In this document: piece by piece, positions 1-64,000 of the stretch
Numbering within the stretch: the first letter of the stretch is position 1
Layout of the letters: each line of letters opens with the position of its first letter
Sequence record: PZ256263.1
DNA length: 64,000 bases
Reading direction: 5' to 3' (one strand)
DNA from: a phage
Made by a program: the position numbers and the translations under genes
Notes under the pieces: generated by a model
The model's input: only the letters and a program-made list of their open reading frames with translations
Database searches by the model: none
What the model was told of the DNA's origin: nothing

Positions 1-180
1 AAGTTCGGAATCTCTAGAGCTGTAATCCGAGTTAAGTGGTCTAAAGAAGAAGATCAGTTCCTTATCCGTAATGCTGGGTTCATGTCTATTCAGAGAATGG
101 CTGACATGCTCGGTAGAAGTTATGCTGCTGTACAGAACAGGGCATGTATGCACCTTAACATTAGCCTCAAACTTAAATAG
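1..180 (+). CDS. 5'-truncated ORF at window edge; C-terminal Myb/SANT-like helix-turn-helix domain
   Basis: Frame 1 is open from base 1 to TAG at 178-180; translation ...WSKEEDQFLIRNAGFMSIQRMADMLGRSYAAVQNRA matches the W-x-EED...LGRS...Q-x-R spacing of Myb/SANT DNA-binding repeats. Confidence 0.4.
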   Translation, partial: KFGISRAVIRVKWSKEEDQFLIRNAGFMSIQRMADMLGRSYAAVQNRACMHLNISLKLK

Positions 181-188
181 GAATCAAT

Positions 189-443
189 ATGAAAGTTAAT
201 GAGTTAAACAAAACTACCAAGACTGTGAAACTGCACACTCTGAAAAAGGGTGATACATTCCGTTTAGAGGAGAATGGTCCAATCCATATGGTTTGTACTG
301 CGGCATCTACTAACTGGGTAGAAGTTGCACGAGATCGAGTAGTGTGTGTCAGGCTGGAAGATGGTAGTCTGAGCGGTCCAGTTGAAGGTATCTCTGTTAT
401 TCCTGTTAAGGTTGAAGCTAACGTTATTAAGGACTCTAAATGA
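189..443 (+). CDS. small early protein, possible member of tandem paralog family A
   Basis: Track ORF 84 aa; weak shared pattern (GDTF...HMV...VRLEDGSLS) with the 440, 688 and 1624 ORFs; stop/start overlap with next gene. Confidence 0.5.
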   Translation: MKVNELNKTTKTVKLHTLKKGDTFRLEENGPIHMVCTAASTNWVEVARDRVVCVRLEDGSLSGPVEGISVIPVKVEANVIKDSK

Positions 444-685
444 AGATCATCCCAAAGAAAAAGGATAATACGGTACGGTTGGAAACGATCATTCCCGGAA
501 ACCCCTTCGTGGTTCAGCACGGAAGTGCCTCTCCTCAATATTATATGAGGGTTGAAAATGCTTCTGGTAATATCCGTATAGCCAGTGGCTGGGTTCCTGT
601 GGTAAACCTTTCCACAGGTGTACTATCTGTTAAAGGTCTTGATGATCAGGTAGAAATGATTCGTATGTCAGTGGTTCAGGAGTAG
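440..685 (+). CDS. small early protein, tandem paralog family A
   Basis: Track ORF 81 aa; shares YYMR...G...VNLSTGVLS motif with ORF 1624-1866 and ORF 688-936. Confidence 0.55.
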   Translation: MKIIPKKKDNTVRLETIIPGNPFVVQHGSASPQYYMRVENASGNIRIASGWVPVVNLSTGVLSVKGLDDQVEMIRMSVVQE

Positions 686-687
686 GT

Positions 688-936
688 ATGAGCATCATTA
701 ATATTAAGGTTAAGGGCAAGGAGGAAATAGTCCTCCGTGTTAGAGATCTAAATATGTCAGATGTGTTCACTCTCCAAGAGTGTCAGAATCAAAAGATTTA
801 TATGCTTACAGCTAAAAGCAGGGGCTGTCAACCTGCTGGAGCTGTTAACCTAGGCACTGGAGAACTACGTGTCATCTCTGGTGATATGGTTGTTGGTGAG
901 AAGTTTATTAAGGCTGAAATCATCTTAACTTCATAG
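688..936 (+). CDS. small early protein, tandem paralog family A
   Basis: Track ORF 82 aa; IYM...GAVNLGTGELRV motif shared with 440 and 1624 ORFs. Confidence 0.5.
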   Translation: MSIINIKVKGKEEIVLRVRDLNMSDVFTLQECQNQKIYMLTAKSRGCQPAGAVNLGTGELRVISGDMVVGEKFIKAEIILTS

Positions 937-944
937 GTGATCTA

Positions 945-1157
945 ATGACACAAGAAGAGAAAGATATACTCATCCAGAATGCGTATCTACTGTTTTCCTC
1001 TGAGGATGTTCTGTTCGATCAGCTTTCTAAATTGTGGAAAGTGTCCGAAGAAGAGACTAAAGAGAAGTTTTATTCTGGCATAACAGAAGATTACAAATCT
1101 TTTCTTGGTGAGGTGCTGAGAGATCGGCATGTGTATCTAAGTAATTACGCCTGTTAA
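945..1157 (+). CDS. hypothetical protein
   Basis: Track ORF 70 aa, co-directional and closely spaced with neighbours. Confidence 0.45.
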   Translation: MTQEEKDILIQNAYLLFSSEDVLFDQLSKLWKVSEEETKEKFYSGITEDYKSFLGEVLRDRHVYLSNYAC

Positions 1158-1390
1158 TAGGAAAACAAGTGATCACATTTAATGATTCTACAGAAGAAAT
1201 GACCAACATGAAAGGCTTCGGTCAACGACAGCCTGACGGTTCAATTATCTGGTTCGTAAATGGACAGAAAAAGGTAGCTAAATAAGCCCTCTTCTCTCCT
1301 CCTTTTAGTACTATGACGCCTCTCTGTGGGCGGCCCAATTTGCGTAGGGAATTCCCTCTACGCAGTCATGATTTTTAAGGAATTTCCCCT

Positions 1391-1624
1391 ATGTCTAAAG
1401 TAAGTGCAATTGATGCAATCCGTCAACCGTTCCAGTTCCAATCCAAATCAACCCAAACCTTCAGCGAGCCTAAGCAAATTCGCTTGGGTGGCACAGAGAA
1501 GACTGTGTTTGATCTGGCTAAAAACAAGAGCGTTACCGTAGTTGATGGTGGCACTCTGGTTAACGTTTCCCATCGTATCCGCACTGGCAAAACTGCCAAA
1601 GATCGTGCTAAGAAAGGTGAGTAA
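1391..1624 (+). CDS. hypothetical protein (possible distant member of paralog family A)
   Basis: Track ORF 77 aa; TGA/ATG overlap with next gene; SD-like AAGGAA upstream. Confidence 0.5.
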   Translation: MSKVSAIDAIRQPFQFQSKSTQTFSEPKQIRLGGTEKTVFDLAKNKSVTVVDGGTLVNVSHRIRTGKTAKDRAKKGE

Positions 1625-1866
1625 TGAAAATAGGGAAACCAGCTAAGGATGTTCTAGCGAAGATTGGTGATATCTCTATTGGGGAAGTTTTCTCAGCTGA
1701 GCACTTTTCAAGTTACTACATGAGAATCCCTGACACTAAAGTTGAGGGTTGCATCATCCCTGCCAACGCAGTTAACCTGAACACAGGACACCTGTCTGCA
1801 TTCAAACCTGATTCACAGGTTACTGAAATCAAAGATGCCTACCTCGCCTTTGGTGGGGATAAGTAG
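1624..1866 (+). CDS. small early protein, tandem paralog family A
   Basis: Track ORF 80 aa; SYYMRIPDTKVEGCIIPANAVNLNTGHLS closely parallels ORF 440-685. Confidence 0.55.
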   Translation: MKIGKPAKDVLAKIGDISIGEVFSAEHFSSYYMRIPDTKVEGCIIPANAVNLNTGHLSAFKPDSQVTEIKDAYLAFGGDK

Positions 1867-2097
1867 AGTAACATCTATAGCCTTCTTCTGAGGGCTATGT
1901 GAGTTATTCTGACTCAACTAACCTAATCTTAATATATTTCCCGTATGGGGCCGATGCTAGGGCGAGGAATGTTCCTCAAACATCCGTCGGATAGATATTT
2001 TAAGAGCAGGTTATCCACAGATATTGGGTAATATCTTTTTGGATTTAAAGCTTGGCTCTTTTCGGAGAGTCCTTTTTTAAATTCAATGAGAGGAAAT

Positions 2098-2250
2098 ATG
2101 TCTAAATTAGATTTAAAACTGCTAGCAGCAGCGATAGTGATTTGTGCACTAGCACTGGTAACGCAGAGAACATCTGGATTTATTCAGTGTTTCTTTTCTG
2201 GGCAATCCACTTATCAGTGGGTTATTGACGAGTGTAAACAACAGGAGTAA
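2098..2250 (+). CDS. small membrane/secreted protein (50 aa)
   Basis: ATG preceded by GAGAGGAAA; translation MSKLDLKLLAAAIVICALALVTQ... has an N-terminal hydrophobic segment; stop lies 2 nt before the next start; below the track size cutoff. Confidence 0.35.
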   Translation: MSKLDLKLLAAAIVICALALVTQRTSGFIQCFFSGQSTYQWVIDECKQQE

Positions 2251-2252
2251 GT

Positions 2253-2615
2253 ATGAATACACGTCCCATCAAGGGCAACGTTAATATTGAAACTCTGAAC
2301 AAGGTTGCATCAAACCTCGGTGGAATGTCCAACGATGAGCTTGAGCAAGAACTTGCTTGGATTGCAAGTGGTATCAAAGTTGCTAAAGGTAAGATTGCTC
2401 GTGAGCAAAGCAACATGAAAGCTCACAAGTATGTCATCCGTCATGCAAACATGTTACCAGAGCGGGTTGTACATCTTGCCCGTAAAAACTACGCAGAAGC
2501 AAAGAAAGCTCTGGAAGAAGCTACTTTCCAGAAGCATCAATTTATGAACAACTATAGAAACTTCCGAGATATTCTTTATATCCGTAAGTCGATTGAGTTG
2601 ATTAAAAACCAATAG
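2253..2615 (+). CDS. hypothetical protein
   Basis: Track ORF 120 aa; SD AGGAG upstream. Confidence 0.55.
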   Translation: MNTRPIKGNVNIETLNKVASNLGGMSNDELEQELAWIASGIKVAKGKIAREQSNMKAHKYVIRHANMLPERVVHLARKNYAEAKKALEEATFQKHQFMNNYRNFRDILYIRKSIELIKNQ

Positions 2616-2626
2616 AGGTTGGTATA

Positions 2627-3820
2627 ATGTTTCCAGTAACATTAGAAGATACTGAAGGTAATGTTTTAACGGTCAACCCTCCTTGTTATGGGTTCCTTCA
2701 GCTTCGCAACTATAACGGTGGCGTTGATGAAGATGATGACGAAGATGAATACTTCGACCCTAACATGTATGAGGCAACTCATGGGTGGAATATGCACGTT
2801 CGAGTGTGGCATGAAGAAGCTAACGTTCGTAGTGCTGATGGGGAAGAGTTCCTGTTGAGCCGAGAGATGGATATGTGTAAAATCAAGCATATCTGGAACT
2901 CCGGAACTCACATGAAGATGTTAGGTTTTAGACGTTGGCGTGATGAAAAACCTGTATCCGCAGCTTTAGGTTGGGGTGCTATTGATTACGAAGGCGAGCT
3001 TAAAAACAACATTGAACGTTGGAATGACAAAAACCCTGAACATCGAACCACACCTCGTGCTGTACTGGAAGCTATGGAAGCATTTGTGGACAAAGATCGT
3101 CCCTCCTGTTTACGCTGGCACGATAAAGGTTTTATGGGGGTAGCAACTGAAAATGTTCCTGCTGATCGTTGTCTATTCTATTTGATGTTAGATCGAACCT
3201 TCTATTGTGAAGATGAAGAGAGTCAAGTTGAAACCTTCCTCCACAAATGGTTGGTTGAAGGCTGGACAATCCTTCAGTCTTATGTTTACTCACGAATGGT
3301 TAGCACTTACACTAACCTCTTGGGTGAAACGAAAGCAACTCTGGTTGGTAATGATTGGGATGCTTGTATCTTCCCAGCGTCACTATTTACAGTCGGCATG
3401 GCTGATAAATACGCTGAAGCATTTCAAGTGCCTTGGCGTCAACAGTCGTATAGAGACGGGTGTGGTCACTTCCGTGATGAAGACTTTAAGTGGATTCATT
3501 ATGAGAACGATGAAACAGCAGAATTGCGAGTTAACAACTCAATGTTCTTGCCAGTGATGCACCCCGATCTAGTAAAAGATGGGTCAGAGATACTTAAAGG
3601 TGATAATCTTTTGGTTAACTTTACCCGTCGCGTGTCTAAAAATGAGAGAACAGCTAACAGGCTAATCTACGGCATTCGTGCCGAGGCTAAAGACCTGTTC
3701 AACATCTACAACATTATTCAGCGATTTAGTAGTGGAACTCTGGACCAAAGTTCGGAGTATTCAGTGATTCCATCCTCTGAGTGGGATGGTATTATGAGCG
3801 GATTATTTTTAGGAAAATAA
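2627..3820 (+). CDS. hypothetical protein, first gene of amidoligase/GATase cluster
   Basis: Track ORF 397 aa; tightly packed with downstream genes; no recognisable motif. Confidence 0.6.
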   Translation: MFPVTLEDTEGNVLTVNPPCYGFLQLRNYNGGVDEDDDEDEYFDPNMYEATHGWNMHVRVWHEEANVRSADGEEFLLSREMDMCKIKHIWNSGTHMKMLGFRRWRDEKPVSAALGWGAIDYEGELKNNIERWNDKNPEHRTTPRAVLEAMEAFVDKDRPSCLRWHDKGFMGVATENVPADRCLFYLMLDRTFYCEDEESQVETFLHKWLVEGWTILQSYVYSRMVSTYTNLLGETKATLVGNDWDACIFPASLFTVGMADKYAEAFQVPWRQQSYRDGCGHFRDEDFKWIHYENDETAELRVNNSMFLPVMHPDLVKDGSEILKGDNLLVNFTRRVSKNERTANRLIYGIRAEAKDLFNIYNIIQRFSSGTLDQSSEYSVIPSSEWDGIMSGLFLGK

Positions 3821-3830
3821 AAGGTTAGTT

Positions 3831-4802
3831 ATGTCAATCTCCACAACGATCGTACCTCAGAATCTTCAACAAGATTTAGGGGAACAGAAGTTCTTAGGTC
3901 GTGGGTGCTTCGGTATTCACAACTACATGCAAGGCCAGTGTGTAAATGACATTAATGGTGAAGTTATCACGGAAGAAGGGCGCTATCGTCGCTTCAACCG
4001 CGATATCAACTTGCAACTGGAGATGTTGAATTACTGGACTCACTCTTTTCATGGTCATGTTGCATCCGATATTGAAAAGAACTTGATTGAAACAGCGGAC
4101 ATTATGAACTCTATGTCTTGCTATCGTGATGTATTTACAATCACTTCAGCGAACAGTGTTGCTGTCAATCTTCGTGAGCATCCAGCAGATCAGATCTTCA
4201 CAGGACTTATGCTCTTCCGTAGCATTCTGGAAGGGCAGTATCGTGGAATGGATTTCCTAGCAGAAGGAATTGAAGACAGGGAAGAGTGGCTGAAGCGTAA
4301 ACGCATCGGAATCGCTCTAGTGTTAGCTGGGTTAGGTCGTGACTTCTTCGGTGGGTGGTCTCAACGAGGAATAGCCAATGGGAATAGCGAGAGCACCTCT
4401 ATTGTTATTAATAACAATATGTCAGCAGCAGCATTCCTTCCTTTGGTTGTAGACTCTGATGAATACACGAAACAAGTATGGGTTCAAAATCCCTTCGGTG
4501 TTGGTGACAATGAGAATGGTTATGTTCGTAACCATAACCCAGAGGCCTTACGAAGATTTGCTCGTGCTAAAGATCAAGACCCAACTGAGTATGCAACAAT
4601 GTCAGAGTGGTTAAGACTCTGGTCCATCTGTTATGGTCACAAACGTGAAGCAATAGACGACAAGTTGGGAAACATTACAGTACAAAACTTTACAGCCCGA
4701 CTGATTCAAAGAACTGGAGCAGATTCCGGTCTTACTCTTGAAGAAGTTGGTAACACAATCTCATCTCTCTTTTCTGAACTAGTGGAGTATTACAATGACT
4801 AA
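3831..4802 (+). CDS. hypothetical protein (cluster member)
   Basis: Track ORF 323 aa; overlaps next gene start by 8 nt. Confidence 0.6.
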   Translation: MSISTTIVPQNLQQDLGEQKFLGRGCFGIHNYMQGQCVNDINGEVITEEGRYRRFNRDINLQLEMLNYWTHSFHGHVASDIEKNLIETADIMNSMSCYRDVFTITSANSVAVNLREHPADQIFTGLMLFRSILEGQYRGMDFLAEGIEDREEWLKRKRIGIALVLAGLGRDFFGGWSQRGIANGNSESTSIVINNNMSAAAFLPLVVDSDEYTKQVWVQNPFGVGDNENGYVRNHNPEALRRFARAKDQDPTEYATMSEWLRLWSICYGHKREAIDDKLGNITVQNFTARLIQRTGADSGLTLEEVGNTISSLFSELVEYYND

Positions 4803-5601
4803 GCGCAAATTCCTCATCGGCTCTGACCCTGAAATGTTCGTTCGTACTAACAACGGTATCATCACCTCTGTGGCTGGTCTGTTAGGCTGTTCTAAGGACG
4901 ATAAGATCACTCTGGCTAAGGATGTTCGTCTTCAAGAGGACAACGTACTGGCTGAGTTTGATATTGACCCACAGAGCGGCTTTGAAGCGTTTAACGATAA
5001 CATGCAACGTGGTATCGATCTCACCAACAATGTCCTGAACAAACTGGACATGGAAACAGCTCCGGGTGTTAGCTCTCACATCTTCACTGAAGAAGAGATG
5101 AAGACTTTCAATGAATCAGCGTTCATCTTCGGATGTACTCCTGATTTCAACGCTTTCACTGGTCAGAAGAATCCATCCCCGACTTCTCAGAACAAGGGGC
5201 TTCGTACTGCCGGTGGTCACGTACATCTTGGCGTAGTTGGTGCTTTGGATATCACCCTGCAAACTCAGATGATGCTGGGTGTGCTGTGTGACTATTTCCT
5301 GTCCCTCCCAGCAGTTATTATGGATAAAGATACTCGCCGTAAAGAACTCTACGGTAAAGCGTCTGCAATCCGTTATAAAGACTATGGTATTGAATATCGT
5401 TCACTGTCTAACTTCTGGATTAGTGATCGTGAAAACCGTAAGTTTGTTTATGATCAGGTTGACAAAGTTGTTCAGCAGTGTGATATGTCCACTCTGATGG
5501 CATTGCACTCTCGCCTTCCGATTGAGAAGCTTCATGAAATCATTAACGGCAACAACGTTAAAGAAGCGGACCAGCAGATCAAACTCCTTCAGGTAGCATA
5601 A
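4795..5601 (+). CDS. amidoligase-like (carboxylate-amine ligase) enzyme, paralog 1
   Basis: Track ORF 268 aa; motif series GSDPE ... LAEFDIDP ... GGHVHLG ... YGIEYRS parallels the series in ORF 6225-7328. Confidence 0.55.
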   Translation: MTKRKFLIGSDPEMFVRTNNGIITSVAGLLGCSKDDKITLAKDVRLQEDNVLAEFDIDPQSGFEAFNDNMQRGIDLTNNVLNKLDMETAPGVSSHIFTEEEMKTFNESAFIFGCTPDFNAFTGQKNPSPTSQNKGLRTAGGHVHLGVVGALDITLQTQMMLGVLCDYFLSLPAVIMDKDTRRKELYGKASAIRYKDYGIEYRSLSNFWISDRENRKFVYDQVDKVVQQCDMSTLMALHSRLPIEKLHEIINGNNVKEADQQIKLLQVA

Positions 5602-5610
5602 GAGGTTATC

Positions 5611-6228
5611 GTGAGCTTAGTAGCTGATTTTTCTCATTACTATAATGGTACATGGATTGCTAAACGAGCAGGTAATATCAACCTTCCGTGTTTTGTGATT
5701 GGTGTTGAGCAGAGCGGTAACTTCCGCAGTGATGACTTCTCTCACGAAGCAGAACAGGCTCTGTACTTTGTTGTAGAGCAGTGGTACAAGAACGAGCAAG
5801 GGAATCTTCGAAACACTACGATGAACATTCCAGTGTTCGACCCAACCTTGATTCTTGAATCACCTGATGTTGGTTATCTGTTCCATAACGGTAACACTGT
5901 AAGCTGGACTCATATTAACCCTGTTCGTCAGAGAGCAAAGGGTTTAATGGGTAATAAGATTCGAAATGCTCCGGGTGTTGGTCGTGCTATCTCCGGGGAG
6001 ATGGTTTACAGTCTGTTCAATCCTGAATTCGAAGGATTGGTTACTCGTTATATTTACATCAACCCTACTGATGGTAAGGTGCATTATAAAGGTGCACTGG
6101 TAGGACAAGTAGATCTGGAAGCGCCTCGTGACTCTTACGGTCAGCAACCGATGCGACTTCTGGAACACTTTCATCACATTTCTGAAAACCTTAGCAATTA
6201 TAATATTACGTTGGTGGATTCGTTATGA
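5611..6228 (+). CDS. hypothetical protein (cluster member)
   Basis: Track ORF 205 aa starting at GTG with AAGAGG upstream; overlaps next gene by 4 nt. Confidence 0.55.
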   Translation: MSLVADFSHYYNGTWIAKRAGNINLPCFVIGVEQSGNFRSDDFSHEAEQALYFVVEQWYKNEQGNLRNTTMNIPVFDPTLILESPDVGYLFHNGNTVSWTHINPVRQRAKGLMGNKIRNAPGVGRAISGEMVYSLFNPEFEGLVTRYIYINPTDGKVHYKGALVGQVDLEAPRDSYGQQPMRLLEHFHHISENLSNYNITLVDSL

Positions 6229-7328
6229 CAACTGTAGCGCAAACTTTTGGATATCGAGAAGGTCGTTTAACTGAGGAGCATAGTTCAATTGCACTTCAGT
6301 GCGGTGTCGGTATTGAACTTGAACTCGAAGGTTCCGATCATATCGAAGCAGATATGTGGGATTGTACAGAGGATGGTTCCCTGCGTAATGGTTGTGAAAT
6401 GGTATGTTCACGACCTTACAACGGACAGGAGTTGTTAGACGCTATCAACAACCTGAGTGAAGCAGTAGCTGAATCGCACGCCGAGGGGACTTGGCGTTGC
6501 TCTACTCACGTTCATATGGATATGAGGGATGCTGATAGTAATATCCTCAAGAAAACCATTCTCGCTTGGACCTTCTATGAAAAGATGTTGTTCAAGTGTT
6601 CAGGCTATCATCGTTACCGTAGCAACTTCTGCCCTGCTTTCGCAGTGGTACAGGCACAGGTAATGAATGCCTCTGACGCATTTAACTACGACGACGAAGA
6701 GTTCTTCAACCGTCTGGTTCGTTCATGGGATAAGTACACATCCCTAAATCTTCTGCCACTTGCCCAATACGGTTCGATTGAGTTCCGTATCAGTGAGCCT
6801 AAGTGGAAACGTGGTCAACTTCTCAATCTGGTTAACCGCTTCTTGATGTTGAAGAAGCTGGCTTTAGATAACGCAGAGATGAGCAATGATCAGTTTATCG
6901 AGCATTTAAATACTGTACGATTTGCCCCAATGCTTCCTTATCTTCCTCTGGATTACAATCTGGATGAATCGGATTTGCATTCAGGGTATTGTATGGCCCG
7001 TGATGTTTTGTATTGTCGTTCTCATGGAGTAGAGCAATCTGGTCGTATTCGTTTACGTCGAACCAACTCTAACGGAGAAGTTCTTGTTGATTTACGTCTT
7101 ATCTCAGACTTCTACGGATTCCTTGGATATGTTCGAGGGAACGCTAACAACTTGTACCAAGAGATTCTGGTTATGCTTCGTACAACTGATCTATCTACTG
7201 TACGATCTGCACCGGAGCAACGTATCCGTGCTATTTTTGACTTGCTACGTGAGTCAGGCCACAGTGATAACAACATCACAGGGTACATTCCAGATCATCT
7301 GGAAAATCAGTTAGAGCAAGCGCTGTAA
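6225..7328 (+). CDS. amidoligase-like (carboxylate-amine ligase) enzyme, paralog 2
   Basis: Track ORF 367 aa; GIELELEG ... EDGSLRNGCEMVCSRP ... STHVHMD ... YGSIEFRISE, consistent with phage amidoligase family signature as I recall it. Confidence 0.6.
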   Translation: MTTVAQTFGYREGRLTEEHSSIALQCGVGIELELEGSDHIEADMWDCTEDGSLRNGCEMVCSRPYNGQELLDAINNLSEAVAESHAEGTWRCSTHVHMDMRDADSNILKKTILAWTFYEKMLFKCSGYHRYRSNFCPAFAVVQAQVMNASDAFNYDDEEFFNRLVRSWDKYTSLNLLPLAQYGSIEFRISEPKWKRGQLLNLVNRFLMLKKLALDNAEMSNDQFIEHLNTVRFAPMLPYLPLDYNLDESDLHSGYCMARDVLYCRSHGVEQSGRIRLRRTNSNGEVLVDLRLISDFYGFLGYVRGNANNLYQEILVMLRTTDLSTVRSAPEQRIRAIFDLLRESGHSDNNITGYIPDHLENQLEQAL

Positions 7329-7407
7329 TCAATGGGTGCCTCTGGTAAAGGGGCACAATTTAAAGGTTAATTAGATGAAAGGGTTTACCCTTCAGGTGGA
7401 TTAGAAA

Positions 7408-9438
7408 ATTTGTGGCATCGTATTAGCTGGCGGTAATCTGTCAAGCACTGATTTAGACGTATTCAACCAACTCTTTTATGCTGGAGTATTCCGAGGACAG
7501 CACTCCTCTGGTATCTTTGGTCAGCGTAAGAGCACTAAGGAAGTCTTCACTTATAAAGAGGCACTTCCTTCTTTCGCATTCATCCTTCAAGATGAGTACA
7601 AGAAACACACCACTGGTGAAACAGCTTACACTGTAGCACCTTCATGGATTGTTGGTCACAGCCGTCATGCAACGAAAGGTGCAGTTAACGCCAAGAACGC
7701 CCATCCTTTCCAACATGGTAACATCACTCTGGTTCATAACGGAACCTTGATGGACCAAGATCTGTTACCTGACAGCAAAAACTTCGAGGTAGACAGTGAG
7801 AACATCTGCCACTCTATTAACACTATTGGTGCAGCAGAGACTATTCAAAAGCTGGATGGTGCTTTCACCTTAATCTGGCATGATGCTTCTGATAACCGTC
7901 TTCATATCATCCGTAACGAAGAGCGTCCATTCCACCTCGCACGTTGTAACAGGGATTGGTTTGGTGCTTCTGAAGAAGACATGTTGATGTGGATTCTAAA
8001 GCGTTCTAAGTCTCACAAAAACCGAATTGATGAGCACTTTGAATGTAAAGTTGGTACAGAATATATCTTTGATATGTCAAACAACAGCATGACTCTAGTT
8101 GAAGAGGTCGCCCACGAGCTTCCGGTTTTTACGGTAATCAATCGTTGGGGCAATTACTACTCGAACAACTACAGCCAAAGCAGCTATCAAAGTTCCTCAA
8201 AAAGCAGTACAAGCAATCCTTACGACACGAAGCCGGGAGTGACAGCGGCAGACGTTCGTCGAAGAAACGCAGTGGTAAGTCAAAACAAAATCGCAAGCGA
8301 TCGAAACATTGACATTCGCCGCGACATGACTGTGGAAATCACACCACATGAGTTTGTTCCTTATGCAACTGCTGGTGCTGTTCCTTCTCGTGGTAAGATG
8401 ATCGGTTATATCTACGATGAGAAGTCTCAAGAGTATATCGAAGGTGATGTTCATAACGTAGACATTAAGGCTTATCAGGATGCCCTGAAAGACCCTAAAA
8501 TCGTTTACCGTGGGACAGTATCCTGCATCTCCGAAGTTAATGCTATGGTTCGTTTAGTGATCACAGCAGGTCGTTTTGTTGACCCATCTCTGGAGAAAAA
8601 GGAGCCTGAGTCTACTACTGCTGACTTCGATGATGATATCCCTTTTGACATGAATGATAGTTTCGTCAATAAGAATGGCGTTACTATCACTCGTAAATTC
8701 TGGGAAGCACACTCTCACGGGGATTGTGGTGGTTGTGACAAACATATTGATTGGAAGGATGCACCTAAAGCAGTCTTCGCATATCAATGCTACTGGCACC
8801 CTGAATGTCTGGAAGGTTTGACTAAACCTAAAGATGAAGAAGAGGAGGAAACTCCTATTGGTGTTTGTGAAATCTGCGGTGAAGTTAAAACAGAGAATGA
8901 GTTCGATGAAGAGCTTAGTCGTCTTCGTGGTGAAGATATCTGTAAAGTCTGCGCTGTAGATGTAAAGAAGAAAGTGTCTAATGCTACGATCAAAGATGGT
9001 TATGTCTGGATTAAAGCAACAGATACAACAAACGCCCGTCGTCCTGAATTTGCTTTACGTGTAACTGAAGATATGATTGGTCGTATGACTGTATTACCTT
9101 CCTCAGCGAAACAGACAGGCATCACTCTGGAGGATGTTGTTGATGCTTATGTTGAGAAACGTAGCAACAGTATTTTTGCAATCTCAACTAAGCCAAAAAA
9201 GGAGGAACCTGCTGAGAAAGCAGGTGTGTTTCCTGAATCACGAACAGCTCTCCGCAAAACTGTTGTCAGCTTCGACGGAAACCGAAGCACTGACTTCACC
9301 AAAGCCATGTGGTCAACCCTCGGATACTGCTCAGAGTGTTTTAAGCAGATTCCGTGGCGCGATGCTGAAAGTTGTACGCTTGGTTCTATGAATCAAGTTT
9401 ATTGTAATTCTCCTAAATGTTCATTGAATAGAGGTTAA
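7408..9438 (+). CDS. class II (Ntn-type) glutamine amidotransferase domain protein with Cys-rich C-terminal region; predicted ATT start
   Basis: Frame is open from the TAG at 7402-7404; translation begins (I)CGIVLAGG...FRGQHSSGIF and continues ...GHSRHATKG...NAHPF...LVHNG, the class II GATase pattern; no in-frame ATG/GTG/TTG before 7747; AGGTGGA at 7394-7400 sits 7 nt before ATT. Confidence 0.65.
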   Translation: MCGIVLAGGNLSSTDLDVFNQLFYAGVFRGQHSSGIFGQRKSTKEVFTYKEALPSFAFILQDEYKKHTTGETAYTVAPSWIVGHSRHATKGAVNAKNAHPFQHGNITLVHNGTLMDQDLLPDSKNFEVDSENICHSINTIGAAETIQKLDGAFTLIWHDASDNRLHIIRNEERPFHLARCNRDWFGASEEDMLMWILKRSKSHKNRIDEHFECKVGTEYIFDMSNNSMTLVEEVAHELPVFTVINRWGNYYSNNYSQSSYQSSSKSSTSNPYDTKPGVTAADVRRRNAVVSQNKIASDRNIDIRRDMTVEITPHEFVPYATAGAVPSRGKMIGYIYDEKSQEYIEGDVHNVDIKAYQDALKDPKIVYRGTVSCISEVNAMVRLVITAGRFVDPSLEKKEPESTTADFDDDIPFDMNDSFVNKNGVTITRKFWEAHSHGDCGGCDKHIDWKDAPKAVFAYQCYWHPECLEGLTKPKDEEEEETPIGVCEICGEVKTENEFDEELSRLRGEDICKVCAVDVKKKVSNATIKDGYVWIKATDTTNARRPEFALRVTEDMIGRMTVLPSSAKQTGITLEDVVDAYVEKRSNSIFAISTKPKKEEPAEKAGVFPESRTALRKTVVSFDGNRSTDFTKAMWSTLGYCSECFKQIPWRDAESCTLGSMNQVYCNSPKCSLNRG

Positions 9439-9440
9439 GT

Positions 9441-9674
9441 ATGGAAATTCGTAAGATGATGCTGGATAACGTTGTAACCACTCGACGTATCCCGATGACG
9501 AGCACAGGATGTGATAACCTTCGTGCAATCCAGAAGTGGATGCAAGCTGGTATTGGTCAAGTACTTGAGACACAGGTTGAGGTTCCTTTCCCAACGGTGA
9601 TCAATAACGTACTTGCTGATTATGTAAAAATCAAAGGCATTAAGGTAGAACCTCATGTCAAATCTGGTTCCTAA
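9441..9674 (+). CDS. hypothetical protein
   Basis: Track ORF 77 aa immediately after GATase stop. Confidence 0.5.
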   Translation: MEIRKMMLDNVVTTRRIPMTSTGCDNLRAIQKWMQAGIGQVLETQVEVPFPTVINNVLADYVKIKGIKVEPHVKSGS

Positions 9675-18935: not shown

Positions 18936-19211
18936 ATGTCTAAAGTAATTAAGTTTTATAGTGATCAGTGTGCTCCATGTAAAGCAATGGCTCCTACCTT
19001 TGAGAAGGTTGTTAAGGAGTTTGATGTAGAAGTGGAAGAGATTAACATCCTTGAAGGTGATGGTCGTGAACAAGCTGTTAAGTATGGTGTACGAAGTATC
19101 CCTGCTTTCGTTGTGCCTGACCGTAACAGTGGTGCACACTACAGCCTCTCCGGTATGCAGACTGAAGCAAACCTGAAAGCATTTTTGGACACAGCCCTGA
19201 GAAATAAGTAA
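18936..19211 (+). CDS. thioredoxin-like protein
   Basis: Track ORF 91 aa; CAPC active-site motif near the N-terminus. Confidence 0.7.
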   Translation: MSKVIKFYSDQCAPCKAMAPTFEKVVKEFDVEVEEINILEGDGREQAVKYGVRSIPAFVVPDRNSGAHYSLSGMQTEANLKAFLDTALRNK

Positions 19212-19226
19212 TAAGGATATTCACGG

Positions 19227-19883
19227 ATGAATGAACAACTACAAGCAACATTAATTGAAGCTATGGGAAGTGATCGTAGCGTAGTAAACGCAGCTCGAGT
19301 TTCCTTTGGCGTAACCCGTGAAGGTGATTTAAATGAACGTGATGAACGTCTCATCAACTTTCTCGCAAGAGAGAAGCATGTTACCCCATTCCGACACCCG
19401 CAAGTCAGTTTCCGATGCAAAGCACCTATTGCAATTGCGAGACAGTTGGGCAAGCATCAGGTTGGATTCTCGTGGAACGAAATGTCCCGGCGGTATAAAG
19501 ATGGAGCAGTTGAAGTCTTCATCCCTAAAGAGATTTTTGCGAGACCTTCGGACCTCCATGCAGGTTCAGGGGTTCAACTCATCGACGGAGAGCGAGCTGA
19601 AGCATTAATGCTGATTAACGATTCATATGAAGCTTCTCTAGCAGCATATGACAAGTTGATTGAATTTATTGCACCAGAGCAAGCTCGATTTGTTCTTCCT
19701 CAGGGGATGATCACTGAGTGGGTGTGGACCGGTTCTTTGTATGGCTGGTTTGAGTTGTGTCGTCAGCGACTCTCCTCTCACGCTCAATATGAAGTTCGAG
19801 TGTTTGCTAAATCTCTAGATGAAGAGATGGCTAAGCTCTACCCAATCTCGTGGGCAGCTCTGAAGAAAACTTTGGAGAGTTAA
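19227..19883 (+). CDS. thyX: flavin-dependent thymidylate synthase
   Basis: Track ORF 218 aa; NAARVSFG ... QLGKHQVGFSWNEMSRRY matches the ThyX signature, with KHQ where RHR is usual. Confidence 0.75.
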   Translation: MNEQLQATLIEAMGSDRSVVNAARVSFGVTREGDLNERDERLINFLAREKHVTPFRHPQVSFRCKAPIAIARQLGKHQVGFSWNEMSRRYKDGAVEVFIPKEIFARPSDLHAGSGVQLIDGERAEALMLINDSYEASLAAYDKLIEFIAPEQARFVLPQGMITEWVWTGSLYGWFELCRQRLSSHAQYEVRVFAKSLDEEMAKLYPISWAALKKTLES

Positions 19884-19899
19884 TATCAGAGGCTTTCTG

Positions 19900-20133
19900 A
19901 TGAAAATCAAACATATTACAGATATTCAGGAGGCATTTAGAATGCTTCCTCGAAGAGAGAAGGATAAGATTAAAAAGCTTATTCAAGTTTATGGTCATAC
20001 ATCTAAAGATGATGTAGACTATATGCCTTCTACTTTCGTAGAGTGTGGGATTGCTCGCGGTTTCACATTCGACCATAAAGTGTTTCAGCAATTCGTTGAC
20101 CACTGGAGAAAAGATGGAAAAGAAAGTCTGTAG
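19900..20133 (+). CDS. hypothetical protein
   Basis: Track ORF 77 aa. Confidence 0.45.
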   Translation: MKIKHITDIQEAFRMLPRREKDKIKKLIQVYGHTSKDDVDYMPSTFVECGIARGFTFDHKVFQQFVDHWRKDGKESL

Positions 20134-20299
20134 CTTCTGTAAGAAAGAGAAGCCTATCATCAATTTTAAGCCCAATCCTGTGACTGGTTTGTCTCATGTT
20201 ATGTGCCACTCCTGTAGGACATACCTTGAAATAAAACACACTATCAATAGGTTGCATTATTATCACCCAACAACATTCAAATTTAAGGTTGTGAAATGA
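20114..20299 (+). CDS. small Cys-rich zinc-ribbon-like protein
   Basis: Internal ATG (residue 24 of track ORF 20045) preceded by GGAGAA; MEKKVCSFCKKEK...MCHSCRTYLE has two CxxC pairs. Confidence 0.4.
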   Translation: MEKKVCSFCKKEKPIINFKPNPVTGLSHVMCHSCRTYLEIKHTINRLHYYHPTTFKFKVVK

Positions 20300-20499
20300 A
20301 AACTTTGTGGACTCTTGACTGCCAAGACGATGACGGAGAGCGTTGGACTTGGAAATATTTCCTAGGGAAACCGACACCTGATAACCCTGCTTTGGATTGT
20401 GCTTCATATGAAGACGCCAAGAAATTGGTAAACGGAGAGAAAGTTTGGTCTCCGGATAATGAAGTTATGTACTTTTTAACAGAACGGAAATTTTCATAA
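20296..20499 (+). CDS. hypothetical protein
   Basis: Track ORF 67 aa; overlapping stop/start on both sides. Confidence 0.45.
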   Translation: MKTLWTLDCQDDDGERWTWKYFLGKPTPDNPALDCASYEDAKKLVNGEKVWSPDNEVMYFLTERKFS

Positions 20500-20828
20500 T
20501 GATCGATGGTAATACATTTAGGACTTCAAATGGAAGTGAAATAAGTCCCGCTGAAGTAATCAATCGGCATAGAAGGCAATTGATCATCCATTCCTATTTG
20601 TATTACTGGTTGGATGACCCTATCTGGTCTGATGATAAATGGCAACAAGTTGCTAATGATTTGGTTGAGTTGCAAGCCTTATATCAAGAGCCTACCGGAG
20701 TCTTTGACAATGAGTTCAAAGATTGGGATGGTTCTACAGGAATGCATCTCCCACACAACGAGGCTGTTGCTTGTATGGCGACAGCTGTTTACAGGATTCA
20801 TAAAGATATGAACCATGAAGTGCTCTAA
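20499..20828 (+). CDS. stand-alone protein resembling domain Ia of NAD-dependent DNA ligase
   Basis: Track ORF 109 aa; RRQLIIHSYLYYWLDDPIWSDDKWQQVANDLVELQ resembles the LigA N-terminal Ia helix pair. Confidence 0.45.
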   Translation: MIDGNTFRTSNGSEISPAEVINRHRRQLIIHSYLYYWLDDPIWSDDKWQQVANDLVELQALYQEPTGVFDNEFKDWDGSTGMHLPHNEAVACMATAVYRIHKDMNHEVL

Positions 20829-21000
20829 ATGTGAAGGAACAAACCTTCATTTAAGTAATAAGGTTATCAGAGAGCTTGCCAAAGGCTCTCCAACCAAAGG
20901 GAAGAACAAACGATTTACTAACGTCAGGGTTTATACAGCAATCTGTAAAGACTGCTTAACTACTGAGTGTCATTACGAAGAAATTGGAGAGCGTAAATGA
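20815..21000 (+). CDS. small zinc-ribbon protein
   Basis: Track ORF 61 aa; CSKCEG ... CKDCLTTEC. Confidence 0.45.
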   Translation: MKCSKCEGTNLHLSNKVIRELAKGSPTKGKNKRFTNVRVYTAICKDCLTTECHYEEIGERK

Positions 21001-21734
21001 GTCGTCGTCAATCACGGAAAGAATCACGGAAAGACCTTCGTCGGGAAGCACTTGTCACTCGTAAGGGTAAGCGAGAGTTTGAAGAGGTGGTTTTAGCAAA
21101 GCCTGTAGTCCCTCAGAACCAGTTTCAGTCTGAGCTACTCAATGCTATTAAGACTAAACAAGTTGTGTTCACAGACGCTCCTGCGGGCTGTGGTAAGACC
21201 TTTGTAATCACTTCCACAGTTATTGATGCACTGAAGAGTGGTAAGATTCAGAAGATCATTCTGAGTCGTCCTTCAGTTGGTATGGGCAATTCTCTTGGGT
21301 TGCTTCCGGGAGGGATGCGTGAGAAGTTTGAACCTTACCTGATGCCTATCATTGATGTTATTACTCAGCGATATGGTAAGGGGTTCTATGAATGCCAGCT
21401 CGGTAACAGTAACATTGAGTTCGTACCTCTGGAATATCTCCGTGGTCGTTCTTTCAATGATGCTATTGTTATTGTTGATGAGTTCCAGAACACAACTAAA
21501 GATGAAGCCTTCTCAATCATGACTCGATTGGGAGAAACCTCTCAGCTGTTCTGCATGGGTGATACTAACCAGCATGATATGCGTGGTCGTGAGAGTGGTC
21601 TTACTTGGGCTACTAACTTTATTGATGAACATGATCTGTATGAGTTCGCTGAGATTGTAGACGGAGAATCAGATGACATTGTTCGTTCTGGTTTTTGTAA
21701 GGCGATTGTTAAAGCAATGGAAAAGAAAGCTTAA
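20997..21734 (+). CDS. phoH: PhoH-like ATPase
   Basis: Track ORF 245 aa; Walker A DAPAGCGKTF, Walker B IVIVDEFQN. Confidence 0.75.
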   Translation: MSRRQSRKESRKDLRREALVTRKGKREFEEVVLAKPVVPQNQFQSELLNAIKTKQVVFTDAPAGCGKTFVITSTVIDALKSGKIQKIILSRPSVGMGNSLGLLPGGMREKFEPYLMPIIDVITQRYGKGFYECQLGNSNIEFVPLEYLRGRSFNDAIVIVDEFQNTTKDEAFSIMTRLGETSQLFCMGDTNQHDMRGRESGLTWATNFIDEHDLYEFAEIVDGESDDIVRSGFCKAIVKAMEKKA

Positions 21735-21745
21735 ATAGTAACTTA

Positions 21746-21754
21746 TAATGTATA
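21746..21754 (+). promoter_or_regulatory. TAATGTATA motif, candidate phage-sigma-dependent promoter
   Basis: Exact TAATGTATA 12 nt after phoH stop, about 24 nt upstream of AAGGAG and the ATG at 21791; a second degenerate copy TAATGTACA follows. Confidence 0.5.
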
Positions 21755-21790
21755 CTCCTTAATGTACACTGATATATTAAGGAGTTTTAA

Positions 21791-22105
21791 ATGGCAGACC
21801 ATGTAGGAAAGAGAGATTATGCACAAGAAAGACGTACCGCAATTGCCCGTGGTGAGACAGGCGTTGGGAGCAAGAGCGGAGATGCTCAGCGCCACCGTGC
21901 ACGTCGCATCGTTGAAAAGCGCGATGGAAAAGCTGCTGTCAGAGGTAAAGATGTTGGACACAAACGAGCTGTCAAGTCTGGAGGCTCTAATGCGTCAAGC
22001 AACTTACGTGTTGAATCAGTCAGCTCAAACCGTTCAAACGGCGGCAAAAGTGGTGATCGAGCTGGAAAAGCAGCTGGAGCACGCAAAGGAGCTTTAAGCT
22101 CATAA
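21791..22105 (+). CDS. basic Gly/Arg/Lys/Ser-rich low-complexity protein
   Basis: Track ORF 104 aa with strong SD AAGGAG; first codon positions G-rich and third positions A/T-rich, favouring this frame over the overlapping ORF 21819-22097. Confidence 0.45.
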   Translation: MADHVGKRDYAQERRTAIARGETGVGSKSGDAQRHRARRIVEKRDGKAAVRGKDVGHKRAVKSGGSNASSNLRVESVSSNRSNGGKSGDRAGKAAGARKGALSS

Positions 22106-22115
22106 AGAGGTTATA

Positions 22116-22409
22116 GTGTCAGCAGAAACAAAAAGATGTACAATTCACACTTATTGTAAATTCTGTAAAGCAGAGGGTGTAAAAAGAGTTGCAACTTTAA
22201 TGACCAAGTATTCTCCAAGTAGAGGATACAGGGACCACTATAAGCACTACTCTTGTAGTGATCACTCCCATCTATTAGAAGATACAGACCCGAATAGAAC
22301 AAGGAGAGAGCATAACATCGATCTGAGAGCTACTCTCAAGGAAATGAAAAATAACTCTCGGAACAACCATTACACTGAAGCTGACTATCAAACTTGGCTT
22401 CGTCTCTAG
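22116..22409 (+). CDS. Cys/His-rich putative zinc-binding protein
   Basis: Track ORF 97 aa (GTG start, AAGAGG upstream); CTIHTYCKFCK ... HYSCSDHSH. Confidence 0.5.
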   Translation: MSAETKRCTIHTYCKFCKAEGVKRVATLMTKYSPSRGYRDHYKHYSCSDHSHLLEDTDPNRTRREHNIDLRATLKEMKNNSRNNHYTEADYQTWLRL

Positions 22410-22413
22410 AACA

Positions 22414-22446
22414 AAGGCTGCCTAATCAGGTGGCCTTTTCTTTTTT
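22414..22446 (+). terminator. rho-independent terminator
   Basis: 9-bp stem aaggctgcc/ggtggcctt with 6-nt loop followed by tttcttttttat, immediately after ORF 22116-22409. Confidence 0.65.
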
Positions 22447-22478
22447 ATAAACCAAATTAAACTTCTTAGGTAATAAAT

Positions 22479-22733
22479 ATGTCTATTGTAAAAATCGTAA
22501 ATATCATTGATGTAACTCGTACCGGTAAGACTATCAGTTGGAAATTCACCAATAAGCATAGAGGTTCAGAGAACATCATTCGTTATATGATTCAACAAAA
22601 CCCAAATACAGCTCGCACTAACGTACTCCTTCGAGGAGCTGATGGAAAATTTATTTCTTATAAGAATAAGAACGTAGAAAAATCTTTCCGTGTTGCAGTA
22701 GAAAACCTCATCCCATTCCCTAAAGGAGTTTAA
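22479..22733 (+). CDS. small protein, tandem paralog family C (1 of 2)
   Basis: Track ORF 84 aa; TARTNVLLRGADGKFISYKNKN...ENLIPFPKG. Confidence 0.55.
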   Translation: MSIVKIVNIIDVTRTGKTISWKFTNKHRGSENIIRYMIQQNPNTARTNVLLRGADGKFISYKNKNVEKSFRVAVENLIPFPKGV

Positions 22734-22734
22734 T

Positions 22735-23019
22735 ATGAATAAGTTAGCTATGGTTCAGATTCGAGACACATACCCTAATCGCCCAGAACAGAAACCACGT
22801 ACTTGGTCTTACCTACTAGCTGAGAGTAAGACTATTGACAACTTCTCTGTAGGGATTGATACTATCCCGACCAGTATCACTTTGCTTCCTCACAAAACAG
22901 CCAGAACTCATGTGATGTTACGAGACAGCAAAGGTAAATTTATCTCTTATCGTGATTCACGAATCAATAATGAGATTAAATCTGCTATGGAATTTTTGAT
23001 GCCATTCCCAAGAGGTTGA
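22735..23019 (+). CDS. small protein, tandem paralog family C (2 of 2)
   Basis: Track ORF 94 aa; TARTHVMLRDSKGKFISYRDSR...EFLMPFPRG. Confidence 0.55.
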   Translation: MNKLAMVQIRDTYPNRPEQKPRTWSYLLAESKTIDNFSVGIDTIPTSITLLPHKTARTHVMLRDSKGKFISYRDSRINNEIKSAMEFLMPFPRG

Positions 23020-23022
23020 GCG

Positions 23023-23181
23023 ATGAAAGAATACATTTATGTAGGACAGCGCTGGTTCGGTGATGAATGGGAAGGTGGATATAGCGTTGTGAAAGCTTTT
23101 AAGTCTGAGGAAGATGCCAAGGCATGGGTCTTAAAAGATGACGTTGGCGAGAGAACTTATATTGAAGTCGAGGTAGAGTAG
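23023..23181 (+). CDS. small hypothetical protein (52 aa)
   Basis: ATG 4 nt after upstream stop; MKEYIYVGQRWFGDEWEGGYSVVKAF...; stop 1 nt before next start. Confidence 0.35.
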   Translation: MKEYIYVGQRWFGDEWEGGYSVVKAFKSEEDAKAWVLKDDVGERTYIEVEVE

Positions 23182-23182
23182 G

Positions 23183-23605
23183 ATGCCATTACCAGCTAGA
23201 CATCAAAACCGTTTCCTAGTTCTCAAGTGGGATGATATCGAAATGAATCTCACTGAACACGAACTTGATTTGTTCCATGAACTACTGTCAGAGATTCGCT
23301 CTGGTATCCCTGATCGTCAGTATGTAGTTATCAGTGATAAGCACCCTCAAGAGTTTGAAGAAGCTTGGGGTATGAAGCTGGCTTATATTCAGAGAGCTAT
23401 TCGAGAAAGAGAAGAAGTCGCTAACCAAAGGGTTGTGGCTCATTTAGTACGAGAGCAACCTCGTGAAGCTAGGGCTAACCATGCACCACCCCCACCCCCT
23501 CCTTGGACAGTTGTCAACGGGACAGTTAGGGCTTACAGTGATGAAGCTACCATGTTAGATGTAGTAGAAGACAACCAAGCATTTACAGATTTACTTTACC
23601 AATAA
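23183..23605 (+). CDS. hypothetical protein with poly-Pro tract
   Basis: Track ORF 140 aa; HAPPPPPPWT. Confidence 0.5.
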   Translation: MPLPARHQNRFLVLKWDDIEMNLTEHELDLFHELLSEIRSGIPDRQYVVISDKHPQEFEEAWGMKLAYIQRAIREREEVANQRVVAHLVREQPREARANHAPPPPPPWTVVNGTVRAYSDEATMLDVVEDNQAFTDLLYQ

Positions 23606-23621
23606 TTTAAAGGAGTATAAA

Positions 23622-25466
23622 GTGAGCAACCCGGACGCTCTCCCATTTTTGACAGAGATGACTGTCGCTGATATAATCTCTAAGCAAGCAAAGCACGGAG
23701 TGAGTTTCAACCGAAGAAATGCTCGGTGGTATGTTCACCTCCTTAAAGAGATTATTGTTAATATTGACAAAGAACTGATTCCTCTCTTACCTAAGATGAG
23801 ATTAGATGGCTCAACTTATATGAAGCCGTTTAAGAAGTCTGGAGCTTTACAGAAGTGGCCTCAAGCCTATTGCGATAGAGTTGGCCTCAAGAGAGAAGAC
23901 ATTGGTGGAGCATTCACCTGTGTCGAGTACGTAGACTTTGACCCATCGAAAGATGCACGAGTTAAAGAAGCCCTTATGGATGAGGGTTTTCTTCCTCCAG
24001 AGTTTAACGTATCTAAAAAGCCTTGGAACACTTTCGAAATTAAGAAAGACATGCGAAAGTATGGAACATACCAAGCATGGTACACCGCTTGGATGCGAGG
24101 CAATGCTAAACAGAAACAGACAGCCGAGATGGTTGACGCTGATATTAAGAAGTTCTTAGAGAAACACTTTAGGTTCAAGACTAAGAACTACATGAAGGCT
24201 TATGTGTTTGGTTTGGGATTAAACCCTAACCGACGTAACCCTGTAACATTTGACGAGATTAAGAAAGCACTAGCTACCTCAAACAAGTGGCCTACAGCTC
24301 CTACAAACCTCGAGGAGACTCTTGAAGAAGGGTTAGGGGGTGAGCTAGGGAGTGTCGGAAGTTTGCTTAAGAGACGTGTTGTAGCGGCTCACAGGCTAGG
24401 TCTTATTAGTGGACTTATAGCAAAGGAGCGCGAAGATGGTAAACTTTCGGCAGAAGCTAACAGCTGCGCTACGCCGACTTTTCGATTCAAACATCGTATC
24501 GTGGTTAATATTCCCTCCCGTGGTTTGTTTGGTCATGAGTGTCGCAGTTTGTTTGAGTCTGACTATAACTCAGATGATGATCACTCTCGTCCTTTCGTTA
24601 TTACTAACGTTGTTCCTGATGGTTGTTATATACGAAAAGGTACTAACGTAATTTATGAAAAAGGTAAGCCGGGGAAGAAAGATAAGCCTGTAGGTGCTTA
24701 CAAATATTACATACCCGCTGGTAAAGAAGTATTCTTAGGGTATGATGGTTCTGGATTAGAGTTGCGTATGCTTGCACACTACCTCATTAAAGAGTGTAGA
24801 GATATGCTTGCTGAAGCAATAGAAGAAAACAATCCAGCTAAGAAAGCTCTGGCAGAACGTGGTTTAGCTTCTGCTATTATGTATCGTGATATTCTCCTTG
24901 AAGGTGATATCCACTCTCACAACCAGAAACTTGCTGGTCTTCCTACTCGTGACAACGCTAAGACATTTATCTACGCATTCAACTATGGTGCTGGTGATGC
25001 TAAGCTCGGTTCAATTGTAGGTGGTGGGGCTGACGAAGGTTCAGTGATGCGAGCACGTTTCTTGGCAGAGAACCCGTGTATTGCAATCCTCATTGATCGT
25101 ATGACAGAGAAAGCTGCTCAAGGATACTTGATTGGTGTTGATGGTCGTAAGATTACAATGAGACGGGATGCCACTGGTAAGGTTATGGTTCATAAAGCAC
25201 TTAACACCCTCCTGCAATGTGCTGGTGCTGTTGTTATGAAATATGCTATGATGTTCCTTAACAAGTGGATTGAGAGAGATGGGGTTCGTTGTGCTAAGGT
25301 AATTGATATGCACGATGAGGGCCAGTTCTCAGTGAACCGTAATGATGTACAGAAACTCAAAGAACACACCGAGCTTTGTGTTAAGAAGGCTGGTGAGTAT
25401 TTGAACATGGAATGTCCTCTGGCATCTGATTGTCAGATTGGACTTAACTGGATGCATACACACTAA
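23622..25466 (+). CDS. DNA polymerase, family A polymerase domain (T7 gp5-like), lacking the 3'-5' exonuclease motifs
   Basis: Track ORF 614 aa (GTG start, AGGAG upstream); motif A GYDGSGLELRMLAHY, motif B RDNAKTFIYAFNYGAGDAKLG, motif C HDEGQF, C-terminal GLNWMHTH. Confidence 0.9.
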   Translation: MSNPDALPFLTEMTVADIISKQAKHGVSFNRRNARWYVHLLKEIIVNIDKELIPLLPKMRLDGSTYMKPFKKSGALQKWPQAYCDRVGLKREDIGGAFTCVEYVDFDPSKDARVKEALMDEGFLPPEFNVSKKPWNTFEIKKDMRKYGTYQAWYTAWMRGNAKQKQTAEMVDADIKKFLEKHFRFKTKNYMKAYVFGLGLNPNRRNPVTFDEIKKALATSNKWPTAPTNLEETLEEGLGGELGSVGSLLKRRVVAAHRLGLISGLIAKEREDGKLSAEANSCATPTFRFKHRIVVNIPSRGLFGHECRSLFESDYNSDDDHSRPFVITNVVPDGCYIRKGTNVIYEKGKPGKKDKPVGAYKYYIPAGKEVFLGYDGSGLELRMLAHYLIKECRDMLAEAIEENNPAKKALAERGLASAIMYRDILLEGDIHSHNQKLAGLPTRDNAKTFIYAFNYGAGDAKLGSIVGGGADEGSVMRARFLAENPCIAILIDRMTEKAAQGYLIGVDGRKITMRRDATGKVMVHKALNTLLQCAGAVVMKYAMMFLNKWIERDGVRCAKVIDMHDEGQFSVNRNDVQKLKEHTELCVKKAGEYLNMECPLASDCQIGLNWMHTH

Positions 25467-25472
25467 AGGTGA

Positions 25473-25841
25473 GTGATGAGAGAAACCAATATCATCTACA
25501 GAACATTGAGATGTTTAGCTAAAGAGAGGGGGATGGAGGATTTCCTCCTCCAATATTATGAAATAGCTAAGACTGGAATTTATCCAAAATGGTTTAGTGA
25601 AGATCAAGGATTATGCTTCAACTTCCGCTGTTATAAGAGATATTATTATTTCACAAAGCATTTAGATATTGACGACATGAAGAATATGTTTAATCAAGAA
25701 GAGTTCTTTGACCCAACATATCCCTTCGGATGTGATCAATATTTTAGAGATAGAGACAACGGGGCACATCATAAGAATCCAAAACGACGGGCTTGGATTA
25801 AAAATACACTGAAAACTCTATATAGTATTGAGGTTGAGTGA
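25473..25841 (+). CDS. hypothetical protein
   Basis: Track ORF 122 aa. Confidence 0.5.
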   Translation: MMRETNIIYRTLRCLAKERGMEDFLLQYYEIAKTGIYPKWFSEDQGLCFNFRCYKRYYYFTKHLDIDDMKNMFNQEEFFDPTYPFGCDQYFRDRDNGAHHKNPKRRAWIKNTLKTLYSIEVE

Positions 25842-26032
25842 TGAGTATTAAGGGTTATTATGAATCTTGGGCCGTCTTCAGTGGTGGCTCCACTCTCGTA
25901 GCATTAAATGGTCAACTGTGTATCTTTGAGACAGAGAACTTAGCAATAACCAAAGCAGCAGAGCTAGTTCGAAAGTTTCCAAACAAGACATTCACAGTTA
26001 AAAGGATAGAAGTACCTGCATTGGTAGAGTGA
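25838..26032 (+). CDS. hypothetical protein
   Basis: Track ORF 64 aa. Confidence 0.45.
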   Translation: MMSIKGYYESWAVFSGGSTLVALNGQLCIFETENLAITKAAELVRKFPNKTFTVKRIEVPALVE

Positions 26033-26087
26033 ATAAATAAGACGAATGAACTATTCTTATTGATTGGTTCGTAACAAGGAGATTGAA

Positions 26088-26216
26088 GTGGAAGAGATGC
26101 CATCGGATTGGTGTTATCGTCAGAGCGCCATCTGTAATGAACAAGGTCGTCCTGATGAGGCTGAGTTCTATCTAGAGCTAGCCGAACTGTGGAAAGAGCG
26201 AGAGGAGAAAGAGTGA
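26088..26216 (+). CDS. small hypothetical protein (42 aa)
   Basis: GTG 7 nt after AAGGA; (V)EEMPSDWCYRQSAICNEQGRPDEAEFYLELAELWKEREEKE; stop overlaps next ATG. Confidence 0.3.
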   Translation: MEEMPSDWCYRQSAICNEQGRPDEAEFYLELAELWKEREEKE

Positions 26217-26383
26217 TGGAAGGTATTTACCGTAAACCACCTCCGAAATACAACATCCTTTATACTGATACAACAGGTGAGTTTAGAAGTGTGTTAGTTT
26301 ACACGGATGAAGAACGAAACCGAATGGTTGCTGCTATTGAAGCCAATGGTGGTACAATCATGCGAATTTATAACATAACATAA
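26216..26383 (+). CDS. small hypothetical protein (55 aa)
   Basis: Internal ATG of track ORF 26189 coupled to upstream stop (TGATG). Confidence 0.35.
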   Translation: MEGIYRKPPPKYNILYTDTTGEFRSVLVYTDEERNRMVAAIEANGGTIMRIYNIT

Positions 26384-26392
26384 GGAATATCA

Positions 26393-26569
26393 ATGACTGC
26401 TTCTGAATTAAAAGAAACCCTGTCCACTGAAGAAGGTAAAGCTTTCTTCTTATCTCAAGTACACTCTATGGGTAAAGATGCCCTTCGCCAAGCAGTCGTT
26501 GAGCTTACTGGTGTAGTGATTGACTTGAGTATCGAAAATGAAGCACTTGAAGCTAAAGTGACCGACTAA
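26393..26569 (+). CDS. small hypothetical protein (58 aa)
   Basis: ATG with AAGGAA upstream; MTASELKETLSTEEGKAFFLSQVH...; followed by terminator. Confidence 0.4.
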   Translation: MTASELKETLSTEEGKAFFLSQVHSMGKDALRQAVVELTGVVIDLSIENEALEAKVTD

Positions 26570-26575
26570 ATAAAG

Positions 26576-26599
26576 AGCTGCCTTAGGGCGGCTTTTCTT
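26576..26599 (+). terminator. rho-independent terminator
   Basis: 7-bp stem agctgcc/ggcggct (one G-U) with ttag loop followed by tttcttg. Confidence 0.5.
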
Positions 26600-26615
26600 G
26601 TCTAAAGGATTTGAC

Positions 26616-27008
26616 ATGAATATTGGTTTAGATTATGATGACACTTACACAGCAGATAGACGTCTGTGGAGAGATGTGATAGGCTTGATGAAAGAGTATG
26701 GACATGATGTAAGATTCGTGACTTTCCGTTTCTCAGAGCCTAATGGTTATGATAACGTGGGTATCTTATATGATGCAGAGACTCTGCAAATACCTGTCAT
26801 CTTTTGCAATGGCGTTCAGAAAGATGACGTGTGTCGTCAGTTAGGTTTCTTTGTAGATATCTGGATTGACGACTTCCCTGTTGGAATCCCTAAGAAAGAC
26901 CACCTAGATGGGATGCTGAAGGGCGTAAGACTTAATGACCTTAGAGCAGCACCCCCTGTAGAAATAGCCGCTCCTGTGTACTCTGAAGAGCCTCTGGTGA
27001 TTCGATGA
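26616..27008 (+). CDS. HAD-superfamily phosphatase-like protein (putative nucleotidase)
   Basis: Internal ATG of track ORF 26598 with AAAGGA upstream; N-terminal IGLDYDDT (DxDxT) and C-terminal VDIWIDD. Confidence 0.5.
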   Translation: MNIGLDYDDTYTADRRLWRDVIGLMKEYGHDVRFVTFRFSEPNGYDNVGILYDAETLQIPVIFCNGVQKDDVCRQLGFFVDIWIDDFPVGIPKKDHLDGMLKGVRLNDLRAAPPVEIAAPVYSEEPLVIR

Positions 27009-27181
27009 AGAAGATAATCCTTTGGGCTTTAGGTATAGCTCTATTCCTGTATCTGATTGATATCGGAGGAGATGCCAGTAGAGAAGACTGTGAAGTTAGG
27101 TTGTCTCAGGAATTTAAGTCAGAGACAAAGTGGGTTAACGGTCGATGCTATGTAAAAGATTGGGGAAGAACTTCTCGATGA
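27005..27181 (+). CDS. small secreted/membrane protein (58 aa)
   Basis: ATGA overlap with upstream stop; MKKIILWALGIALFLYLIDIGG... hydrophobic N-terminus; stop overlaps next ATG. Confidence 0.35.
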   Translation: MKKIILWALGIALFLYLIDIGGDASREDCEVRLSQEFKSETKWVNGRCYVKDWGRTSR

Positions 27182-27345
27182 AAAAGTATAGCGTATGGAT
27201 TAACGAGGAAGAAGAAGGTTTTGATGAGGCTGGAGGGTGGGTAAATATTCTAAACACTGACGACATAGAAGAGGCCGAGAAGTGCGCCCTAAACTACAAC
27301 TCTGGGTATTATGAAAGAAATTGGGAATATGAGGAAGAAGAATGA
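27178..27345 (+). CDS. small acidic protein
   Basis: Internal ATG of track ORF 27145; MKKYSVWINEEEEGFDEAGG...EYEEEE. Confidence 0.4.
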   Translation: MKKYSVWINEEEEGFDEAGGWVNILNTDDIEEAEKCALNYNSGYYERNWEYEEEE

Positions 27346-27563
27346 TTTGGGTTCACACTTATAGAATTGGAAAGAAAGGGCTTACTACTATTCACACATC
27401 TGAAGATAGTGCTAAAGCATCTCAGGCTGTACTGAAAGGAAAGATCACACCTTATGTAGTCGCTGAAGAAAAGAAGAATCCTCCAGTTCTAGAATATCTA
27501 GGAACAGGTAAAGCTTATACAGCACTGGATGTTATTAACAATAAACAAGGAGATGTGGTATAA
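27342..27563 (+). CDS. hypothetical protein
   Basis: Track ORF 73 aa. Confidence 0.45.
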   Translation: MIWVHTYRIGKKGLTTIHTSEDSAKASQAVLKGKITPYVVAEEKKNPPVLEYLGTGKAYTALDVINNKQGDVV

Positions 27564-27564
27564 A

Positions 27565-27780
27565 ATGGAATACATTGATAAATATTCAAGTGAAGATTCA
27601 AAAGACGCTGATGTTTTATTCATATTGAAAACAGACTGTCTAGAACACGGACAGCTTATTAACTTTATGGAATTGGCAAAGCTTAAAGAAGAGATTGATC
27701 AACTGTACAGTGATGAGCAATCCAGATTACTTTCTCTGTCTCTACTAGGTGATCTAACTTGTGATGGATGTACAATTTAA
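27565..27780 (+). CDS. hypothetical protein
   Basis: Internal ATG of track ORF 27529 placed after the upstream stop; C-terminal CDGC. Confidence 0.4.
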   Translation: MEYIDKYSSEDSKDADVLFILKTDCLEHGQLINFMELAKLKEEIDQLYSDEQSRLLSLSLLGDLTCDGCTI

Positions 27781-27789
27781 GAGGTCTTT

Positions 27790-28293
27790 ATGGCTGAAGT
27801 TTATTTTGCAGGAGATGGTCACTTAGGCCATCGCAACATCTGTAGTTTTCGTAAGCAATTTAAAAACATCGAAGAACATGACAAAGCAATTCTGGCTGCT
27901 TTTGACCACGTAACCAAACGTGATAAAATCTTCTTTACTGGTGATTGGGTATTTGAAAAGTATGCCCTTGATATTATCTCTGAAGTGAAAGGAGAGAAGC
28001 ATCTGGTCTTAGGGAACCATGATAGGTTAGAACTTCTCCCTGATATGATGAAAGTCTTTCGTAGAATCTCTGGTGATTATAAGTATAAGGAGTTTTGGAT
28101 AACTCATATTCCTATTCACACTGATGAGATGAGAGGGAAGTTTAATATTTATGCTCATACACATAACCATGTAATTGATGATTGGAGGTATTTCTGTACA
28201 TCAATGGAGCAAATTAACTATAAAGCTGTTTCTCTGCAAGAGATTAGGAAGATTTTTGATGAAAGAAGAAAAGAACAAGATCTCATTATTTAA
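27790..28293 (+). CDS. metallophosphoesterase (calcineurin-like)
   Basis: Track ORF 167 aa; GDGHLGH ... FFTGDWV ... VLGNHD motif series. Confidence 0.65.
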   Translation: MAEVYFAGDGHLGHRNICSFRKQFKNIEEHDKAILAAFDHVTKRDKIFFTGDWVFEKYALDIISEVKGEKHLVLGNHDRLELLPDMMKVFRRISGDYKYKEFWITHIPIHTDEMRGKFNIYAHTHNHVIDDWRYFCTSMEQINYKAVSLQEIRKIFDERRKEQDLII

Positions 28294-28423
28294 AGAACCT
28301 GTAGTTTATAAAGACTCTATCAGAGATCAATATAATGAGATGTTAAAGAAACAAGCTGATTCTAATCTTCGTTATCAGAGGATAGTAGAACAATCTAACT
28401 TTAAAGGTTTACTTGAATGGTAA
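28175..28423 (+). CDS. hypothetical small protein (start uncertain, likely internal ATG near 28259)
   Basis: Track ORF 82 aa overlapping the phosphoesterase 3' end in another frame. Confidence 0.3.
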   Translation: MMIGGISVHQWSKLTIKLFLCKRLGRFLMKEEKNKISLFKEPVVYKDSIRDQYNEMLKKQADSNLRYQRIVEQSNFKGLLEW

Positions 28424-28524
28424 CTTATATCCTTTACTTCTTAGCTTTCTTAGGAATAGTCTTTTTATCTATTATTCTTGAATTTGGTTTAAGTAAGTTA
28501 GTTAATTATTTAGGTAGTAAGTAA
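28417..28524 (+). CDS. possible 35-aa hydrophobic peptide
   Basis: ATG overlapping upstream stop; MVTYILYFLAFLGIVFLSIILEFGLSK...; AT-rich context makes chance hydrophobic ORFs likely. Confidence 0.2.
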   Translation: MVTYILYFLAFLGIVFLSIILEFGLSKLVNYLGSK

Positions 28525-28542
28525 TTAATATTCTTTTAAATA

Positions 28543-28607
28543 GAGAATCAAAGTCCCTAGGAGTCCCCACAACCTAAATCAAGGATTCCTTAATTCTCTA
28601 TTTTTAT
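28543..28607. repeat. perfect 11-bp inverted repeat (aaatagagaat / attctctattt) flanking a 43-nt spacer
   Basis: Read directly; spacer contains the palindrome aaggattcctt and direct repeat agtccc; T-run follows on + strand. Confidence 0.6.
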
Positions 28608-28701
28608 CTCGCAGGTGGCTCCTGCCCTTCGGTACTTGCAAGGGATTCTATGAATTGCCCAATGTACAAGCCTGCAAGAGTTATTCTCTAACTCTACCTT
28701 A

Positions 28702-28710
28702 TATACATTA
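28702..28710 (-). promoter_or_regulatory. TAATGTATA motif on the minus strand, antisense orientation in a + strand noncoding region
   Basis: Plus strand reads tatacatta; no minus-strand ATG in the next 180 nt downstream. Confidence 0.35.
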
Positions 28711-28762
28711 CCGTTAGTGAGTATCTACTACCAATAAAATGATACTTATCTTACAAAAGTTA

Positions 28763-28771
28763 TAATGTATA
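28763..28771 (+). promoter_or_regulatory. TAATGTATA motif, candidate phage-sigma-dependent promoter for the SSB-like gene
   Basis: Exact motif about 46 nt upstream of AAGGA and the ATG at 28831. Confidence 0.5.
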
Positions 28772-28830
28772 TTATACATAACCGCTCAAAGAGAGCAACA
28801 ATCTATCAAATTAAATAAGGAAATTAAAAT

Positions 28831-29577
28831 ATGTCTATGATTCCAACTATCGCAACTTCTTCCCGTAAATCCAACTACGACATCATCCCTGATGGTGAGT
28901 ATGAAGCACGTATTGTTCGTGTAGTAGGTTTGGGTGTTCACAATCGTGACCCTTGGGTTGACCCGAAGACCAAAGCAGTAACTCCTAAGAATCCAGCTTT
29001 CCGTATGGATTTGGCTTTCGAGCTGATTGGTGTTGATGCTACTGGTAAAGATTCCGATGGTAAGGCATTAGAACCACGTCCTGCTTGCCAGTTCAAGAGT
29101 TATGATGTAAACCCACGAGCTAAGAACTCTGGTATTCTTGATCTCTGCAAGATGATTGACCCAAGCATTCAAGCACTGAAAGGTGATCTGTCTTGGTTTA
29201 AGGATGTGCTGTTAGGTCAGCCTGTTAACATTCTGGTTAACTCTTACACTAACAAAGCTGGTGAAGTTAAAAACTCCATCAAGACCATTTCTCCAATCCC
29301 AACCAAATATCGTGCAGCAGTTGGTGAAGCTCGTAGCCCTCTGGTATTCTTCGAACCGTATGCTGAAACCGATGAGAACGTAGCATCCTATCAACTGATG
29401 TTCCCGTTCCAGCGCAACCTGCTTACTCAAGCTAATGACGCTAAGAACATGCCTCTGGCTGGTCGTGAAATTACTCGTGCTTCTGAAACAGAGCAGAAAG
29501 AAGCTACCCCTTCAATCCCTACGATTGATAAAGAGCCTGCTTCTACTTACGAAGACGACAACGATAGCCCATTCTAA
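28831..29577 (+). CDS. single-stranded DNA-binding protein-like
   Basis: Track ORF 248 aa; acidic C-terminal tail ending YEDDNDSPF (terminal aromatic as in SSB/T7 gp2.5 tails); own promoter motif and terminator. Confidence 0.5.
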   Translation: MSMIPTIATSSRKSNYDIIPDGEYEARIVRVVGLGVHNRDPWVDPKTKAVTPKNPAFRMDLAFELIGVDATGKDSDGKALEPRPACQFKSYDVNPRAKNSGILDLCKMIDPSIQALKGDLSWFKDVLLGQPVNILVNSYTNKAGEVKNSIKTISPIPTKYRAAVGEARSPLVFFEPYAETDENVASYQLMFPFQRNLLTQANDAKNMPLAGREITRASETEQKEATPSIPTIDKEPASTYEDDNDSPF

Positions 29578-29598
29578 TAACTCTCCTTGTTATAGCTT

Positions 29599-29621
29599 AG
29601 CCACCTCCGGGTGGCTTTTTT
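29599..29621 (+). terminator. rho-independent terminator
   Basis: 7-bp stem agccacc/ggtggct with tccg loop followed by tttttt, 20 nt after SSB-like stop. Confidence 0.7.
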
Positions 29622-29634
29622 CGTTGGAGACAAC

Positions 29635-29985
29635 ATGCAAAACACATTAAGTGATAACTTAGGGTTTATCGTTTTCTCGGCTCTTGTATTCTTTGGTGGT
29701 ATGAAGTTTAACGAGTACCAAACAGACAGCAGTAATCTGGACAAAGAGAAGCACCAGCAAGAGTTAGAGATTGAAAGAAGTAGAGCAGCTGATGAAGTTG
29801 CTCAGAGGGTTCTTACCGGTTTATCTAACTGGAAGAAGAACACGGAAACCGTTTATAAAGAGATGCATTATGAGAAAACTAAACCAGTTTTTTATAATGT
29901 CTGCGCTAGTGATGAGTATGTCAGCTTGTTCAATGAGCGACAACAGCAGGCAATCAATGCCCTTACCAACAAACCTAAAAGCTGA
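29635..29985 (+). CDS. i-spanin-like (Rz-like) protein
   Basis: Internal ATG of track ORF 29611 with GGAGA upstream; N-terminal TM LGFIVFSALVFFGG then charged helical region. Confidence 0.5.
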   Translation: MQNTLSDNLGFIVFSALVFFGGMKFNEYQTDSSNLDKEKHQQELEIERSRAADEVAQRVLTGLSNWKKNTETVYKEMHYEKTKPVFYNVCASDEYVSLFNERQQQAINALTNKPKS

Positions 29986-30129
29986 ATGTAGGGTTGACCT
30001 GCCTCTTTTAGAAAGTGCTCAAGGAAAAGCACTAGCCACTACGTTGGAGTGGTATCAGGACCAGTACACAGAATGTGCTGCCAATCACAATGGATTGCTA
30101 GAAGCTCTGAAAGAGCGTGGAATAGAATA

Positions 30130-30130
<1 letters not shown>
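29870..30130 (+). CDS. o-spanin-like (Rz1-like) lipoprotein, +1 frame overlapping i-spanin 3' end
   Basis: Internal ATG of track ORF 29771; MRKLNQFFIMSALVMSMSAC signal with lipobox-like MSAC; Pro-containing mature part. Confidence 0.45.
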
Positions 30131-31616
<1,486 letters not shown>

Positions 31617-31626
<10 letters not shown>

Positions 31627-32228
31627 ATGGTGAGTCTAAACCTTTAGTAGTAATTCTTAATGGACCTCCGGGTTGTGGGAAAGATACAATAGCTAGTGCT
31701 TGGGTTAATGCACATTCATACCATCACAATCATTTAACCAAATCCTTCAAGGAGCCGATGTATAGAGTGGCTGCTGCTGCACTAGGAATGCCTCTAGAAA
31801 ACTTCCTAGCACGCTATGAAGATCGTGAATGGAAAGAAAAATCTAGACCAGAGTGGGGAGGGAAGTCTGTAAGAGATTTGATGATTTCTACAAGTGAAGA
31901 CTTCTTAAAACCTATGTTTGGCAACAATCATATGGGGAACCTCGCTGTAAAGAGCATCAAACAAGAGGAGTTAGGTCAGGATGACATTATTGTTTTTACT
32001 GACGGAGGTTTTGATGCAGAGGTACGAGAACTAGAAAAGAATTTCCATGTCCAAGTTGTCCAAGTGCTTAGAGATGGTTGCTCTTTTAATGGAGACTCTC
32101 GTTCATACATTGAAGGGGAGCAGAGAAAAACATATCTGCTGTTTAACGACTCAACTATTGAATCAGCAGTGTTAGATCTAGATTGGATTATCGCTCAAGC
32201 TCAGGATGATATTTATGGAAGAAGTTAA
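31617..32228 (+). CDS. P-loop kinase, deoxynucleoside monophosphate kinase-like
   Basis: Track ORF 203 aa; Walker A LNGPPGCGKDT; GKSVRDLMISTSEDF resembles T4 dNMP kinase segment. Confidence 0.5.
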
Positions 32229-33033
32229 GCTCCCTGAAGTAGCTATAGTGGACGCTGACGTTCTTCGATATGAAGTAGGTGCTCTTACTCAAGAGCATCC
32301 CTTTCTTGACACAGGACGTGTTCCCGTTGATTACAATTTCATGATTGAACGACTTCAGTACAAGATAGATACTATCATTGCTCGCTCAGGTTGCAGTAAG
32401 GTTGTGTTCTACTTCAGCGAAGGTGGTAACTTCCGCTTCGATGTTGCTAAGCAGCAAGACTACAAAGCAAATAGACCTCCCGGAGAAAGACCTTTTCACT
32501 GGCAAAATGTTGGTGATTATATTAAAGGTAAATATGAATACATAGATGTATTTGGGAGAGAGGCTGATGATGCATTAGCTGAAAGGCAACGTAGGGATAA
32601 GAACACTATCATCTGTACTAGAGACAAAGATTTGTTAATAACTCCCGGATGGCATTACCGTTGGGCTTGTGGAGAAAGACAAAAAGAGGTTCCCCCTCAC
32701 TATGTATCTGATTTAGTTTCATGGCAAAACTTCTTCTATCAGATGTTGATTGGAGATGGTACAGATAATATCCCCGGATGTGGAGAACGTAAAGAAGTTA
32801 TGTGGGGCGGTAAGCTCCAGCTTCGACGTCAAGGAATAGGGAAGAAAGCAGCAGCTAAACTATTGGCTGGTGTTACAGATAAGTGGACCATGTATCATAT
32901 AGTACGAATGGAATATTATAAGAAGTTCGATACTGAAGATGAAGAGAAAATGCTTGAGAATGCTCGGCTGCTCTTTGTTGGTCAGACTCCGGAAGACCTG
33001 TTCGACTGGACATGGTTAGATAAATCTTGGTAA
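32206..33033 (+). CDS. 5'-3' exonuclease / flap endonuclease
   Basis: Track ORF 275 aa; IGDGTDNIPGCG followed by GIGKKAA, the FEN-family motif. Confidence 0.7.
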   Translation: MIFMEEVKLPEVAIVDADVLRYEVGALTQEHPFLDTGRVPVDYNFMIERLQYKIDTIIARSGCSKVVFYFSEGGNFRFDVAKQQDYKANRPPGERPFHWQNVGDYIKGKYEYIDVFGREADDALAERQRRDKNTIICTRDKDLLITPGWHYRWACGERQKEVPPHYVSDLVSWQNFFYQMLIGDGTDNIPGCGERKEVMWGGKLQLRRQGIGKKAAAKLLAGVTDKWTMYHIVRMEYYKKFDTEDEEKMLENARLLFVGQTPEDLFDWTWLDKSW

Positions 33034-33046
33034 TAAGGATATTATA

Positions 33047-33226
33047 ATGGGTAAATTTGATTATCGTTCATATGATGAAAACTCCTCCAATCGTGAATCT
33101 CGTAAAGATCAAAAGATTAAACATCAACTGTTTGATCAGCGAACTGGTCGTATTCCTCGTGAGGGCAAAGTGAGCCATCGTGTAAACAAACGAGTTTGGG
33201 AAGAAGCTGATTATGGCGAAGTCTGA
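33047..33226 (+). CDS. small hypothetical protein (59 aa)
   Basis: ATG with AAGGA upstream; overlaps next start. Confidence 0.35.
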   Translation: MGKFDYRSYDENSSNRESRKDQKIKHQLFDQRTGRIPREGKVSHRVNKRVWEEADYGEV

Positions 33227-33614
33227 GAAGACTCGCTGTAGTGGAATGTGGACTGAAGCTCGTTATAACTCTTTCATCAAGTCAGGGATTCGTTCTCTGA
33301 CTAGAAAGTGGAAGCCCATGTTTGATGCACTAGCAGACGCCAAGACAGAGCAGAAGATTAATCCAAAGACAGGAAGACTGGCAATGCACTTTAAGTGTGC
33401 CATGTGTGGTAATGACCACCCTGTAAAGGATATGGCTATTGACCATATAGAGCCTATAGTCCCTCTTGACCATGAAGCAACTTGGGATGAAATTATCTCT
33501 CGTGCTCTATGTGAGAAAGAAGGTTTTCAGGTTCTATGTAAAGACCCTTGTCATAAGATTAAAACAAAAGAAGAGAATGATGCAAGAAAACAATTCAAAA
33601 AAGGAAATGAGTGA
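33213..33614 (+). CDS. HNH endonuclease
   Basis: Track ORF 133 aa; CAMCGNDHPVKDMAIDHIEP ... CEKEGFQVLCKDPCHKIK. Confidence 0.55.
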   Translation: MAKSEKTRCSGMWTEARYNSFIKSGIRSLTRKWKPMFDALADAKTEQKINPKTGRLAMHFKCAMCGNDHPVKDMAIDHIEPIVPLDHEATWDEIISRALCEKEGFQVLCKDPCHKIKTKEENDARKQFKKGNE

Positions 33615-33834
33615 TGATCAAAAATCTACGCAACAAGTACTTCGCTTTCGCTATCGCAATTGGAGAGGCGAGATTGCTGACCGGTCCGTTATTCCACTCC
33701 GAACCTCCGTTGCTAGCTCCCGTTTTCATAACGGTGGCAAACCTTGTTGGATTATGACAGCGATTGATGTAGAGAAAGATGAGATTAGAGAGTTCAAGCT
33801 CTCAGATATTATTCAATATTATGATTTGATCTAG
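33607..33834 (+). CDS. small hypothetical protein (75 aa)
   Basis: Internal ATG of track ORF 33466, 8-nt overlap with HNH stop. Confidence 0.4.
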   Translation: MSDDQKSTQQVLRFRYRNWRGEIADRSVIPLRTSVASSRFHNGGKPCWIMTAIDVEKDEIREFKLSDIIQYYDLI

Positions 33835-33842
33835 GAGGGAAT

Positions 33843-33968
33843 ATGGTCTATGATCAAGATATTCTAGACGAATTGCTTAAAATGGCAAATCGCCTTACAG
33901 AGATTATCGAAGAAATAAAAGTCAGAGAAGAGTCTTACTTAGCAGCCGAGGAAAATTGGGATGTATGA
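33843..33968 (+). CDS. possible small protein (41 aa)
   Basis: ATG after GGAGGGA; below track cutoff. Confidence 0.25.
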   Translation: MVYDQDILDELLKMANRLTEIIEEIKVREESYLAAEENWDV

Positions 33969-33970
33969 GG

Positions 33971-34087
33971 ATGAATTTGATGGATTTTGAAAAGATAAAA
34001 CAGATCAAAATTGATATGATGAAAAAGTTCAAAGCGGCTTATGATAAAGCTGTTAAAGAAGGAACTATCACTTACAAGAAAATCTAG
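33971..34087 (+). CDS. possible small protein (38 aa)
   Basis: ATG 3 nt after upstream stop; weak SD. Confidence 0.2.
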   Translation: MNLMDFEKIKQIKIDMMKKFKAAYDKAVKEGTITYKKI

Positions 34088-34095
34088 AAACAAAT

Positions 34096-34130
34096 AAAGC
34101 CCTCTTGGATTTCTCCTTGAGGGCTTTTCT
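34096..34130. terminator. bidirectional terminator between the convergent + and - modules
   Basis: 8-bp stem aagccctc/gagggctt flanked by T-rich runs on both strands. Confidence 0.6.
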
Positions 34131-34134
34131 TTTA

Positions 34135-37100
34135 TCACTCCTTAGGTCGAACTCTTACACGGAGTCTCGATTGACGCTTACTGCGTTCAAGCTTCTCTGA
34201 CAATGAGCCACGTTTAATCTTCGGCTTCCCTTCGTCATTAAACTTCTCCAAGAACTGCAAGTACTCAGTACGATTAGTTGTCTTGTAAGAAGGAATCTTA
34301 ATATCAGGGTTCTCTTCAATCACACGTCTAATCTTCGCTACATCATCCCTACCAAGCAACTTACTCTTAGCCTGTTCAGCTGTAGAACCAAAGATCTTCT
34401 CCAGTGCTCTGGATTTGTTACCACCTGCGGAAGAAGCACCAAGTTTAGCAATGGCAGAGTAATCATCAGCACTAAACCAAGCTACTGGATTATCACCATA
34501 CTTCTTCTTGTTTTCAGCAGCAGTCTGCAATGCACGTACAAATCGACGGTTGTTACCAGCCTTATCTGCACCATGAACCCTGTCTAAAACTTCAGCCACA
34601 CTAGCCAACTCATCCAAGCTCTTCCCACTCAAGAAAGCTTTCTCTACTTTATCAGCAAATACCTCTTCCTGTTGTTTAATGCTTTCCAAGATATCAGAAT
34701 TTGCTTGAGATCTTTCATCATCAGGCAGAGCAGAACGAATCTTCTCCATCTCCAACTCTTCCTCTTGCAGTTTCTTAATATCAGAGTCAACCTTCTGAGC
34801 CTCCTCAACAGCCTTCCTAGTATCCGCATCCAAGTTATCAAGCTTACCTTCAGTATCTCCAGTAACCTTAACAATCTCTTTCTCGATAGGAGTCATTGAT
34901 TCGTACTTCTTAGCAAACTTCTCAACATCAGCTTCGATACGAGAACGAGCATTCTGATGTTCAGTAGGAGTCATAGGCTTCTCAAGAAGTGCATAACGGT
35001 TATCCATATAGGAACCAGCAAATGCTTCAGCATCCTCTCTAGATATGCCCTTATCTTCCATAGTACGCATCAGGCGGCGATGAATGTCATCACGTTGACG
35101 TTGTACTGCCATAAGGTCATTCTCACGCTCTTGAGCTGCTTTAAGCTCTTCACTGCGCTTAACTCTCTTGTCCACATCAAACTTACGGTTCATCTCTTCC
35201 GCTTGCTCATACATCTTGTTCAACTTGGCCTGACGAGCATCTTCCTCTGCATCAGTTAAACGACGCTGACGATCAAGGTAATCTGACTCGGCGTTGTGGA
35301 TACGTTCAATATAACTACGGAACTTCTCTGGAGGAACTGGAGAGTTCTTGTCATGGTGAGCAGCCAACTGTTTCAATGTACGAGATTCCTGAGCCTCACG
35401 AACAGGTTTAGGTAAACCTTCCATCATCTTCTCAATCTCACTCTTCTGAGCTGCAATAGCCTCTAGAGTTTTACGTTCATTCTCAACAGCAGCCTTAGCA
35501 TCTGAACGAGCCTGAGCCTTTTTCCTGAGGGTAGCAAGACGTTCTTCACGAGCCTGTAAGTGCTTAGCAGCAGCTTCGTACTGAGAGTTCTTGTTAGCTT
35601 TGTTGAAGGCATTCACTTCTCTGTTGTAGGTGTTGATAAACCCATCCCAAATATCCTTCATCTGACCAACTTCCAAAGCCTCTTCCCTACCAGCCTTCTC
35701 TGAAGATTTAAACTTCCCATCTACAAAGTCATTCATCAGCTTACGCATAGCATCTTTCTGAGCAGGACGTAAAGGTTCTGAATCAATCAAAGTATCAATC
35801 TCAGACTGAAGCTCTTTCTTCTGGTCAACCAGTTTAGGAGCATCCTTCTTATCGAAAGCTTTGTTTTCTTCTAGAGCTTGTTGATACAGTCTATCAAACT
35901 CATCCTCACGCTGCTTCTGATACAACCTTTCAGCACGACGTTTCAGACTATCTAAGTTAGTTACGTTCCCACCTAAACCTTTCTCTTCAGCACGTAATGC
36001 CTTAGTAGCAATATCTTCTGGCAGACCACGTTCCTTAACCCATTCAGCAAAATTAGTTCGTACAGTGTTGTTCTTAGCAGTAGCAATACCTTGCTGAGAA
36101 GCCAGCTGGTTACGAGCCATTTCTTCATGACGTTCAGTGTTGATAGCATTATCTTCCTGACGAATACGACGCATCAATTCCTTAGGATCACCCTTATAAG
36201 CCAAGAAGTTTTCAGCAGTAGCCTTAGCCTTAGCAGCCTTAGAGTACAGAGAACGAGCAAAACGTTCTGCACGATCTTTAGTAGCCTGACGAGCAGCACT
36301 AGACATAGCAGCTAAACGTTCTACACCACTTGCCGGTTTAACGTCCTGTACAGCTTCCTTAGGAGCTTTAGGAGCACGGGCAGGTAATGGCTCAGCTTTG
36401 ACTGTTGGTTCCTCTACGGTAGGTTCTGGAGCCTGTGCGGCCTCTTCTTGAGCACGTTGCTGTTCCATTGCACGACGCTCCTCTAAAGGGTTACGAGCAG
36501 GGAGAGGTTCAGCCTGTGGAGCTTGTTCGACCGGAGCTTCTTGAGCAGCTGCTGCCTCTTCTTCAGCGCGACGCTGTTCAGCCTGACGGATAGCACGTCT
36601 TTGCGCAACTAAATCACGAGCTGTGAGAGAAGTTTCTTGAGGAGCAGAAGAAGGAAGATTTTCTTCCGTCACAGTACTAGAAGAAGGCTCCCGAACCGGT
36701 TCGGTTTCCACGTCATTTTGCGTCTTAAATTTAATGTCATCAACAACTGGTTCTTCTTCCATCTTAGCACGAGCTTCATCAGCAGTAGACTTAGCACGAG
36801 CAACTTCCAAATCACCACGAGCCAGAGAGCGGATAGCTTCACTGTTAGACTCTTGTTGCTTAACACGTTGAGAACGGGCACGCTGAGAAGAGAAGCGATT
36901 CAGAGCATACTTAGCAGCACCGAGAGTGTTCATTACCAGGCTAGGTGAAGAAGCCTCACGGAATCCATCATCAGTCAGGGAAGTCCAACCACGATCTTGG
37001 TTACTCATAAACTTAGCCGTATTGTTCAGAGTGTAAGCATCTTGGATAGGATTAAAACCTTCAGGCATACCTTTCAGTTTCTTCAACCCACCAATAGCTT

Positions 37101-38556
37101 TCTTCATCTCTGGAGAAACATTATCAGCCATCTTCTGTAGTTCAGCAGCTTTCTCTACAAAGTTATTAAAGTCTTCACCATCACGAGCTTTGAATCGATT
37201 TGCTTCATTGTAGAAAGTCTTGTAAGCATCAATGAAATCACGGTCGGCTTGTGTACGGTTCTTAATATCAATTGGACTACCAGTAAAATCACCAGAAGCT
37301 CGGAGAGAAGTTAATTCACGGTCTAGGTTATCTAGAACATCTGTAAGAGCTTTCGTGTTGTCTTTGGTGTAGTCAGCCATTGCATCCTTCATAGCAACAG
37401 CCTGCTTCTGGTTGTGCTCATTATCAGCAAATGCTTTACCACGAGTCTTAGCAGGAGAAGCTAAAGGATTAAGGCCCGGAATGTTGGAATGTTCTTTCTG
37501 AACAGAAGCAGCTTTCTCAGCACGAGCTTGGTCAGTATTAAGAATACGCTGAGCAGCAGGAGAATCCACAGCAACAGCATCTGTAATACGGAATCCATTC
37601 TCATCCAGAAGATTCAGAGCAGAAGCAGCGTTAGCAGTTTCAGCTTTAGAGTAAGCTTCTTTCAGTTCATCAATGTTCTTAGCACTACGAATTAGTTCAT
37701 CATCAGCAGCAATATCAGTCTTCGCATACTCTGGAGTATTCTTGAAGACAGCAGAATCCGGACGGCTAATCAATCCATGAACCCCACCAACTGCACCACC
37801 GAATGCAGCACCCATAGCACCTTCTTCGATAGCACCTTCTAATACATTAGCAAAGGTTGTGTCATCTCCGTGCTTATTCTGAGCTTCAGCAGCACCTACA
37901 AGAGCACCACCTTTAGCACCAGCCACTGCGTTACTAGCAACGTTCTGACCAATACGTCCAAGTGTGGACTCAGCTGTACCAACAGCACCCGGAAGGATTC
38001 TCTGAGCCGCATAGTTAGCACCACCAACTAAGGCTGCATCTAGAATAGACTTATCTTCTCCCTCTTCAGGGGTTTGGTCTGCATATGCGCGACCTGTCTC
38101 ACGACCTGCTATGATAGCAGCAGCAGCCAATGGGTTAGCAACTGTCAAACCGATATCACCAGCAACGCCAGCATACTGACCGACAGTTTTACCAATCCCA
38201 TCCTCAATCTTATCCATACGTTCTTTCAGAAGGTTCTGAGAGTTCTCTTGGATACGCTTACCATAACTAGTCTGTGCTCCAGCTAGATTCTCACCAATCT
38301 CAACTAAACCACCAATACCTTTAGCAGCACTAGCTGCAATGTTTGCACCACCGGATTGAAGAGCATTTGACACACCTTGAGCAAACTCACCTATAGCACC
38401 ACGTTCTTCTTGTTGTGGTTGTGCTACTGGTTGTTCCTCAGGAATAGAGCCACCTGCTGCCTTATATTGTTCTCTCATTTGAGCTTGTTGCTCCGGAGAG
38501 GCATTCAGATACGCAGGAGCTTTGGAAGCTTCTTCCCACGGTTTAATGTTAGCCAT
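34135..38556 (-). CDS. very large internal virion/ejection protein (about 1473 aa)
   Basis: Track ORF 34135-38601; start moved to ATG at 38556 (MANIKPW) with GGAGA upstream because the track ATG lies inside the promoter motif; coiled-coil and Gly-rich segments. Confidence 0.7.
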   Translation of the reverse strand: MANIKPWEEASKAPAYLNASPEQQAQMREQYKAAGGSIPEEQPVAQPQQEERGAIGEFAQGVSNALQSGGANIAASAAKGIGGLVEIGENLAGAQTSYGKRIQENSQNLLKERMDKIEDGIGKTVGQYAGVAGDIGLTVANPLAAAAIIAGRETGRAYADQTPEEGEDKSILDAALVGGANYAAQRILPGAVGTAESTLGRIGQNVASNAVAGAKGGALVGAAEAQNKHGDDTTFANVLEGAIEEGAMGAAFGGAVGGVHGLISRPDSAVFKNTPEYAKTDIAADDELIRSAKNIDELKEAYSKAETANAASALNLLDENGFRITDAVAVDSPAAQRILNTDQARAEKAASVQKEHSNIPGLNPLASPAKTRGKAFADNEHNQKQAVAMKDAMADYTKDNTKALTDVLDNLDRELTSLRASGDFTGSPIDIKNRTQADRDFIDAYKTFYNEANRFKARDGEDFNNFVEKAAELQKMADNVSPEMKKAIGGLKKLKGMPEGFNPIQDAYTLNNTAKFMSNQDRGWTSLTDDGFREASSPSLVMNTLGAAKYALNRFSSQRARSQRVKQQESNSEAIRSLARGDLEVARAKSTADEARAKMEEEPVVDDIKFKTQNDVETEPVREPSSSTVTEENLPSSAPQETSLTARDLVAQRRAIRQAEQRRAEEEAAAAQEAPVEQAPQAEPLPARNPLEERRAMEQQRAQEEAAQAPEPTVEEPTVKAEPLPARAPKAPKEAVQDVKPASGVERLAAMSSAARQATKDRAERFARSLYSKAAKAKATAENFLAYKGDPKELMRRIRQEDNAINTERHEEMARNQLASQQGIATAKNNTVRTNFAEWVKERGLPEDIATKALRAEEKGLGGNVTNLDSLKRRAERLYQKQREDEFDRLYQQALEENKAFDKKDAPKLVDQKKELQSEIDTLIDSEPLRPAQKDAMRKLMNDFVDGKFKSSEKAGREEALEVGQMKDIWDGFINTYNREVNAFNKANKNSQYEAAAKHLQAREERLATLRKKAQARSDAKAAVENERKTLEAIAAQKSEIEKMMEGLPKPVREAQESRTLKQLAAHHDKNSPVPPEKFRSYIERIHNAESDYLDRQRRLTDAEEDARQAKLNKMYEQAEEMNRKFDVDKRVKRSEELKAAQERENDLMAVQRQRDDIHRRLMRTMEDKGISREDAEAFAGSYMDNRYALLEKPMTPTEHQNARSRIEADVEKFAKKYESMTPIEKEIVKVTGDTEGKLDNLDADTRKAVEEAQKVDSDIKKLQEEELEMEKIRSALPDDERSQANSDILESIKQQEEVFADKVEKAFLSGKSLDELASVAEVLDRVHGADKAGNNRRFVRALQTAAENKKKYGDNPVAWFSADDYSAIAKLGASSAGGNKSRALEKIFGSTAEQAKSKLLGRDDVAKIRRVIEENPDIKIPSYKTTNRTEYLQFLEKFNDEGKPKIKRGSLSEKLERSKRQSRLRVRVRPKE

Positions 38557-38594
38557 AACGTCTCCTTTTATAAATAAAAATGTCCTACCCCCTA

Positions 38595-38603
38595 TATACA
38601 TTA
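38595..38603 (-). promoter_or_regulatory. TAATGTATA motif, candidate promoter for the large ejection-protein gene
   Basis: Minus strand reads ctaTAATGTATAtag, about 28 nt upstream of AGGAG and ATG 38556. Confidence 0.5.
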
Positions 38604-38623
38604 TAGAAGGCAGGACTTAGGTC

Positions 38624-40279
38624 TTATTGCGTGAACCAGCTAGTGTCTTCGACAGCTGATAAAGCACCGTTCAGTTTAGGATTGGTTGCTGCACCACCAA
38701 CTGCTTCTTCTGCTTGTTCAGAGAAAACACCTAGAGGGTCATAGAAACCACCAGAAGGGATTGCACGGTTAACCAATGCAGTAGCTCTCTTCTTATCCAT
38801 ACCAGAACCGATGTACGCTTCGATAGTAGCTCTCTTAGCATCAGCAACACCTTTCATTGCAGAGGTGTGACCAACGTTAGCTTGCTTACGAGCATAAGCA
38901 AGAGCAGAATCAGTAGGACGCCATCCAGATTTCAGTGCAAACTTGTTGCCAACACGAACGAAGATTGATGGGTCTTCTGCAAAGTGCCCCAAGTCTTCTT
39001 CGGTAAGAGAACGAGTAGCACCGATTTCAGCTCTTGCGGAGTTCATGATAGCTTGCATGTAAGCAGAACGAGCTGTCTGATAGTCTTTATCTTTAACCGC
39101 TTTGTCAGCCAAATCCAAATCTTTGTTGGACTGGTTAAACAGACCACCTTTCTCTGCCCACTGCTTAGCAACTGTACCTTCAGCTGTGTTCTGAGCAAGA
39201 CGAACTTCTTTAGGGTTAAAGTTAAAACTCTGAGCAGCTTGTTCAGCACGTTCAGCCTTAACTTTATCACGATAACCAATCAACTCTTTCTGACGTTCAA
39301 AGTTCATGTTAGCTCTTTCTTCAGCGGCACGACGAGTTTCATCAGCACGCTCACGCATAGTTTGCTCTTGAATCTGTTGACGTCTATCCCATTCAGCATT
39401 TTGTCGTTCTTCACGAGCAGCATACAGCGCTTCTTTCTGAGCAGGGTCTACAGCTCTCATCTTCAGTAGAGAAGGGTCTCCGTTAGCAATAGCAGCTGCG
39501 ATCGAGTCTTGAGAGAAGCCTTGTTCAATCAGAGCATCACGGTTAGCTTCCAGTTGCTTCTTAGTCTCATCTTGATTAGCCATTCCCTGACCAATCTGGA
39601 AAGCTTCAATAGGAGATTTACCTGACATAATGGAAAGACCTACACCCATCAAACCTGTGTAGAAACTAGAGTTCTGATAGAATGGTTCTTTCTGTAGCTT
39701 GTTCCAAGCTTCCGAAGGGTCTTTAGCTTTCGCAACTTGCAAGATATCATTGTTAACACGTTCCTGATCTTTAGCACGAGTAGCAGCAGCCATTCCATCA
39801 CCAGTATCTTGTCCTTGAGCAAGAGTATTAATCACACCTTGTGCCTGTTCCACCTGAGAAGGAGTAAACTCCATAGGACCAGCTTCTAACGGTTTAGTAG
39901 GAGGTGTTACCGGAAGAGGGTCACTAGGCATAAGCCCAGCATCCTGTAAACCTTGATCAGTGGATAGGTTAGGGTTAGACGCTACAGGGGCCGGTGCTCC
40001 AATATCAATACCCTGAAGACTGGTAGGAGTCCCTTGATTCTGCTGTTCCATAAGACGTTGCTGGAATCCCGGATTAACCATAGCATTCTGATCTTCTTCT
40101 GCCTGAGAGACAAGACCCGCAAGAGATGAAGGTACAGCAGGACGTTGATACATAGAAATATCTGCTGTCTGAGTTGGTCTAGCCATATAAGGAGAGGCCG
40201 AAGCCGCTCCCGGATTAACACCATAGAAAGTATTTCTCGGGTCACGACTTCTGACCTGAGCGTAAGTTGTCTGTTGCAT
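38624..40279 (-). CDS. internal virion protein
   Basis: Track ORF 551 aa; position in the ejection block. Confidence 0.6.
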   Translation of the reverse strand: MQQTTYAQVRSRDPRNTFYGVNPGAASASPYMARPTQTADISMYQRPAVPSSLAGLVSQAEEDQNAMVNPGFQQRLMEQQNQGTPTSLQGIDIGAPAPVASNPNLSTDQGLQDAGLMPSDPLPVTPPTKPLEAGPMEFTPSQVEQAQGVINTLAQGQDTGDGMAAATRAKDQERVNNDILQVAKAKDPSEAWNKLQKEPFYQNSSFYTGLMGVGLSIMSGKSPIEAFQIGQGMANQDETKKQLEANRDALIEQGFSQDSIAAAIANGDPSLLKMRAVDPAQKEALYAAREERQNAEWDRRQQIQEQTMRERADETRRAAEERANMNFERQKELIGYRDKVKAERAEQAAQSFNFNPKEVRLAQNTAEGTVAKQWAEKGGLFNQSNKDLDLADKAVKDKDYQTARSAYMQAIMNSARAEIGATRSLTEEDLGHFAEDPSIFVRVGNKFALKSGWRPTDSALAYARKQANVGHTSAMKGVADAKRATIEAYIGSGMDKKRATALVNRAIPSGGFYDPLGVFSEQAEEAVGGAATNPKLNGALSAVEDTSWFTQ

Positions 40280-40292
40280 ATTTATCTCCTAA

Positions 40293-41261
40293 TTAAGTAC
40301 TAGCCAACCCACCGATTACACCCCCAGCTAATGCACCCCAAGGCCCAAAGGAAGAGCCAGCTGCTGCACCACTCATAGTTCCACCAAGGAAACCACCTTT
40401 GCCACCAGATGTTTTAGTAGTTGTAGTTTGTCCGAGAGCACCGTTAAGTACACCTGCTGCACCGAGTTGGTTATTGATATCTTGCCATCCCCAATTAGCT
40501 GCGTTCTGAGCATTCTGGTAGGCATTATCATATTCATTCTGTTGTTGCTGTTGTTGCTGCAACCCTGCATTCCATTGATTCATTATTTGCTGTTGAGACA
40601 AATTAGCACCCTGCTGACCTAGGTTAGAAAGGTTAGAACCAATATTAGAAAGACCAGAGAGAGCAGCTGCCTGATTCTGTCTATTACCAGAGAGGATGCT
40701 TTCAGCTTGGCTAATAGCCGAGTTATAGGCACTATTGGTAATATCTGTTGCTTGGCCTTGCATCTGATTCAGAGCATCACCTTGGGCAAAAGACTTAGCC
40801 ATACGAGCACCTGAACCTTGTTGACCAGCATACTGTTGAGCTAACTGAGGAAGAGCATTACGTGCCAAGTTCTGTTGAACCTGTTCATTATTAGCTGTAA
40901 TGGCTGCTTGCACAGCGTCATCATCATACAGTTGACCAGCGAGAGCACCAATCTGTTCTCCAGTAATCCCACCTTGTCCAGAGAGGCTCTGATAGCCTTT
41001 ATAGGCATTATCCAGATACCCTAACCCTTGACCTGCTGCATCCATGTATTGCTGTGAGAGAGTGCCTAAAGCGCCAGATTGTGCTAGGTTATTAAGTGCC
41101 TCTGTCTGATTATTATTAAACCCTACATTGTCACGATAAACATAATCCCCTGAACTAGTATTACCAATCTGTTGGTTAAGCTGGTCAATATACTGTTGAA
41201 TGTATTCAGGGCGAATCATTTGGGAAGTAGTTTTACTACCCCCGCCTCCGAAAAGTCCCAT
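40293..41261 (-). CDS. Gln/Asn/Gly-rich virion protein with C-terminal glycine-zipper segment, paralog 1
   Basis: Track ORF 322 aa; QQQQQQ run, NWGWQDINNQLGAAG, C-terminal GGFLGGTMSGAAAGSSFGPWGALAGGVIGGLAST. Confidence 0.6.
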   Translation of the reverse strand: MGLFGGGGSKTTSQMIRPEYIQQYIDQLNQQIGNTSSGDYVYRDNVGFNNNQTEALNNLAQSGALGTLSQQYMDAAGQGLGYLDNAYKGYQSLSGQGGITGEQIGALAGQLYDDDAVQAAITANNEQVQQNLARNALPQLAQQYAGQQGSGARMAKSFAQGDALNQMQGQATDITNSAYNSAISQAESILSGNRQNQAAALSGLSNIGSNLSNLGQQGANLSQQQIMNQWNAGLQQQQQQQNEYDNAYQNAQNAANWGWQDINNQLGAAGVLNGALGQTTTTKTSGGKGGFLGGTMSGAAAGSSFGPWGALAGGVIGGLAST

Positions 41262-41273
41262 ATCAAATCTCCT

Positions 41274-42326
41274 TTAGTTTGCTCCAAATGCCCCTAAGAC
41301 ACCACCTAAGATATTACTACCTGCTGTGGATAACCAGTTAGACTGACCTTTCTGTTGAGAAAGGTTAGAACCTCCAATCATAGGACCAGCCATTCCAGAT
41401 TGCCCACCTGAGTTGTTATAGGAACTCCAAGCATTCTGAGTCTGTTGGTTAGGAGAGAAAGCACCCATACGACCTGCAATACCTAATCCAGTGATACCAG
41501 CACCTAGGAGCTGTTGTCCAGTATTAACCCCCGGAGCAGCATTCTTAATCGTGTACCCAGCCATTGGGCTTACACTATTTAATACATTAAGTTGGTTGTT
41601 AAGCTGATTCCACCCATACTGTTGAGAGCCAATAGCGTTCTGCCAATTAATATCAGCTTGAGCTTGGGCTTGTTGCTGTTGTAGATTACCAGCCATGAGT
41701 TGATTCTGGATAGCTTGTTGAGTTGCCTGAACACCTTGAGCACCAAGATTGAGATTCTGTCCAGCCAATCCTGACTGAGCACCAAGTAAGCCCCTCTGGA
41801 AGTTTTGGTCTTGTTGAAGAGCACTGATTCCCATATTCTTGCCACTGATAGTACGAGCTAAGTTTGTATTAGCACTGTTCAGAGCAGCACCTTGAGCAGC
41901 AGCTCTACGGAGAGAACCTGAATCAGAACCATTTCCGAGGGATACATTGGAAGCTGCTTTGCTAGTAGCTTGTGCAAGGGCTGAGTTATTCAAACCTTTA
42001 CTAAAGTTATTAACCCCTTCAGCTGTTACTCCACCACCATTGACAATATTCTGATACTGCTGTGCAAGAGAGTTTAATTGGTCCAACCCTTGCTGTGTAC
42101 GAGGCGTGTACATATCAGCCAATTGCTTCTGAGTAGTAGAAGCTGCTAAGTTGTTCAGAGCACCCTGTTGGTTGCCATTAAACCCAGCCAGTTGTTGGGA
42201 GATGAATCCCGGATCGTTGTTCTGCATATTCTGAGCATTAGCAACAATCTGCTTCAGCAGGGCATCAACCTGAGAGGAAGGGGCCACTGTGGTTTTGCTA
42301 GAAGCTGATTTTCCAAATAAAGACAT
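41274..42326 (-). CDS. Gln/Asn/Gly-rich virion protein with C-terminal glycine-zipper segment, paralog 2
   Basis: Track ORF 350 aa; LQQQQAQAQADINWQNAIGSQQYGWNQLNNQL parallels the 40293 ORF. Confidence 0.6.
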   Translation of the reverse strand: MSLFGKSASSKTTVAPSSQVDALLKQIVANAQNMQNNDPGFISQQLAGFNGNQQGALNNLAASTTQKQLADMYTPRTQQGLDQLNSLAQQYQNIVNGGGVTAEGVNNFSKGLNNSALAQATSKAASNVSLGNGSDSGSLRRAAAQGAALNSANTNLARTISGKNMGISALQQDQNFQRGLLGAQSGLAGQNLNLGAQGVQATQQAIQNQLMAGNLQQQQAQAQADINWQNAIGSQQYGWNQLNNQLNVLNSVSPMAGYTIKNAAPGVNTGQQLLGAGITGLGIAGRMGAFSPNQQTQNAWSSYNNSGGQSGMAGPMIGGSNLSQQKGQSNWLSTAGSNILGGVLGAFGAN

Positions 42327-42345
42327 AAGTCCTCCTTAAAGATTA

Positions 42346-43128
42346 TTACTTTACACCAATGCTAGCCAGACGTCTGAGCACTGCTTGTGTTTGTGGACTG
42401 TACTGAGAACCTGCTGCATGTGGTGCACTTGCCCTCTGAACTGTTTGAGAAGTGGGAGGTTTACCAGCAAGCATAGCAGCTACCCCTAATACTGCATTAC
42501 CAAAGTTCTGTTGAGGTTTCTGATTTTCGCCTTCCTGCACTTCATCAGAGTAAAACTCTACTGGATTTCCACCTAAAGCACCTGTCTTAGAAGCAGCAAT
42601 CTCTGCCTGAGTTGGAGCTTGTGCGGCCTTCTCTCTATCTAACAAGTCAGGACTAAACTGATTGACTGGTTGAACAGCTTGCAAAGCTCCAACAGGGTTA
42701 GCAATCTGAGAAGCTGCATCACCATAGAAAGGAAGAAAGTGTTTGTTGTTCATTGAGTCAAGGGCTTGAGGTGTAAATCCCTTTTTACCAGCGAACATTT
42801 GCTTAGCACCACCGATACCTTCTGAGTAACCAACCATTGCTTTCTTAACATCACCATTAAAAGCCTTTAAGTTATCTCTAATATAACGAGCACCCATATC
42901 AATATTCTTTGCTGGGTCAAGTCTGTCTTCTAGTTTGTAACCGTAATCTTTAGCCAACCCTTTACTAATCTGCATTAAACCTACAGGACCAGTTCCAGAA
43001 GCCACTGTAGGACGACCACTAGACTCTCTTTGGATTACAGCATGAATCAAAGCAGCAGGAATCCCATACTTCTTTGAAGCCTGTTGAACCATTGGGTCTA
43101 GTTCTTCAATACCCATTCTAATTGACAT
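42346..43128 (-). CDS. lytic transglycosylase (SLT domain) virion protein
   Basis: Track ORF 260 aa; ESSGRPTVASGTGPVGLMQISKGLAKDYG matches the SLT catalytic motif. Confidence 0.8.
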   Translation of the reverse strand: MSIRMGIEELDPMVQQASKKYGIPAALIHAVIQRESSGRPTVASGTGPVGLMQISKGLAKDYGYKLEDRLDPAKNIDMGARYIRDNLKAFNGDVKKAMVGYSEGIGGAKQMFAGKKGFTPQALDSMNNKHFLPFYGDAASQIANPVGALQAVQPVNQFSPDLLDREKAAQAPTQAEIAASKTGALGGNPVEFYSDEVQEGENQKPQQNFGNAVLGVAAMLAGKPPTSQTVQRASAPHAAGSQYSPQTQAVLRRLASIGVK

Positions 43129-43137
43129 AATAACTCC

Positions 43138-44172
43138 TTATTGTATACTCCTGAATATTTTCCTAGCATCTAATATCGGAATGCTTAATCCGAGAGCACC
43201 ACCCCCTCCTAAATCATATTGACTACTCCAAGAGTAAATCATCCTTCCGAAACCTGTACCGAAAGAAGAGCCATTCATCATGTGAGATCTTGTGTGTTGA
43301 AAATACCAACCACTAGCCTTACCTCTTATTGCTCCAGCACCATAAGATAGAGGTATCATTGGATAGGCCAAAGATGTGTTACCACCACTCATAGGCATAA
43401 ATCCCTCAACATTAAAAGGGGTTCTATATGTAGAAAAAACACACTGAGACCCATTTGGAGAAAAGATATTTAAACCTCCATTGTGGGTTGGTACTCCCGA
43501 ACCATCACAGAAGACGGCAATCCTAACACCACCAATGTACCCTGTTTGGTTTGTGTTACCATTATCATGAGATCTGTTCTGGTACACATAAACAACCCTA
43601 TTAGATGGGTTGTATAGTAGCCCTGCTCCGCCGTTACTCCAATTCGCGTAGACAGTTGCTCGGCTCATGTCAAAACCACCAATATCTGGTATTTGAAGAG
43701 AACCGTTTATATCACCCTCCCAAGCCCAAATACATTGACCAACAACTCCAGAATCAGAGATTGAGAAATAGTCAGCAGAGTTGGAGAATGTGATTCCATA
43801 GTTCCTGTTAGCTCTAGGCCATATTTGATACACATTAAAAGCCATATCAAATACCCAACCATTTACGTTATAGTCCATAGTAACTCTGAAGGTTGAGTTA
43901 TTAATAACAGATATATCCGTTAGCCAATATACATCAGACGTTACATTAGGAGGTATATATCTCTCCCAAACAACAGACCCTGTTGGAACTACAACTATCT
44001 GACCACTACCATCCCAACCACTTATAGGCAAATCACAGGTATTTCCGCTAAAAGAGAAATTCCCACTGACTCTATTTCTGAGTTGAGGGAATGTGCTACC
44101 ACTATCAATATAAATATCAGCAGGGGCCGCTGGACCCGGACCAACCGGGCGTGTCCATATTCCATATGCCAT
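43138..44172 (-). CDS. virion structural protein
   Basis: Track ORF 344 aa; stop/start adjacency with flanking structural genes. Confidence 0.55.
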   Translation of the reverse strand: MAYGIWTRPVGPGPAAPADIYIDSGSTFPQLRNRVSGNFSFSGNTCDLPISGWDGSGQIVVVPTGSVVWERYIPPNVTSDVYWLTDISVINNSTFRVTMDYNVNGWVFDMAFNVYQIWPRANRNYGITFSNSADYFSISDSGVVGQCIWAWEGDINGSLQIPDIGGFDMSRATVYANWSNGGAGLLYNPSNRVVYVYQNRSHDNGNTNQTGYIGGVRIAVFCDGSGVPTHNGGLNIFSPNGSQCVFSTYRTPFNVEGFMPMSGGNTSLAYPMIPLSYGAGAIRGKASGWYFQHTRSHMMNGSSFGTGFGRMIYSWSSQYDLGGGGALGLSIPILDARKIFRSIQ

Positions 44173-44173
44173 G

Positions 44174-45142
44174 TTACCAACTCCCTATTCTTATGCGAAG
44201 AGTTCCACTCCCATCATAAAAATCTATTCTATTACCATTCATCCACAACTGAGAACCACCTGTACCACCCATAACAAAATCACCACCAACAGTAAGTCTC
44301 CAGTTAGAACCCCACATAGAACCAGCAGTGATTTTATCCGCTGATAAGTTCTGAATCTGAGCATTGGAGATGGATACGTTATCAATCTGTGCCCATTGGA
44401 TTCTAGCGTTAGCTATCTGAGCTGTTGTGATATTGACGTTCTTTATATCAGCAAACTCCATCCTAGCCCTACCACCCTCAAACACAAAAGGTGTGTTACC
44501 AGAGCTGCCATCACCAACAATAAACTTGTTAGCTGTTACTTGGAATTGACTGTTTGTTCCATTGTTAGTTAACTTGACCCCAGCATACCTTCCGTTGACT
44601 GTAGAGTTAACACCCCACGTAGCTTCATACTCAGAGAGTTTCATATACTGAGAGAGGCTTCCGTTGATATTTTGTAGTTCTGTCTGAACAAGAGCAATCT
44701 CTTGACCTTGATCATTAACAATACCTTCTACTGTCTGAATCTTAGTTGTGTTGCCTTCGATGCTAGTCTTAAAACCAGATACAGTGCTTTCTAGTTTTAC
44801 AGGAGGTTGAACAGAGTTATCCCAAATGTCCTCAGTGGACAGATTCCCCATCTGGGTTTGGATATCTGCAATAGCTGTTTCTATCTCTGTAGTAATTCTA
44901 TTCTCAAGCTCATCAAATTGAAGATTCATTGCATTAAGAGCTTTAATACGAACATCAATCTCTTCGTGAATTTCATCTATAGCTTGGAACATTTGGTTAG
45001 TAGCTGTGCTAACTTTTTGTAATTCATCATACACTGCTACGTTATATGTTTCTGTGTCCTGTACATTATTGAGAAACCCAACGTTGTACGGGAGTGTGGT
45101 GTTGTTGCGACCAGTGTTCTTACGAAAACCACCTGCACCCAT
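44174..45142 (-). CDS. tail fibre / host-recognition-like protein
   Basis: Start moved to internal ATG (residue 23 of track ORF) because a terminator hairpin and GGAGGAA lie upstream; C-terminal repeats NVNITTAQIANARIQWAQIDNVSISNAQIQ. Confidence 0.55.
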   Translation of the reverse strand: MGAGGFRKNTGRNNTTLPYNVGFLNNVQDTETYNVAVYDELQKVSTATNQMFQAIDEIHEEIDVRIKALNAMNLQFDELENRITTEIETAIADIQTQMGNLSTEDIWDNSVQPPVKLESTVSGFKTSIEGNTTKIQTVEGIVNDQGQEIALVQTELQNINGSLSQYMKLSEYEATWGVNSTVNGRYAGVKLTNNGTNSQFQVTANKFIVGDGSSGNTPFVFEGGRARMEFADIKNVNITTAQIANARIQWAQIDNVSISNAQIQNLSADKITAGSMWGSNWRLTVGGDFVMGGTGGSQLWMNGNRIDFYDGSGTLRIRIGSW

Positions 45143-45150
45143 AAGTTCCT

Positions 45151-45180
45151 CCAAAACAATAAAAGGGGCACGAAGCCCCT
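45151..45180 (-). terminator. stem-loop terminator after the large Ig-domain tail protein gene
   Basis: Minus RNA aggggc-uucgu-gccccu followed by uuuuauuguuuu, 5 nt after the stop at 45186. Confidence 0.55.
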
Positions 45181-45185
45181 TGTTG

Positions 45186-48100
45186 TTATCTCCGCCCGCC
45201 AACAGCAAACTCTATCGTTAAACCATTGATAGCAGCATTACTGTTAACATCATTATCTATAACATTATAGAAAAGGTATGGATGGTTCAGTCTCACCGAG
45301 ACATGCCTGTCAACACCGATCGTATATGTTTTAGATGTGTGTGGGTGTCCATATTCATTTGAGAATTGACTACCACCAGCTTCAAATATGTAAGTACCTG
45401 AACCAGTTGTCTGAGGTCGGAACCTGTTAATATGCTTCTGATTCCACTCATTCGTCACATTATCAAAATCTATACCAGTCCTCTCCAACCTCATTTCCAG
45501 AGGTTTCTCTATAACAACATCGTTTAGCCTGTCATAGAAATAATCAAGAGCGCCTACATCCACCTGATAGAATCCCTTCAAGAATGAACCTACTATCGTA
45601 ACCCTCTGTCTAAAGTTTGTTGCATCCTTTCTCCAAACGAGTTCTTTAATAGATGGGTCATCCCAAGTGATTTCTTGGAAGTCAGACCAGATTGGACCTC
45701 TTTCTAAAACAGGAGGATCAACCAGACCAATACACTGAGCATATGGGATAGTACGGAAAGACCAAGTATCAAACTCATAATTCCATACAGCAGCTTTAGT
45801 ACAAGCGAAGCTTTCTTTTGGCTCCCCCGGACCTACATACAGAACCCAAACTTCTTTCTTATCCTGATGCAAGTGTACTCGAGTTGCTAGAGGGTTAACC
45901 AGACACACCTCGTTAATCAGCATGTTTTTGACACGGTTAGATGCAATTGACTTCTTGGTTGCACCATTATGTAAGATCACATCGTTCTGAGTAACTACGA
46001 AGTGACTACCTTCTACTTCAACCACACACTCAGGAGCAAGGATACCAGAGTCGTTAAAGAGTTTCTTGAACATTAGAGGTTGGTACGTGTTATTAGTCGG
46101 AGAACCAATATACGTTTCAAACTCTGTATAAACAAACAAGTAGTCTTTAAGAGGTAGGATATCAATCAAGCTACCATTAGAATCTGCTAAGTCGATGTAA
46201 CCAGCATACCCATTCTCTAGAGCCTGAGTCTGCCCTACGATGTTAGAAGCTAAGTCCGAAGACACAACTCGATCATAGGCAAAGTCATCCCACAGTGTAG
46301 GAGCCTTGTTCTCGTTGGCAAAGTTAGACCAACGAAGACGAAGAGGGTAGTTAGTGGTAACACCAGAAGCATTAGCCTCTCTCATATTCAGAGCAAAAAG
46401 ACGGTTGTTAAAAGATCTTACTCTCTCACATTTCCAGTTAAACTTCTTGACTGAAGGGTTTCCATCATTATCAACAACTGTTTGCTCACCCCACCCCGGA
46501 AGGTCTACAAAGTATTCTGATTCGAATTCTTTTACCTGAGGAGTTTCATAGTGAGTTGTAGCAACTGCACAGTTAGAGATAACAGCGTGATACCAAGGGT
46601 AGTCATCAAAAGCATCGTAATCCTTCTGAGTCATCTGACTGACAGTACATGTTACGTTAATCTCTCCTTTACGAAGAGCAACCAGTTTGATAGATTTACC
46701 AGTAACTGAGGTTGTAGAAACATAACCAGTTTTATCAACAGACCACTGATAAGAGTACTCACCTTCTGGAGAAGCTGTGGCTGTAATGACAATCTCTTCA
46801 CCAACATCAAGAGAAGCGCTGACAATATCTAAGGTTACAGATGACAGAGGGGTTGCCAGTAAAGAAGCTCTTGCAAAACCTTCAATGTCATTCACGTTAG
46901 AGTAATCGTAGAAGTTATTACCTTCGTACATCCCTGACGTATCAATACCAGATGTAGGCTCAGCAAAATAAACCGTCTCTTCACTTTCAGGAGGAGTTAC
47001 TACTTCTTCCTCTTGAGTTTCTACTGACTCTGACACAGGAGCGGCAAATGCCATAGCACTTGTTCTCATTGTCCTTCCAGCTAAATCCACACGTACAGTA
47101 CAGACAGCAACTCTGCTACCTTCTTCAGTGGTAGCTGTAATCTCAGTAAAACCAGCAAGTAGAGCGTTGATCGTCCCTTGTGTGCCAGTCCCTGATACTG
47201 TTGCAATATTTGGATTAGAAGAGGTCCAAGTAATATTTTGATTAGGGGCGTTAGCAGGAGAAAGGGTAGCAGTTAAGATATACTGAGAACCTCTACTCAC
47301 AGTAACATCTGACTGGCTTAAAGAAATGCTATCAATCTGAGGGATAGAAACAACCTCACAAGAAGCAGTCTTAGTTCCGTTATCAGCAGTGATTGTTACG
47401 TTACCTTCTCCATTCGCTGTAATGACGGCAGTTAAAGAGTTGGCATTAGGGGTTACGGATACGATAGAAGCGTTATTGCTGGACCAAGTTACAGGAGTTT
47501 TGCCAGTAACAGCCGTGAGAGTAGTAGTCCCTCCTTTACGAATTGTAACAGTGTCTTGACTCAAGAAGATGCCTGAATCACCATCAATGATATTAACAGC
47601 AATCTGAGCCACTACGGATTCATTGGCAGTAGAGATAGTTACTACAAGATTACCCTCTTTCTCAAAAGATGTTAGAGTAGCAAGTTTAGAGTCACTAGGG
47701 TCTACCGTAACACTTCCATAGGCCGAGTTACTAACCTCCCAAATAAGATCAGTATTGTTAGCATCAGCAGGGAGAAGAGAAACCTCTAGATTCTTGGTCT
47801 GATTGAAGTTCATTGAGATAGTTGATTCTTTAGGAACGATCTGAGAAACAACTGGATAAATCTTAATTGAGGCAGAAGCCTTCTTAGTGACTGTAGCAAC
47901 CTTACGGCTAATATCAGTCAAGCTTTCATCTGTCAGTTTATATAACTTCTTATCCGTACCTACAACAAGAAAGCTATTACCTGCGCTATAATAATCGAAA
48001 GGCATAGAAACGAAAGACAGAGGGGTTAAATCCTTATCTTCATCTACATAAGAAAGAGGGGCATTGCCCCCCGTCTTAAATACTCTCTGCTCAACAAATC

Positions 48101-48203
48101 GAGCATTTATAGCATTAGTGAAAGCATTAGGAGCTAAGTCTGTCGGAGCCTGATCAGCGATAACGCCTACAGCACCTAGTGACTTTATTGGATACAGCGC
48201 CAT
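45186..48203 (-). CDS. large tail protein with multiple bacterial Ig-like (BIG2-type) domains
   Basis: Track ORF 1005 aa; repeated Thr/Ser/Val-rich modules (VTISTANESVVAQIAV, VTITADNGTKTASCEVV, TEITATTEEGSRVAVCTV). Confidence 0.7.
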   Translation of the reverse strand: MALYPIKSLGAVGVIADQAPTDLAPNAFTNAINARFVEQRVFKTGGNAPLSYVDEDKDLTPLSFVSMPFDYYSAGNSFLVVGTDKKLYKLTDESLTDISRKVATVTKKASASIKIYPVVSQIVPKESTISMNFNQTKNLEVSLLPADANNTDLIWEVSNSAYGSVTVDPSDSKLATLTSFEKEGNLVVTISTANESVVAQIAVNIIDGDSGIFLSQDTVTIRKGGTTTLTAVTGKTPVTWSSNNASIVSVTPNANSLTAVITANGEGNVTITADNGTKTASCEVVSIPQIDSISLSQSDVTVSRGSQYILTATLSPANAPNQNITWTSSNPNIATVSGTGTQGTINALLAGFTEITATTEEGSRVAVCTVRVDLAGRTMRTSAMAFAAPVSESVETQEEEVVTPPESEETVYFAEPTSGIDTSGMYEGNNFYDYSNVNDIEGFARASLLATPLSSVTLDIVSASLDVGEEIVITATASPEGEYSYQWSVDKTGYVSTTSVTGKSIKLVALRKGEINVTCTVSQMTQKDYDAFDDYPWYHAVISNCAVATTHYETPQVKEFESEYFVDLPGWGEQTVVDNDGNPSVKKFNWKCERVRSFNNRLFALNMREANASGVTTNYPLRLRWSNFANENKAPTLWDDFAYDRVVSSDLASNIVGQTQALENGYAGYIDLADSNGSLIDILPLKDYLFVYTEFETYIGSPTNNTYQPLMFKKLFNDSGILAPECVVEVEGSHFVVTQNDVILHNGATKKSIASNRVKNMLINEVCLVNPLATRVHLHQDKKEVWVLYVGPGEPKESFACTKAAVWNYEFDTWSFRTIPYAQCIGLVDPPVLERGPIWSDFQEITWDDPSIKELVWRKDATNFRQRVTIVGSFLKGFYQVDVGALDYFYDRLNDVVIEKPLEMRLERTGIDFDNVTNEWNQKHINRFRPQTTGSGTYIFEAGGSQFSNEYGHPHTSKTYTIGVDRHVSVRLNHPYLFYNVIDNDVNSNAAINGLTIEFAVGGRR

Positions 48204-48212
48204 AATTCCTCC

Positions 48213-49016
48213 TTAGCTAATACGTCTCCAAATGTGAGCTGCTCTGAATGGTGGCAAAGTGTTAATAGGTTGACGAGAGATATCATCACGACCAAGACTT
48301 ACACTACCAGAGATTGTATGAGTGTGAGTATCATTATCAGTTCTCTGACTATATCCACCACCCGGACTATACCAGTTTGGCGAGCTGTTATGACCACTAG
48401 CATCTCCACGACCAAATACCATATTGTGACTGTGAGTATTACTGGATAGAGAGAAGCTGGAGCCATTAACTGTCATCAAAGGTACGTTCTCAGTTCGAAT
48501 AGTATTGAAGACACGACCACCAGTACCACCTGCTTGGAACTCAACTCTTTGAGCGTTAGGAACAGAACCATCAGGGTTTACTACACCAGTACCCATGATA
48601 ACACCAGTCACTTTAGCCCAAGAGCCAAACCCTAAGGAGATTGAATCACCGGGGTTAATGTCTTCTTCAGTGATGTAATAAGAACCGATTCGATAGAGCT
48701 TATTCTCCATCCAGTTCTTCATGAACGCTTCCATCTGGCCTTTAGTAACAACATCCTTGTCACCAGTTCCCGGAGTAACATTCTTGATCATAAGACCACC
48801 AACATCCATTGCATCACCAGTAAACTTGAGCTTCTCTGACATGATCTTAAAGGTGTCAGAATCTATATCAACTGGCTCTGTAACATTGGGGAATGTGTTC
48901 TGTAACGTTTGTTTAATGAGGCGGATTTGAGCCGCCCCTTCGTAGATGTAATCCCTGTCTCTAGGATAGAGTGGGTTTAAGTCGGTAATAACTACCGCAT
49001 TAGTTTCGATAGCCAA
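48213..49016 (-). CDS. tail fibre-like protein
   Basis: Track ORF 267 aa; IKNVTPGTGDKDVVTKGQM resembles the fibre N-terminal DAVN-type motif; Gly/Ser-rich C-terminus. Confidence 0.55.
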   Translation of the reverse strand: MAIETNAVVITDLNPLYPRDRDYIYEGAAQIRLIKQTLQNTFPNVTEPVDIDSDTFKIMSEKLKFTGDAMDVGGLMIKNVTPGTGDKDVVTKGQMEAFMKNWMENKLYRIGSYYITEEDINPGDSISLGFGSWAKVTGVIMGTGVVNPDGSVPNAQRVEFQAGGTGGRVFNTIRTENVPLMTVNGSSFSLSSNTHSHNMVFGRGDASGHNSSPNWYSPGGGYSQRTDNDTHTHTISGSVSLGRDDISRQPINTLPPFRAAHIWRRIS

Positions 49017-49028
49017 AAGGCACCTCCA

Positions 49029-49520
49029 TTAATATTTACCTTCGGTGTAAAGATTAGCTTCTGCAACTCTTCTATTATGAAGACCCTGACTTCTCTGCTT
49101 CTCTCCCTTGACCGTTATTTTATCCCAACGAAGAAATTCGGAATAAACATCCCCCTTAACATCTCCATTGATTACCTTCCTTAACTTAGATGTGCTCAAA
49201 GCCCCACTGCCAACATTGAAGTTGAAAGAAGTGAGTGCATCAAACTCATGAACTAGTAAAGGAACCTTTATGTTCTTCTGAGTAGCACGAACAGAGTCTT
49301 GTGTGTCTCTATCTAGCAGAGCTAGACAATCCTCTATAGAATACGTTAATCCTTGTCTAACCGGATAACCATTCATATCGCGCGTAGCCCCTACACATAT
49401 AGTCCAGATACCTGCGGAATCTTTATAAGCCTTTGTTCTCATACCCTCATGCTTCATGATGAATTCCATTCCAGCTGGGCTTAAGTTTAGTTGTACAGGT
49501 GGCAATGCGACGTTATCCAT
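49029..49520 (-). CDS. endolysin, GH24 lysozyme (T4 e-like)
   Basis: Track ORF 163 aa; MKHEGMRTKAYKDSAGIWTICVGAT matches the catalytic EG...Y.D..G..TIG.G motif. Confidence 0.85.
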   Translation of the reverse strand: MDNVALPPVQLNLSPAGMEFIMKHEGMRTKAYKDSAGIWTICVGATRDMNGYPVRQGLTYSIEDCLALLDRDTQDSVRATQKNIKVPLLVHEFDALTSFNFNVGSGALSTSKLRKVINGDVKGDVYSEFLRWDKITVKGEKQRSQGLHNRRVAEANLYTEGKY

Positions 49521-49549
49521 TTCTAACCTCCTTTTGTAGTCCCTTTAAA

Positions 49550-49768
49550 TTAAGGTAGTATCTTTCTCAGAGCGTTAGATTCAGCATCAGGGCAAATAAC
49601 AACTAAGTTATTTTGAATTGTTCTCTGCTTGCATTGAGAGCTAAGCTTCTCTACTGGAGCAGGGACAGTTACTAATGGATGAACTGCGCCTACAGGAACT
49701 GCGGTGGATACCACAACACCTGCGCCTAAACATATTAAACCATATGCAGCTTGTTTCATCATTTTCAT
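49550..49768 (-). CDS. small secreted/membrane protein immediately upstream of endolysin
   Basis: Track ORF 72 aa; N-terminal hydrophobic segment; GGAGA upstream. Confidence 0.45.
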   Translation of the reverse strand: MKMMKQAAYGLICLGAGVVVSTAVPVGAVHPLVTVPAPVEKLSSQCKQRTIQNNLVVICPDAESNALRKILP

Positions 49769-49840
49769 TTGAGTGTCTCCTATATATTAACCTCTTGGGA
49801 TATATTAGTTTCATTACTTACTAAGGGTACTCACTACTAA

Positions 49841-49856
49841 AGCCCCCGAAGGGGCT
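49841..49856 (-). promoter_or_regulatory. intercistronic stem-loop with UUCG tetraloop
   Basis: Minus RNA agcccc-uucg-ggggcu, 5 nt after stop of the 49861 gene; no U-run. Confidence 0.4.
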
Positions 49857-49860
49857 TATA

Positions 49861-52059
49861 TTACCTCTCTGCTAGTTTTGCTTCTAGAACTTCAATACGC
49901 TTCAGAAGGTCTTGAACAACCTGCATAGTATCAAGGAGCATAGGAGCTGAGTCTAGCTCTTTCTGTTCTTGCTCTACACCATCATTGTCGTGGAACCTAC
50001 GAGTCTTAACATAAAGAGGTTCTACCTTTTCTGCTTGCTGTGCAATAATACCACGACGAGTTCTTCCTTGCTCATCATTGTTATACACAAATGATTTGAA
50101 ATCCAAACCTTTAATAGCTTTGATAGCTTTCTCAGGGGAAATATCTTGGATATCATGTTTTAATCTTTCATCTGACACGGGATTCAGAGCAAGAGTGTAT
50201 GTTCCAGTAGAGCCGGGTTGCCAAGTATAATATAAAATCTCATTCCTGTTTGGTCGAAGTGTTAGACGGCAACCGTATTTGTTGTCTTCATCACCTGCAA
50301 CGTGCCAGCAAGAATCGGCAAAAGTTCCGGCGTCGTTGTGAATCATGCCAACATGAGTGGTGGTCTTGTATCCCCCACTAGATGATTGAGAAGCACTTAG
50401 TATGGAATTGAAGGAGAAGTTAGACCCTAGCCCTTGGTTGTCCATGGAGAATGTTCCTTTCCTAGCTCCTGTTTCACTCCAAGACATCAAAGTGCCAAAT
50501 CTAGAAACATACCTATCAGAATTCAGTGTACCAGAATCGTCGAAAGCTAACTGCTTGGTAACTCCTTTAGTTTTATTGTAGACGTCAATGATTCCATAGT
50601 AAGCTCCGTTGATGTAGGCATCAGTTTTGAGAGTAGTAGAAGCTTCTACTTCTGAACCGATTTTATACTCAGAGACAACTGACCCACTAGAAACTTTCGT
50701 TCCATTGGAAGGTCGTGTGGTGTCACTATTAATAACAGACCAAGAAGTATTAGCAGCAACAAATCCACCATGAGCACGAATAGTCCAAACCCCCACAAAG
50801 TTTCTCGGTATAATGTTGTCAGAGATACTATAACGACCATAAACTGGGTTGGACCGGCTTGCGTCGAAGACTAGAGTATTATTACGTCCATCAACTGCAC
50901 CGGACCCCGGAGGTATAGTGTCCCCTCCACCAGCCGGATACAAACTGTTATCCGTATAGAATGAATCTTGCACAGACGTCCCGAATATCCCTGCATAAGT
51001 CCCGGCTGATACACCAGCGACCTTACCTTTGATATTGGGTGCAGCAGAATCATAGATAACACCATTGTTAGATGATGTACCACCATCACCGCGACCAAAT
51101 AACTCCTTAATAGAACCAACCTGAACCCCGTTGCGGTCTGGAACGCGGAAAGTAGTAGAACCGTCACCAGTAGAGTACTGTCCACGTTTTTGGGCATCAC
51201 TAAGCCATTCAGAATCTGAGATAGGGGATAACAGCTGTGCATAAGCCCAGAGATCTGGGTACTCTGAACGATTAAGAAGCTGACCGTCTGACGTTACCTC
51301 AAAAGCTGGAATAAAAGCTCGACTGTCACGTAAATGGAAATCACCAATACCAAAGTTAGAGATACCGCTCATCGTAGGACCACCAGAGCCACCACCACTG
51401 TTTCGAAGCTGTCTCAAAGTAACCGCATCATAATCACCAACTGCATCAGGGACAGTTACTGGTTGAGTGAAAGTAACTTTCTGTGTGAGCTGTTTGATAT
51501 CAGAGTTAATCCCTGTACGAGTAACACCTACCGTACGACCTTTAGAGTCTTTAACATAAGAACCAATTGCAGCAAAAGGCAAATCCTCAATCTCAGGACG
51601 GTAACGTTTAGAATAAACTGGATACTTAGTTTCTACCCCAGAGTCATTCTGGTCAACAACCTGAAGACGACCAGCAGAATGAATCTCTACACCTTGAACT
51701 GAAGAGGCATAACTACCAATCTTGATTGAGTTATCAGTAGTAACTTTCATCATATCAACTGATTCTACACCATTAGCTCCAGTAGAACGGAATGGGGTAT
51801 CATTAACAACCCAAGGGTCTTCTCGGAACAGCGCACCAGACATAATAGGTTGAATCGAATCCAGCACAAAATCTTTAGATGCACCCTCTGTTTTAGTTTG
51901 ATAGGTAGCAGCTGCGTCGGTTTTCTGTAAATATTTTCCGGTGAGGTTAATAGCTCCAGCCTGTCCATCTACAGTAGAAACCCCAACAACAGCCGCGTCT
52001 CTGGTTACAACCACATGAGGCATCATTATACCAGATTTGGGCATTAATTCTCTAGACAT
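49861..52059 (-). CDS. tail fibre/tailspike with C-terminal intramolecular chaperone (peptidase S74-like) domain
   Basis: Track ORF 732 aa; C-terminal SDERLKHDIQDISPEKAIKAIKGLDFKSFVYN matches the auto-cleaving chaperone motif. Confidence 0.75.
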   Translation of the reverse strand: MSRELMPKSGIMMPHVVVTRDAAVVGVSTVDGQAGAINLTGKYLQKTDAAATYQTKTEGASKDFVLDSIQPIMSGALFREDPWVVNDTPFRSTGANGVESVDMMKVTTDNSIKIGSYASSVQGVEIHSAGRLQVVDQNDSGVETKYPVYSKRYRPEIEDLPFAAIGSYVKDSKGRTVGVTRTGINSDIKQLTQKVTFTQPVTVPDAVGDYDAVTLRQLRNSGGGSGGPTMSGISNFGIGDFHLRDSRAFIPAFEVTSDGQLLNRSEYPDLWAYAQLLSPISDSEWLSDAQKRGQYSTGDGSTTFRVPDRNGVQVGSIKELFGRGDGGTSSNNGVIYDSAAPNIKGKVAGVSAGTYAGIFGTSVQDSFYTDNSLYPAGGGDTIPPGSGAVDGRNNTLVFDASRSNPVYGRYSISDNIIPRNFVGVWTIRAHGGFVAANTSWSVINSDTTRPSNGTKVSSGSVVSEYKIGSEVEASTTLKTDAYINGAYYGIIDVYNKTKGVTKQLAFDDSGTLNSDRYVSRFGTLMSWSETGARKGTFSMDNQGLGSNFSFNSILSASQSSSGGYKTTTHVGMIHNDAGTFADSCWHVAGDEDNKYGCRLTLRPNRNEILYYTWQPGSTGTYTLALNPVSDERLKHDIQDISPEKAIKAIKGLDFKSFVYNNDEQGRTRRGIIAQQAEKVEPLYVKTRRFHDNDGVEQEQKELDSAPMLLDTMQVVQDLLKRIEVLEAKLAER

Positions 52060-52073
52060 TTAAATCTCCTTAA

Positions 52074-52090
52074 AGCTCCCCGAAGGGAGC
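52074..52090 (-). promoter_or_regulatory. intercistronic stem-loop with UUCG tetraloop
   Basis: Minus RNA gcuccc-uucg-gggagc between the two tail fibre genes, just upstream of GGAGA. Confidence 0.4.
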
Positions 52091-52099
52091 ATTGTTAAA

Positions 52100-54376
52100 T
52101 TACTCAGAAGGCATTTCAACACGAACTGAAATAAAAGCATCACTCGGGATATCAATAGGATCACCGTCAGAAAAACCTTCTATCTCATTTCTAGCAAAAA
52201 CCGGAGAGGTTGGATGGGTTCTGTGATAGGTTTTAACTAAAATAGAACCATCTTCTTTAATCTCATAGTCCAGCCAAACCCTAGGTTGTTTGTTGCGGTC
52301 AGTAGGGATTTCAAAGCCGCCGTCAATGCCTCCCCATTTTGCATCTGCGTTTAAGCCAAGGCAACCGGTAATCAAGTACTCACCAACACCTTGCCGAATG
52401 ACATTAACCCCCTCAGATTCCTCGTTCGTCTCATATCGACCGTCGGAGTAAATATGAACTACCGGAGATGCCGCTTTGATAAATCCGTTTACATCAACAG
52501 TGGTGTTTTTGTTTGTAAGACAATGGACATATTTTATTGTTCCGTCTGCAATCTTTATTGCGTAAGATATGCGACCGTATTGTGAGGCTTCGCCACCAGA
52601 CCCTGCATATGACACACCGTGGGCAATCCAGAAGTTAGTATCCTCTGGCTGCATATACCAGTAGCAGTTAAACAAGTCTAAAGTAAACAGGCCGTTCCCG
52701 GAGGCATGTTGGACACGATCCCCAGTACCACCTACGCCTGAATTTGCTGGGGTGTTACTTAGCGCTCCAATATTGAACCTTGCACCAGCAGCATCTCCAG
52801 CCCCTGTCCCACCATTAGCAATAGGTACATTATCCAGAGTAGAAACACTTCCCAACCCTAGATTAGAACGAGCACTAGCAGCGTCTTTAGCTCCAGTGCC
52901 TCCTTGTGTGACAGACAGTGCTGTAGTGAGTCCCGTGAGGGATGTTATATCAGAGTTTGTACCAGAAGCGGCAGCACCTAAAATTGATCTGGAGATGTTC
53001 ACATTACCAGTAATCTCATCAGGAGCTTGGTTATTTACAGTAACAACATAAGGTTTCTGAGCCTGTACAGACCCATTGTACTGAGAGTCTTTATCAGAAT
53101 CTGGTGCTCTTATTGCCTCCCCTCCAGTCCAATCAGGAAGTCGAATGTTGATAAAATTAGTAGAATCTGCATCGGTAATACCATCTGCCAATTTACCCCA
53201 AGAGAAGTATTGTTTAGCCCCTGCTTGCCATTCAGTTTCAGAAACAACAGGAAGTTGTCCACTGACAAGGGATGGGCCTAAATCTGAAGCAGACTCTTTA
53301 GACACTAGACGACCATCGGCTGGAAGAACGCCCGGATAGGAGATATTCTTTGTTGGGTCATAAGGGAACATTACCATCTCACCAAGATATAGAGAAGGGT
53401 TTCCTGTTGGAATGGTAATGTCAATATTACCACTGGAGTCTGGAGAACGGGAATTAACAGTAAGAATTCTACCTTCAGTTTTAACAGGAGTTAATGTTTT
53501 GTTAGCAGCAACAGTATAAAATTCATACTTAGTAGCTTCCCAAACTAAGACCTTCTCACCAACTTGGCGATACTGAGCGTCAGCATCAGCTTCTGCTTTA
53601 GATTGATATGTCTTGGTGGTTTTATCAAACTTGTCATTAATCTCTTGACGACTGTACTGAGCAACGTTCAGAACATTCCCTAAACCTACCGTCTCTTTGT
53701 TAAGTGTTAGAGCAACCTCTCCATCAAGAGCTGGACCGCCGTTAATAGAGACAGAACGAACAGATGGGATTAAATTAGCAATGTTATCTAGAGTAGTTTT
53801 GTGGACGGTATTGTCATCTTTGTCAACATAGAAACCTAAATCACCTAGCTCTGGAACACCTGTAGGTGCTGTATCCAAATCCTTAACAGAACCATCTTTT
53901 CCGGGATCACCTTCTGGAATACCTAAAGAGATTACACCAGTGTTAGGATTAAAAGAGCCAGTAGCCGGAGTTCCCGGAGGGAGAGTTGTTACATCAACAG
54001 ACATTCCTAACAGAACATCAAGCTGATTCTGGACTTCAATAAGTTTTTGGTTAATGAGAGCAACGGCATTATTAGCATCCGATACTGCTGCGTTGGTTTG
54101 GGCAATCAGAGTCATCAAACGAGCATCTTGATCCTTAAAATCCTGCTTAAGATCTTCAATATCCTGCTTCATCAGAACACCCTGTTGATATAGACGTTCT
54201 ACTTCAGCGATTAAATCATCAATTGTACCAAACTTAGATTCTGCTAGCAGTGCCCAATATTTGGAGTCAGCTGCATATTCTGCTGCTTGCTTGTAAGCTC
54301 CGATAGAGCCTTCAGTAGCACCAAACTGCCCAACGTTATTCACTGCATCAGGTGCTTGGTTATTATAAACGATCAT
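52100..54376 (-). CDS. tail fibre protein with GGTGA-type repeats
   Basis: Track ORF 758 aa; QGGTGAKDAASARSNLGLG and ANGGTGAGDAAGARFNIGAL repeats. Confidence 0.7.
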   Translation of the reverse strand: MIVYNNQAPDAVNNVGQFGATEGSIGAYKQAAEYAADSKYWALLAESKFGTIDDLIAEVERLYQQGVLMKQDIEDLKQDFKDQDARLMTLIAQTNAAVSDANNAVALINQKLIEVQNQLDVLLGMSVDVTTLPPGTPATGSFNPNTGVISLGIPEGDPGKDGSVKDLDTAPTGVPELGDLGFYVDKDDNTVHKTTLDNIANLIPSVRSVSINGGPALDGEVALTLNKETVGLGNVLNVAQYSRQEINDKFDKTTKTYQSKAEADADAQYRQVGEKVLVWEATKYEFYTVAANKTLTPVKTEGRILTVNSRSPDSSGNIDITIPTGNPSLYLGEMVMFPYDPTKNISYPGVLPADGRLVSKESASDLGPSLVSGQLPVVSETEWQAGAKQYFSWGKLADGITDADSTNFINIRLPDWTGGEAIRAPDSDKDSQYNGSVQAQKPYVVTVNNQAPDEITGNVNISRSILGAAASGTNSDITSLTGLTTALSVTQGGTGAKDAASARSNLGLGSVSTLDNVPIANGGTGAGDAAGARFNIGALSNTPANSGVGGTGDRVQHASGNGLFTLDLFNCYWYMQPEDTNFWIAHGVSYAGSGGEASQYGRISYAIKIADGTIKYVHCLTNKNTTVDVNGFIKAASPVVHIYSDGRYETNEESEGVNVIRQGVGEYLITGCLGLNADAKWGGIDGGFEIPTDRNKQPRVWLDYEIKEDGSILVKTYHRTHPTSPVFARNEIEGFSDGDPIDIPSDAFISVRVEMPSE

Positions 54377-54385
54377 ATTATCTCC

Positions 54386-55138
54386 TTATACACGAGAAGT
54401 ACGAATACCATAAATATCAGGCAAGCTGCTCTGAAGTCGAGTCATGTTATTCGGAATTGCGATAGGTGAACCTGAGTACTCTTGTTTCTTATTCTGTTCT
54501 ACCATTTCATCAAGGATAGCTTTTCCTAATGCTGACCATTTCTGAACACCATTATCATCTTGAACAAAGAGACAAGCATGACGTAGGGTGAAATACAGAA
54601 GAAGTTCTGGTGCTATAGTAAGAATAGTACTAGTATCTGTATCTTCATGGAATTCCGGTGGGTCTGCATAATAGCTAAGAATCACTGAGTTTTCTGCTGG
54701 AATCAAAGGGCTTCCATCATCAGGGTAGTACGGAGTATCTGCTTCGATGCTAGGGTAGAAAATGAAACGACTACCGAAACGAGCAAAGTTGACAGGTTGG
54801 TTATTCCAGTGAGATGGGTTAATTGTTCCATGCTGTCTACGATAGCTAATCTCTTCAGGAGAGGTTACTTGGAAGATTGTGCCATCTTTGGCTCTCATCA
54901 TCCATTGAGCTTCTAAGTAATCAGGAGGAATGTAAGCTACTCCATCTTTAATATCTAAATATACTTCTTTTTCCAGAGGAGGAATACGTAAGTTACGATA
55001 AATCTCTTTCTCTGCAAAGTTAATAAAGTTTGGAATTTGATTAACAAATTCGTCATCGTCCCTATCTGCCCAGAGGGCCACGGCCTTCTTTAGCCACCCA
55101 TAGGTATTGATGGGGTATTGAACATCTGGCATTGCCAT
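54386..55138 (-). CDS. virion protein (putative head-tail adaptor or tail tubular protein)
   Basis: Track ORF 250 aa; first gene after the capsid terminator, with own promoter motif and GGAGG. Confidence 0.5.
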   Translation of the reverse strand: MAMPDVQYPINTYGWLKKAVALWADRDDDEFVNQIPNFINFAEKEIYRNLRIPPLEKEVYLDIKDGVAYIPPDYLEAQWMMRAKDGTIFQVTSPEEISYRRQHGTINPSHWNNQPVNFARFGSRFIFYPSIEADTPYYPDDGSPLIPAENSVILSYYADPPEFHEDTDTSTILTIAPELLLYFTLRHACLFVQDDNGVQKWSALGKAILDEMVEQNKKQEYSGSPIAIPNNMTRLQSSLPDIYGIRTSRV

Positions 55139-55171
55139 AGGTTGTCCTCCTTGTTATATGTAGACAAAGAA

Positions 55172-55180
55172 TATACATTA
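55172..55180 (-). promoter_or_regulatory. TAATGTATA motif, candidate promoter downstream of the capsid terminator
   Basis: Minus strand reads gtgtgTAATGTATAtt, about 20 nt upstream of AGGAGG and ATG 55138. Confidence 0.5.
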
Positions 55181-55200
55181 CACACTGGCTTGTATAGGTC

Positions 55201-55233
55201 TTAAAACGAAAAAACCCCGCCCGAAGGCAGGGT
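55201..55233 (-). terminator. rho-independent terminator after the capsid/Ig-like coding region
   Basis: Minus RNA stem acccugcc/ggcggggu with UUCG loop followed by uuuuuucguuuu, a few nt after the Ig-frame stop. Confidence 0.65.
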
Positions 55234-55239
55234 CTAGTT

Positions 55240-55752
55240 TTAAGCAGGTGTTACACCAGTAAAAGTGCATGTTGCATTGATGGATGGGTCAGCTGTCAAA
55301 CTTGCTTGAACAGTAACTTCGCCACTTGCAGCAGCATCTAAGGTTAACGCACCAGCGGCGCTTACTGTACCAGCTTCTGTAGGGGTTACAACAAACGTGT
55401 AATCCGCAGCAGTAGAATTAGTTACAGTAAACATGGTAGTGAAGTTAGTGGAAGAACCACCAGTTTTACCCGTAATTGGACCCTTAGCTACAATAGTAGG
55501 AGCAGGAGCAACAATTTCAGAAATGGTTGCTGTACCAGAAACACCTTCTAAAGTTGCAGTAATGGATACATCAGTGGATTGAGACGCACTCGGAGCAGTA
55601 TACAAACCAGACTGAGTGATAGAACCACCTCCTGTCACTGACCAAGTAAAGCCAGTTGTTTCGGTAGAACCATCACTTTTCTCCGCGCTTGCAGTGAACT
55701 GCCGAGTAGCCCCTGTCTCTAGACTTGCTAAAGACGCAGGGCTAACAGTCAC
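55240..55752 (-). CDS. Ig-like (BIG2-type) domain, probably a -1 frameshift extension of the major capsid protein
   Basis: Track ORF 170 aa begins at GTG with no SD; its frame stays open 30 codons upstream into the capsid gene 3' end; Thr/Ser/Ala-rich with BIG2-like VSPASLASLETGATRQFTA. Confidence 0.6.
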   Translation of the reverse strand: MTVSPASLASLETGATRQFTASAEKSDGSTETTGFTWSVTGGGSITQSGLYTAPSASQSTDVSITATLEGVSGTATISEIVAPAPTIVAKGPITGKTGGSSTNFTTMFTVTNSTAADYTFVVTPTEAGTVSAAGALTLDAAASGEVTVQASLTADPSINATCTFTGVTPA

Positions 55753-55763
55753 ACTGTCTACTG

Positions 55764-56822
55764 TTACGCCGCCACCTTTCCCGCGGCAGTGAACAGAACG
55801 CCGGAAGCGTACGGGTTGCGGTGACGCAGACCAACTTCCATTTCAATCATCCACTTCTCGTAAGAACCGTCTTTAGCCAGTTCAGTGCGTTTCGGAGCAC
55901 GCAGAACCATCTGAGTCCAGTCAGCGCTACGGAAGAAGTAAACTGCATCGGTAGGCATCCAACGGTTAACGATGATTTTGTAGCTCTGGCCCAGCGGGTC
56001 AGTGATGCTGTTAACTTCGTAGATGAACTGCTTGGTGTTCTCAAAGATACGCTTACGTGAACCCTGAGTATTTTCTTGCAGACCAGCGAAGATCTTAGCA
56101 TGAGCCGGGTTAATCATGATGATATCTGCTTCAGAACCAGCGGTATACAGTTGCAGAGTCATATCAAAGATATCAGCTTCGTCGAAACCAATGTTAGTGG
56201 TCGGGTTAGAAGCGTTCTGTGCAACTTTAACAGTTACTGCACCAGTATCCGGGTCAGCAGGACCATTCTTGGTCTTGTCAACAACGCCACCAGCCAGACC
56301 ACCGTGAGCACACAGGAACTGGAATGCACCAGTCTTACGAGCTGCATGGGTGTCATTCAGACCAACAACAGCAGGATCAGTTGCAGAGTTAGTCAGGTAC
56401 TGGTCAGCCAGAACGTCGGTACGAGCCTGACCGGACAGAAGGATTTTCTCGAGGTCACGCTTGATCTCTTTACCTTTCTTCTCCAGCTGATACATCAGTT
56501 CACGACCACGACCGTAGTTAGCGGTGGTGTTAGCAGTATCAGAAACACGAACAACCTTACGCAGAATCTGAGTAACGTTAGATTTGATAACAGTCGGTTT
56601 CATTTCGCCGTCTTCAGCACGAGAGCCTTCGACGTGTGCGTTATTACCGTCAACGCTTGCCAGTGCATCGGTCTGCCAGCTAAAGATAGTCTGGTTAATA
56701 GACTCTTTACCGGTCATAGATACGAACGGGGTATCCTGAGGGGACAGAACAGAAATCCAGTTAGCAAAAGAAAGTTTTTTACCATTCTGGTCATACGATA
56801 CAAATAAAGTTGGATTAGCCAT
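55764..56822 (-). CDS. major capsid protein
   Basis: Track ORF 352 aa; directly downstream of scaffold-like gene; strong terminator after it. Confidence 0.7.
   Translation of the reverse strand: MANPTLFVSYDQNGKKLSFANWISVLSPQDTPFVSMTGKESINQTIFSWQTDALASVDGNNAHVEGSRAEDGEMKPTVIKSNVTQILRKVVRVSDTANTTANYGRGRELMYQLEKKGKEIKRDLEKILLSGQARTDVLADQYLTNSATDPAVVGLNDTHAARKTGAFQFLCAHGGLAGGVVDKTKNGPADPDTGAVTVKVAQNASNPTTNIGFDEADIFDMTLQLYTAGSEADIIMINPAHAKIFAGLQENTQGSRKRIFENTKQFIYEVNSITDPLGQSYKIIVNRWMPTDAVYFFRSADWTQMVLRAPKRTELAKDGSYEKWMIEMEVGLRHRNPYASGVLFTAAGKVAA
55776..55782 (-). other. candidate -1 ribosomal frameshift heptamer G GGA AAG
   Basis: X XXY YYZ heptamer in capsid frame (...GCG GGA AAG GTG GCG GCG TAA), 3 codons before the stop; -1 frame continues GGG AAA GGT GGC ... 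into the Ig-like ORF. Confidence 0.5.
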
Positions 56823-56863
56823 GTTATGTTAGCTCCTATACTATTAATAATTTAATTTGTCGA

Positions 56864-57940
56864 TTAATCTACGAGGAATTTGAATGCGTCTTCGTGACTA
56901 ACGCGACCCTCTGCGAATGCCTTGGCAACCTTAGCGTTGTCGGGCTTATTGGAAGTGCGAGACTTTGCAGCATCAGACTTCACAACCTTGCGTGGAGCAC
57001 CGGGACGTTTAATCTTAGCCATCACCTGTTGCTTACCTTTATCAAATTGGTATGCTTTATGGAGAGCTAGGAAAATAGACGGACGGTTTTCCTTCAATAC
57101 TTCTTCTTCAGTAGCACCTAAGTCAATTGCGTATTGCATTAAGTTTTGATATAAGTTTTCATCCCAATTTGGAATCTCACGTTTCAGAATATTAACACAT
57201 TCAATACTCTTGGCTTGGAAAGCTTCCTGCTCTTTAGCTGCTGCTTCCTGCTTAATACGGACCTGAGCCTGTTCAAGCTGTTGACGACGAGCTGTGTACT
57301 TCTCTAGGAAACGTTTGTTTTCAACATATGCTTGAGGATCTTCTACTGCAAGCTTGTCCCAATCAAAACCGTTATAATCTTCAATTACTCGGTCTGCTTC
57401 TAAAGACGCTAGTTCTAATACATCCTTCAAACCTACTACACGTTCCTCGAATGCTTCCATATGACGCTGAAGAGTTGATTCTCGTTCTGTCATATCAGCA
57501 CCAGTAAGATAGCCATTAGAAAGTTCTTCAATAGTCATCTCACGTCCATCAGGAAGGGTGATAACGGTTTCGTAGTCTACATCAAAGACTTCACCTTCAC
57601 CGTCAGCAGAATCATCTTCATACTCTGCATCGCTTGAATCTTCTTCCTCTTGTTCTTCTGCTTCAGAGGATTCGTCTTCATCTTCTTCGACTTCGCCTTC
57701 CTCTTCACGATCTTCCCAACCATCTTCATCTTCGAACTTAAGCTCATCGCTTTCACCGAGAAGGTCGGTATCAAAGTCGAAATCGTCACCGTCTTTTTCC
57801 GGGAACTCATCGTCAATGTCCACTTCTGGTTCTTGTTCAGATTCTAATCGACCGAGTTCTTCTTTGAAAGAACCTTTCAGGTCATCCAGTTGGAGGAAAG
57901 ATTTAAAATCGTTCGGGTCAATATAATTATCTTGTGGCAT
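56864..57940 (-). CDS. scaffolding protein
   Basis: Track ORF 358 aa; long acidic tracts (EDEDGWEDREEEGEVEEDEDESSEAEEQEEED); between portal and capsid genes. Confidence 0.65.
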   Translation of the reverse strand: MPQDNYIDPNDFKSFLQLDDLKGSFKEELGRLESEQEPEVDIDDEFPEKDGDDFDFDTDLLGESDELKFEDEDGWEDREEEGEVEEDEDESSEAEEQEEEDSSDAEYEDDSADGEGEVFDVDYETVITLPDGREMTIEELSNGYLTGADMTERESTLQRHMEAFEERVVGLKDVLELASLEADRVIEDYNGFDWDKLAVEDPQAYVENKRFLEKYTARRQQLEQAQVRIKQEAAAKEQEAFQAKSIECVNILKREIPNWDENLYQNLMQYAIDLGATEEEVLKENRPSIFLALHKAYQFDKGKQQVMAKIKRPGAPRKVVKSDAAKSRTSNKPDNAKVAKAFAEGRVSHEDAFKFLVD

Positions 57941-58176
57941 TATGAAACATCTCCTGCACTATTGATAGCAGCTTTTATGACCTCTTTTAAGCTACCAACC
58001 ATTTTATACTTTTGATAACAATCTTCGCGTTTCTTATTCTCATGAGGTTCTGTTTGAACTATCTCTGTCATGAGTCTTTCTTTCAATGCCTCTAATGCTG
58101 CGTCAAGACTGCCGTTAAGGTTGAGAGCCGCCAAAGCGGCGGCGTGCTCTTTATTAAATTGATGTCTAATGTTCAT
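57940..58176 (-). CDS. small hypothetical virion-module protein
   Basis: Track ORF 78 aa between portal and scaffold genes. Confidence 0.45.
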   Translation of the reverse strand: MNIRHQFNKEHAAALAALNLNGSLDAALEALKERLMTEIVQTEPHENKKREDCYQKYKMVGSLKEVIKAAINSAGDVS

Positions 58177-58185
58177 TCGACGTCC

Positions 58186-60429
58186 TTAGTTTTTACTTCC
58201 AAGACGTTTGCCTGGAATCCGTGAATCTTTGAGAGAAGCTTGTTGCTCTTTCTTAGTTACATTAGCTTCTTTCTTTTGGAGTTCCAAAGTTTTGTCCTGA
58301 ACACGAGCTTGCTGAACAATCTTCTCTTGGTCTACCTGATGAGACATAACCATCTGCAACTCTTTCAGTACAGATTCATACTGACGGACCTGCTGTTGCA
58401 TAAGAGCTAACTTGTGCTTAGCTTGTTCCAGAGTAGCATTGTTATCTTCTTTACGGTTTTCCAGAGTCATTGCATCTGCTGCATTTTCTTGCTTGAACTG
58501 CAACTCTTCCTGACGCAGACTTAATTCATCCGCAGCTTTCTGCTGTTCGAATGTAGTACGTTCACGTTGGTCGAATGCATCAGCAATCATCTTCTGAGAA
58601 GAAGCCTGTACGTTCTCAACCTGTGCTTTAGTCATCTCGAGCTGGAGGATTTCCATCGGAGAAGGTTCTGGAGGCTGATACTGTTCCAGAGGCAGAAGGT
58701 ATTTATGTGTGTCCTTAATGCCCATCAACTCAAAGATCTGTGCAGTCATGTAACGATCTTGCTCCAAACCAAAGAGAGGCGCTAACTGTGCATCTGCTGC
58801 AATCAGCTGTTTCAAGCTAATCAGTTTCTGTGCACGTTCTGCTTTCTCATTAGGAGAGATAGCTACAACAACTTGAAGATTGTGACGAGCTGGCAGTTGT
58901 TTTGGATTTACCTGAATCATACCACGAGGGGTTTGTACCTCGATAGGAACTTCACCATTTTCTCTGATAAGGTTGTAAATACCACGCATCAATTCAACCA
59001 TACCGTTGTGAGCAATGTTACGACATACCATACGGAGGCGGTTCTGTGCAGCATTCATCATCAAGCCTACAGTTGCATAAGCGTTATCATTCTTAAACAC
59101 ATCAGGGTTGATACCCATGCCTAGTTTGGTTACACCTGTACGTGTCTCTTTAAGCTCCTCAGACATGCCTAGGAGGCCGTCAATACCTTGAGGTAGGTTA
59201 TGGTATGGGAACAGGTCAATAGCGTCCTGACGTTCCATTTCAACCACTCCACCGGGACGGTTATCAAGCAGAGAGCGACGGTCGTATGCACCAACAAGAG
59301 CTTTGTATCGACCATAGTTAGCATTGTTGACGTTATCAATATAACCACGAACTAACGCGGTACGTAAATCTTGAATATCTTTCGTAATGTCATAGACCGA
59401 TTGACCATAGAAGGAACCCGGAATCGGATACGGGCAGAAGGTTACAAACGGAATATGAGTTACTTCTTCAGTGTGAAGGATATGCTCACCAGCTTGGATA
59501 ACCTGATAGAGTTTAGACTCTTTATTCTTATCTAGAACACCAGTACGAATGTAGTGCTCGTAAACCCAAACCATAGAAGCGATATCTTCGGTATCTGTAC
59601 CAATATCAGCATCAATATCTTGACGCCAGTCAGTACGAGACCAAGCAACTGTAGATTGAGTAGTATCCATCGTGTCTGTCCAGTCGTTGAATGCTTCAAT
59701 CTCGTCTTTAGGGAAGCCCATAGCAACCAGATCTTCTTTAGAACGACGAACACGATGACAGAAGTATTGTGCATCTGCAAAAGAGGTAGCATGTTCATCA
59801 ACAAAGATTTGCTCTGAAGGAACATATTCAACTTTCACACGTTTAACAGTTTGTTCATAAGTAACTTTAACATCGACTGTACCATCTTCATTTTCTTCAG
59901 TGAAGATTTCCAGATTCTTGAGTCCACCAGCTTCTAATCCCTGAACATATGCAGCCAATGCTTCCGGTGGTACACCTTCAGCTTCTTCAGTTTGAGTAGA
60001 AGTTTGTTCATCCCAATAATACTTGATAAAAGAGTTACGAGTAACTAGACATTCTTGTGCAGCAGAAGAGATAATATTATATCCCGGATTATCACGCAGA
60101 AGAATTTGGTTAACTAATTTAGTTGCTACGTCAGCAGCATCAGAATCCTGTTGGTTGTCAGCTACGAAAGTAACCGCTTCATCACCAGAACAGAATACGT
60201 TAATAATATCTTGCAATGTACCGTTAACGGATTCCCAAACAGTACGATCTACCCAACTAGAGCTGCCAGCAGTTACTGGTGCAGGTAAGTTACCATAGAA
60301 ATATTCCCAAGCTTCACGAGCATAGCCCTTAACAGCCATGTCCACGTAACCTTGAGCGTAATTAAAACGACGTTGAAGGTCAACACGTAACTCGTCCAAC
60401 ACCTCTTCACTATATTTTTGCTTAGCCAT
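58186..60429 (-). CDS. portal protein
   Basis: Track ORF 747 aa immediately downstream of terminase large subunit; coiled-coil-rich C-terminus. Confidence 0.65.
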   Translation of the reverse strand: MAKQKYSEEVLDELRVDLQRRFNYAQGYVDMAVKGYAREAWEYFYGNLPAPVTAGSSSWVDRTVWESVNGTLQDIINVFCSGDEAVTFVADNQQDSDAADVATKLVNQILLRDNPGYNIISSAAQECLVTRNSFIKYYWDEQTSTQTEEAEGVPPEALAAYVQGLEAGGLKNLEIFTEENEDGTVDVKVTYEQTVKRVKVEYVPSEQIFVDEHATSFADAQYFCHRVRRSKEDLVAMGFPKDEIEAFNDWTDTMDTTQSTVAWSRTDWRQDIDADIGTDTEDIASMVWVYEHYIRTGVLDKNKESKLYQVIQAGEHILHTEEVTHIPFVTFCPYPIPGSFYGQSVYDITKDIQDLRTALVRGYIDNVNNANYGRYKALVGAYDRRSLLDNRPGGVVEMERQDAIDLFPYHNLPQGIDGLLGMSEELKETRTGVTKLGMGINPDVFKNDNAYATVGLMMNAAQNRLRMVCRNIAHNGMVELMRGIYNLIRENGEVPIEVQTPRGMIQVNPKQLPARHNLQVVVAISPNEKAERAQKLISLKQLIAADAQLAPLFGLEQDRYMTAQIFELMGIKDTHKYLLPLEQYQPPEPSPMEILQLEMTKAQVENVQASSQKMIADAFDQRERTTFEQQKAADELSLRQEELQFKQENAADAMTLENRKEDNNATLEQAKHKLALMQQQVRQYESVLKELQMVMSHQVDQEKIVQQARVQDKTLELQKKEANVTKKEQQASLKDSRIPGKRLGSKN

Positions 60430-60454
60430 CTATTCTCTCCCTCGGTTGATAGCT

Positions 60455-60484
60455 TAAATAAAAGAAGGGAGGACAAACCTCCCC
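60455..60484 (-). terminator. stem-loop with U-rich tail between terminase and portal genes
   Basis: Minus RNA gggagg-uuugu-ccuccc followed by cuucuuuuauuu. Confidence 0.4.
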
Positions 60485-60490
60485 CTTACT

Positions 60491-62032
60491 TTAGTAACTC
60501 TGATTCCATCTGCTTACGTTTGCCTCATACAGAGAAGCACTTCCGTAGCTAACGTCATGTTTAGAACGACCACGATGTGTAACAGAGCACGCTGAATAGC
60601 GCATTGCATCCATTAAGTCATCATGTTCTTTAATAATCTTACCAACCTTACGGTGATATCTAGCTTTCTCTTCGAATAGCTTAGCGTTAGCGGCTGTGTT
60701 AAAGATTTTAAAGCGTCCACTCATCATTCTTTCTCGGATATCTGTGATTCCCGGTTCTACAAAGAAGTTCTTTTTACCATCCATTCCAATTTTGTTGTAG
60801 AAGGTCTCACTCTGTACGTTAACTCCTGCATTCTTATAGAATTGAGCAACAGATGATCCACTACCTTTCTCAATATTGTCCGCATCGTGCGGTAGGATGA
60901 CAGGAATCCACTGACCACGACCATTAATAGCTGGAGCATGATACACTGGAGTAAAGCCACCTTCTTTATATGAGTCGTAAACATAGATAGTATCCGTGTT
61001 TGCATCGTAAGCTGTCCAAACAGCAGCAGTTGGGTGATCAATACCAATATCAATTGCACAGACACGTTTCCACGTATCAGGAATTTCGAATGGTTCACAT
61101 TTAATTGTGTCATCCGATACATCATAAATCAAACCACTTCCTAACAATGGCATACCTTTCGAACGCATTTCTAATTGCCACGCTGGAATACCTTCAGTCA
61201 TATCTTTTATATCTTGGTCAGTGATATGTCCACCTAGGTCTGCATGAGCATCCCACCAAGAAGCATTCTGGAAATATAGAGAACCTGTGTTCTCATCCCC
61301 TTCACCTTTCATAAATTTATCTACCAGTTCAGTTAAACCGTTCTCTGGTGTAGCTGTAATTGTAACTAGACCTTTAGTTGTGAGTGTACGTGTGACGCAC
61401 TGTGCGAATATAGCCATAGACTCGTATGGATCTTCTTCGTCTAACCAAATGTAGTCAACTGTTGCACCCATCAATGTGTGTTCACCCTGTTGGGTTGAAC
61501 GGAATTCTAATGTACTTAAACCGTCAAACTCTCCTCTTTCGTTTTGATGTTTGATTTGTACGATTTGAAGTTTGTTACCATCTCGTTCTATCGTGTCAAT
61601 GACGATAGCATCACGAGGAATGACACCTGTCCCCAATAAGTTTGTATCCTTTCCGATAGGTGTACCAAACAATTCCTTTTGCAATACTTTCCTTGTGGAA
61701 TCCCCTGTAATACCAACTGCCCATGCTAAGATAGGTCTTTTAAATTTATATCCTGTCCACCAAGTTGGGTAGCGACCTGTGACATGACAAGCAAACTCGT
61801 ATGCCTCGCTATAAGATTTACCAACACGGTTCGCTGCACACAAGAATCTAAAGCGATGCTTCAATCCTGCTGCATAAAATTTCTTTTGGAAGTCATACGC
61901 CTTGAAAGACAAAATCTTATTATACTTCCTCCATTGGTCACGCTCTTTCAACATATTCAATAGTGCTTTCTTTTCCTCTACACTAAGATTGTTACCAGTT
62001 AGAGCTTCATAAATTTGTTTATCTAATGACAT
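60491..62032 (-). CDS. terminase large subunit
   Basis: Track ORF 513 aa; deviant Walker A CAANRVGKS, Walker B YIWLDEE, C-terminal nuclease-like region. Confidence 0.85.
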   Translation of the reverse strand: MSLDKQIYEALTGNNLSVEEKKALLNMLKERDQWRKYNKILSFKAYDFQKKFYAAGLKHRFRFLCAANRVGKSYSEAYEFACHVTGRYPTWWTGYKFKRPILAWAVGITGDSTRKVLQKELFGTPIGKDTNLLGTGVIPRDAIVIDTIERDGNKLQIVQIKHQNERGEFDGLSTLEFRSTQQGEHTLMGATVDYIWLDEEDPYESMAIFAQCVTRTLTTKGLVTITATPENGLTELVDKFMKGEGDENTGSLYFQNASWWDAHADLGGHITDQDIKDMTEGIPAWQLEMRSKGMPLLGSGLIYDVSDDTIKCEPFEIPDTWKRVCAIDIGIDHPTAAVWTAYDANTDTIYVYDSYKEGGFTPVYHAPAINGRGQWIPVILPHDADNIEKGSGSSVAQFYKNAGVNVQSETFYNKIGMDGKKNFFVEPGITDIRERMMSGRFKIFNTAANAKLFEEKARYHRKVGKIIKEHDDLMDAMRYSACSVTHRGRSKHDVSYGSASLYEANVSRWNQSY

Positions 62033-62101
62033 ACTTCCTCCAGTTTAAAAATAGAAAAGGGAAAGTCCCTTCGTCAAAGAACCTCCCCTTCTTTCCTTTA
62101 C

Positions 62102-62575
62102 TTAACTCTCGTCCGCTTCCTCCCCCTTTTCAGCGTTCTCAGAGTTGTCTTCTTCTGGAGGCATAACGTCGATACCAAGTGCTCCAGTCAAGAAGTCCTT
62201 GATTTGTGCATTCAGTGATTCTTCGTTGATTACATTCTCTTCCTCAATCTTAACTTCAACAGAGGCCGCCTTAGGATATACCAGATCTGCAACTTTTGAT
62301 GCAGCCTTGAATCTAAGATCGGGTGGAATATTAGGATCTTCGTAAATTTGAATTAACACTTCATCAGGAGACAAATGACTTGCAGCAACACGGTCCAACA
62401 TTAATTGTGTCAGTTTACCTCTACTACCTCTGGGTCGTCCGAATTTATTTCCCTTTTGAAACTTCCCATTGCTTGGGTTCATACCACGGCCTTCAAGTTC
62501 TTCCGTTACTCCGGGTAATCTTCCTGTAATCTCAGCTACCTGTGCAGGCGTGAGTTCTCCGTTTTCTCCAAACAT
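62102..62575 (-). CDS. putative terminase small subunit
   Basis: Track ORF 157 aa directly upstream of terminase large; basic GRPRGSRGK segment, acidic C-terminus. Confidence 0.5.
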   Translation of the reverse strand: MFGENGELTPAQVAEITGRLPGVTEELEGRGMNPSNGKFQKGNKFGRPRGSRGKLTQLMLDRVAASHLSPDEVLIQIYEDPNIPPDLRFKAASKVADLVYPKAASVEVKIEEENVINEESLNAQIKDFLTGALGIDVMPPEEDNSENAEKGEEADES

Positions 62576-62600
62576 TTTATACTCCTTCTACATTATCAAC

Positions 62601-62626
62601 AACACAAAAAGCCTCCCAACGGAGGC
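62601..62626 (-). terminator. rho-independent terminator upstream of the terminase genes
   Basis: Minus RNA gccucc-guug-ggaggc followed by uuuuuguguu. Confidence 0.5.
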
Positions 62627-62631
62627 AAATA

Positions 62632-63264
62632 TTACTTACAATCACCAACGGACAGGTTAAACATCTTACCTAGAGCAATCGTCTCACCTTCCCACGGAAG
62701 TTCTGCACCCTTCTCTTCCTCTAAAAGAATAGAGCCGTCGACCAAAAATTTTTCGTAGTCTCGCAGTGCGTCGTCTACTAGCTCACTCTTGTGAATCCAC
62801 GTAATTGTTTCTGTACCATCCTCTTCGATTCTAACATCACGATGCCATTCATCTTTGGAGGTAATATAATCATGGAGCATTTCGTATTCAGCTTCTTCAA
62901 TCATCTCAATCATTGCACGAGCATAGTCAGGGAGGTGATCATGTTTAGTAGATTCGTATTCAACTACTTCCAGAGTAGAAGGCTTAGCCCGTGCAACTTC
63001 TTCAAGTACTTTTGAGCGATCTTTGTAGTAGTTCTCATATTTATCACCAATAGTACCGACTTGAAGTCCACGGTATTGTTCTACTAAACTCATCATATCT
63101 TTCTTCTCCGTAATAGTTGGTTTAAGAATACTTCCACTATATAAATCTTGTACAGCCAATCCTGAAACATTTCCCATAGTTTCTAAATGCTGTAAGCTAC
63201 AACCAGAACGACATAGCTGTGAATTGTAATCGTTAAGGTCCATCGCTTGGATTAAATTATTCAT
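62632..63264 (-). CDS. hypothetical protein
   Basis: Track ORF 62632-63339; start moved to ATG at 63264 with GGGAGA upstream. Confidence 0.5.
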   Translation of the reverse strand: MNNLIQAMDLNDYNSQLCRSGCSLQHLETMGNVSGLAVQDLYSGSILKPTITEKKDMMSLVEQYRGLQVGTIGDKYENYYKDRSKVLEEVARAKPSTLEVVEYESTKHDHLPDYARAMIEMIEEAEYEMLHDYITSKDEWHRDVRIEEDGTETITWIHKSELVDDALRDYEKFLVDGSILLEEEKGAELPWEGETIALGKMFNLSVGDCK

Positions 63265-63511
63265 TTGTATCTCCCTTGCTGTAATCTTTGTATGTTTCTT
63301 TTCTGTAAGTGCGGAATGCTCTGAAGAAGAGCCAACCAAAACTACTTACATCAATAGTAATATCGAAATCTGTTTCATCATCTAAGTCAACAAGTCGACC
63401 TAAGCACGTATCTTCCATCCCTTCTTCAGAGTCACTGTTGACCACGAAAGCGTATGTCTCCGTTCTGAACCGAGGCACCATCTCTGATAAAAAGTCTAAT
63501 ACTAAATTCAT
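63257..63511 (-). CDS. hypothetical acidic protein
   Basis: Track ORF 63257-63547; start moved to ATG at 63511 with GAGGAGAAG upstream. Confidence 0.45.
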   Translation of the reverse strand: MNLVLDFLSEMVPRFRTETYAFVVNSDSEEGMEDTCLGRLVDLDDETDFDITIDVSSFGWLFFRAFRTYRKETYKDYSKGDTNE

Positions 63512-63668
63512 AATTCTTCTCCTCTGAATAAGATTCAATCTACCCATTCACCGTTGCCACCTTTTTGGTAGAACCATGCATTGCGGGATACTGAGTACAC
63601 TATGTCCTTATAAATCAAGGAGTGTAGTTCTTTTAAAAACCTCATATTCTATCCTCTGAATAAAAGTA

Positions 63669-63784
63669 TAAAGGGCTAGGCATATCTAACCCGTAAAGGC
63701 CTCCTCATACCAACAACCCGTGATCGCTGAAGTAAAGGGCATGTCATAAAGGGGACTTCATAAAGGCCATGTCACGTTAAGGCC
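63669..63784. repeat. cluster of about six direct repeats of TAAAGG(G/C)(G/C), including two TCATAAAGG copies 14 bp apart
   Basis: Read directly at about 63669, 63694, 63733, 63747, 63761 and 63777 in the gap upstream of the leftward module. Confidence 0.5.
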
Positions 63785-63983
63785 TATCCATCCATGTGCT
63801 GTGCTTAAGCTTACCACATTCACTACATCTCCAAGTGGATTTATAAAGGGTGTGAACTCTTTCATCCCCGTAAGCTTTGCGTATCCGATAGTACTCATGA
63901 TTACATTTGAATTGCTTAATGATTAACTTAATTTTCCACATAAGTTCTCTTTCAACCTTATATATAAGAGTTTTAAATTTCAA
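63777..63983 (-). CDS. small Cys/His-rich zinc-finger-like protein
   Basis: Track ORF 68 aa; CNHEY ... CSECGKLKH. Confidence 0.4.
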   Translation of the reverse strand: MKFKTLIYKVERELMWKIKLIIKQFKCNHEYYRIRKAYGDERVHTLYKSTWRCSECGKLKHSTWMDRP

Positions 63984-64000
63984 TTTGACCGAGTGGGGCT

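Follow-up and report, generated by a model that had tools for sequence, protein, structure and literature searches.

Two paralogous Gln/Asn-rich ejection proteins of a Kuravirus with glycine-rich hydrophobic tails, putative membrane-inserting subunits of the ejection channel

Ejection proteins are carried in the phage head, are expelled at infection and help the DNA cross the bacterial envelope. T7 gp14, DEV gp73 and P22 gp7 are small proteins of this kind that are packaged in the head, ejected first and equipped with hydrophobic segments; they form pores in the outer membrane and are encoded beside larger tunnel and inner-membrane proteins. For the Bruynogheviruses, Pa223 gp56 was proposed from bioinformatic prediction to serve the ejectosome as its channel through the outer membrane, in the manner of gp14, with predicted transmembrane segments at residues 278-291 and 296-311 and an AlphaFold3 model of a nonameric channel, and a separate tunnel protein, gp54, was resolved around the portal (bioRxiv 10.1101/2025.06.11.659172). 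The closest described system is the phage SU10. Mass spectrometry of SU10 virion preparations detected gp21 with 53% and gp22 with 49% coverage (PMC4281155). By SDS-PAGE and mass spectrometry, SU10 gp20-24 are in virions and are missing from genome-release intermediates, and the authors named them ejection proteins (Siborova et al., 2022, PMC9509320). For SU10 it was shown that these proteins are made late and packaged into the head together with the DNA, and that they leave by way of the tail nozzle after release of the needle. The SU10 virion map has no density assignable to gp21 or gp22, and an unassigned density lies inside the portal barrel (PMC9509320). In the published work on SU10 gp21 and gp22, we found neither a structure, a stoichiometry nor a specific role for either protein.

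The window analyzed here is the whole 64,000-nt stretch of sequence record PZ256263.1, and its phage is a Kuravirus, a phiEco32/SU10-like coliphage. Two adjacent genes, which we call A and B, encode proteins identical to SU10 gp22 at 320 of 322 positions (99.4%) and to SU10 gp21 at 341 of 350 positions (97.4%), respectively (Table 1). They are part of a five-gene ejection cassette with the order SLT-B-A-551-1473, in which the SLT gene is the first and its SU10 counterpart, gp20, is also an ejection protein (PMC9509320). This order, SLT-gp21-gp22-gp23-gp24 in SU10, is conserved, and nothing of substance differs from the SU10 pair (PMC9509320; Mirzaei et al., 2014, PMC4281155). The preliminary description of this locus had given the boundaries of two adjacent proteins of about 320-350 aa exactly, and had placed them correctly between the SLT protein and the large internal proteins. 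It also took both to be virion proteins with a plausible role in forming an ejection conduit across the envelope, naming absence from purified virions as the finding that would speak against this; the SU10 orthologs, 97.4-99.4% identical, are present in virions. Experiments on SU10 thus support two parts of this reading, presence in the virion and ejection, and a membrane-inserting, conduit-forming role is proposed in the literature as it is here. Since the virion and release data of SU10 gp20-24 are published for a near-identical phage, A and B are already known as ejection proteins. RefSeq records carry 'DNA ejection protein (x2)' for the SU10/phiEco32 pair, phiEco32 gp24, the ortholog of protein A, is annotated 'putative DNA injection protein', and a homolog in Privateer is annotated 'virion protein verified via mass spectrometry'.

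Genes A and B each have a strong Shine-Dalgarno site. An extended AAGGAG before gene A would take in the last base of the B stop codon. The listed reading frame of the giant ejection protein likely starts too early, with the true start at Met16 (position 38556), because the phrog_14629 match spans residues 16-1488. The 551-aa protein is a candidate component of the periplasmic tunnel, as judged by position and size only.

Table 1. Features of the ejection cassette in the window (PZ256263.1).
Feature	Coordinates	Strand	Description
Giant ejection protein	34135..38601	(-)	listed ORF 1488 aa; SU10 gp24 = 1473 aa
551-aa ejection protein	38624..40279	(-)	phrog_12130; SU10 gp23
Gene A	40293..41261	(-)	ORF, 322 aa; ejection protein, paralog of B; orthologous to SU10 gp22 and phiEco32 gp24
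Glycine-zipper hairpin of A	40302..40406	(-)	residues 286-320; GxxxG x4, Pro307, GxxxG x2
W-x-x-[IL]-N-N-Q-L motif of A	40464..40487	(-)	WQDINNQL, residues 259-266
Q7 tract of A	40539..40559	(-)	residues 235-241
Shine-Dalgarno, gene A	41269..41273	(-)	AGGAG, 7 nt upstream of ATG, directly past B stop codon
Gene B	41274..42326	(-)	ORF, 350 aa; ejection protein, paralog of A; orthologous to SU10 gp21 and phiEco32 gp23
C-terminal Gly-rich hydrophobic segment of B	41277..41336	(-)	residues 331-350, WLSTAGSNILGGVLGAFGAN
First Gly-rich hydrophobic segment of B	41457..41513	(-)	residues 272-290, QLLGAGITGLGIAGRMGAF
W-x-x-[IL]-N-N-Q-L motif of B	41589..41612	(-)	WNQLNNQL, residues 239-246
Q4 tract of B	41670..41681	(-)	residues 216-219
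Shine-Dalgarno, gene B	42331..42337	(-)	AAGGAGG, 4 nt upstream of ATG
SLT lytic transglycosylase	42346..43128	(-)	260 aa; PF01464 E 1.2e-23; phrog_12507; SU10 gp20

BLASTP with composition adjustment aligned A and B with 30% identity over 309 aa (E 5e-13). A profile-profile comparison gave a probability of 100% and an E-value of 2e-50, a score that is slightly circular because profile A1 contains protein A. Each protein consists of about 25% Q+N and 36% G+A+S, and a likeness between two unrelated Gln/Asn/Gly-rich proteins might arise from such a composition. Shuffles that preserve composition argue against this: the real pair has a Smith-Waterman score of 275, whereas 500 global shuffles gave 93 +/- 12.5 (z 14.5) and shuffling inside blocks of 30 aa gave 105 +/- 13 (z 12.7). 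Moreover, A and B align collinearly from their first residue onward and have the N-terminal MxLFG, the W-x-x-[IL]-NNQL segment and the zipper positions in common, and both proteins match one PHROG, phrog_4287 'DNA ejection protein' (residues 1-310 of A, E 6.3e-109; residues 1-350 of B, E 6.6e-118). A compositional artefact, to which we give practically no weight, is rejected by BLASTP, by the profile-profile comparison and by the shuffle tests. On these comparisons A and B are true, ancient paralogs, and the paralogy claimed in the preliminary description holds.

The Gln/Asn-rich composition and poly-Q tracts reported earlier were also found. Q and N together account for 25.2% of A and 26.6% of B, and A has a Q3 run in addition to the tracts in Table 1. 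Charged residues make up 8.7% of A and 6.6% of B. A common W segment does exist in both proteins, but the glutamine that had been assigned to its second position is found in A only; because B reads WNQLNNQL, the common motif is W-x-x-[IL]-N-N-Q-L and not W-Q-x-[IL]-N-N-Q-L. In A, the motif closes the last of the long predicted helices, and its columns are conserved in homolog alignments. Alignment A1 shows no variation at W239 and N244 of B.

Structure prediction gave AlphaFold2 monomers with mean pLDDT values of 36 for A (25 sequences) and 42 for B (22-sequence alignment). The models are unusable except for their secondary structure, which contains predicted helices of 50-60 residues. Full-length A and B had no match in Pfam. 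The PDB search with the family profile returned no chain at E<=10, and that with the single sequences returned two chance-level matches only, giving A and B no sequence relative among structurally characterized ejection proteins such as T7 gp14, DEV gp73 and P22 gp7. In a heptad test of the long helices, only the helix at about residues 63-96 was significant, with a period of 3.55-3.60 and 0 of 500 permutations reaching its value. The other helices gave 0.04-0.24, and the long helices had no clear heptad signal.

The two C-terminal tails are glycine-rich and hydrophobic, with segments of the GxxxG type. The zipper of A is regular, running G290-G294-G298-G302-G306, then P307, then G309-G313-G317, and the hairpin stops 2 residues short of the C-terminus. 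Among 25 homologs of 37-84% identity, G290, G294, G298, G302, P307, G313 and G317 never vary, and conservation is >=90% at G306 and G309. The tail of B is less regular, with LLGAGITGLGIAGRMGAF (273-290), a C-terminal NILGGVLGAFGA and few strict GxxxG repeats. Residues 272-290 of B align with residues 290-311 of A (hhalign), making this segment the positional homolog of the first zipper arm of A; G275, G277, L281, G282, G285, G288 and F290 are conserved in >=90% of the aligned sequences. The second segment of B, 331-350, follows a Q/N/G/S-rich linker of about 40 aa which is absent from A. On the Kyte-Doolittle scale, the most hydrophobic 19-residue window of A averages 0.94 and that of B, in residues 272-290, averages 1.16, and neither tail reaches the threshold of a classical alpha-helical transmembrane segment (a mean of about 1.6 or more). 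The Pfam glycine-zipper families resemble the tail of A in their arrangement of GxxxG repeats, a turn and further GxxxG repeats, but they belong to a bacterial lipoprotein context whereas A is a phage internal protein, and all scores are sub-threshold: 15.8 bits for PF05433 Glycine zipper 2TM (gathering threshold 24.2) and 14.6 bits for PF13441 YMGG-like Gly-zipper (gathering threshold 28.9). The relative P0137 scored 21.5 bits with PF13488 Gly-zipper_Omp, also sub-threshold, and the tail of B had no match in the Pfam glycine-zipper families. The GxxxG-type segments that had been pointed out before are therefore real, but calling them typical of membrane-inserting helices was an overstatement, given the hydrophobicity below threshold and the sub-threshold Pfam scores.

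At E<=1e-3, the phrog_4287 family numbers at least 670 cluster representatives, and it joins the ejection cassettes of Kuravirus, Grimontviridae, Lahexavirus and Bruynoghevirus. In distant relatives, A-type and B-type lineages occur on the same contigs with the pair and the cassette order kept, as in the relative L003 (SLT-333-322-490-1108). LUZ24 gp53 matches phrog_4287 with E 2e-10 in collinear fashion. Its match to the A-type profile scores 23.4 bits and runs collinearly through positions 101-320. When A or B was compared with LUZ24 gp53 directly by BLASTP, there was no match. Bridging proteins match both phrog_4287 and phrog_7477; tblastn of one of them, P0210, against phage genomes gave no match. 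By gene order and the matching 313/505/1055-aa sizes, LUZ24 gp53 is the ortholog of Pa223 gp56. On this profile evidence, the phrog_4287 family is homologous to LUZ24 gp53/Pa223 gp56. The Bruynoghevirus proteins (phrog_7477) are, like A and B, virion proteins of similar size (313 aa) with a GSxR(A)G motif and an end of the form ...TTSSGGGGG plus a Gly-rich hydrophobic hairpin, and they are encoded upstream of ejection proteins of about 500 and 1000 aa. Unlike A and B, they are single-copy and lack a neighboring SLT gene. BLASTP detected no similarity between LUZ24 gp51 and gp50 and the 551-aa and 1473-aa proteins of the Kuravirus.

Other relatives are fusions of 700-1600 aa, in which the A/B-type module is N-terminal to a cell-wall hydrolase (SLT, Hydrolase_2 or Peptidase_M15_4) and large C-terminal regions are added. 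These fusions tie the module functionally to envelope penetration. The tape-measure and pb2-type proteins of long-tailed phages are ejected and channel-forming. The giant fusions resemble them in the helical region, the Gly-rich hydrophobic segments and the muralytic domain, but no homology was detected outside the lysin domains, and the relatives of A and B are head-packaged proteins of podoviruses. The C-terminal halves of the giant fusions may be homologous to the 551-aa protein, but the data are suggestive only. This protein contains a short AGLGxMxGxSP...IGxG motif common to those C-terminal parts. It was the sole match of an 80-column motif HMM among the 425 ORFs of the window (E 2.2e-4), with the motif having been picked after it was seen. 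Pairwise matches span 27-49 aa (E 7e-4 and 5e-3), and a 340-column profile of the C-terminal halves did not match the 551-aa protein, also with the filters off.

The fusions also bear on whether A and B are part of a conduit. As a passive internal core or filler, they would organize DNA or buffer pressure and leave with the DNA. Their low-complexity, Gln/Asn-rich composition, the lack of resolved density in SU10 (PMC9509320) and the lack of an enzymatic or Pfam domain agree with such a role. We regard it as very improbable in view of the strict conservation of the zipper and other motifs over homologs of 37-84% identity, the conserved position beside the lysin, and the repeated fusion of the module to peptidoglycan hydrolases.

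We infer that A and B are most likely membrane-inserting subunits of the ejection channel. Each would consist of about 270 residues of long, polar, Gln/Asn-rich and weakly charged helices followed by the C-terminal Gly-rich hydrophobic hairpin. After ejection, the helical part would refold and oligomerize, possibly as a mixed A/B ring. The glycine-zipper hairpins at the free C-terminus would pack helix to helix and insert into a host membrane, forming the membrane-proximal section of the DNA conduit. Meanwhile the SLT enzyme would cut the peptidoglycan, and the 551-aa and 1473-aa proteins would build the periplasmic and inner-membrane parts. We consider this sequence of refolding, oligomerization, hairpin insertion and conduit formation by the paralogous pair probable. 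The homology to the Bruynoghevirus protein proposed as a gp14-like outer-membrane channel strengthens the conduit role, and it makes the outer membrane a more likely target than the inner one. A and B differ from T7 gp14, DEV gp73 and P22 gp7 in being about twice their size, in forming a paralogous pair and in having a glycine zipper in place of a classical hydrophobic helix; those proteins are pore-forming, and pore activity of A and B is putative.

The size of A and B, about twice that of T7 gp14-type proteins as also noted for Pa223 gp56 (bioRxiv 10.1101/2025.06.11.659172), leads to a different placement. The ejected proteins might instead make up the tunnel across the periplasm or the end of the conduit at the inner membrane, or the two paralogs might be split between the two membranes. 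The helical region of about 250 residues with helices of 50-60 residues far exceeds the need of a membrane pore, the tails differ between a tight hairpin in A and two segments about 40 residues apart in B, and the module is N-terminal to the cell-wall hydrolase in the fusion relatives. The Bruynoghevirus homolog, however, is the only small membrane-type protein beside the separate tunnel protein gp54, and the Kuravirus 551-aa and 1473-aa proteins are available for the tunnel and inner-membrane roles. We find this placement rather unlikely.

In the single-copy relatives of phages 7-11, GAP52, Privateer and Aeromonas 4_4572, a Peptidase_S74 domain is right behind the glycine zipper. The S74 domain (PF13884) scored 37.9, 28.7, 24.8 and 23.7 bits in relatives (cutoff 22), always starting at HMM position 1, and it is also present in 7 of the 34 giant fusions. 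A and B themselves lack it in the Pfam search. In the alignment, the S74 cleavage motif of the relatives comes directly after the zipper hairpin of A, and the A-type proteins stop 2-7 residues ahead of the predicted SDxx[LM]K cleavage site of those relatives. As judged by domain matches, the family shows a modular logic in which a predicted helical module is followed by a glycine zipper and then by either an S74 domain or a cell-wall hydrolase with a giant C-terminal part.

In endosialidases and tail fibres, Peptidase_S74 aids trimer folding and is then auto-cleaved. The relatives of A and B have the SDxxxK Ser-Lys spacing of this domain, and cleavage there is predicted. We know of no previous description of an S74 domain in ejection proteins. 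It is conceivable, though we hold it only tentatively, that the Gly-rich membrane-active hairpin needs a free C-terminus, which single-copy members would make by self-cleavage of the appended S74 domain, and that the Kuraviruses have lost this chaperone and duplicated the gene. The single-copy members meant here are those of 7-11, GAP52, Privateer, the Aeromonas phages and many metagenomic phages, and the Kuraviruses would directly encode the 'pre-cleaved' form, in which A and B might assemble together. Exposing a Gly-rich hydrophobic terminus by proteolysis resembles, as an analogy and no more, the way in which class I viral fusion proteins are primed.

Self-cleavage of S74 on an ejection protein would imply a pre-ejection fold templated as a trimer. 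A and B might be trimeric, rod-like internal or plug proteins, similar to an ejected needle or coiled coil, whose Gly-rich end acts as a membrane-destabilizing tip like a fusion peptide, with no ring channel. An intramolecular chaperone right behind the module in relatives and the unassigned density inside the SU10 portal barrel (PMC9509320) are consistent with this, as is the position in 7-11 corresponding to the phiEco32 gp20 needle gene, where no gene of that type is annotated (that position only). Periodicity confined to the helix at about 63-96 (3.55-3.60), long helices with no clear heptad signal, the lack of S74 in Kuravirus A and B and the nonameric AlphaFold3 channel model of the homolog Pa223 gp56 (bioRxiv 10.1101/2025.06.11.659172) point the other way, and we judge a trimeric rod improbable.

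In the literature on these ejection proteins, we found nothing on the two being paralogs, on a glycine zipper or on a connection with S74. The new elements are the paralogy, the large linking family and its modular logic, which we did not find described. If the self-cleavage reading is true, it would be the first case of a tail-fibre maturation device on an ejection protein. How short-tailed phages cross two membranes is little understood beyond the T7, P22 and N4-like models. Both Kuraviruses and Bruynogheviruses are in use, or under consideration, as therapeutic phages. For the membrane-insertion step, a concrete and testable handle is now available in the C-terminal zipper and its maturation.

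Kuraviruses, among them FS2B, SU10, and phiEco32, match the region at 95-98% DNA identity. Protein A shares 320 of its 322 residues with SU10 gp22 (phiEco32 gp24, "putative DNA injection protein") and protein B 341 of 350 with SU10 gp21 (phiEco32 gp23); both belong to phrog_4287 "DNA ejection protein" (E ~1e-109 for A and ~1e-118 for B). Mass spectrometry of SU10 preparations found orthologs of both (Mirzaei et al., 2014, PMC4281155). By SDS-PAGE and mass spectrometry, SU10 gp20-24 and the needle gp18 were in virions and absent from genome-release intermediates, and gp20-24, for which there was no assignable density, were termed ejection proteins, with the role of lengthening the nozzle through the periplasm (Siborova et al., 2022, PMC9509320). 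A 2023 Kuravirus survey restates this account, adding no detail. The preliminary description had proposed virion proteins forming an envelope-spanning ejection conduit. The presence of the orthologs in SU10 virions agrees with the first part, and their loss on genome release supports ejection; conduit formation is a predicted role, strengthened by the Bruynoghevirus homology described below. A and B are very probably ejected virion proteins, and at the level originally stated this finding is already known from the literature.

Features of the A/B locus and its flanks in PZ256263.1
Feature	Position	Strand	Length	Remarks
Terminator-like hairpin	38616-38582	-	15-bp stem	followed by T-run; between the 551-aa protein stop (38624) and the giant-gene start
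Probable giant-gene start	38556	-		Met16 of the 1488-aa ORF
A	40293-41261	-	322 aa	M-(G/S)-L-F-G N-terminus at 41250-41261
B	41274-42326	-	350 aa	M-(G/S)-L-F-G N-terminus at 42315-42326
SLT lytic transglycosylase	42346-43128	-	260 aa	PF01464, E 1.2e-23; upstream of B on the coding strand
DUF6453 protein	43138-44172	-	344 aa	phrog_1265 "membrane protein"; SU10 gp19
Tail needle homolog	44174-45208	-	344 aa as listed	TTG start; SU10 gp18 (322 aa; PF09327 Phage_Tail_Tip)

A strong ribosome-binding site precedes each of A and B, and the gaps to neighbouring genes are only 12-19 nt. The ORF order confirms the described position between the SLT protein and the large internal proteins, with 551-aa and 1488-aa proteins encoded downstream of A. 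The giant gene start is placed at Met16 because residue 16 of the ORF is where both the PHROG and the SU10 protein begin. The hairpin ahead of it could attenuate read-through, so that less of the giant ejection protein would be made. The family match of the needle homolog begins at residue 23, so an internal Met is probably its real start. The DUF6453 gene separates the needle gene from the ejection cassette, and its SU10 homolog is listed as undetected in virions.

A and B align collinearly from residue 1 with 30% identity over 309 residues (composition-adjusted E 5e-13). Because they share a biased composition (Gln+Asn ~25% and Gly+Ala+Ser ~36% in both), the alignment was tested against shuffled sequences. 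The real pair had a Smith-Waterman score of 275, whereas global shuffles averaged 93 ± 12.5 (z 14.5) and shuffling inside 30-residue blocks gave 105 ± 13 (z 12.7), which excludes a compositional artefact. Profile-profile comparison of the two lineages, slightly circular as A itself is in one profile, gave a probability of 100% and E 2e-50. The two proteins are thus paralogs, as had been suggested, and the duplication is old since A-type and B-type homologs occur on the same contigs. The poly-Q tracts noted earlier were confirmed: A contains Q7 and Q3, and B contains Q4. The motif described for the pair also exists, as W-x-x-[IL]-N-N-Q-L (WQDINNQL in A, WNQLNNQL in B), but the Gln assigned to its second position is not common to both. 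Kuravirus-type A and B keep their M-(G/S)-L-F-G N-termini, followed by a Thr/Ser-rich stretch. At least 90% of the B-type sequences (alignment A1) have L3 and F4, and most A-type sequences start with MGLFG, while distant relatives retain only a K-T-T-(S/T) stretch. As a lead, the influenza HA2 fusion peptide also starts with GLFG.

The A tail is a glycine zipper (G290, 294, 298, 302, 306, Pro307, G309, 313, and 317) stopping two residues short of the C-terminus, and across 25 homologs of 37-84% identity most zipper positions are invariant and the remainder at least 90% conserved. In B, a first arm (272-290) homologous to that of A is followed by a Q/N/G/S-rich stretch of ~40 residues and a second Gly-rich hydrophobic segment at the extreme C-terminus. 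The tails had been described as GxxxG-type membrane helices; the zipper is indeed regular in A, but neither tail reaches classical transmembrane hydrophobicity (best 19-residue Kyte-Doolittle means of 0.94 for A and 1.16 for B). The A tail is sub-threshold on the Pfam glycine-zipper families PF05433 (15.8 bits) and PF13441 (14.6 bits). As a further lead, the A tail (GFLGGTMSGAAAGS) may resemble the HIV gp41 fusion peptide.

Word-indexed searches found ~50 relatives per paralog, and a profile run exhaustively over 1.84 billion cluster representatives gave at least 670 proteins at E≤1e-3, with 106 at E≤1e-10. Proteins of ~300-360 aa end in the Gly-rich hydrophobic tail, as A and B do. In those of ~375-460 aa the zipper leads straight into a Peptidase_S74 domain (PF13884), known from endosialidases and tail fibres as an intramolecular chaperone. 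Proteins of 700-1600 aa have the helical region and tail as an N-terminal module before a long C-terminal region; 7 of 34 such fusions contain S74, and some contain Hydrolase_2, SLT, or Peptidase_M15_4. That other phages have repeatedly fused this module to cell-wall hydrolases supports its involvement in penetrating the envelope. That A and B are passive filler is highly improbable given the sequence conservation and the fusions. In the uncultured 61-kb phage MW202675 (L005, 8986-12543), the 1185-aa "internal virion protein D" comprises a phrog_4287/6121 module (1-345), an SLT domain (597-716), and a long C-terminal part, joining in one polypeptide at least the module and SLT functions, whereas Kuraviruses encode these separately. 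Comparison of the 551-aa protein with the C-terminal parts of giant fusions reached significance only for a short motif chosen post hoc.

Two copies without S74 occur in Kuraviruses and in the distant relative L003, which preserves the gene order SLT-333-322-490-1108. L003 is a 59.9-kb Logan contig with SU10-type capsid and portal and with Endonuclease_7 and HNH_2 domain genes. Salmonella 7-11, Cronobacter GAP52, Proteus Privateer, and Aeromonas 4_4572 have one S74-bearing copy each, and the Privateer homolog bears the annotation "virion protein verified via mass spectrometry". A and B match these single-copy proteins directly, at E values as low as 2e-18. In 7-11 (L004, 7750-9224), the nozzle homolog and a 74-aa ORF immediately precede the single "DNA injection protein"; no needle (phiEco32 gp20-type), DUF6453, or SLT gene lies between nozzle homolog and injection protein, so the cassette organisation is unlike that of Kuraviruses. 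Two A-type homologs (P0095 and P0091) carry Enterobacter cloacae and E. mori labels, and one of them lies on a contig of 317 kb; bacterial assemblies might contain or accompany a Kuravirus-like element (prophage, carrier state, or contamination).

Bruynoghevirus Pa223 has a proposed three-part ejectosome, in which gp56 (313 aa), modelled by AlphaFold3 as a hollow nonamer and predicted to have transmembrane segments at 278-291 and 296-311, is the proposed gp14-like outer-membrane channel; gp54 (505 aa), resolved around the portal, is the periplasmic tunnel, and gp53 (1055 aa) a proposed inner-membrane complex (2025 preprint, bioRxiv 10.1101/2025.06.11.659172). We equated LUZ24 gp53 with Pa223 gp56 on the grounds of gene order and of sizes that agree (313/505/1055 aa). 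LUZ24 gp53 defines phrog_7477, yet matches phrog_4287 collinearly (E 2e-10) and scores 23.4 bits on the A-type profile; several intermediate proteins match both PHROGs. These matches make A and B distant homologs of a putative outer-membrane channel. The downstream Kuravirus proteins had no detectable similarity to LUZ24 gp51 and gp50, so for them the analogy is one of order and size only.

SU10 ejection proteins were shown to be packaged in the head and to leave with the genome (Siborova et al., 2022, PMC9509320). After tail passage, the polar helical part of ~270 residues would refold and oligomerise, and the free C-terminal zipper hairpin would enter a host membrane, most likely the outer one. 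Opening the peptidoglycan would be the task of the SLT enzyme, and the 551-aa and 1473-aa proteins would complete the conduit. Secondary structure was taken from low-confidence models of A and B, whose monomer models were otherwise unusable; one strongly amphipathic helix lies at ~residues 63-96. No solved structure is related by sequence to A or B. As the best explanation, zipper-mediated insertion with an outer-membrane preference is reasonably likely, and a firm assignment to the outer membrane is less likely than not. A site of action at the periplasm or inner membrane is a less likely alternative, as is a split of tasks between A and B.

PF13884 scores in relatives were 37.9, 28.7, 24.8, and 23.7 bits (cutoff 22), always with HMM position 1 first; the 7-11 protein scored 20.5 bits against the same cutoff. 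This chaperone is suggestive of a trimeric rod, but heptad periodicity gives no clear support, and we consider it quite improbable that A and B are rods or fusion-peptide-like proteins. An SDxx[LIVFM]K site occurs in 26 of the best 150 relatives, at residues 283-384 in 24 of them. In a local alignment, the SDxx[LM]K motif of S74-bearing relatives lies 2-7 residues past the end of A-type proteins, so that A resembles the predicted mature product of such precursors. Self-cleavage in those relatives would follow from the established behaviour of the domain elsewhere. Worth following up are the possible maturation of the glycine-zipper tail through S74 and the homology to the proposed Bruynoghevirus channel protein.

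Follow-up and report, generated by a model that had tools for sequence, protein, structure and literature searches.

Late gene module and its intergenic hairpins

The window analyzed here is a 64,000-nucleotide stretch of phage DNA (PZ256263.1) that is 99% identical to Kuravirus phage MN03, a phiEco32-like podophage. The minus strand encodes its late genes, and those next to the hairpins described below encode capsid, Ig-domain, gatekeeper, tail-fibre, holin, and endolysin proteins. Most late genes are spaced by only ∼9 to 12 nt and have no such hairpin between them. A stable hairpin is present in 7 of the 8 gaps of at least 40 nt, the set comprising seven gaps of 40 to 101 nt and the gap at 45143-45185. 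A first-pass annotation of this DNA had reported four intergenic hairpins with UUCG or UUCGU loops, here designated J1 to J4. All four were found on the minus (mRNA) strand within 1 to 2 nt of where it had placed them, with stems of 6 to 10 bp rather than the 6 to 8 bp it had given. The hairpins start 3 to 9 nt past stop codons, at the ends of genes as intrinsic terminators do, and, again like such terminators, they are G/C-rich stem-loops on the mRNA strand (-10.8 to -16.7 kcal/mol). The UUCG loop is closed by a C-G pair, C(UUCG)G, in J2, J3, and J4, and J1 carries a UUCGU pentaloop in this genome.

J1 (45163-45181, minus strand; AAGGGGC-UUCGU-GCCCCUU, -12.2 kcal/mol) separates the gene for a 1005-amino-acid virion protein (stop codon 45186) from a tail-needle/fibre gene (AUG 45142). 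It is followed by the U-tract UUAUUGUUUU (45153-45162, minus strand; T-score 4.36), with 6 U residues in the first 8 nt past the G/C core, and was caught by a simple terminator scan. The Shine-Dalgarno sequence GGAGG (45148-45152) lies 10 nt past the end of the hairpin and is followed by the AUG. The stem reads GGGGC/GCCCC, GGGAGC/GCUCCC, or GGGGAGG/CCUCCCC in relatives, and the loop is a UUCG tetraloop in many of them, in the form C(UUCG)G in Suseptimavirus and Nieuwekanaalvirus. The GenBank records of phage Paul and WFI101126 carry a terminator annotation at this position, and the sequence features support the assignment of J1 as a canonical Rho-independent terminator.

J2 (49840-49857, minus strand; AAGCCCC-UUCG-GGGGCUU, -12.1 kcal/mol, then UAGUAGU) begins 3 nt past the stop codon of a 732-amino-acid tail-fibre gene. 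Its stem varies among relatives (CCCCGC/GCGGGG, AACCCUC/GAGGGUU, and AAGGCCC...GGGCCUU), two genomes have an unrelated long hairpin in its place, and the WFI101126 record marks it as a terminator. The first-pass annotation had put J2 just upstream of a Shine-Dalgarno sequence, but that of the holin gene is ∼70 nt away. What J2 directly adjoins is a conserved, promoter-like motif in two parts, UUUAGNAGU-N16-UAAUGAA, which precedes the holin gene. Here the motif occupies 49808-49841 on the minus strand and consists of UUUAGUAGU, a 16-nt variable spacer, and UAAUGAAAC. Among 18 unique variants, the two blocks are conserved and always equally far apart, and the spacer differs in sequence. The AATG core agrees with the promoter contacts of gp36, which lie at -14 to -11 (PMC12276001). 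We infer from this pattern that the motif is a promoter, with transcription probably starting near 49801.

J3 (52075-52090, minus strand; GCUCCC-UUCG-GGGAGC, -10.8 kcal/mol) sits between two tail-fibre genes, 9 nt past the upstream stop codon. Its 3' flank reads UUUAAGGAG, 6 nt, and then AUG, which places UUU at 52072-52074, the Shine-Dalgarno sequence AAGGAG at 52066-52071, and the AUG at 52059. Relatives carry GCCCUC/GAGGGC, GCCCUCU-CUUC-AGAGGGC, or GGCCCCC-UUUAUU-GGGGGUC in its place, and the counterpart in phage Paul is CCCCUCUC-GAAA-GGGAGGGG. The hairpin is missing from two relatives at 52% identity and is thus not essential to this genome architecture. No annotation of J3 was found among the annotated relatives examined.

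J4 (55212-55235, minus strand; AGACCCUGCC-UUCG-GGCGGGGUUU, -16.7 kcal/mol, then UUUCGUUUU) begins 4 nt past the stop codon of an Ig-domain/capsid-extension gene. Its U-tract, UUUUUUCGUUUU (55203-55214, minus strand; T-score 4.34), has 6 U residues in the first 8 nt past the stem, and J4 was also caught by the simple terminator scan. The exact sequence appears in the terminator list of phage SU10 (SU10 Table S2) as 'aactagaccctgccttcgggcggggttttttcgtttt', and phage Paul and WFI101126 have a terminator annotated here. As with J1, these features support a canonical Rho-independent terminator. A late gp36-type promoter, P13 (55172-55202, minus strand; AAGACC-N16-UAAUGUAUA), follows downstream, and a late promoter, 'gtgtgtaatgtatattc', is listed for SU10 between CDS10 and CDS11 (SU10 Table S2).

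Selection on RNA structure

The window contains six G/C-rich hairpins whose loop is UUCG or UUCGU, four of them being J1 to J4, whereas 300 dinucleotide shuffles gave 0.11 ± 0.32 and at most 2. A folding comparison with shuffled controls, which the first-pass annotation had proposed, gave local z-scores of -2.1 to -4.6, modest for J1 to J3 (-2.1 to -2.5) and strongest for J4 (-4.55). About 30 related genomes have hairpins at these junctions, built on different stems. In the J4 stem, 4 pairs have changed on both sides, 92% of cells are paired, and the observed covariation value was reached in none of 500 shuffles. Across 43 related loci, all 86 UUCG hairpins are on the sense strand, and the antisense strand has none. 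Together, the compensatory changes and the strict strand bias show that J1 to J4 are selected RNA structures. The loop sequence itself is not required. Because orthologous hairpins in some relatives have GAAA, CUUC, CUUGU, UUUAUU, or UGUUUG loops, selection acts on stability and structure and not on the UUCG sequence. No Rfam family match was found anywhere in the window.

Probable terminators of graded strength

Most likely, in our judgment, the four elements are RNA hairpins of the Rho-independent terminator type that span a range of strengths within the late transcription units, those for virion and lysis genes. The first-pass annotation had recognized only two of them as terminators with U-runs. 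That stands for J1 and J4, which have 6 U residues in 8 nt and are annotated in relatives, but J2 and J3 are not tail-less. They have 3 to 4 and 3 U residues in 8 nt, respectively, against a consensus of about 5 or more within 8 nt; both fail the simple consensus scan, and their T-scores are 2.5 to 2.8 versus 4.3 to 4.4 for J1 and J4. The 3 to 4 U residues after J2 and J3 are conserved in all Kuravirus-like relatives.

The closest known system for J2 and J3 is the E. coli transcription terminator TE of phage T7 (V01146, position 7588), which reads GGCUCACC-UUCG-GGUGGGCC followed by UUUCUGCG. Like J2 and J3, it has a C(UUCG)G cap, a G/C-rich stem (8 bp in TE), and a tail that opens with only UUU. 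It lies 7 nt past a stop codon and ∼20 nt before the next gene, and it is read by the host RNA polymerase. Its tail has 4 U residues in 8 nt and its T-score is 3.07, comparable to those of J2 and J3. TE differs in ending an early, sigma-70-driven unit of an unrelated phage family and in its longer, stronger stem (-14.2 kcal/mol versus about -9.6 to -12 kcal/mol for J2 and J3). Moreover, its function was demonstrated experimentally, whereas J2 and J3 are known here from their sequences.

The termination efficiencies and RNA-stability effects that we infer for J1 to J4 fit the following scheme. In the late units, the transcribing enzyme would be E. coli RNA polymerase carrying gp36, a sigma factor of the phage, and each hairpin would fold in the nascent RNA a few nucleotides past the stop codon, the C(UUCG)G tetraloop providing fast folding and exceptional stability to a short stem of 6 to 10 bp. 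At J4, after the capsid/Ig gene, and at J1, the long U-tracts would release most polymerases, and transcription would resume at P13 downstream of J4. J2 and J3, with a tail of only 3 to 4 U residues, would most likely be leaky terminators or pause sites that lower transcript abundance stepwise. All four hairpins, when remaining at an RNA 3' end or after endonucleolytic cleavage downstream, would be expected to protect the upstream message from 3'-to-5' exonucleases. It is plausible that such hairpins set protein stoichiometry, as is standard for leaky terminators in phages, T7 Tphi being one example. The accessible literature yielded neither transcript 3' ends nor read-through measurements for any Kuravirus.

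An alternative to which we assign a distinctly lower probability is that J2 and J3, if not the whole set of four, are purely post-transcriptional elements, acting as 3'-exonuclease barriers or processing boundaries that make the upstream cistrons more stable once RNase E has cut, without releasing polymerase. The short U3 tails of J2 and J3 and their failure in the terminator scan are consistent with this, as are the high stability, the conserved structure, the AU-rich, single-stranded flanks, and the likeness to C(UUCG)G hairpins that phage T4 has between its cistrons. Those CUUCGG hairpins were reportedly tied by Tuerk et al. in 1988 to several processes, including RNA stability. However, the 3 to 4 U residues directly past the stem are kept across four different J3 stems and five J2 stems, TE of the same design terminates E. 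coli RNA polymerase, and the two roles are not mutually exclusive. The first-pass annotation had viewed J2 and J3 as processing or stability elements; given the conserved U residues and the TE-like score, a weak terminator is at least as likely. The conserved U residues after J2 are part of the invariant promoter-like block and those after J3 lie in the spacer before the Shine-Dalgarno sequence, so their conservation need not reflect termination. J2 and J3 are best read, by analogy with TE, as leaky terminators and/or 3'-protective hairpins.

It is improbable, though conceivable, that J2 and J3 are regulated read-through points at which a phage-modified polymerase, or a trailing ribosome stopping 3 to 9 nt upstream, modulates termination during infection. 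The N terminus of gp79 is able to insert into the RNA exit channel of core RNA polymerase (PMC12276001). If read-through at J2 were regulated, J2 and the adjoining promoter-like motif would form an insulated module timing holin and endolysin expression.

Placement before ribosome-binding sites raises the prospect, which we also rate as quite improbable, that J1 and J3 are translational insulators keeping the ribosome-binding site unpaired or uncoupling neighbouring cistrons. The first-pass annotation had located the two hairpins without U-runs just upstream of Shine-Dalgarno sequences. This is true of J3, which ends 3 nt before AAGGAG, and not of J2; J1, too, sits before such a sequence, ending 10 nt before GGAGG. 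A hairpin-U2-3-AGGAGG layout is also present in the distant phages 7-11, GAP52, and LAh_6. Yet the predicted unpaired probability from the Shine-Dalgarno sequence to the AUG hardly shifts, being 0.62 at J3 versus 0.53 to 0.55 with the hairpin deleted or its 5' arm scrambled, the corresponding values at J1 are 0.45 versus 0.41 to 0.48, and most late genes manage at their close spacing without a hairpin.

Very little probability attaches to the hairpins being elements that act at the DNA level or are mobile, such as a palindrome repeated in several copies or linkers for recombination on either side of swappable tail-fibre modules. The tail-fibre gene between J2 and J3 does have a 3' end that is mosaic among relatives, and homology among relatives resumes ∼10 nt or less upstream of the hairpins, but short intergenic spacers are where recombination breakpoints would be expected in any case. 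The four sites share only the CC-UUCG-GG core, with no direct-repeat family linking them, and not one of the hairpins lies on the antisense strand (86 versus 0). The stems also evolve by compensatory change, which points to RNA structure. Least probable of all is that the hairpins are RNase III sites cutting the polycistronic late mRNA into units, an idea that draws on analogy with the early and late RNase III sites of T7, no supporting feature having been found. RNase III requires double-stranded RNA of roughly 20 bp, or about two helical turns, so cleavage of J1 to J4, with stems of only 6 to 10 bp and loops of 4 to 5 nt, is implausible; the window also lacks any Rfam match.

Relation to known elements

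The four hairpins in this late operon, which is that of a phiEco32-like coliphage, are ordinary stem-loops of the transcription terminator type and are known in kind. Three of the four positions are already annotated in close relatives, and the type of element has long been known. The terminators of SU10 (SU10 Table S2), Paul, and vB_EcoP_WFI101126 lie at orthologous positions with nearly identical sequences, these annotations being software predictions (FindTerm, ARNold, and the like) and not mapped 3' ends. No remark on the shared UUCG loop was found in accessible sources on Kuravirus relatives.

The T4 hairpins of this kind, whose C(UUCG)G caps belong to the extra-stable UNCG tetraloops, share with J1 to J4 the loop, the closing pair, placement between coliphage cistrons, and recurrence in one genome, but they belong to another phage family with other polymerase specificity factors. 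That UUCG hairpins act as terminators or 3' protectors setting expression ratios has been a textbook principle since T4 and T7. A REP-like or T4 PeSL-like repeated palindrome was considered and rejected as a class for these elements, no sharing having been found beyond the stem-loop or in the flanks.

T7 Tphi, a leaky terminator at the junction of capsid gene 10 and gene 11, sets expression ratios (PMC9157156). It resembles J4 in being a terminator right after the most abundant structural gene, with upstream genes expressed above downstream ones. Tphi differs in acting on T7 RNA polymerase, in its 13-bp G-U-rich stem and 6-nt loop, and in lacking a directly following promoter, which J4 has in P13.

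Late transcription units and other hairpins of the class

A terminator-then-promoter layout recurs in this genome: J4 with P13, a hairpin at 62611 with a promoter, a hairpin overlapping P26, and J2 with the promoter-like motif. This suggests a consistent map of Kuravirus late units. Terminators would be paired with promoters at 62.6 kb, 55.2 kb, 49.8 kb, and 38.6 kb, and the hairpins at 52.08 kb and 45.17 kb would be attenuators inside the units. The gains for annotation are J3, a hairpin without prior annotation in the relatives examined, and a promoter that probably serves the lysis cassette. Their importance beyond annotation is small, the details being useful for engineering therapeutic-candidate phages or for reusing parts, since terminators made of a short C(UUCG)G stem-loop and a graded U-tract would be compact and tunable.

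Three other minus-strand elements of the window are related to J1 to J4. The hairpin at 62611-62626 (GCCUCC-GUUG-GGAGGC, then UUUUUGUG) has a different loop and is followed by the late promoter UAAUGUAGA, which is listed for SU10. A terminator of the same class, also listed for SU10, lies at 60465-60485 (GGGGGAGG-UUUGU-CCUCCCUU, then CUUUUAUUU). At 62055-62092, a further member of the class has a 17-bp stem and a GACG loop, with CUAUUUUU coming next.

Four intergenic hairpins with UUCG loops in the late operon

All four hairpins that the first-pass annotation had described between structural genes (J1 to J4) are present on the mRNA strand, here the minus strand, and its coordinates were correct to within 1 to 2 nt. 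J1 (45163-45181) is AAGGGGC-UUCGU-GCCCCUU, with a predicted energy of -12.2 kcal/mol and the 3' flank UUAUUGUUUU-GGAGG-N5-AUG. J2 (49840-49857) is AAGCCCC-UUCG-GGGGCUU, at -12.1 kcal/mol, followed by UAGUAGUG, and J3 (52075-52090) is GCUCCC-UUCG-GGGAGC, at -10.8 kcal/mol, followed by UUU-AAGGAG-N6-AUG. The most stable is J4 (55212-55235), AGACCCUGCC-UUCG-GGCGGGGUUU, at -16.7 kcal/mol, with the 3' flank UUUCGUUUU. Counting hairpins with at least five pairs, at least four of them G-C, and a UUCG or UUCGU loop gave six in the whole window, namely, J1 to J4 and two inside plus-strand genes, against a chance expectation of 0.11 ± 0.32 and a maximum of 2 in 300 dinucleotide shuffles. Those two, CGGCA-UUCG-UGCCG at 3670-3683 and AGUCAGGGA-UUCGU-UCUCUGACU at 33280-33302 (-11.9 kcal/mol), lie in coding sequences of early/middle genes. 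Comparison of local folding with shuffled controls, as had been proposed, gave z-scores of -2.4, -2.5, -2.1, and -4.6 for J1 to J4, respectively, values that can become only so negative, since dinucleotide shuffling does not fully destroy hairpins made of short G-runs and C-runs. The four sites have only a CC-UUCG-GG core in common, with no repeat family connecting them, and they are therefore independent hairpins rather than copies of one element. Scans of the whole window with Rfam, at gathering thresholds, and for tRNAs returned no matches.

From 45000 to 56000, identity is 99% with Escherichia phage MN03 and about 95% with phiEco32. These two phages are Kuraviruses (Gordonclarkvirinae), a group of podophages that are prolate and about 77 kb in size. 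Genes on the plus strand (1-33757) are early and middle, and those on the minus strand (33935-64000) are the late genes for the virion and lysis. No strong bidirectional hairpin terminator was found at the convergent middle/late junction (33757-33935; region viewed, 33750-33945); for phage SU10, a terminator is listed at the corresponding site (genome position 30143). Read in mRNA order, the major head protein and Ig-domain extension are followed by J4, a gatekeeper/virion structural protein, a tail fiber (758 amino acids [aa]), J3, a second tail fiber (732 aa), J2, holin, endolysin, a tail protein, a 1005-aa virion protein, J1, and a tail needle/fiber. A stable hairpin occupies seven of the eight late-module intergenic gaps of at least 40 nt (seven gaps of 40 to 101 nt and the J1 gap, which is masked in the ORF map by an upstream TTG start), and four of those seven hairpins have a UUCG or UUCGU loop. 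The remaining late genes are spaced only about 9 to 29 nt apart.

Such hairpins are a known kind of element, and this phage group has already been studied. Since the late 1980s, C(UUCG)G hairpins have been recognized both in terminators of the E. coli type and between the cistrons of phages, reportedly by Tuerk et al. in 1988. Close relatives already have terminators annotated at three of the four sites (J1, J2, and J4), and J4 has been published. Among the records and papers examined, only J3 and the remark on a shared loop appear to be undescribed. A literature search on UUCG in terminators returned nothing specific, and one on CUUCGG hairpins and mRNA stability returned nothing useful.

Conservation in related phages

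The comparison set comprised 43 related loci, from GenBank genomes of Kuravirus, Suseptimavirus, and Nieuwekanaalvirus, IMG/VR and metagenome contigs, and the distant phages 7-11, GAP52, and LAh_6. Orthologous junctions were extracted by anchoring on the N terminus of the downstream protein. A hairpin is kept at each junction in relatives despite changing stem sequence. The J1 variants have the stems GGGGC/GCCCC, GGGAGC/GCUCCC, and GGGGAGG/CCUCCCC, with UUCGU, UUCG, or CUUGU loops. At J2, the variants are AAGCCCC/GGGGCUU, CCCCGC/GCGGGG, AACCCUC/GAGGGUU, and AAGGCCC-UGUUUG-GGGCCUU, and two genomes have an unrelated 11-bp hairpin in this position. J3 occurs as GCUCCC/GGGAGC, GCCCUC/GAGGGC, GCCCUCU-CUUC-AGAGGGC, and GGCCCCC-UUUAUU-GGGGGUC, and as CCCCUCUC-GAAA-GGGAGGGG in phage Paul; it is missing from two contigs at 52% identity. 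J4 likewise has several stems in relatives. Formal pair counting was confined to J4, since MAFFT put the J2 and J3 variant loops out of register, and it found 92% of cells paired and four pairs changed on both sides, with none of 500 shuffles matching and all slid registers far worse. For J1 to J3, the structural evidence is the predicted fold of each variant taken separately. Over all loci, G/C-rich UUCG hairpins number 86 on the sense strand versus 0 on the antisense strand, a count that includes many orthologous copies and shows consistency rather than 86 independent events. The retained hairpins, the changing stems, and the strand bias together show selection for structure in the RNA. Relatives can replace the loop, so what is selected is stability and not recognition of UUCG.

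The UUCG hairpin design recurs well beyond Kuravirus. A near-identical hairpin, AAGGGGC-UUCG-GCCCCUU, followed by U2-3 and AGGAGG, is found in distant phages of other taxa (L020, 2310-2327; L021, 2153-2172; L022, 3666-3683) and on a 90-kb metagenome contig (L039). A gene for a "DNA injection protein" precedes the hairpin in Salmonella phage 7-11, Cronobacter phage GAP52, and Aeromonas phage LAh_6.

Probable terminators of graded strength

As judged from sequence, J1 and J4 are canonical intrinsic terminators. A simple consensus terminator scan detects both, and they have six U residues in the first 8 nt past the G/C core and T-scores of 4.3 to 4.4, resembling the tails of other late-module terminators at 62611, 60465, and 62055. 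The d'Aubenton-Carafa T-scores and the RNA/DNA nearest-neighbor values serve for ranking only, not as thresholds. Table S2 of the SU10 study includes exactly the J4 sequence among its terminators, with the late promoter gtgtgTAATGTATAttc after it (PMC4281155). In GenBank, the record of phage Paul has terminators annotated at J1 and J4, and that of vB_EcoP_WFI101126 has them at J1, J2, and J4.

The first-pass annotation had reserved U-runs, and thus termination, for two of the hairpins; that holds for J1 and J4 as the canonical pair, but J2 and J3 also keep three to four U residues after the stem. Those two fail the consensus scan, with three to four U residues in 8 nt and T-scores of 2.5 to 2.8. 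The short tail is retained directly after the stem in every Kuravirus-like variant, whatever the stem. A direct precedent for UUCG-loop terminators is T7 TE, the "E. coli transcription terminator," located 7 nt past the gene 1.3 stop codon. It is the best-characterized analogue of J2 and J3 and has the same design, GGCUCACC-UUCG-GGUGGGCC followed by UUUCUGCG, a tail that is not more U-rich than theirs.

We consider it likely that J1 to J4 are terminators of graded strength in late units read by E. coli RNA polymerase with the phage sigma factor gp36, and that a 3' hairpin shields upstream RNA, with efficiencies and a stabilizing effect that we infer. The late units would be transcribed by the host polymerase carrying gp36, and the UUCG tetraloop would allow a short stem to fold fast and stably in the exit channel. 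Most polymerases would be released at J4, past the strongly expressed capsid genes, and transcription would start again downstream from P13, a late promoter of the gp36 type, at a level of its own. J1 would act likewise ahead of the tail-needle block, J2 and J3 would be leaky, and at all four sites the 3'-terminal hairpin would shield upstream RNA from 3' exonucleases. The same logic applies to Tphi, the leaky T7 terminator after capsid gene 10, which is "tuned to be inefficient," leading to higher expression of upstream genes (PMC9157156). By this analogy, the earlier suggestion that the hairpins set protein stoichiometry is plausible, and its reading of two hairpins as terminators is supported; RNase III processing and the context assigned to J2 are wrong. 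A search of the Kuravirus transcriptome literature, with the primary phiEco32 transcription papers (Savalia 2008, Pavlova 2012) outside its coverage, found no transcript maps.

More speculatively, the weak hairpins J2 and J3 could be regulated read-through points, acting via a ribosome stopping 3 to 9 nt upstream or via gp79, which can insert its N terminus into the RNA channel of the core enzyme (PMC12276001). General antitermination by gp79 is unlikely because products made in vitro by polymerase with gp36 and gp79 still end at rrnB T1 (PMC12276001). The short U tails would also fit a purely post-transcriptional role for J2 and J3 as stabilizers or processing barriers. We regard that reading as possible but unlikely, and such a role is not exclusive of termination at the same sites.

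J1 and J3 are internal hairpins, each directly before a Shine-Dalgarno sequence, and might be thought to insulate translation, given that the hairpin-U2-3-AGGAGG layout recurs in 7-11, GAP52, and LAh_6. However, Shine-Dalgarno accessibility in partition-function folding changed negligibly when either hairpin was deleted or scrambled, and we accordingly hold this role to be improbable. Mobile or other DNA-level elements, or recombination linkers, are very improbable, given that the UUCG hairpins keep strictly to one strand, that their stems change in a compensatory manner, and that the sites have no flanks in common, the last point ruling out a mobile repeat. Least probable of all are RNase III sites, for which cleavage assays had been proposed, the stems of 6 to 10 bp being far too short.

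Known and putative promoters adjoining the hairpins

The hairpins not taken as terminators had been placed just upstream of Shine-Dalgarno sequences. This is true of J3, where UUU is followed by AAGGAG, but J2 adjoins a promoter-like motif instead. Directly 3' of its stem are UUUAG-N-AGU, a 16-nt spacer, and (G/C)UAAUGAA, forming a two-part conserved motif, UUUAGNAGU-N16-UAAUGAA (49808-49841, minus strand), between J2 and the holin gene. Across 18 unique variants, both blocks are conserved and the spacing is invariant, while the spacer sequence is free to vary. The proven late promoters P13 and P26 (AAGACC-N16-TAATGTATA) have the same spacing, and the AATG core of the motif matches the bases from -14 to -11 that gp36 contacts (PMC12276001). 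The motif is absent from the three late promoters listed for SU10. It is probably a weak gp36-type promoter for the holin-endolysin (lysis) cassette. The late region thus reads as a series of terminator-promoter pairs: the terminator at 62611 and its promoter, J4 and P13, J2 and the putative holin promoter, and, at 38582-38616, P26 with an overlapping 15-bp hairpin.

The P26 site (38557-38623, minus strand) is an overlapping terminator and promoter, with the -10 element at the apex of the perfect 15-bp hairpin, GUCCUGCCUUCUAUA-AUGUA-UAUAGGGGGUAGGAC (-21.3 kcal/mol), with AUUUUUAUUU after it. Transcripts reading through the site would fold into a strong terminator, while transcripts started at the promoter would be without the 5' arm and escape. 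On the plus strand, two tandem TAATGTA promoter motifs occur at 21746-21790. A 13-bp hairpin (-14.2 kcal/mol) has the second motif in its 5' arm and, in its 3' arm, AAGGAG, the Shine-Dalgarno sequence of the gene that starts at 21791. Sequestration of this Shine-Dalgarno sequence would be possible in transcripts from the upstream promoter but not in those from the second.

Two further observations concern the genes around J4. An HNH homing-endonuclease gene lies downstream of the J4 terminator and just upstream of the gatekeeper gene in several loci (L010, L015, L018, L024, and L026 to L028); the window is without this insertion between the Ig-domain and gatekeeper genes. The major head gene has at its end a CUGCCGC/GUGGCGG hairpin (55769-55789, minus strand) with the slippery heptamer GGGAAAG in its loop, and this is the known -1 frameshift site that fuses the capsid protein to an Ig-like domain in phiEco32, SU10, and Paul.

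Follow-up and report, generated by a model that had tools for sequence, protein, structure and literature searches.

We found that the major capsid gene of a Kuravirus-like phage ends in a slippery heptamer that links it, in the –1 frame, to a conserved Ig-like extension, and we consider it highly likely that a programmed –1 ribosomal frameshift at this 3′ end produces a minor capsid-Ig fusion. The DNA analysed, a stretch of 64,000 nucleotides from sequence record PZ256263.1 (hereafter the window), is from a phiEco32/SU10-like E. coli phage, another isolate of the Kuravirus group: its DNA identity to Kuravirus genomes is 98.3–99.4%, and its gene order (scaffold, capsid, Ig, adaptor, fibre) is that of phiEco32. 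Slippage at GGGAAAG joining capsid and Ig-like sequences is not new; it has already been published for SU10 (2014), Privateer (2021) and the Kuravirus-like group (2023).

The capsid gene occupies 56822..55764 on the minus strand and encodes, in the zero frame, a 352-aa HK97-fold protein with a computed mass of 38.7 kDa. This protein matches the Pfam family SU10_MCP (PF17236, E = 9e-77) and, over residues 1–350, the structure determined for the SU10 major head protein (7z45, E = 4e-234). The sequence upstream of its ATG, AGTATAGGAGCTAACATAAC, contains the Shine-Dalgarno (SD) sequence AGGAG (56833..56837, minus strand), with a predicted anti-SD pairing of –6.5 kcal/mol; this AGGAG would alone serve as the ribosome entry for both products.

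At the other end of the gene, the capsid frame reads ...ACT GCC GCG GGA AAG GTG GCG GCG TAA. The heptamer G GGA AAG (55782..55776, minus strand; codons G348 and K349) lies in the X_XXY_YYZ register three codons ahead of the capsid stop TAA (55766..55764), exactly where the first-pass annotation of this DNA had placed it. After a slip, the –1 frame would read GGG AAA and continue for 178 codons (55240..55782, minus strand) to a TAA at 55242..55240, a length that agrees with the earlier claim; upstream of the heptamer, however, this frame is open for 20 codons instead of the 30 first given, as a TGA at 55845..55843 closes it. Walking the frames, we obtained a predicted fusion of 527 aa and 55.6 kDa, composed of capsid codons 1–347 followed by the –1 frame from GGG AAA, which is the size that had been predicted beside the 352-aa capsid protein. 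The predicted junction reads ...TAAGK/GGGVTVD..., and the sequence spanning it is ...LFTAAGKGGGVTVD...; trypsin would be expected to cut the proposed junction peptide AAGK-GGGV at K349.

G_GGA_AAG is listed as highly shift-prone in E. coli (recoding review). By itself the heptamer is not special, because GGGAAAG is not enriched in the window: there are five copies on both strands against the ~8 expected by chance in our own rough estimate. Only the copy at 55782..55776 sits in the slippery register within a long ORF, and of the 44 ORFs of at least 150 aa, the capsid ORF alone has a slippery heptamer among its final 20 codons. A –1 ORF of at least 130 codons past the stop follows 4 of these 44 ORFs and is not rare by itself, because adjacent genes overlap.

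The –1 ORF had been described as encoding a bacterial Ig-like domain, and we found two. The AlphaFold model of the extension (pLDDT 96.4) consists of two beta-sandwich domains, the first at extension residues ~5–87 (55516..55764, minus strand; its first strand at E6-12) and the second at residues ~92–176 (55249..55503, minus strand). The second domain is covered by a Pfam match to Big_2 (PF02368) at 24.6 bits, above the gathering threshold of 22.8. Foldseek gave the tandem Big domains of LigA as the top match (8gyr, E = 5.6e-11) and also found intimin and invasin. The motif SVTVSPAS...GATQQFTA is common to distant homologues. Compared with relatives, the extension has a dN/dS of 0.21–0.33 and is under purifying selection.

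To reach the ribosome independently, the extension would need a start of its own. The first-pass annotation had stated that the Ig ORF has no SD and no in-frame start other than a GTG; the first part stands, but four deeper in-frame starts exist (GTG 55638, TTG 55605, ATG 55434 and TTG 55299), all inside the domains and likewise without an SD. The GTG itself (55750..55752, minus strand), at which most database records begin a separate 'Ig domain protein', is preceded by GCGGCGTAACAGTAGACAGT and has no SD; its predicted anti-SD pairing is –1.7 kcal/mol, as compared with –6.5 to –11.4 kcal/mol for the five real gene starts in the window that we used as a reference. This GTG is absent in L005, L006, L007 (where GTA or ATA is found) and the Proteus phage Privateer, all of which retain the ORF; the –1 ORF of Privateer begins at the heptamer itself. 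The conserved motif VTVD[ST][VI]TVSP, which forms strand 1 in the AlphaFold model, lies upstream of GTG 55752, and the first beta-strand of domain 1, VDSVTVS, straddles the annotated GTG. The predicted-fusion peptide GGGVTVDSVTVSPASLASLETGATR begins upstream of GTG 55752. Gene callers are inconsistent, with database records calling Ig starts 12–126 nt past the capsid stop, and in the SU7 record most genes nearby have an annotated RBS, which the Ig gene lacks. By sequence comparison, the Ig ORF thus has no independent conserved translation start, and GTG 55752 is probably just an internal Val codon.

These observations bear most directly on the reading that the Ig ORF is a separate gene, whose free 170-aa protein, made from GTG 55752, binds the capsid non-covalently or has another role. 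An in-frame GTG does exist, the records of phiEco32, ShigP1, LAMP and SU7 have this very CDS, and the authors of the SU10 cryo-EM study handled gp10 as its own protein. However, the weak pairing and missing SD at this GTG, its change or loss in relatives, the conserved and structured residues that precede it, and the covalent, in-frame fusion of homologous extensions in other phages all argue against a separate gene, which we regard as very unlikely.

The frameshift reading predicts conservation of the slip site and of the frame linkage, and we found both in relatives. In every Gordonclarkvirinae junction sampled with a heptamer-independent anchor, G_GGA_AAG is kept, 3–5 codons before the capsid stop, and is followed by –1 ORFs of 173–455 codons. 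This anchor set is the non-circular evidence for conservation. In a second table, of synonymous sites in 14 distinct sequences, GCG-GGA-AAG is invariant and nearby Lys and Gly codons vary; because this table was anchored on the heptamer, it shows only the variability of the neighbouring codons. In L005, the linker between heptamer and domain carries an indel of 3 nt, and the frame is kept because of this length. Elsewhere the junction has A_AAA_AAG (L014) or, in Aeromonas phages (L009–L012), the non-canonical GUA_AAG. The ORF is retained across genera and has even grown to ~460 aa; in Bas87 and Bas89 the extensions are at least 450 codons long.

An IMG/VR scan with the 14-mer CGTCACCGCAACCC returned mostly random matches, the GLRHRNP motif being encoded at only 12 loci; it yielded the distant loci L027 and L121. 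The slip site is C_CCA_AAG in L027 and C_CCT_TTC in L121, and the –1 extension of L121 shares 46% identity (E = 6e-33) with an extension that an APT65 capsid paralogue carries in frame. Similarly, phage 7-11 has a capsid paralogue with SU10_MCP and Big_2 in one frame. A search for homologues of the extension returned only stand-alone ORF calls of 110–305 aa and no fused capsid-Ig proteins; because stand-alone calls reflect gene calling, this result is neutral on fusion. Taken together, the missing start, the position of the domain boundary, the frame-keeping indel and the in-frame relatives favour the capsid-Ig fusion proposed in the first-pass annotation over a separately initiated Ig protein.

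A free Ig protein might also arise by termination at TAA 55766..55764 and reinitiation at the SD-less GTG, possibly alongside some frameshifting. Termination-reinitiation coupling is a known bacterial mechanism, both ORFs would lie on one transcript, and the distance from stop to GTG is just 11 nt. We nevertheless judge it highly improbable, as the GTG is poorly conserved and lost in relatives, the domain boundary lies upstream of it, and reinitiation leaves unexplained both the invariant heptamer and the differing slippery heptamers that relatives carry at the same place.

RNA polymerase slippage at GGGAAAG, which would yield some mRNAs that have lost or gained one base, is extremely unlikely here: the homopolymer runs (GGG and AAA) are only 3 nt long, to our knowledge transcriptional slippage requires far longer stretches of A or T, and the site is an exact, in-register match to the ribosomal X_XXY_YYZ pattern, even if some phage and bacterial genes do reach a two-product outcome of like kind by this route (recoding review). 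That the downstream ORF is an unexpressed, decaying remnant beside a coincidental heptamer would fit the lack of heptamer over-representation in the window and the growth of SU10 despite its lost frame linkage, but it is scarcely credible given the dN/dS, the confidently predicted fold, the retention of the ORF across genera and the detection of the Privateer long form in virions.

To ask what might accompany the heptamer under the frameshift reading, we folded the surrounding RNA and found no convincing stimulatory stem-loop in the 86 nt past the heptamer, in the 71 nt around it or with RNAalifold on eight relatives. In the 86 nt 3′ of the heptamer, the best stem-loop begins ~20 nt downstream (–33.3 kcal/mol, z = –1.9), against the ~5–9 nt of a canonical bacterial –1 signal; in the 71 nt around it, a hairpin forms with the heptamer in its loop (z = –0.4), and the covariation term across the eight relatives is negligible (–0.75). 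The stem-loop published in the SU10 paper, whose loop contains the heptamer, is no more stable on folding than shuffled sequence. A 6-bp hairpin, AACAGT/ACTGTT, is found 10 nt past the heptamer, but its conservation is equally accounted for by the coding of VTV...TV. On direct reading, the 20 upstream nt, GGCGTTCTGTTCACTGCCGC, contain no GGAGG-like element that could act as an upstream SD-like stimulator of the dnaX type. The strong terminator that had been noted after the Ig ORF was located by our terminator scan at 55235..55212 (minus strand): AGACCCTGCC-TTCG-GGCGGGGTTT, a stem of 10 bp, 6 of them G-C, that leads into a T-run. It is kept in relatives, and the SU10 record annotates a terminator there.

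Among published systems, the closest are phiEco32 (gp11/gp12), SU10 (gp9/gp10) and YF01 (long isoform of gp8), whose capsid proteins are 99–100% identical to that of the window. The capsid region of this Kuravirus-like group is 98.3–98.8% identical in DNA, and GGGAAAG is again found three codons ahead of the stop, with a matching Ig-like extension and terminator; the extensions of YF01 and Paul are much longer than that of the window, at least 450 codons (2023 paper). The 2023 paper describes short and extended capsid isoforms in this group, and the SU10 paper (2014) reported that GGGAAAG slippage fuses CDS9 and CDS10 'as in phage phiEco32'. For phiEco32 itself the evidence is second-hand, Savalia 2008 being the source that the SU10 paper cites for the capsid frameshift. 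The BASEL paper and the announcement of phage Paul do not mention a frameshift.

Longer capsid species in virions have been reported only for relatives of the window's phage, and the SU10 data conflict. The 2014 study lists a mass spectrometry (MS) entry '9+10' with 50.3% coverage and 22 peptides. This entry could rest on shared capsid peptides alone, because 0.503 × 527 is ~265 aa and 0.781 × 352 is ~275 aa. In contrast, extra capsid density was not seen by SU10 cryo-EM and, in the account that the 2023 paper gives of that study, neither was a larger SDS-PAGE band. Unlike in the window, the –1 frame is closed in the deposited SU10 sequence by a single inserted nucleotide, which may be why neither was observed.

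Privateer belongs to another family (Grimontviridae) and infects another host, yet its SU10_MCP-type capsid protein is 57% identical to that of the window and GGGAAAG is shared. As in the window, a –1 extension (169 codons, with I-set and Big_2 domains) is followed by a terminator; the Privateer heptamer, however, abuts the stop codon instead of lying three codons before it, and its extension shows no sequence relationship to that of the window (24% identity). Its record annotates the long form as a joined CDS, unlike most Kuravirus records. Two capsid bands were seen for Privateer, and its minor capsid protein was detected by MS (2021).

More distant systems resemble the window in part. Hoc of T4 and RB49 displays tandem Ig-like domains on the capsid surface, and RB49 Hoc (3shs) is a weak Foldseek match to the extension (E = 3.6e-4). 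Hoc, however, is encoded by its own gene and attaches non-covalently to the capsid. The tail chaperone genes G and GT of lambda use the same G_GGA_AAG heptamer, and the slip sites of T7 and T3 gene 10 differ from that of the window, their extension being shorter. Slippery-sequence frameshifting in lambda G/GT is also –1, at a rate of ~3.5% (2023 paper), but it takes place in a tail chaperone gene rather than a capsid gene, and the protein it yields is no Ig-decorated structural protein. The first-pass annotation had likened the window to T7 gene 10A/10B, and in the podophages T3 and T7 –1 frameshifting shortly before the capsid gene ends does yield a longer, minor protein within one shell, at ~10% (2023 paper). 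T3 is the closer analogue, because its gene 10 extension is Ig-like and that of T7 is not (recoding review), and the likeness to the window is a functional analogy only. The general class to which the window's system belongs is that of recoded Ig-like additions (Fraser et al. 2006; Lactobacillus A2, Listeria A118, A500 and PSA), in which a fraction of coat or tail protein copies gains a C-terminal Ig-like domain by –1 or +1 frameshifting, with in-frame counterparts in relatives (recoding review). The capsid families and slip sites of the Lactobacillus and Listeria phages differ from those of the window, which adds two tandem Big_2-type domains.

We infer that slippage occurs in the window's phage, and its efficiency likewise. 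Most ribosomes would continue through GGA AAG GTG GCG GCG to the TAA, giving the 352-aa capsid protein. In a minority, tRNA-Gly (on GGA) and tRNA-Lys (on AAG) would slip by –1 and re-pair to GGG AAA, and these ribosomes would make the 527-aa protein, consisting of capsid residues 1–349, a short Gly linker and two tandem Big_2-type domains. Because the whole capsid fold is retained, the fusion should be built into the prolate head together with the capsid protein, as a minor component that exposes its Ig domains on the surface. By our arithmetic, the 3.5–10% rates given for lambda and T3/T7 (2023 paper) would put ~25–70 copies into a head of 715 capsid subunits. By analogy with proposals for other phage Ig-like domains, these domains probably bind weakly to glycans or surfaces. 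Tentatively, and as a possibility that we rate below even chances, the C-terminus of SU10_MCP-family capsid proteins may be a docking point onto which decoration modules (from one to at least five Ig-like or other domains) are freely swapped, the route of attachment varying by lineage; here the heptamer would determine slippage on its own, without an RNA stimulator, and SU10 would offer a natural knock-out in which to probe the role of the Ig domains.

Fusions of capsid and Ig-like sequences through –1 frameshifting form an established class, with this exact site published for phiEco32, SU10, YF01 and Privateer, and the value of the window lies in correct annotation. Most GenBank records still show two separate genes; what most Kuravirus records list as a ~170-aa 'Ig domain containing protein' is very probably no separate gene product but the C-terminal portion of a 527-aa minor isoform of the capsid protein. 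This bears on virion proteomics, on the interpretation of cryo-EM data and on head display in E. coli phages that are therapeutic candidates, where the Ig-like domains could possibly contribute to glycan or mucus adherence.

The source phage is a phiEco32/SU10-like E. coli podophage of the genus Kuravirus (subfamily Gordonclarkvirinae) with a prolate C3 head. Positions 55150-56900 of the window are 99.4% identical to Ec3-ASingh, TH06 and phiEc_1, 98.8% identical to phiEco32 and 98.3% identical to SU10. On the minus strand, the gene order is scaffold, major capsid, Ig-like ORF, terminator, adaptor-like gene and fibre. The major capsid ORF (56822..55764) encodes 352 aa with a Pfam SU10_MCP match (PF17236, E = 9e-77), and capsid residues 1-350 match the SU10 major head protein (solved structure 7z45). 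The strong terminator that the first-pass annotation placed after the Ig-like ORF is present at 55235..55212 on the minus strand as a 10-bp GC-rich stem with a T-run. A weak terminator-like hairpin (6 bp, three G-C pairs) also lies within the capsid coding region (55946-55964, minus strand); it is probably a chance match, because the scan gave 5 sites against 2.7 expected. Two GenBank matches stood out: MZ417522.1, 'Mycolicibacterium phage J1' (24,953 bp), is 98% identical to the window's Kuravirus capsid-Ig junction with Mycolicibacterium smegmatis as its assigned host, and is probably mislabelled or contaminated; PP350014.1, 'phage PH444' (114,913 bp), is a 99% match about 38 kb longer than other Kuravirus genomes (~75-78 kb), perhaps because its assembly is chimeric or concatenated.

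The capsid gene ends with the codons ACT GCC GCG GGA AAG GTG GCG GCG TAA. This puts the GGGAAAG heptamer (55782..55776, minus strand) where it had first been noticed, three codons ahead of the stop and in register as G_GGA_AAG. Past the heptamer, the -1 frame runs without a stop for the 178 codons claimed for it and ends at TAA 55242..55240; upstream, it is closed by TGA 55845..55843, only 20 codons 5' of the heptamer and not the 30 reported in the first-pass annotation. The predicted transframe product is 527 aa (55.6 kDa; the capsid protein is 38.7 kDa) and has the junction ...TAAGK-GGGVTVD..., and the lengths first predicted for the fusion and the 352-aa capsid protein agree with these computed frames. 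Occurrence of the heptamer is by itself not beyond chance (5 copies in the window, about 8 expected by our own estimate). This copy is the only one of the five in a slippery register inside a long ORF, and we found no slippery heptamer in the last 20 codons of any other window ORF of at least 150 aa.

If the Ig-like ORF were a gene of its own, it would start at the annotated GTG (55752), and the evidence says that it is not. As first proposed, this GTG has no Shine-Dalgarno sequence ahead of it: predicted anti-SD pairing is –1.7 kcal/mol, as compared to –6.5 to –11.4 kcal/mol at five real gene starts in the window. Nor is the GTG conserved; the corresponding codon is GTA in two relatives (L006 and L007), ATA in a third (L005) and absent in the Proteus phage Privateer, whose -1 ORF is open only from the heptamer itself onward. 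Ig ORF starts assigned by gene callers and annotators scatter from 12 to 126 nt past the capsid stop, and the SU7 record annotates an RBS on most neighbouring genes and none on the Ig gene. Upstream of the GTG, the -1 frame encodes a conserved peptide, VTVD[ST][VI]TVSP, that lines up with SVTVSPAS...TQQFTA, the start of distant homologues of the Big type, and forms the first beta-strand of the AlphaFold model (extension residues 6-12, pLDDT 96.4; the GTG codon is residue 9). The model bears out the Ig-like nature of the extension, with two tandem Ig-like domains whose top structural match is the tandem Big domains of LigA (E = 5.6e-11), followed by intimin and invasin; RB49 Hoc is a weak match. 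Comparison with relatives gave an extension dN/dS of 0.21-0.33, indicating purifying selection.

To locate junctions in relatives independently of the heptamer, we anchored on the capsid motif GLRHRNP in phiEco32, ShigP1, LAMP, NJ01-like, ECBP2, SU7, EP335, Bas87, Bas89, PE006 and IMG/VR contigs. In all Gordonclarkvirinae junctions sampled, G_GGA_AAG precedes the stop by 3-5 codons and the -1 ORF is 173-455 codons long. Across 14 distinct sequences GCG-GGA-AAG is unchanged, while other nearby Lys and Gly codons vary. The L005 linker carries a 3-nt insertion that keeps the frames linked, and in LAMP the zero-frame tail and stop codon differ with the -1 reading unchanged. Privateer, with a capsid 57% identical, retains GGGAAAG directly abutting the stop, and its -1 extension (I-set and Big_2) is unrelated to that of the window. 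The extensions of Bas89, Bas87 and EP335 (374-461 aa in total, all behind G_GGA_AAG) are modular, with a common first Ig domain, then additional repeats and a C-terminal domain of a distinct kind.

With no usable Ig start, a conserved heptamer and a selected extension, the original frameshift interpretation is supported, and we consider it very likely that -1 ribosomal frameshifting produces the capsid-Ig fusion. In the proposed mechanism, tRNA-Gly and tRNA-Lys would slip in tandem by -1 on G_GGA_AAG, a sequence that a review of frameshift-appended Ig-like domains in phages lists as highly shift-prone in E. coli. We found no convincing stimulatory RNA downstream of the slip site (the best stem-loop begins about 20 nt past it, z = –1.9). 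A hairpin described in the literature, whose loop holds the heptamer, was not significant (z = –0.4), covariation around the slip site among relatives was negligible, and no SD-like element was seen upstream of the heptamer when the sequence was read directly. If the 3.5-10% rates cited for lambda and T3/T7 applied to the 715 capsid subunits of the SU10 head, a head would carry a few dozen fusions.

The feature is already known from relatives. GGGAAAG slippage that joins CDS9 to CDS10 has been described for SU10, with phiEco32 as the precedent. Privateer has two capsid bands, the long form having been detected by MS, a capsid frameshift has been reported for YF01 and the Kuravirus-like group, and frameshift-appended Ig-like domains on phage coat proteins have been reviewed as a general class. 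The initial comparison to T7 gene 10A/10B was right in kind; however, according to the review the T7 extension is not Ig-like and that of T3 is, making T3 the nearer analogue.

SU10 is an exception. Its deposited sequence (KM044272.1, locus ~2650-2665) has, about 30 nt past the heptamer, a 1-nt insertion that none of the relatives shares (GACACTGTCTACTGTT compared to GACAGTGT-GACTGTT), and therefore the -1 frame ends 8 codons beyond the capsid stop and the Ig ORF is moved to the capsid zero frame, behind the stop codon. The insertion may be genuine or may stem from a sequencing error. The Kuravirus-like group paper also remarks on the closed frame, which fits the lack of extra capsid density by cryo-EM and of a larger SDS-PAGE band (attributed by that paper to the SU10 cryo-EM study). 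An earlier SU10 MS entry ('9+10, 55.4 kDa, 50.29% coverage, 22 peptides') could be explained by shared capsid peptides alone, because by our arithmetic the two coverages correspond to similar lengths (0.503 x 527 aa and 0.781 x 352 aa).

Among more distant SU10_MCP genes, we found other slip sites and other routes to a fusion. In L027 (IMGVR_UViG_2758568005_000003), C_CCA_AAG lies 4 codons before the stop (~9716, minus strand) ahead of a 132-aa -1 extension with a He_PIG putative Ig domain. In L121, C_CCT_TTC lies 3 codons before the stop (~3189, minus strand), and its 129-aa -1 extension shares 46% identity (E = 6e-33) with the in-frame C-terminal module of the fourth (428 aa) of four tandem capsid paralogues in Aeromonas phage APT65 (3977-5260). 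In L014 (IMGVR_UViG_3300033688_000038), the capsid end GTA AAA AAG GCG TAA has a dnaX-type A_AAA_AAG 1 codon before the stop (~3921); the Pro- and Lys-rich -1 extension runs 41 codons beyond the stop and had no Pfam match. This locus also has a second capsid paralogue. Four IMG/VR Aeromonas-type C3 phages (L009-L012, capsid stop ~3922) share the ending CTG/TTG AAG GTA AAG (GCG or CCC) TAA. None of the four has an X_XXY_YYZ heptamer at the capsid end. Their -1 frames are free of stops over 20 codons on the upstream side and 89-170 on the downstream side; in L009, two Big_2 domains are encoded there, with no SD-bearing start codon ahead of the conserved GVTVSPAT strand. These sequences suggest a non-canonical A_AAG-type -1 slip. 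Salmonella phage 7-11 has a plain 312-aa capsid copy (1982-2920), a terminator, and then a 585-aa paralogue (3001-4758) in which SU10_MCP and Big_2 are fused in frame; gene duplication appears to take the place of frameshifting. GAP52 likewise has two capsid paralogues. In most database records the Ig ORF is still wrongly entered as a gene of its own. Taken together, the in-frame fusions of APT65 and 7-11 and the varied slip sites indicate that covalent capsid-decoration fusion is the conserved outcome, and that the route to it is variable.

Follow-up and report, generated by a model that had tools for sequence, protein, structure and literature searches.

Results

The window analyzed here, a 64,000-nucleotide stretch of sequence record PZ256263.1, comes from a Kuravirus, a coliphage with podophage morphology resembling phiEco32 and SU10, and is presented in reverse orientation. 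Its base 64000 aligned to position 194 in SU10, phiEco32, ES17, and other relatives. A terminal repeat of 193 bp has been described in SU10 and phiEco32 (PMC4281155) and is also annotated in phages Paul and 4E8; judging from the alignment, base 64000 is the first base past the 193-bp left direct terminal repeat, and the window does not include the repeat.

The gene that comes first after the left terminal repeat, gene 1 (63777 to 63941, minus strand), encodes a 54-amino-acid zinc-finger-like protein (CxH…CxxC), for which the ATG at 63941 is the most likely start rather than the TTG at 63983 chosen in the first-pass annotation. The gene 1 product (gp1) matches PHROG 7696, a family of unknown function, has one match in a large protein database, and has no significant match in Pfam or PDB. 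Between the repeat boundary and gene 1 (63942 to 64000, minus strand) is a conserved sequence, TTGAAATTTAAAACTCTTATATATAAGG, a putative promoter of the sigma-70 type driving the left-end operon; the same stretch appears in SU10 Table S2 among the potential sigma-70 promoters and is annotated as a promoter in phage 4E8, and it scores below the threshold of our sigma-70 promoter scan. On the other side of gene 1, the gap that had been taken to be empty from 63511 contains a 36-amino-acid open reading frame (ORF; 63535 to 63645), common to the window and phage NJ01, and the intergenic gap proper runs from 63646 to 63776. The leader and ribosome-binding site of this ORF occupy 63646 to 63668 (minus strand; TACTTTTATTCAGAGGATAGAAT), with a core that recurs upstream of gene 4, and a 12-bp direct repeat, TCCTCTGAATAA, at 63520 to 63531 and 63652 to 63663 brackets the ORF as a cassette.

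Farther downstream on the minus strand, an intrinsic terminator (62611 to 62626), which is not part of the array described below, stands just before the gp36-type late promoter of the packaging operon (62587 to 62595; TAATGTAGA), about 1.1 kb downstream of that array; the SU10 late promoter is given as gttgataatgtagaaggag in Table S2. Directly upstream of the large terminase gene, a 157-amino-acid protein is encoded (62102 to 62575, minus strand). It has a weak match to DUF5681 in Pfam, its AlphaFold model has a pLDDT of 67, and its Foldseek matches are all nonsignificant, including those to the NV1 and PaP3 small terminases (E of ~2 to 3); a PDB sequence search returned nothing that settles small-terminase identity. 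From its position and these nonsignificant similarities, we consider this protein a candidate small terminase and a candidate binder of the array.

TAAAGG(G/C) occurs on the plus strand at 63669, 63694, 63733, 63747, and 63761, with an imperfect sixth copy, TTAAGGCC, at 63778, and TCATAAAGG occurs twice, at 63744 and 63758, an offset of 14 bp. The first-pass annotation had reported about six copies, two of them 14 bp apart, and this description is borne out. Its proposed check on motif frequency gave a split answer. TAAAGGS is not enriched across the window (13 observed versus 14.33 expected), but five copies fall on one strand inside 99 bp, and the maximum same-strand count per 125 bp was 5, compared with at most 3 in any of 2,000 permutation shuffles; by the same measure, the extended pattern TG-N6-CCTTWA reached 6, compared with at most 2. 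When the number of windows is corrected for, a Poisson estimate puts the clustering at ~1e-8. The repeats are real and nonrandom.

Read in phage orientation, the repeated unit proves to be not the 8- to 9-bp motif first described but a bipartite 15-bp element, RTGR-N4-S-CCTTWA, of which six copies (E1 to E6) lie on the minus strand between 63669 and 63791. Four head-to-tail units (14/16 bp) are followed by a conserved 24-bp spacer and two further units, and the successive element spacings are 16, 14, 14, 39, and 25 bp. E1 (63777 to 63791; ATGGATAGGCCTTAA) overlaps the 3' end of gene 1, including its stop (…M D R P *), and reads (G/A)GCCTTAA wherever it adjoins the array. E2 (63761 to 63775; GTGACATGGCCTTTA) has an ortholog in most of 14 relatives, and E3 (63747 to 63761; ATGAAGTCCCCTTTA), whose first A is the last A of E2 (a 14-bp period), is likewise found again in most of them; E4 (63733 to 63747; ATGACATGCCCTTTA) ends the head-to-tail run. 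The spacer (63709 to 63732, minus strand; CTTCAGCGATCACGGGTTGTTGGT) contains the cores TCAGCG and ACGGGTT, both nearly invariant in the alignment. Directly after E5 (63694 to 63708; ATGAGGAGGCCTTTA) comes an invariant CGGGT, and GCCTTTAyGGG at this element is unchanged in 10 of 10 aligned relatives. From the CCTTTA end of E6 (63669 to 63683; ATGCCTAGCCCTTTA) to the ATG of the next ORF is 23 nt, and the distance from E6 to the leader sequence TTATTCAGAGGAG is identical among Kuravirus relatives.

A search conditioned only on CCTTWA yielded 65 distinct instances, of which ~61 read R-T-G-R at positions -9 to -6 and in which the 4 to 5 bases separating the half-sites were uninformative. The half-sites are conserved at a fixed separation of 9 bp, with variable bases in between. 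All six copies in the window fit the RTGR/CCTTWA rule, each with a different internal spacer; without the RTG half, a TAAAGGG at 63844, in gene 1, is no element. The rest of the 64-kb window holds five element matches, compared with 4.7 expected by chance, and the remaining 14 kb of SU10 adds one copy only, inverted and within the terminal repeat. A genome-wide transcription motif would not show such confinement to a single locus.

The array is conserved but was previously undescribed and unannotated. When related phages were compared, five to seven elements were present in each of 14 genomes from three genera (Kuravirus, Suseptimavirus, and Nieuwekanaalvirus), among which spacers, copy number, and neighboring small ORFs differ and the genes flanking the array are only ~60 to 70% identical between genera. 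BLAST found the array in 86 records, every one from the same subfamily, and an exact-pattern scan of IMG/VR recovered the same phage group, unrelated giant-virus tandem repeats, and nothing else; a search with the gene 4 protein likewise returned no relatives beyond the subfamily. Two more distant, metagenomic genomes (L035 and L036) have no homologs of gene 1 or gene 4 and carry a three-element tandem cluster 60 to 100 bp upstream of a small-terminase-like gene. TCAGCGG follows the array in both, and L036, without gene 1, has GTGAATAGGCCTTAAC, near-identical to E1. In two other distant genomes (L037 and L038), no such elements were found, though a homologous small-terminase-like protein (50 to 61% identity) is present. 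The suggestion of an iteron-like protein-binding array fits this picture of fixed half-sites, head-to-tail copies, and an array kept in three genera amid changing surroundings.

Copy number shifts by whole 14- to 16-bp units, and small ORFs (phi32_2/3, a transmembrane ORF, and the 36-amino-acid ORF with its flanking 12-bp repeat) are inserted exactly at the array borders, as might be expected if the elements were tandem-duplication remnants with no dedicated function, serving as microhomologies for the swapping of small gene cassettes. We regard this as improbable: neutral duplicates should decay uniformly, whereas the half-sites are conserved while the intervening bases diverge both within genomes and between genera, and the array is kept in the different gene context of L035 and L036. 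In four genomes, a small-ORF insertion shifts E1 ~94 bp from the array, and E1 is altered in three of them, which suggests that contiguity of the elements matters.

The array had also been proposed to serve a regulator of late transcription, a role contradicted by the presence of a separate gp36-type promoter for the packaging operon with a terminator ahead of it. The gp36 late-promoter consensus, tAATGTAtA (PMC8948821; PMC4281155), sits 6 to 8 bp upstream of the transcript start. With one mismatch allowed, it was not found between 63600 and 63800, the nearest site being that at 62587 to 62595; perfect matches in the window are at 21746, 28702, 28763, 38595, 55172, and 62587. With the consensus absent and the late promoter and terminator placed at 62587 to 62626, the array as a gp36 late promoter is ruled out. 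The gp36 promoters and the array have in common that each is a short conserved intergenic DNA motif of the same phage group; their sequences are unrelated, and gp36 sites are dispersed, whereas the CCTTWA element is found in one array only. A sigma-70 scan (-35 and -10 hexamers, 16- to 18-bp spacer) returned no site above threshold between 63600 and 63800, and manual trials with TGACAT as a -35 or TATACT as a -10 gave spacings that were wrong or nonconserved. By-eye comparison with the sites for sigma-32, sigma-28, integration host factor (IHF), the TyrR box, and the pho box produced no fit.

A more local role in transcription deserves separate weighing, as the array falls inside a transcription unit, with gene 1 on one side and the next ORF on the other. 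Here, it could act as an operator or roadblock of the left-end operon, at which a bound phage or host protein controls read-through from the gene 1 promoter to the genes downstream or activates a noncanonical promoter at the last element. The fixed distance from that element to the conserved leader TTATTCAGAGGAG would suit such a role, as would the same CCCTTTATGTCTT…ATCAGAGGG head standing before the inserted gene 2 in phiEco32 and FH3, and a terminator scan detected a weak hairpin (63673 to 63692) with a following T-run between E5 and E6, a hairpin that Suseptimavirus does not conserve. The gap between the last element and the ATG nevertheless varies by genus (25, 29, and 37 nt), no further gene start in 78 kb carries the element, the array has neither a sigma-70 promoter by our scan nor the gp36 consensus, and the cluster in L035 and L036 lies between a gene and a terminator-like hairpin. 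The zinc-finger-like gene 1 product, encoded beside the array, would be a candidate regulator, but gene 1 is absent from L035 and L036, where arrays persist, so gp1 cannot be the general binder and its candidacy is weakened. Overall, we judge an operator unlikely.

At the level of RNA, each element reads ATG/GTG-N6-CCT-TTA(-TGA), position -9 is solely A or G and in frame with CCT-TTA/TAA, and in the window a chain of such mini-ORFs runs via ATGA overlaps from the gene 1 stop to the ATG of the 36-amino-acid ORF. Overlapping mini-ORFs (MTWPL*, MKSPL*) could relay or stall ribosomes through these ATGA junctions. In-frame stops between the start and CCT, however, interrupt element 3 in phage Paul and element 4 in four genomes of Suseptimavirus, with CCTTWA kept, and the in-frame stop frequency is close to the chance rate. 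Neither the lengths nor the frames of the ORFs are conserved, the spacings (25, 27, 37 to 40, and 16 bp) do not follow multiples of three, and the W position is T or A only, with other stop and sense options never seen. The array has no Rfam match at an E value of ≤1, and its predicted fold has compensatory changes in 0 of 18 pairs and a folding z-score of -1.42, results that rule out a structured RNA and also speak against a translational device. An inverted copy, moreover, lies in the terminal repeat, a nontranscribed context. Tandem MxxPL* mini-ORFs as peptide-coding units are rejected given the tolerated stops and the lack of ORF conservation, and we consider a translational role of any kind very improbable.

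An origin element was a further possibility raised at the outset, and it found no positive support. In form, direct repeats close to a genome end resemble origin iterons such as the four O-binding repeats of lambda, which are likewise binding sites repeated directly and in tandem, and T7 has secondary origins near its ends; the elements could load a phage initiator, primase, or helicase or prime replication of the genome end. Unlike origin iterons, however, the array adjoins no initiator-like gene, DnaA-box cluster, or AT-rich unwinding element, and its units are shorter (14 to 16 bp versus 17 to 22 bp). The one DnaA-box match, at 63932, is at chance level, the array is slightly higher in G+C than its surroundings, and GC skew changes sign only at ~34 kb, coinciding with a change in gene direction. 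A replication function is accordingly quite doubtful.

The remaining evidence concerns the genome end. In the window, the array lies 210 to 331 bp inside the left-repeat boundary. The terminal repeats of Kuravirus and Suseptimavirus carry one inverted copy of the element, TTGGCAATGCCTTTA, and T-expanded look-alikes, ATGAGGACTCCCCTTTTTTA, lie 21 nt from the right boundary of the repeat (PMC4281155). E3 is similar to a conserved terminal-repeat motif, ATGAGGACTCCCC(C)TTTT. The inverted copy was not found in the terminal-repeat ends of L035 and L036. On the right flank of the SU10 repeat, there are zero CCTTWA elements and a different repeat, CACGGGG; a CCTTAA that SU10 has immediately left of its right terminal repeat was considered as a junction-flanking copy and dropped, as it is missing in FH3. 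In the Gordonclarkvirinae, gene 1 sits between the array and the terminal repeat, and two genes, a terminator, and a promoter stand between the array and the terminase genes.

In T7, the genome end with the early genes is the first to enter the cell and the last to be packaged. For the present group, early sigma-70 promoters have been mapped experimentally at the right end (PMC8948821; SU10 Table S2). Because these promoters sit on the right, the left end, by the T7 logic of entry and packaging, would be the end at which packaging starts. The left end also has a predicted sigma-70 promoter, which makes this assignment of the first-entering end tentative.

Discussion

The most plausible reading of the array is a site for DNA packaging or for recognition of the genome end, and not a promoter. 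Such a role, also among those first suggested, is the best fit because the array lies near the repeat boundary, the terminal repeat contains element-like sequences, and in distant relatives the array is found directly upstream of terminase genes. The comparisons show the elements, their two-part structure and conservation, and where they stand relative to the terminal repeat and the terminase genes, and they remove several other roles; from these sequence relationships, we infer binding of the elements by a protein, the identity of that protein, and the link to packaging. We assign a probability of roughly 0.4 to an array that is bound cooperatively by a protein of packaging or end processing, probably the small terminase. 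The array would then be a cis-acting DNA site in the genome-end (concatemer-junction) region, where the six 15-bp elements may be occupied head-to-tail and cooperatively by a DNA-binding protein of the phage; the oligomeric small terminase, encoded ~1.1 kb downstream, is the most likely one. The complex formed in this way would flag the left end of every genome unit in the replicative concatemer and could serve the start of packaging, the cutting and duplication of the 193-bp terminal repeat, or both. Several observations weigh against this reading: L037 and L038 have the small-terminase-like protein and none of the elements, the array in the Gordonclarkvirinae is set apart from both the terminal repeat and the terminase genes, and the right flank of the repeat carries CACGGGG in place of the element.

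Arrays bound by terminase small subunits include lambda cosB (R3-I1-R2-R1), the hexamer repeats of P1 pac, and the SPP1 pacL and pacR boxes. Like these, the array consists of several short sites clustered within ~120 to 160 bp, inward of the cut that forms the genome end and upstream of the terminase genes (directly so in L035 and L036 and at 1.1 kb in the window). Lambda, P1, and SPP1 are cos or headful phages, whereas the window phage has direct terminal repeats, and their sites measure 6, 7, or 16 bp, have mixed orientation, and are accompanied by a host-factor bend site. No IHF-type site was found in the array, and its distance to the cut is larger, about 215 bp.

A bolder and rather unlikely proposal is that phiEco32-like phages define their genome ends by a dedicated array. 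In this scheme, the small terminase or another end-binding protein would form a filament or wrapped ring on the six 15-bp elements, loop out gene 1, and contact related sequences within the terminal repeat, and the assembled complex would direct the cutting by which the 193-bp repeat arises and is duplicated. The phiEco32-like phages are without an RNA polymerase of their own, and the route of T7, whose polymerase pauses at the concatemer junction and there recruits terminase, would therefore not be usable by them. If this proposal were true, the T7-like short-repeat arrays would gain a tractable functional model; were the array merely a local operator, the finding would be an ordinary one.

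How ends are recognized, cut, and duplicated in podophages with short direct terminal repeats is understood for T7 and T3 only, where it proceeds via the phage RNA polymerase, and the array offers a specific, conserved candidate for the cis-acting component of an end-forming mechanism. It is small (~125 bp, six defined sites) and amenable to direct experiment. It also provides a landmark for orienting and trimming assemblies of Kuravirus and Suseptimavirus, many of which are deposited circularly permuted. A packaging signal would, in addition, be relevant to the engineering of transducing particles, and several of these phages are therapy candidates.

The closest parallel in architecture is T7, in which Dunn and Studier are said to have described, in 1983, the SRL and SRR arrays of CCTAAAG heptamers flanking the 160-bp terminal repeat. 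In the T7 sequence, we located heptamers at 175 to 361 with a 13-bp spacing, beginning 15 bp after the repeat, and three copies within positions 1 to 160. We know of no established function for SRL and SRR, and a literature search on the subject found no account of one; the analogy therefore transfers no mechanism. Each phage is a podophage whose terminal repeat is short, direct, and exact, and in each, a run of short direct repeats with a 12- to 16-bp period occupies noncoding DNA a short way in from the left repeat. The unit in T7 is a heptamer and the element here is bipartite and 15 bp long, the shared sequence is a TAAAG core only, on opposite strands relative to the genome end, and the copies number six here and ~13 in T7. 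A small gene (gene 1) separates the array from the repeat here, and within the repeat the three heptamers of T7 compare with one inverted copy and the T-expanded look-alikes in the window phage group. T7 also has its motif on both flanks, whereas the right flank here has CACGGGG instead. As a side observation, ACACGGG in the conserved spacer echoes the CACGGGG repeats of the terminal repeat.

An array of bipartite 15-bp elements

Five copies of TAAAGGS lie on one strand within positions 63669-63767, including two TCATAAAGG copies 14 bp apart, and a repeat finder returned three contiguous 14-bp units at 63733-63774. The motif shows no global enrichment, with 13 copies observed in the window versus 14.3 expected. 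However, none of 2,000 permutations produced more than 3 same-strand copies within 125 bp, compared to the 5 observed, and the Poisson probability is estimated at ~1e-8 after correction for all window positions. The iteron-like TAAAGG(G/C)(G/C) cluster that a first-pass annotation placed at 63669-63784 is thus real as a local concentration of the motif, not as a window-wide excess.

We derived the repeated element from every CCTTWA between gene 1, which encodes a 54-aa zinc-finger-like protein (gp1), and gene 4 in 14 genomes, imposing no other condition. The collection revealed an upstream half-site, RTGR, at positions -9 to -6, where T (-8) and G (-7) are each present in 61 of 65 distinct instances; position -1 is S, and the 4 to 5 bases between half-sites are nearly information-free. 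The element is RTGR-N4-S-CCTTWA, 15 bp in length, and occurs on the minus strand as E1 (ATGGATAGGCCTTAA, 63777-63791), E2 (GTGACATGGCCTTTA, 63761-63775), E3 (ATGAAGTCCCCTTTA, 63747-63761), E4 (ATGACATGCCCTTTA, 63733-63747), E5 (ATGAGGAGGCCTTTA, 63694-63708), and E6 (ATGCCTAGCCCTTTA, 63669-63683). These six are among 11 window matches to TG-N6-CCTTWA (4.7 expected), the remaining five being scattered at the chance rate. A TAAAGGG at 63844, inside gene 1, was rejected as an element because it lacks the RTG half.

Position at the left genome end

A megablast search with 62000-64000 returned ~95 phages of Escherichia and Shigella belonging to the phiEco32 group, with identities reaching 99%; ES17, SU10, CHD5UKE1, and phiEco32 (Kuravirus, Gordonclarkvirinae) are among them. 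Relative to the orientation customary in GenBank, the window is reverse-complemented, and in entries starting at the physical left end the match begins at position 194. Given the 193-bp direct terminal repeat of phiEco32 and SU10 (PMC4281155), this is the first base past the repeat, so window base 64000 marks the terminal-repeat boundary and the array sits 210 to 331 bp inside the left genome end. Comparison with SU10, phiEco32, and ES17 puts base 64000 exactly one position past their left repeat; it is likely that the source record was submitted as the reverse complement and lacks its left repeat copy.

All left-end genes are on the minus strand and run leftward: gene 1 (63777-63941), the array, a 36-aa ORF (MRFLKELHSLIYKDIVYSVSRNAWFYQKGGNGEWVD, 63535-63645), homologs of gene 4 (63257-63511) and gene 5 (62632-63264), an intrinsic terminator (62611-62626), a gp36-type late promoter (TAATGTAGA, 62587-62595), a 157-aa small-terminase-like ORF (62102-62575), the large terminase gene (60491-62032), and portal. 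The label "ABC transporter" that RefSeq and PHROGs (phrog_12176) give to the gene 5 homolog looks like a propagated misannotation; Pfam returned neither an ABC domain nor any other significant domain.

Conservation among related phages

We compared Kuravirus (SU10, phiEco32, Paul, WFI101126, NJ01, XT18, FH3, and 4E8), Suseptimavirus (101114UKE3, SU7, IME267, and ECBP2), and Nieuwekanaalvirus (EP335) genomes. Every one carries 5 to 7 elements in one common orientation, arranged as a head-to-tail run at 14/16 bp, a 37- to 57-bp gap with near-invariant TCAGCGTACAYGGGTT, and two further elements. The array is both statistically robust and conserved in at least three genera, conservation in relatives being one of the checks that the first-pass annotation had proposed. 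Relative to SU7 and EP335, nucleotide identity is 61 to 63% in the noncoding array and 59 to 71% in flanking genes; the array is about as conserved as its neighbors. A BLAST search with the 129-bp array alone matched 86 records, all from the subfamily Gordonclarkvirinae. The array was previously unannotated: none of the 86 records marks a regulatory feature there, and neither the SU10 paper (PMC4281155) nor its promoter table mentions it.

Whole units come and go, SU10 and Paul having one extra 16-bp unit relative to the window, and in the relatives compared small-ORF insertions fall exactly on array borders. In phiEco32 and FH3, phi32_2/3 separate the two sub-arrays; in WFI101126, XT18, 4E8, and ECBP2, a transmembrane ORF separates the array from gene 1; and in the window and NJ01, the 36-aa ORF comes after E6, with a copy of a duplicated 12-bp leader on either side. 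The array could be a remnant of cassette exchange without dedicated function, which we consider unlikely; half-sites are retained while spacers vary from copy to copy. E1 is (G/A)GCCTTAA in all cases abutting the array and is altered (CCGTAA, GTCTTAA, and ACCTTAA) in three of the four genomes where the transmembrane ORF displaces it by ~94 bp.

The duplication bracketing the 36-aa ORF is an exact direct repeat, TCCTCTGAATAA (63520-63531 and 63652-63663), comprising the leader and ribosome-binding site of the downstream gene. This ORF, absent from SU10, phiEco32, and Paul, looks like a small gene cassette inserted at the leader by recombination. Some relatives (L012 [XT18], ~1060-1100; L015 [KBNP1711]; and L024) have a short perfect hairpin, GTCATC-N3-GATGAC, between the sub-arrays, just upstream of the fifth element.

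Terminal-repeat motifs and comparison with T7

Across the 14 kb of SU10 that lie beyond the window span, the sole further element is an inverted copy within the terminal repeat, and Suseptimavirus terminal repeats hold two inverted TAAAGGC copies. Conservation within the repeat is highest at ATGAGGACTCCCC(C)TTTT(TT)A, 21 nt from the right boundary; this stretch looks like a T-expanded element (compare E3), and its T-run length varies among SU10 reads (PMC4281155). CACGGGG repeats in the terminal repeat and its right flank echo ACACGGG and TTTACGGGT inside the array, so the whole junction region appears to be built from a small motif vocabulary.

This second family, (C)ACGGGG(A), has three copies inside the SU10 terminal repeat (L002 1-193, L003 1136-1328), two or three in noncoding DNA left of the SU10 right terminal repeat (L003 790-860), and ~10 in the junction region of the metagenomic relative L038 (2450-3080); on the right flank, this family may be the counterpart to the CCTTWA array. 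Immediately inside the terminal repeat (window 63942-64000), TTTGAAATT(T)TAAA-CTCTTATATATAAGG is conserved even in the distant relatives L035 to L037, where it lies upstream of the first rightward gene and is better conserved than the genes after it. The SU10 and 4E8 annotations mark this sequence as a possible sigma-70 promoter, although its 15-bp spacer is atypical.

The closest described structure is the SRL/SRR pair of T7 (NC_001604), in which CCTAAAG heptamers with a 13-bp period occupy positions 175 to 361, just past the 160-bp repeat, with three copies within the terminal repeat and looser copies on the right flank. The layout is common to both, and the Kuravirus period of 14 to 16 bp is close to that of T7. 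However, the Kuravirus unit is bipartite and 15 bp rather than a heptamer, is unrelated to CCTAAAG in sequence, occurs in fewer copies and on one flank only, and is separated from the terminal repeat by a small gene. The array thus resembles an SRL-type array in appearance and may do so in function, without being a sequence member of that family.

Transcription, replication, and RNA

The gp36 promoter consensus, tAATGTAtA (PMC8948821), is absent from the array and occurs instead at 62587-62595, behind the terminator, which contradicts the suggested role in late transcription and led us to reject the array as a late promoter. A local operator or roadblock array is a doubtful alternative, given that this consensus is missing and no sigma-70 site reached the scan threshold within the array. 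The suggested origin fared no better: near the array there is no initiator gene, DnaA-box cluster, or AT-rich block, and GC skew tracks gene direction only, leaving a replication element improbable.

In each element, an initial ATG or GTG shares its reading frame with CCT-TTA or CCT-TAA, as a device acting on RNA or translation, including at the ribosome, might require, and window elements yield overlapping, ATGA-linked MTWPL* and MKSPL* ORFs. We rejected peptide-coding mini-ORFs because in-frame stops occur inside elements of Paul and four Suseptimavirus genomes at about the chance rate and neither ORF lengths nor frames are conserved. With these stops tolerated, no Rfam match, an alignment fold devoid of compensatory pairs, and a z-score of -1.42 for folding, such a device is very unlikely.

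At 62587-62626, a strong terminator (GCCTCCGTTGGGAGGC plus a T-run), 15 nt, the gp36-type promoter, 11 nt, and the small-terminase-like ATG form a compact point of switching from the early to the late transcription unit of the left end. Perfect TAATGTATA matches at 21746, 28702, 28763, 38595, and 55172 correspond to middle/late gp36 promoters published for phiEco32 and SU10; the 28702 (-) and 28763 (+) matches make up a divergent pair 60 bp apart. Inside the packaging operon, a long terminator-like hairpin (17 pairs, 62055-62092) occupies the gap between the small-terminase-like ORF and large terminase, a region listed as a possible sigma-70 promoter in SU10 Table S2.

Distant relatives and proposed role

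Homologs of the 157-aa protein led to more distant relatives on metagenomic contigs of 40 to 100 kb. L035 and L036 (69 to 77% identity to this protein) lack homologs of both gene 1 and gene 4 within 8.4 kb, yet both carry a three-element tandem cluster with 15- to 16-bp spacing, followed by TCAGCGG and a terminator-like hairpin, 60 to 100 bp upstream of the small-terminase-like start codon, and two or three extra elements nearer the conserved terminal-repeat end motif. The array thus travels with the terminal repeat and terminase module rather than with gene 1 or gene 4. The first L036 element, GTGAATAGGCCTTAAC, closely matches E1 where no gene ends, so E1 conservation is not a by-product of coding Asp-Arg-Pro-stop. 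No elements were found in L037 or L038 (50 to 61% identity).

Conserved bipartite half-sites and a common orientation across at least three genera argue for the protein-binding array originally proposed. Half-sites about one helical turn apart, contiguous head-to-tail units, strict orientation, and a single locus fit cooperative binding by a protein oligomer. From published dimensions of small-terminase rings, the 14- to 16-bp period would be close to that needed for DNA to wrap around such a ring. Of the three roles first suggested, packaging fits best, and we tentatively favor, at a probability of about 40%, a recognition array for packaging or end processing: it adjoins the terminal repeat, element-like sequences recur within that repeat, and in distant relatives it is retained a short distance upstream of the terminase genes. 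Its functional analogues would be lambda cosB, P1 pac, and SPP1 pac, which are defined by terminase binding. Early sigma-70 promoters map to the right end, opposite the array (PMC8948821; SU10 Table S2); by T7 logic, we infer that the left end may be packaged first.

Of the candidate binders, gp1 yielded nothing informative in family, PDB, or database comparisons, and L035 and L036 keep their arrays without it. The 157-aa protein is a candidate small terminase by position, with a weak DUF5681 match and a mostly helical model (pLDDT, 67); its Foldseek matches, all nonsignificant, include the NV1 and PaP3 small terminases. In L036, four CCTTTA motifs fall in the 5' part of the gene-5-like ORF (3259-3846), and two of these, ATGACTAGGCCTTTACGGG among them, are full elements; either the 5' gene call is wrong or elements can be embedded in coding DNA.
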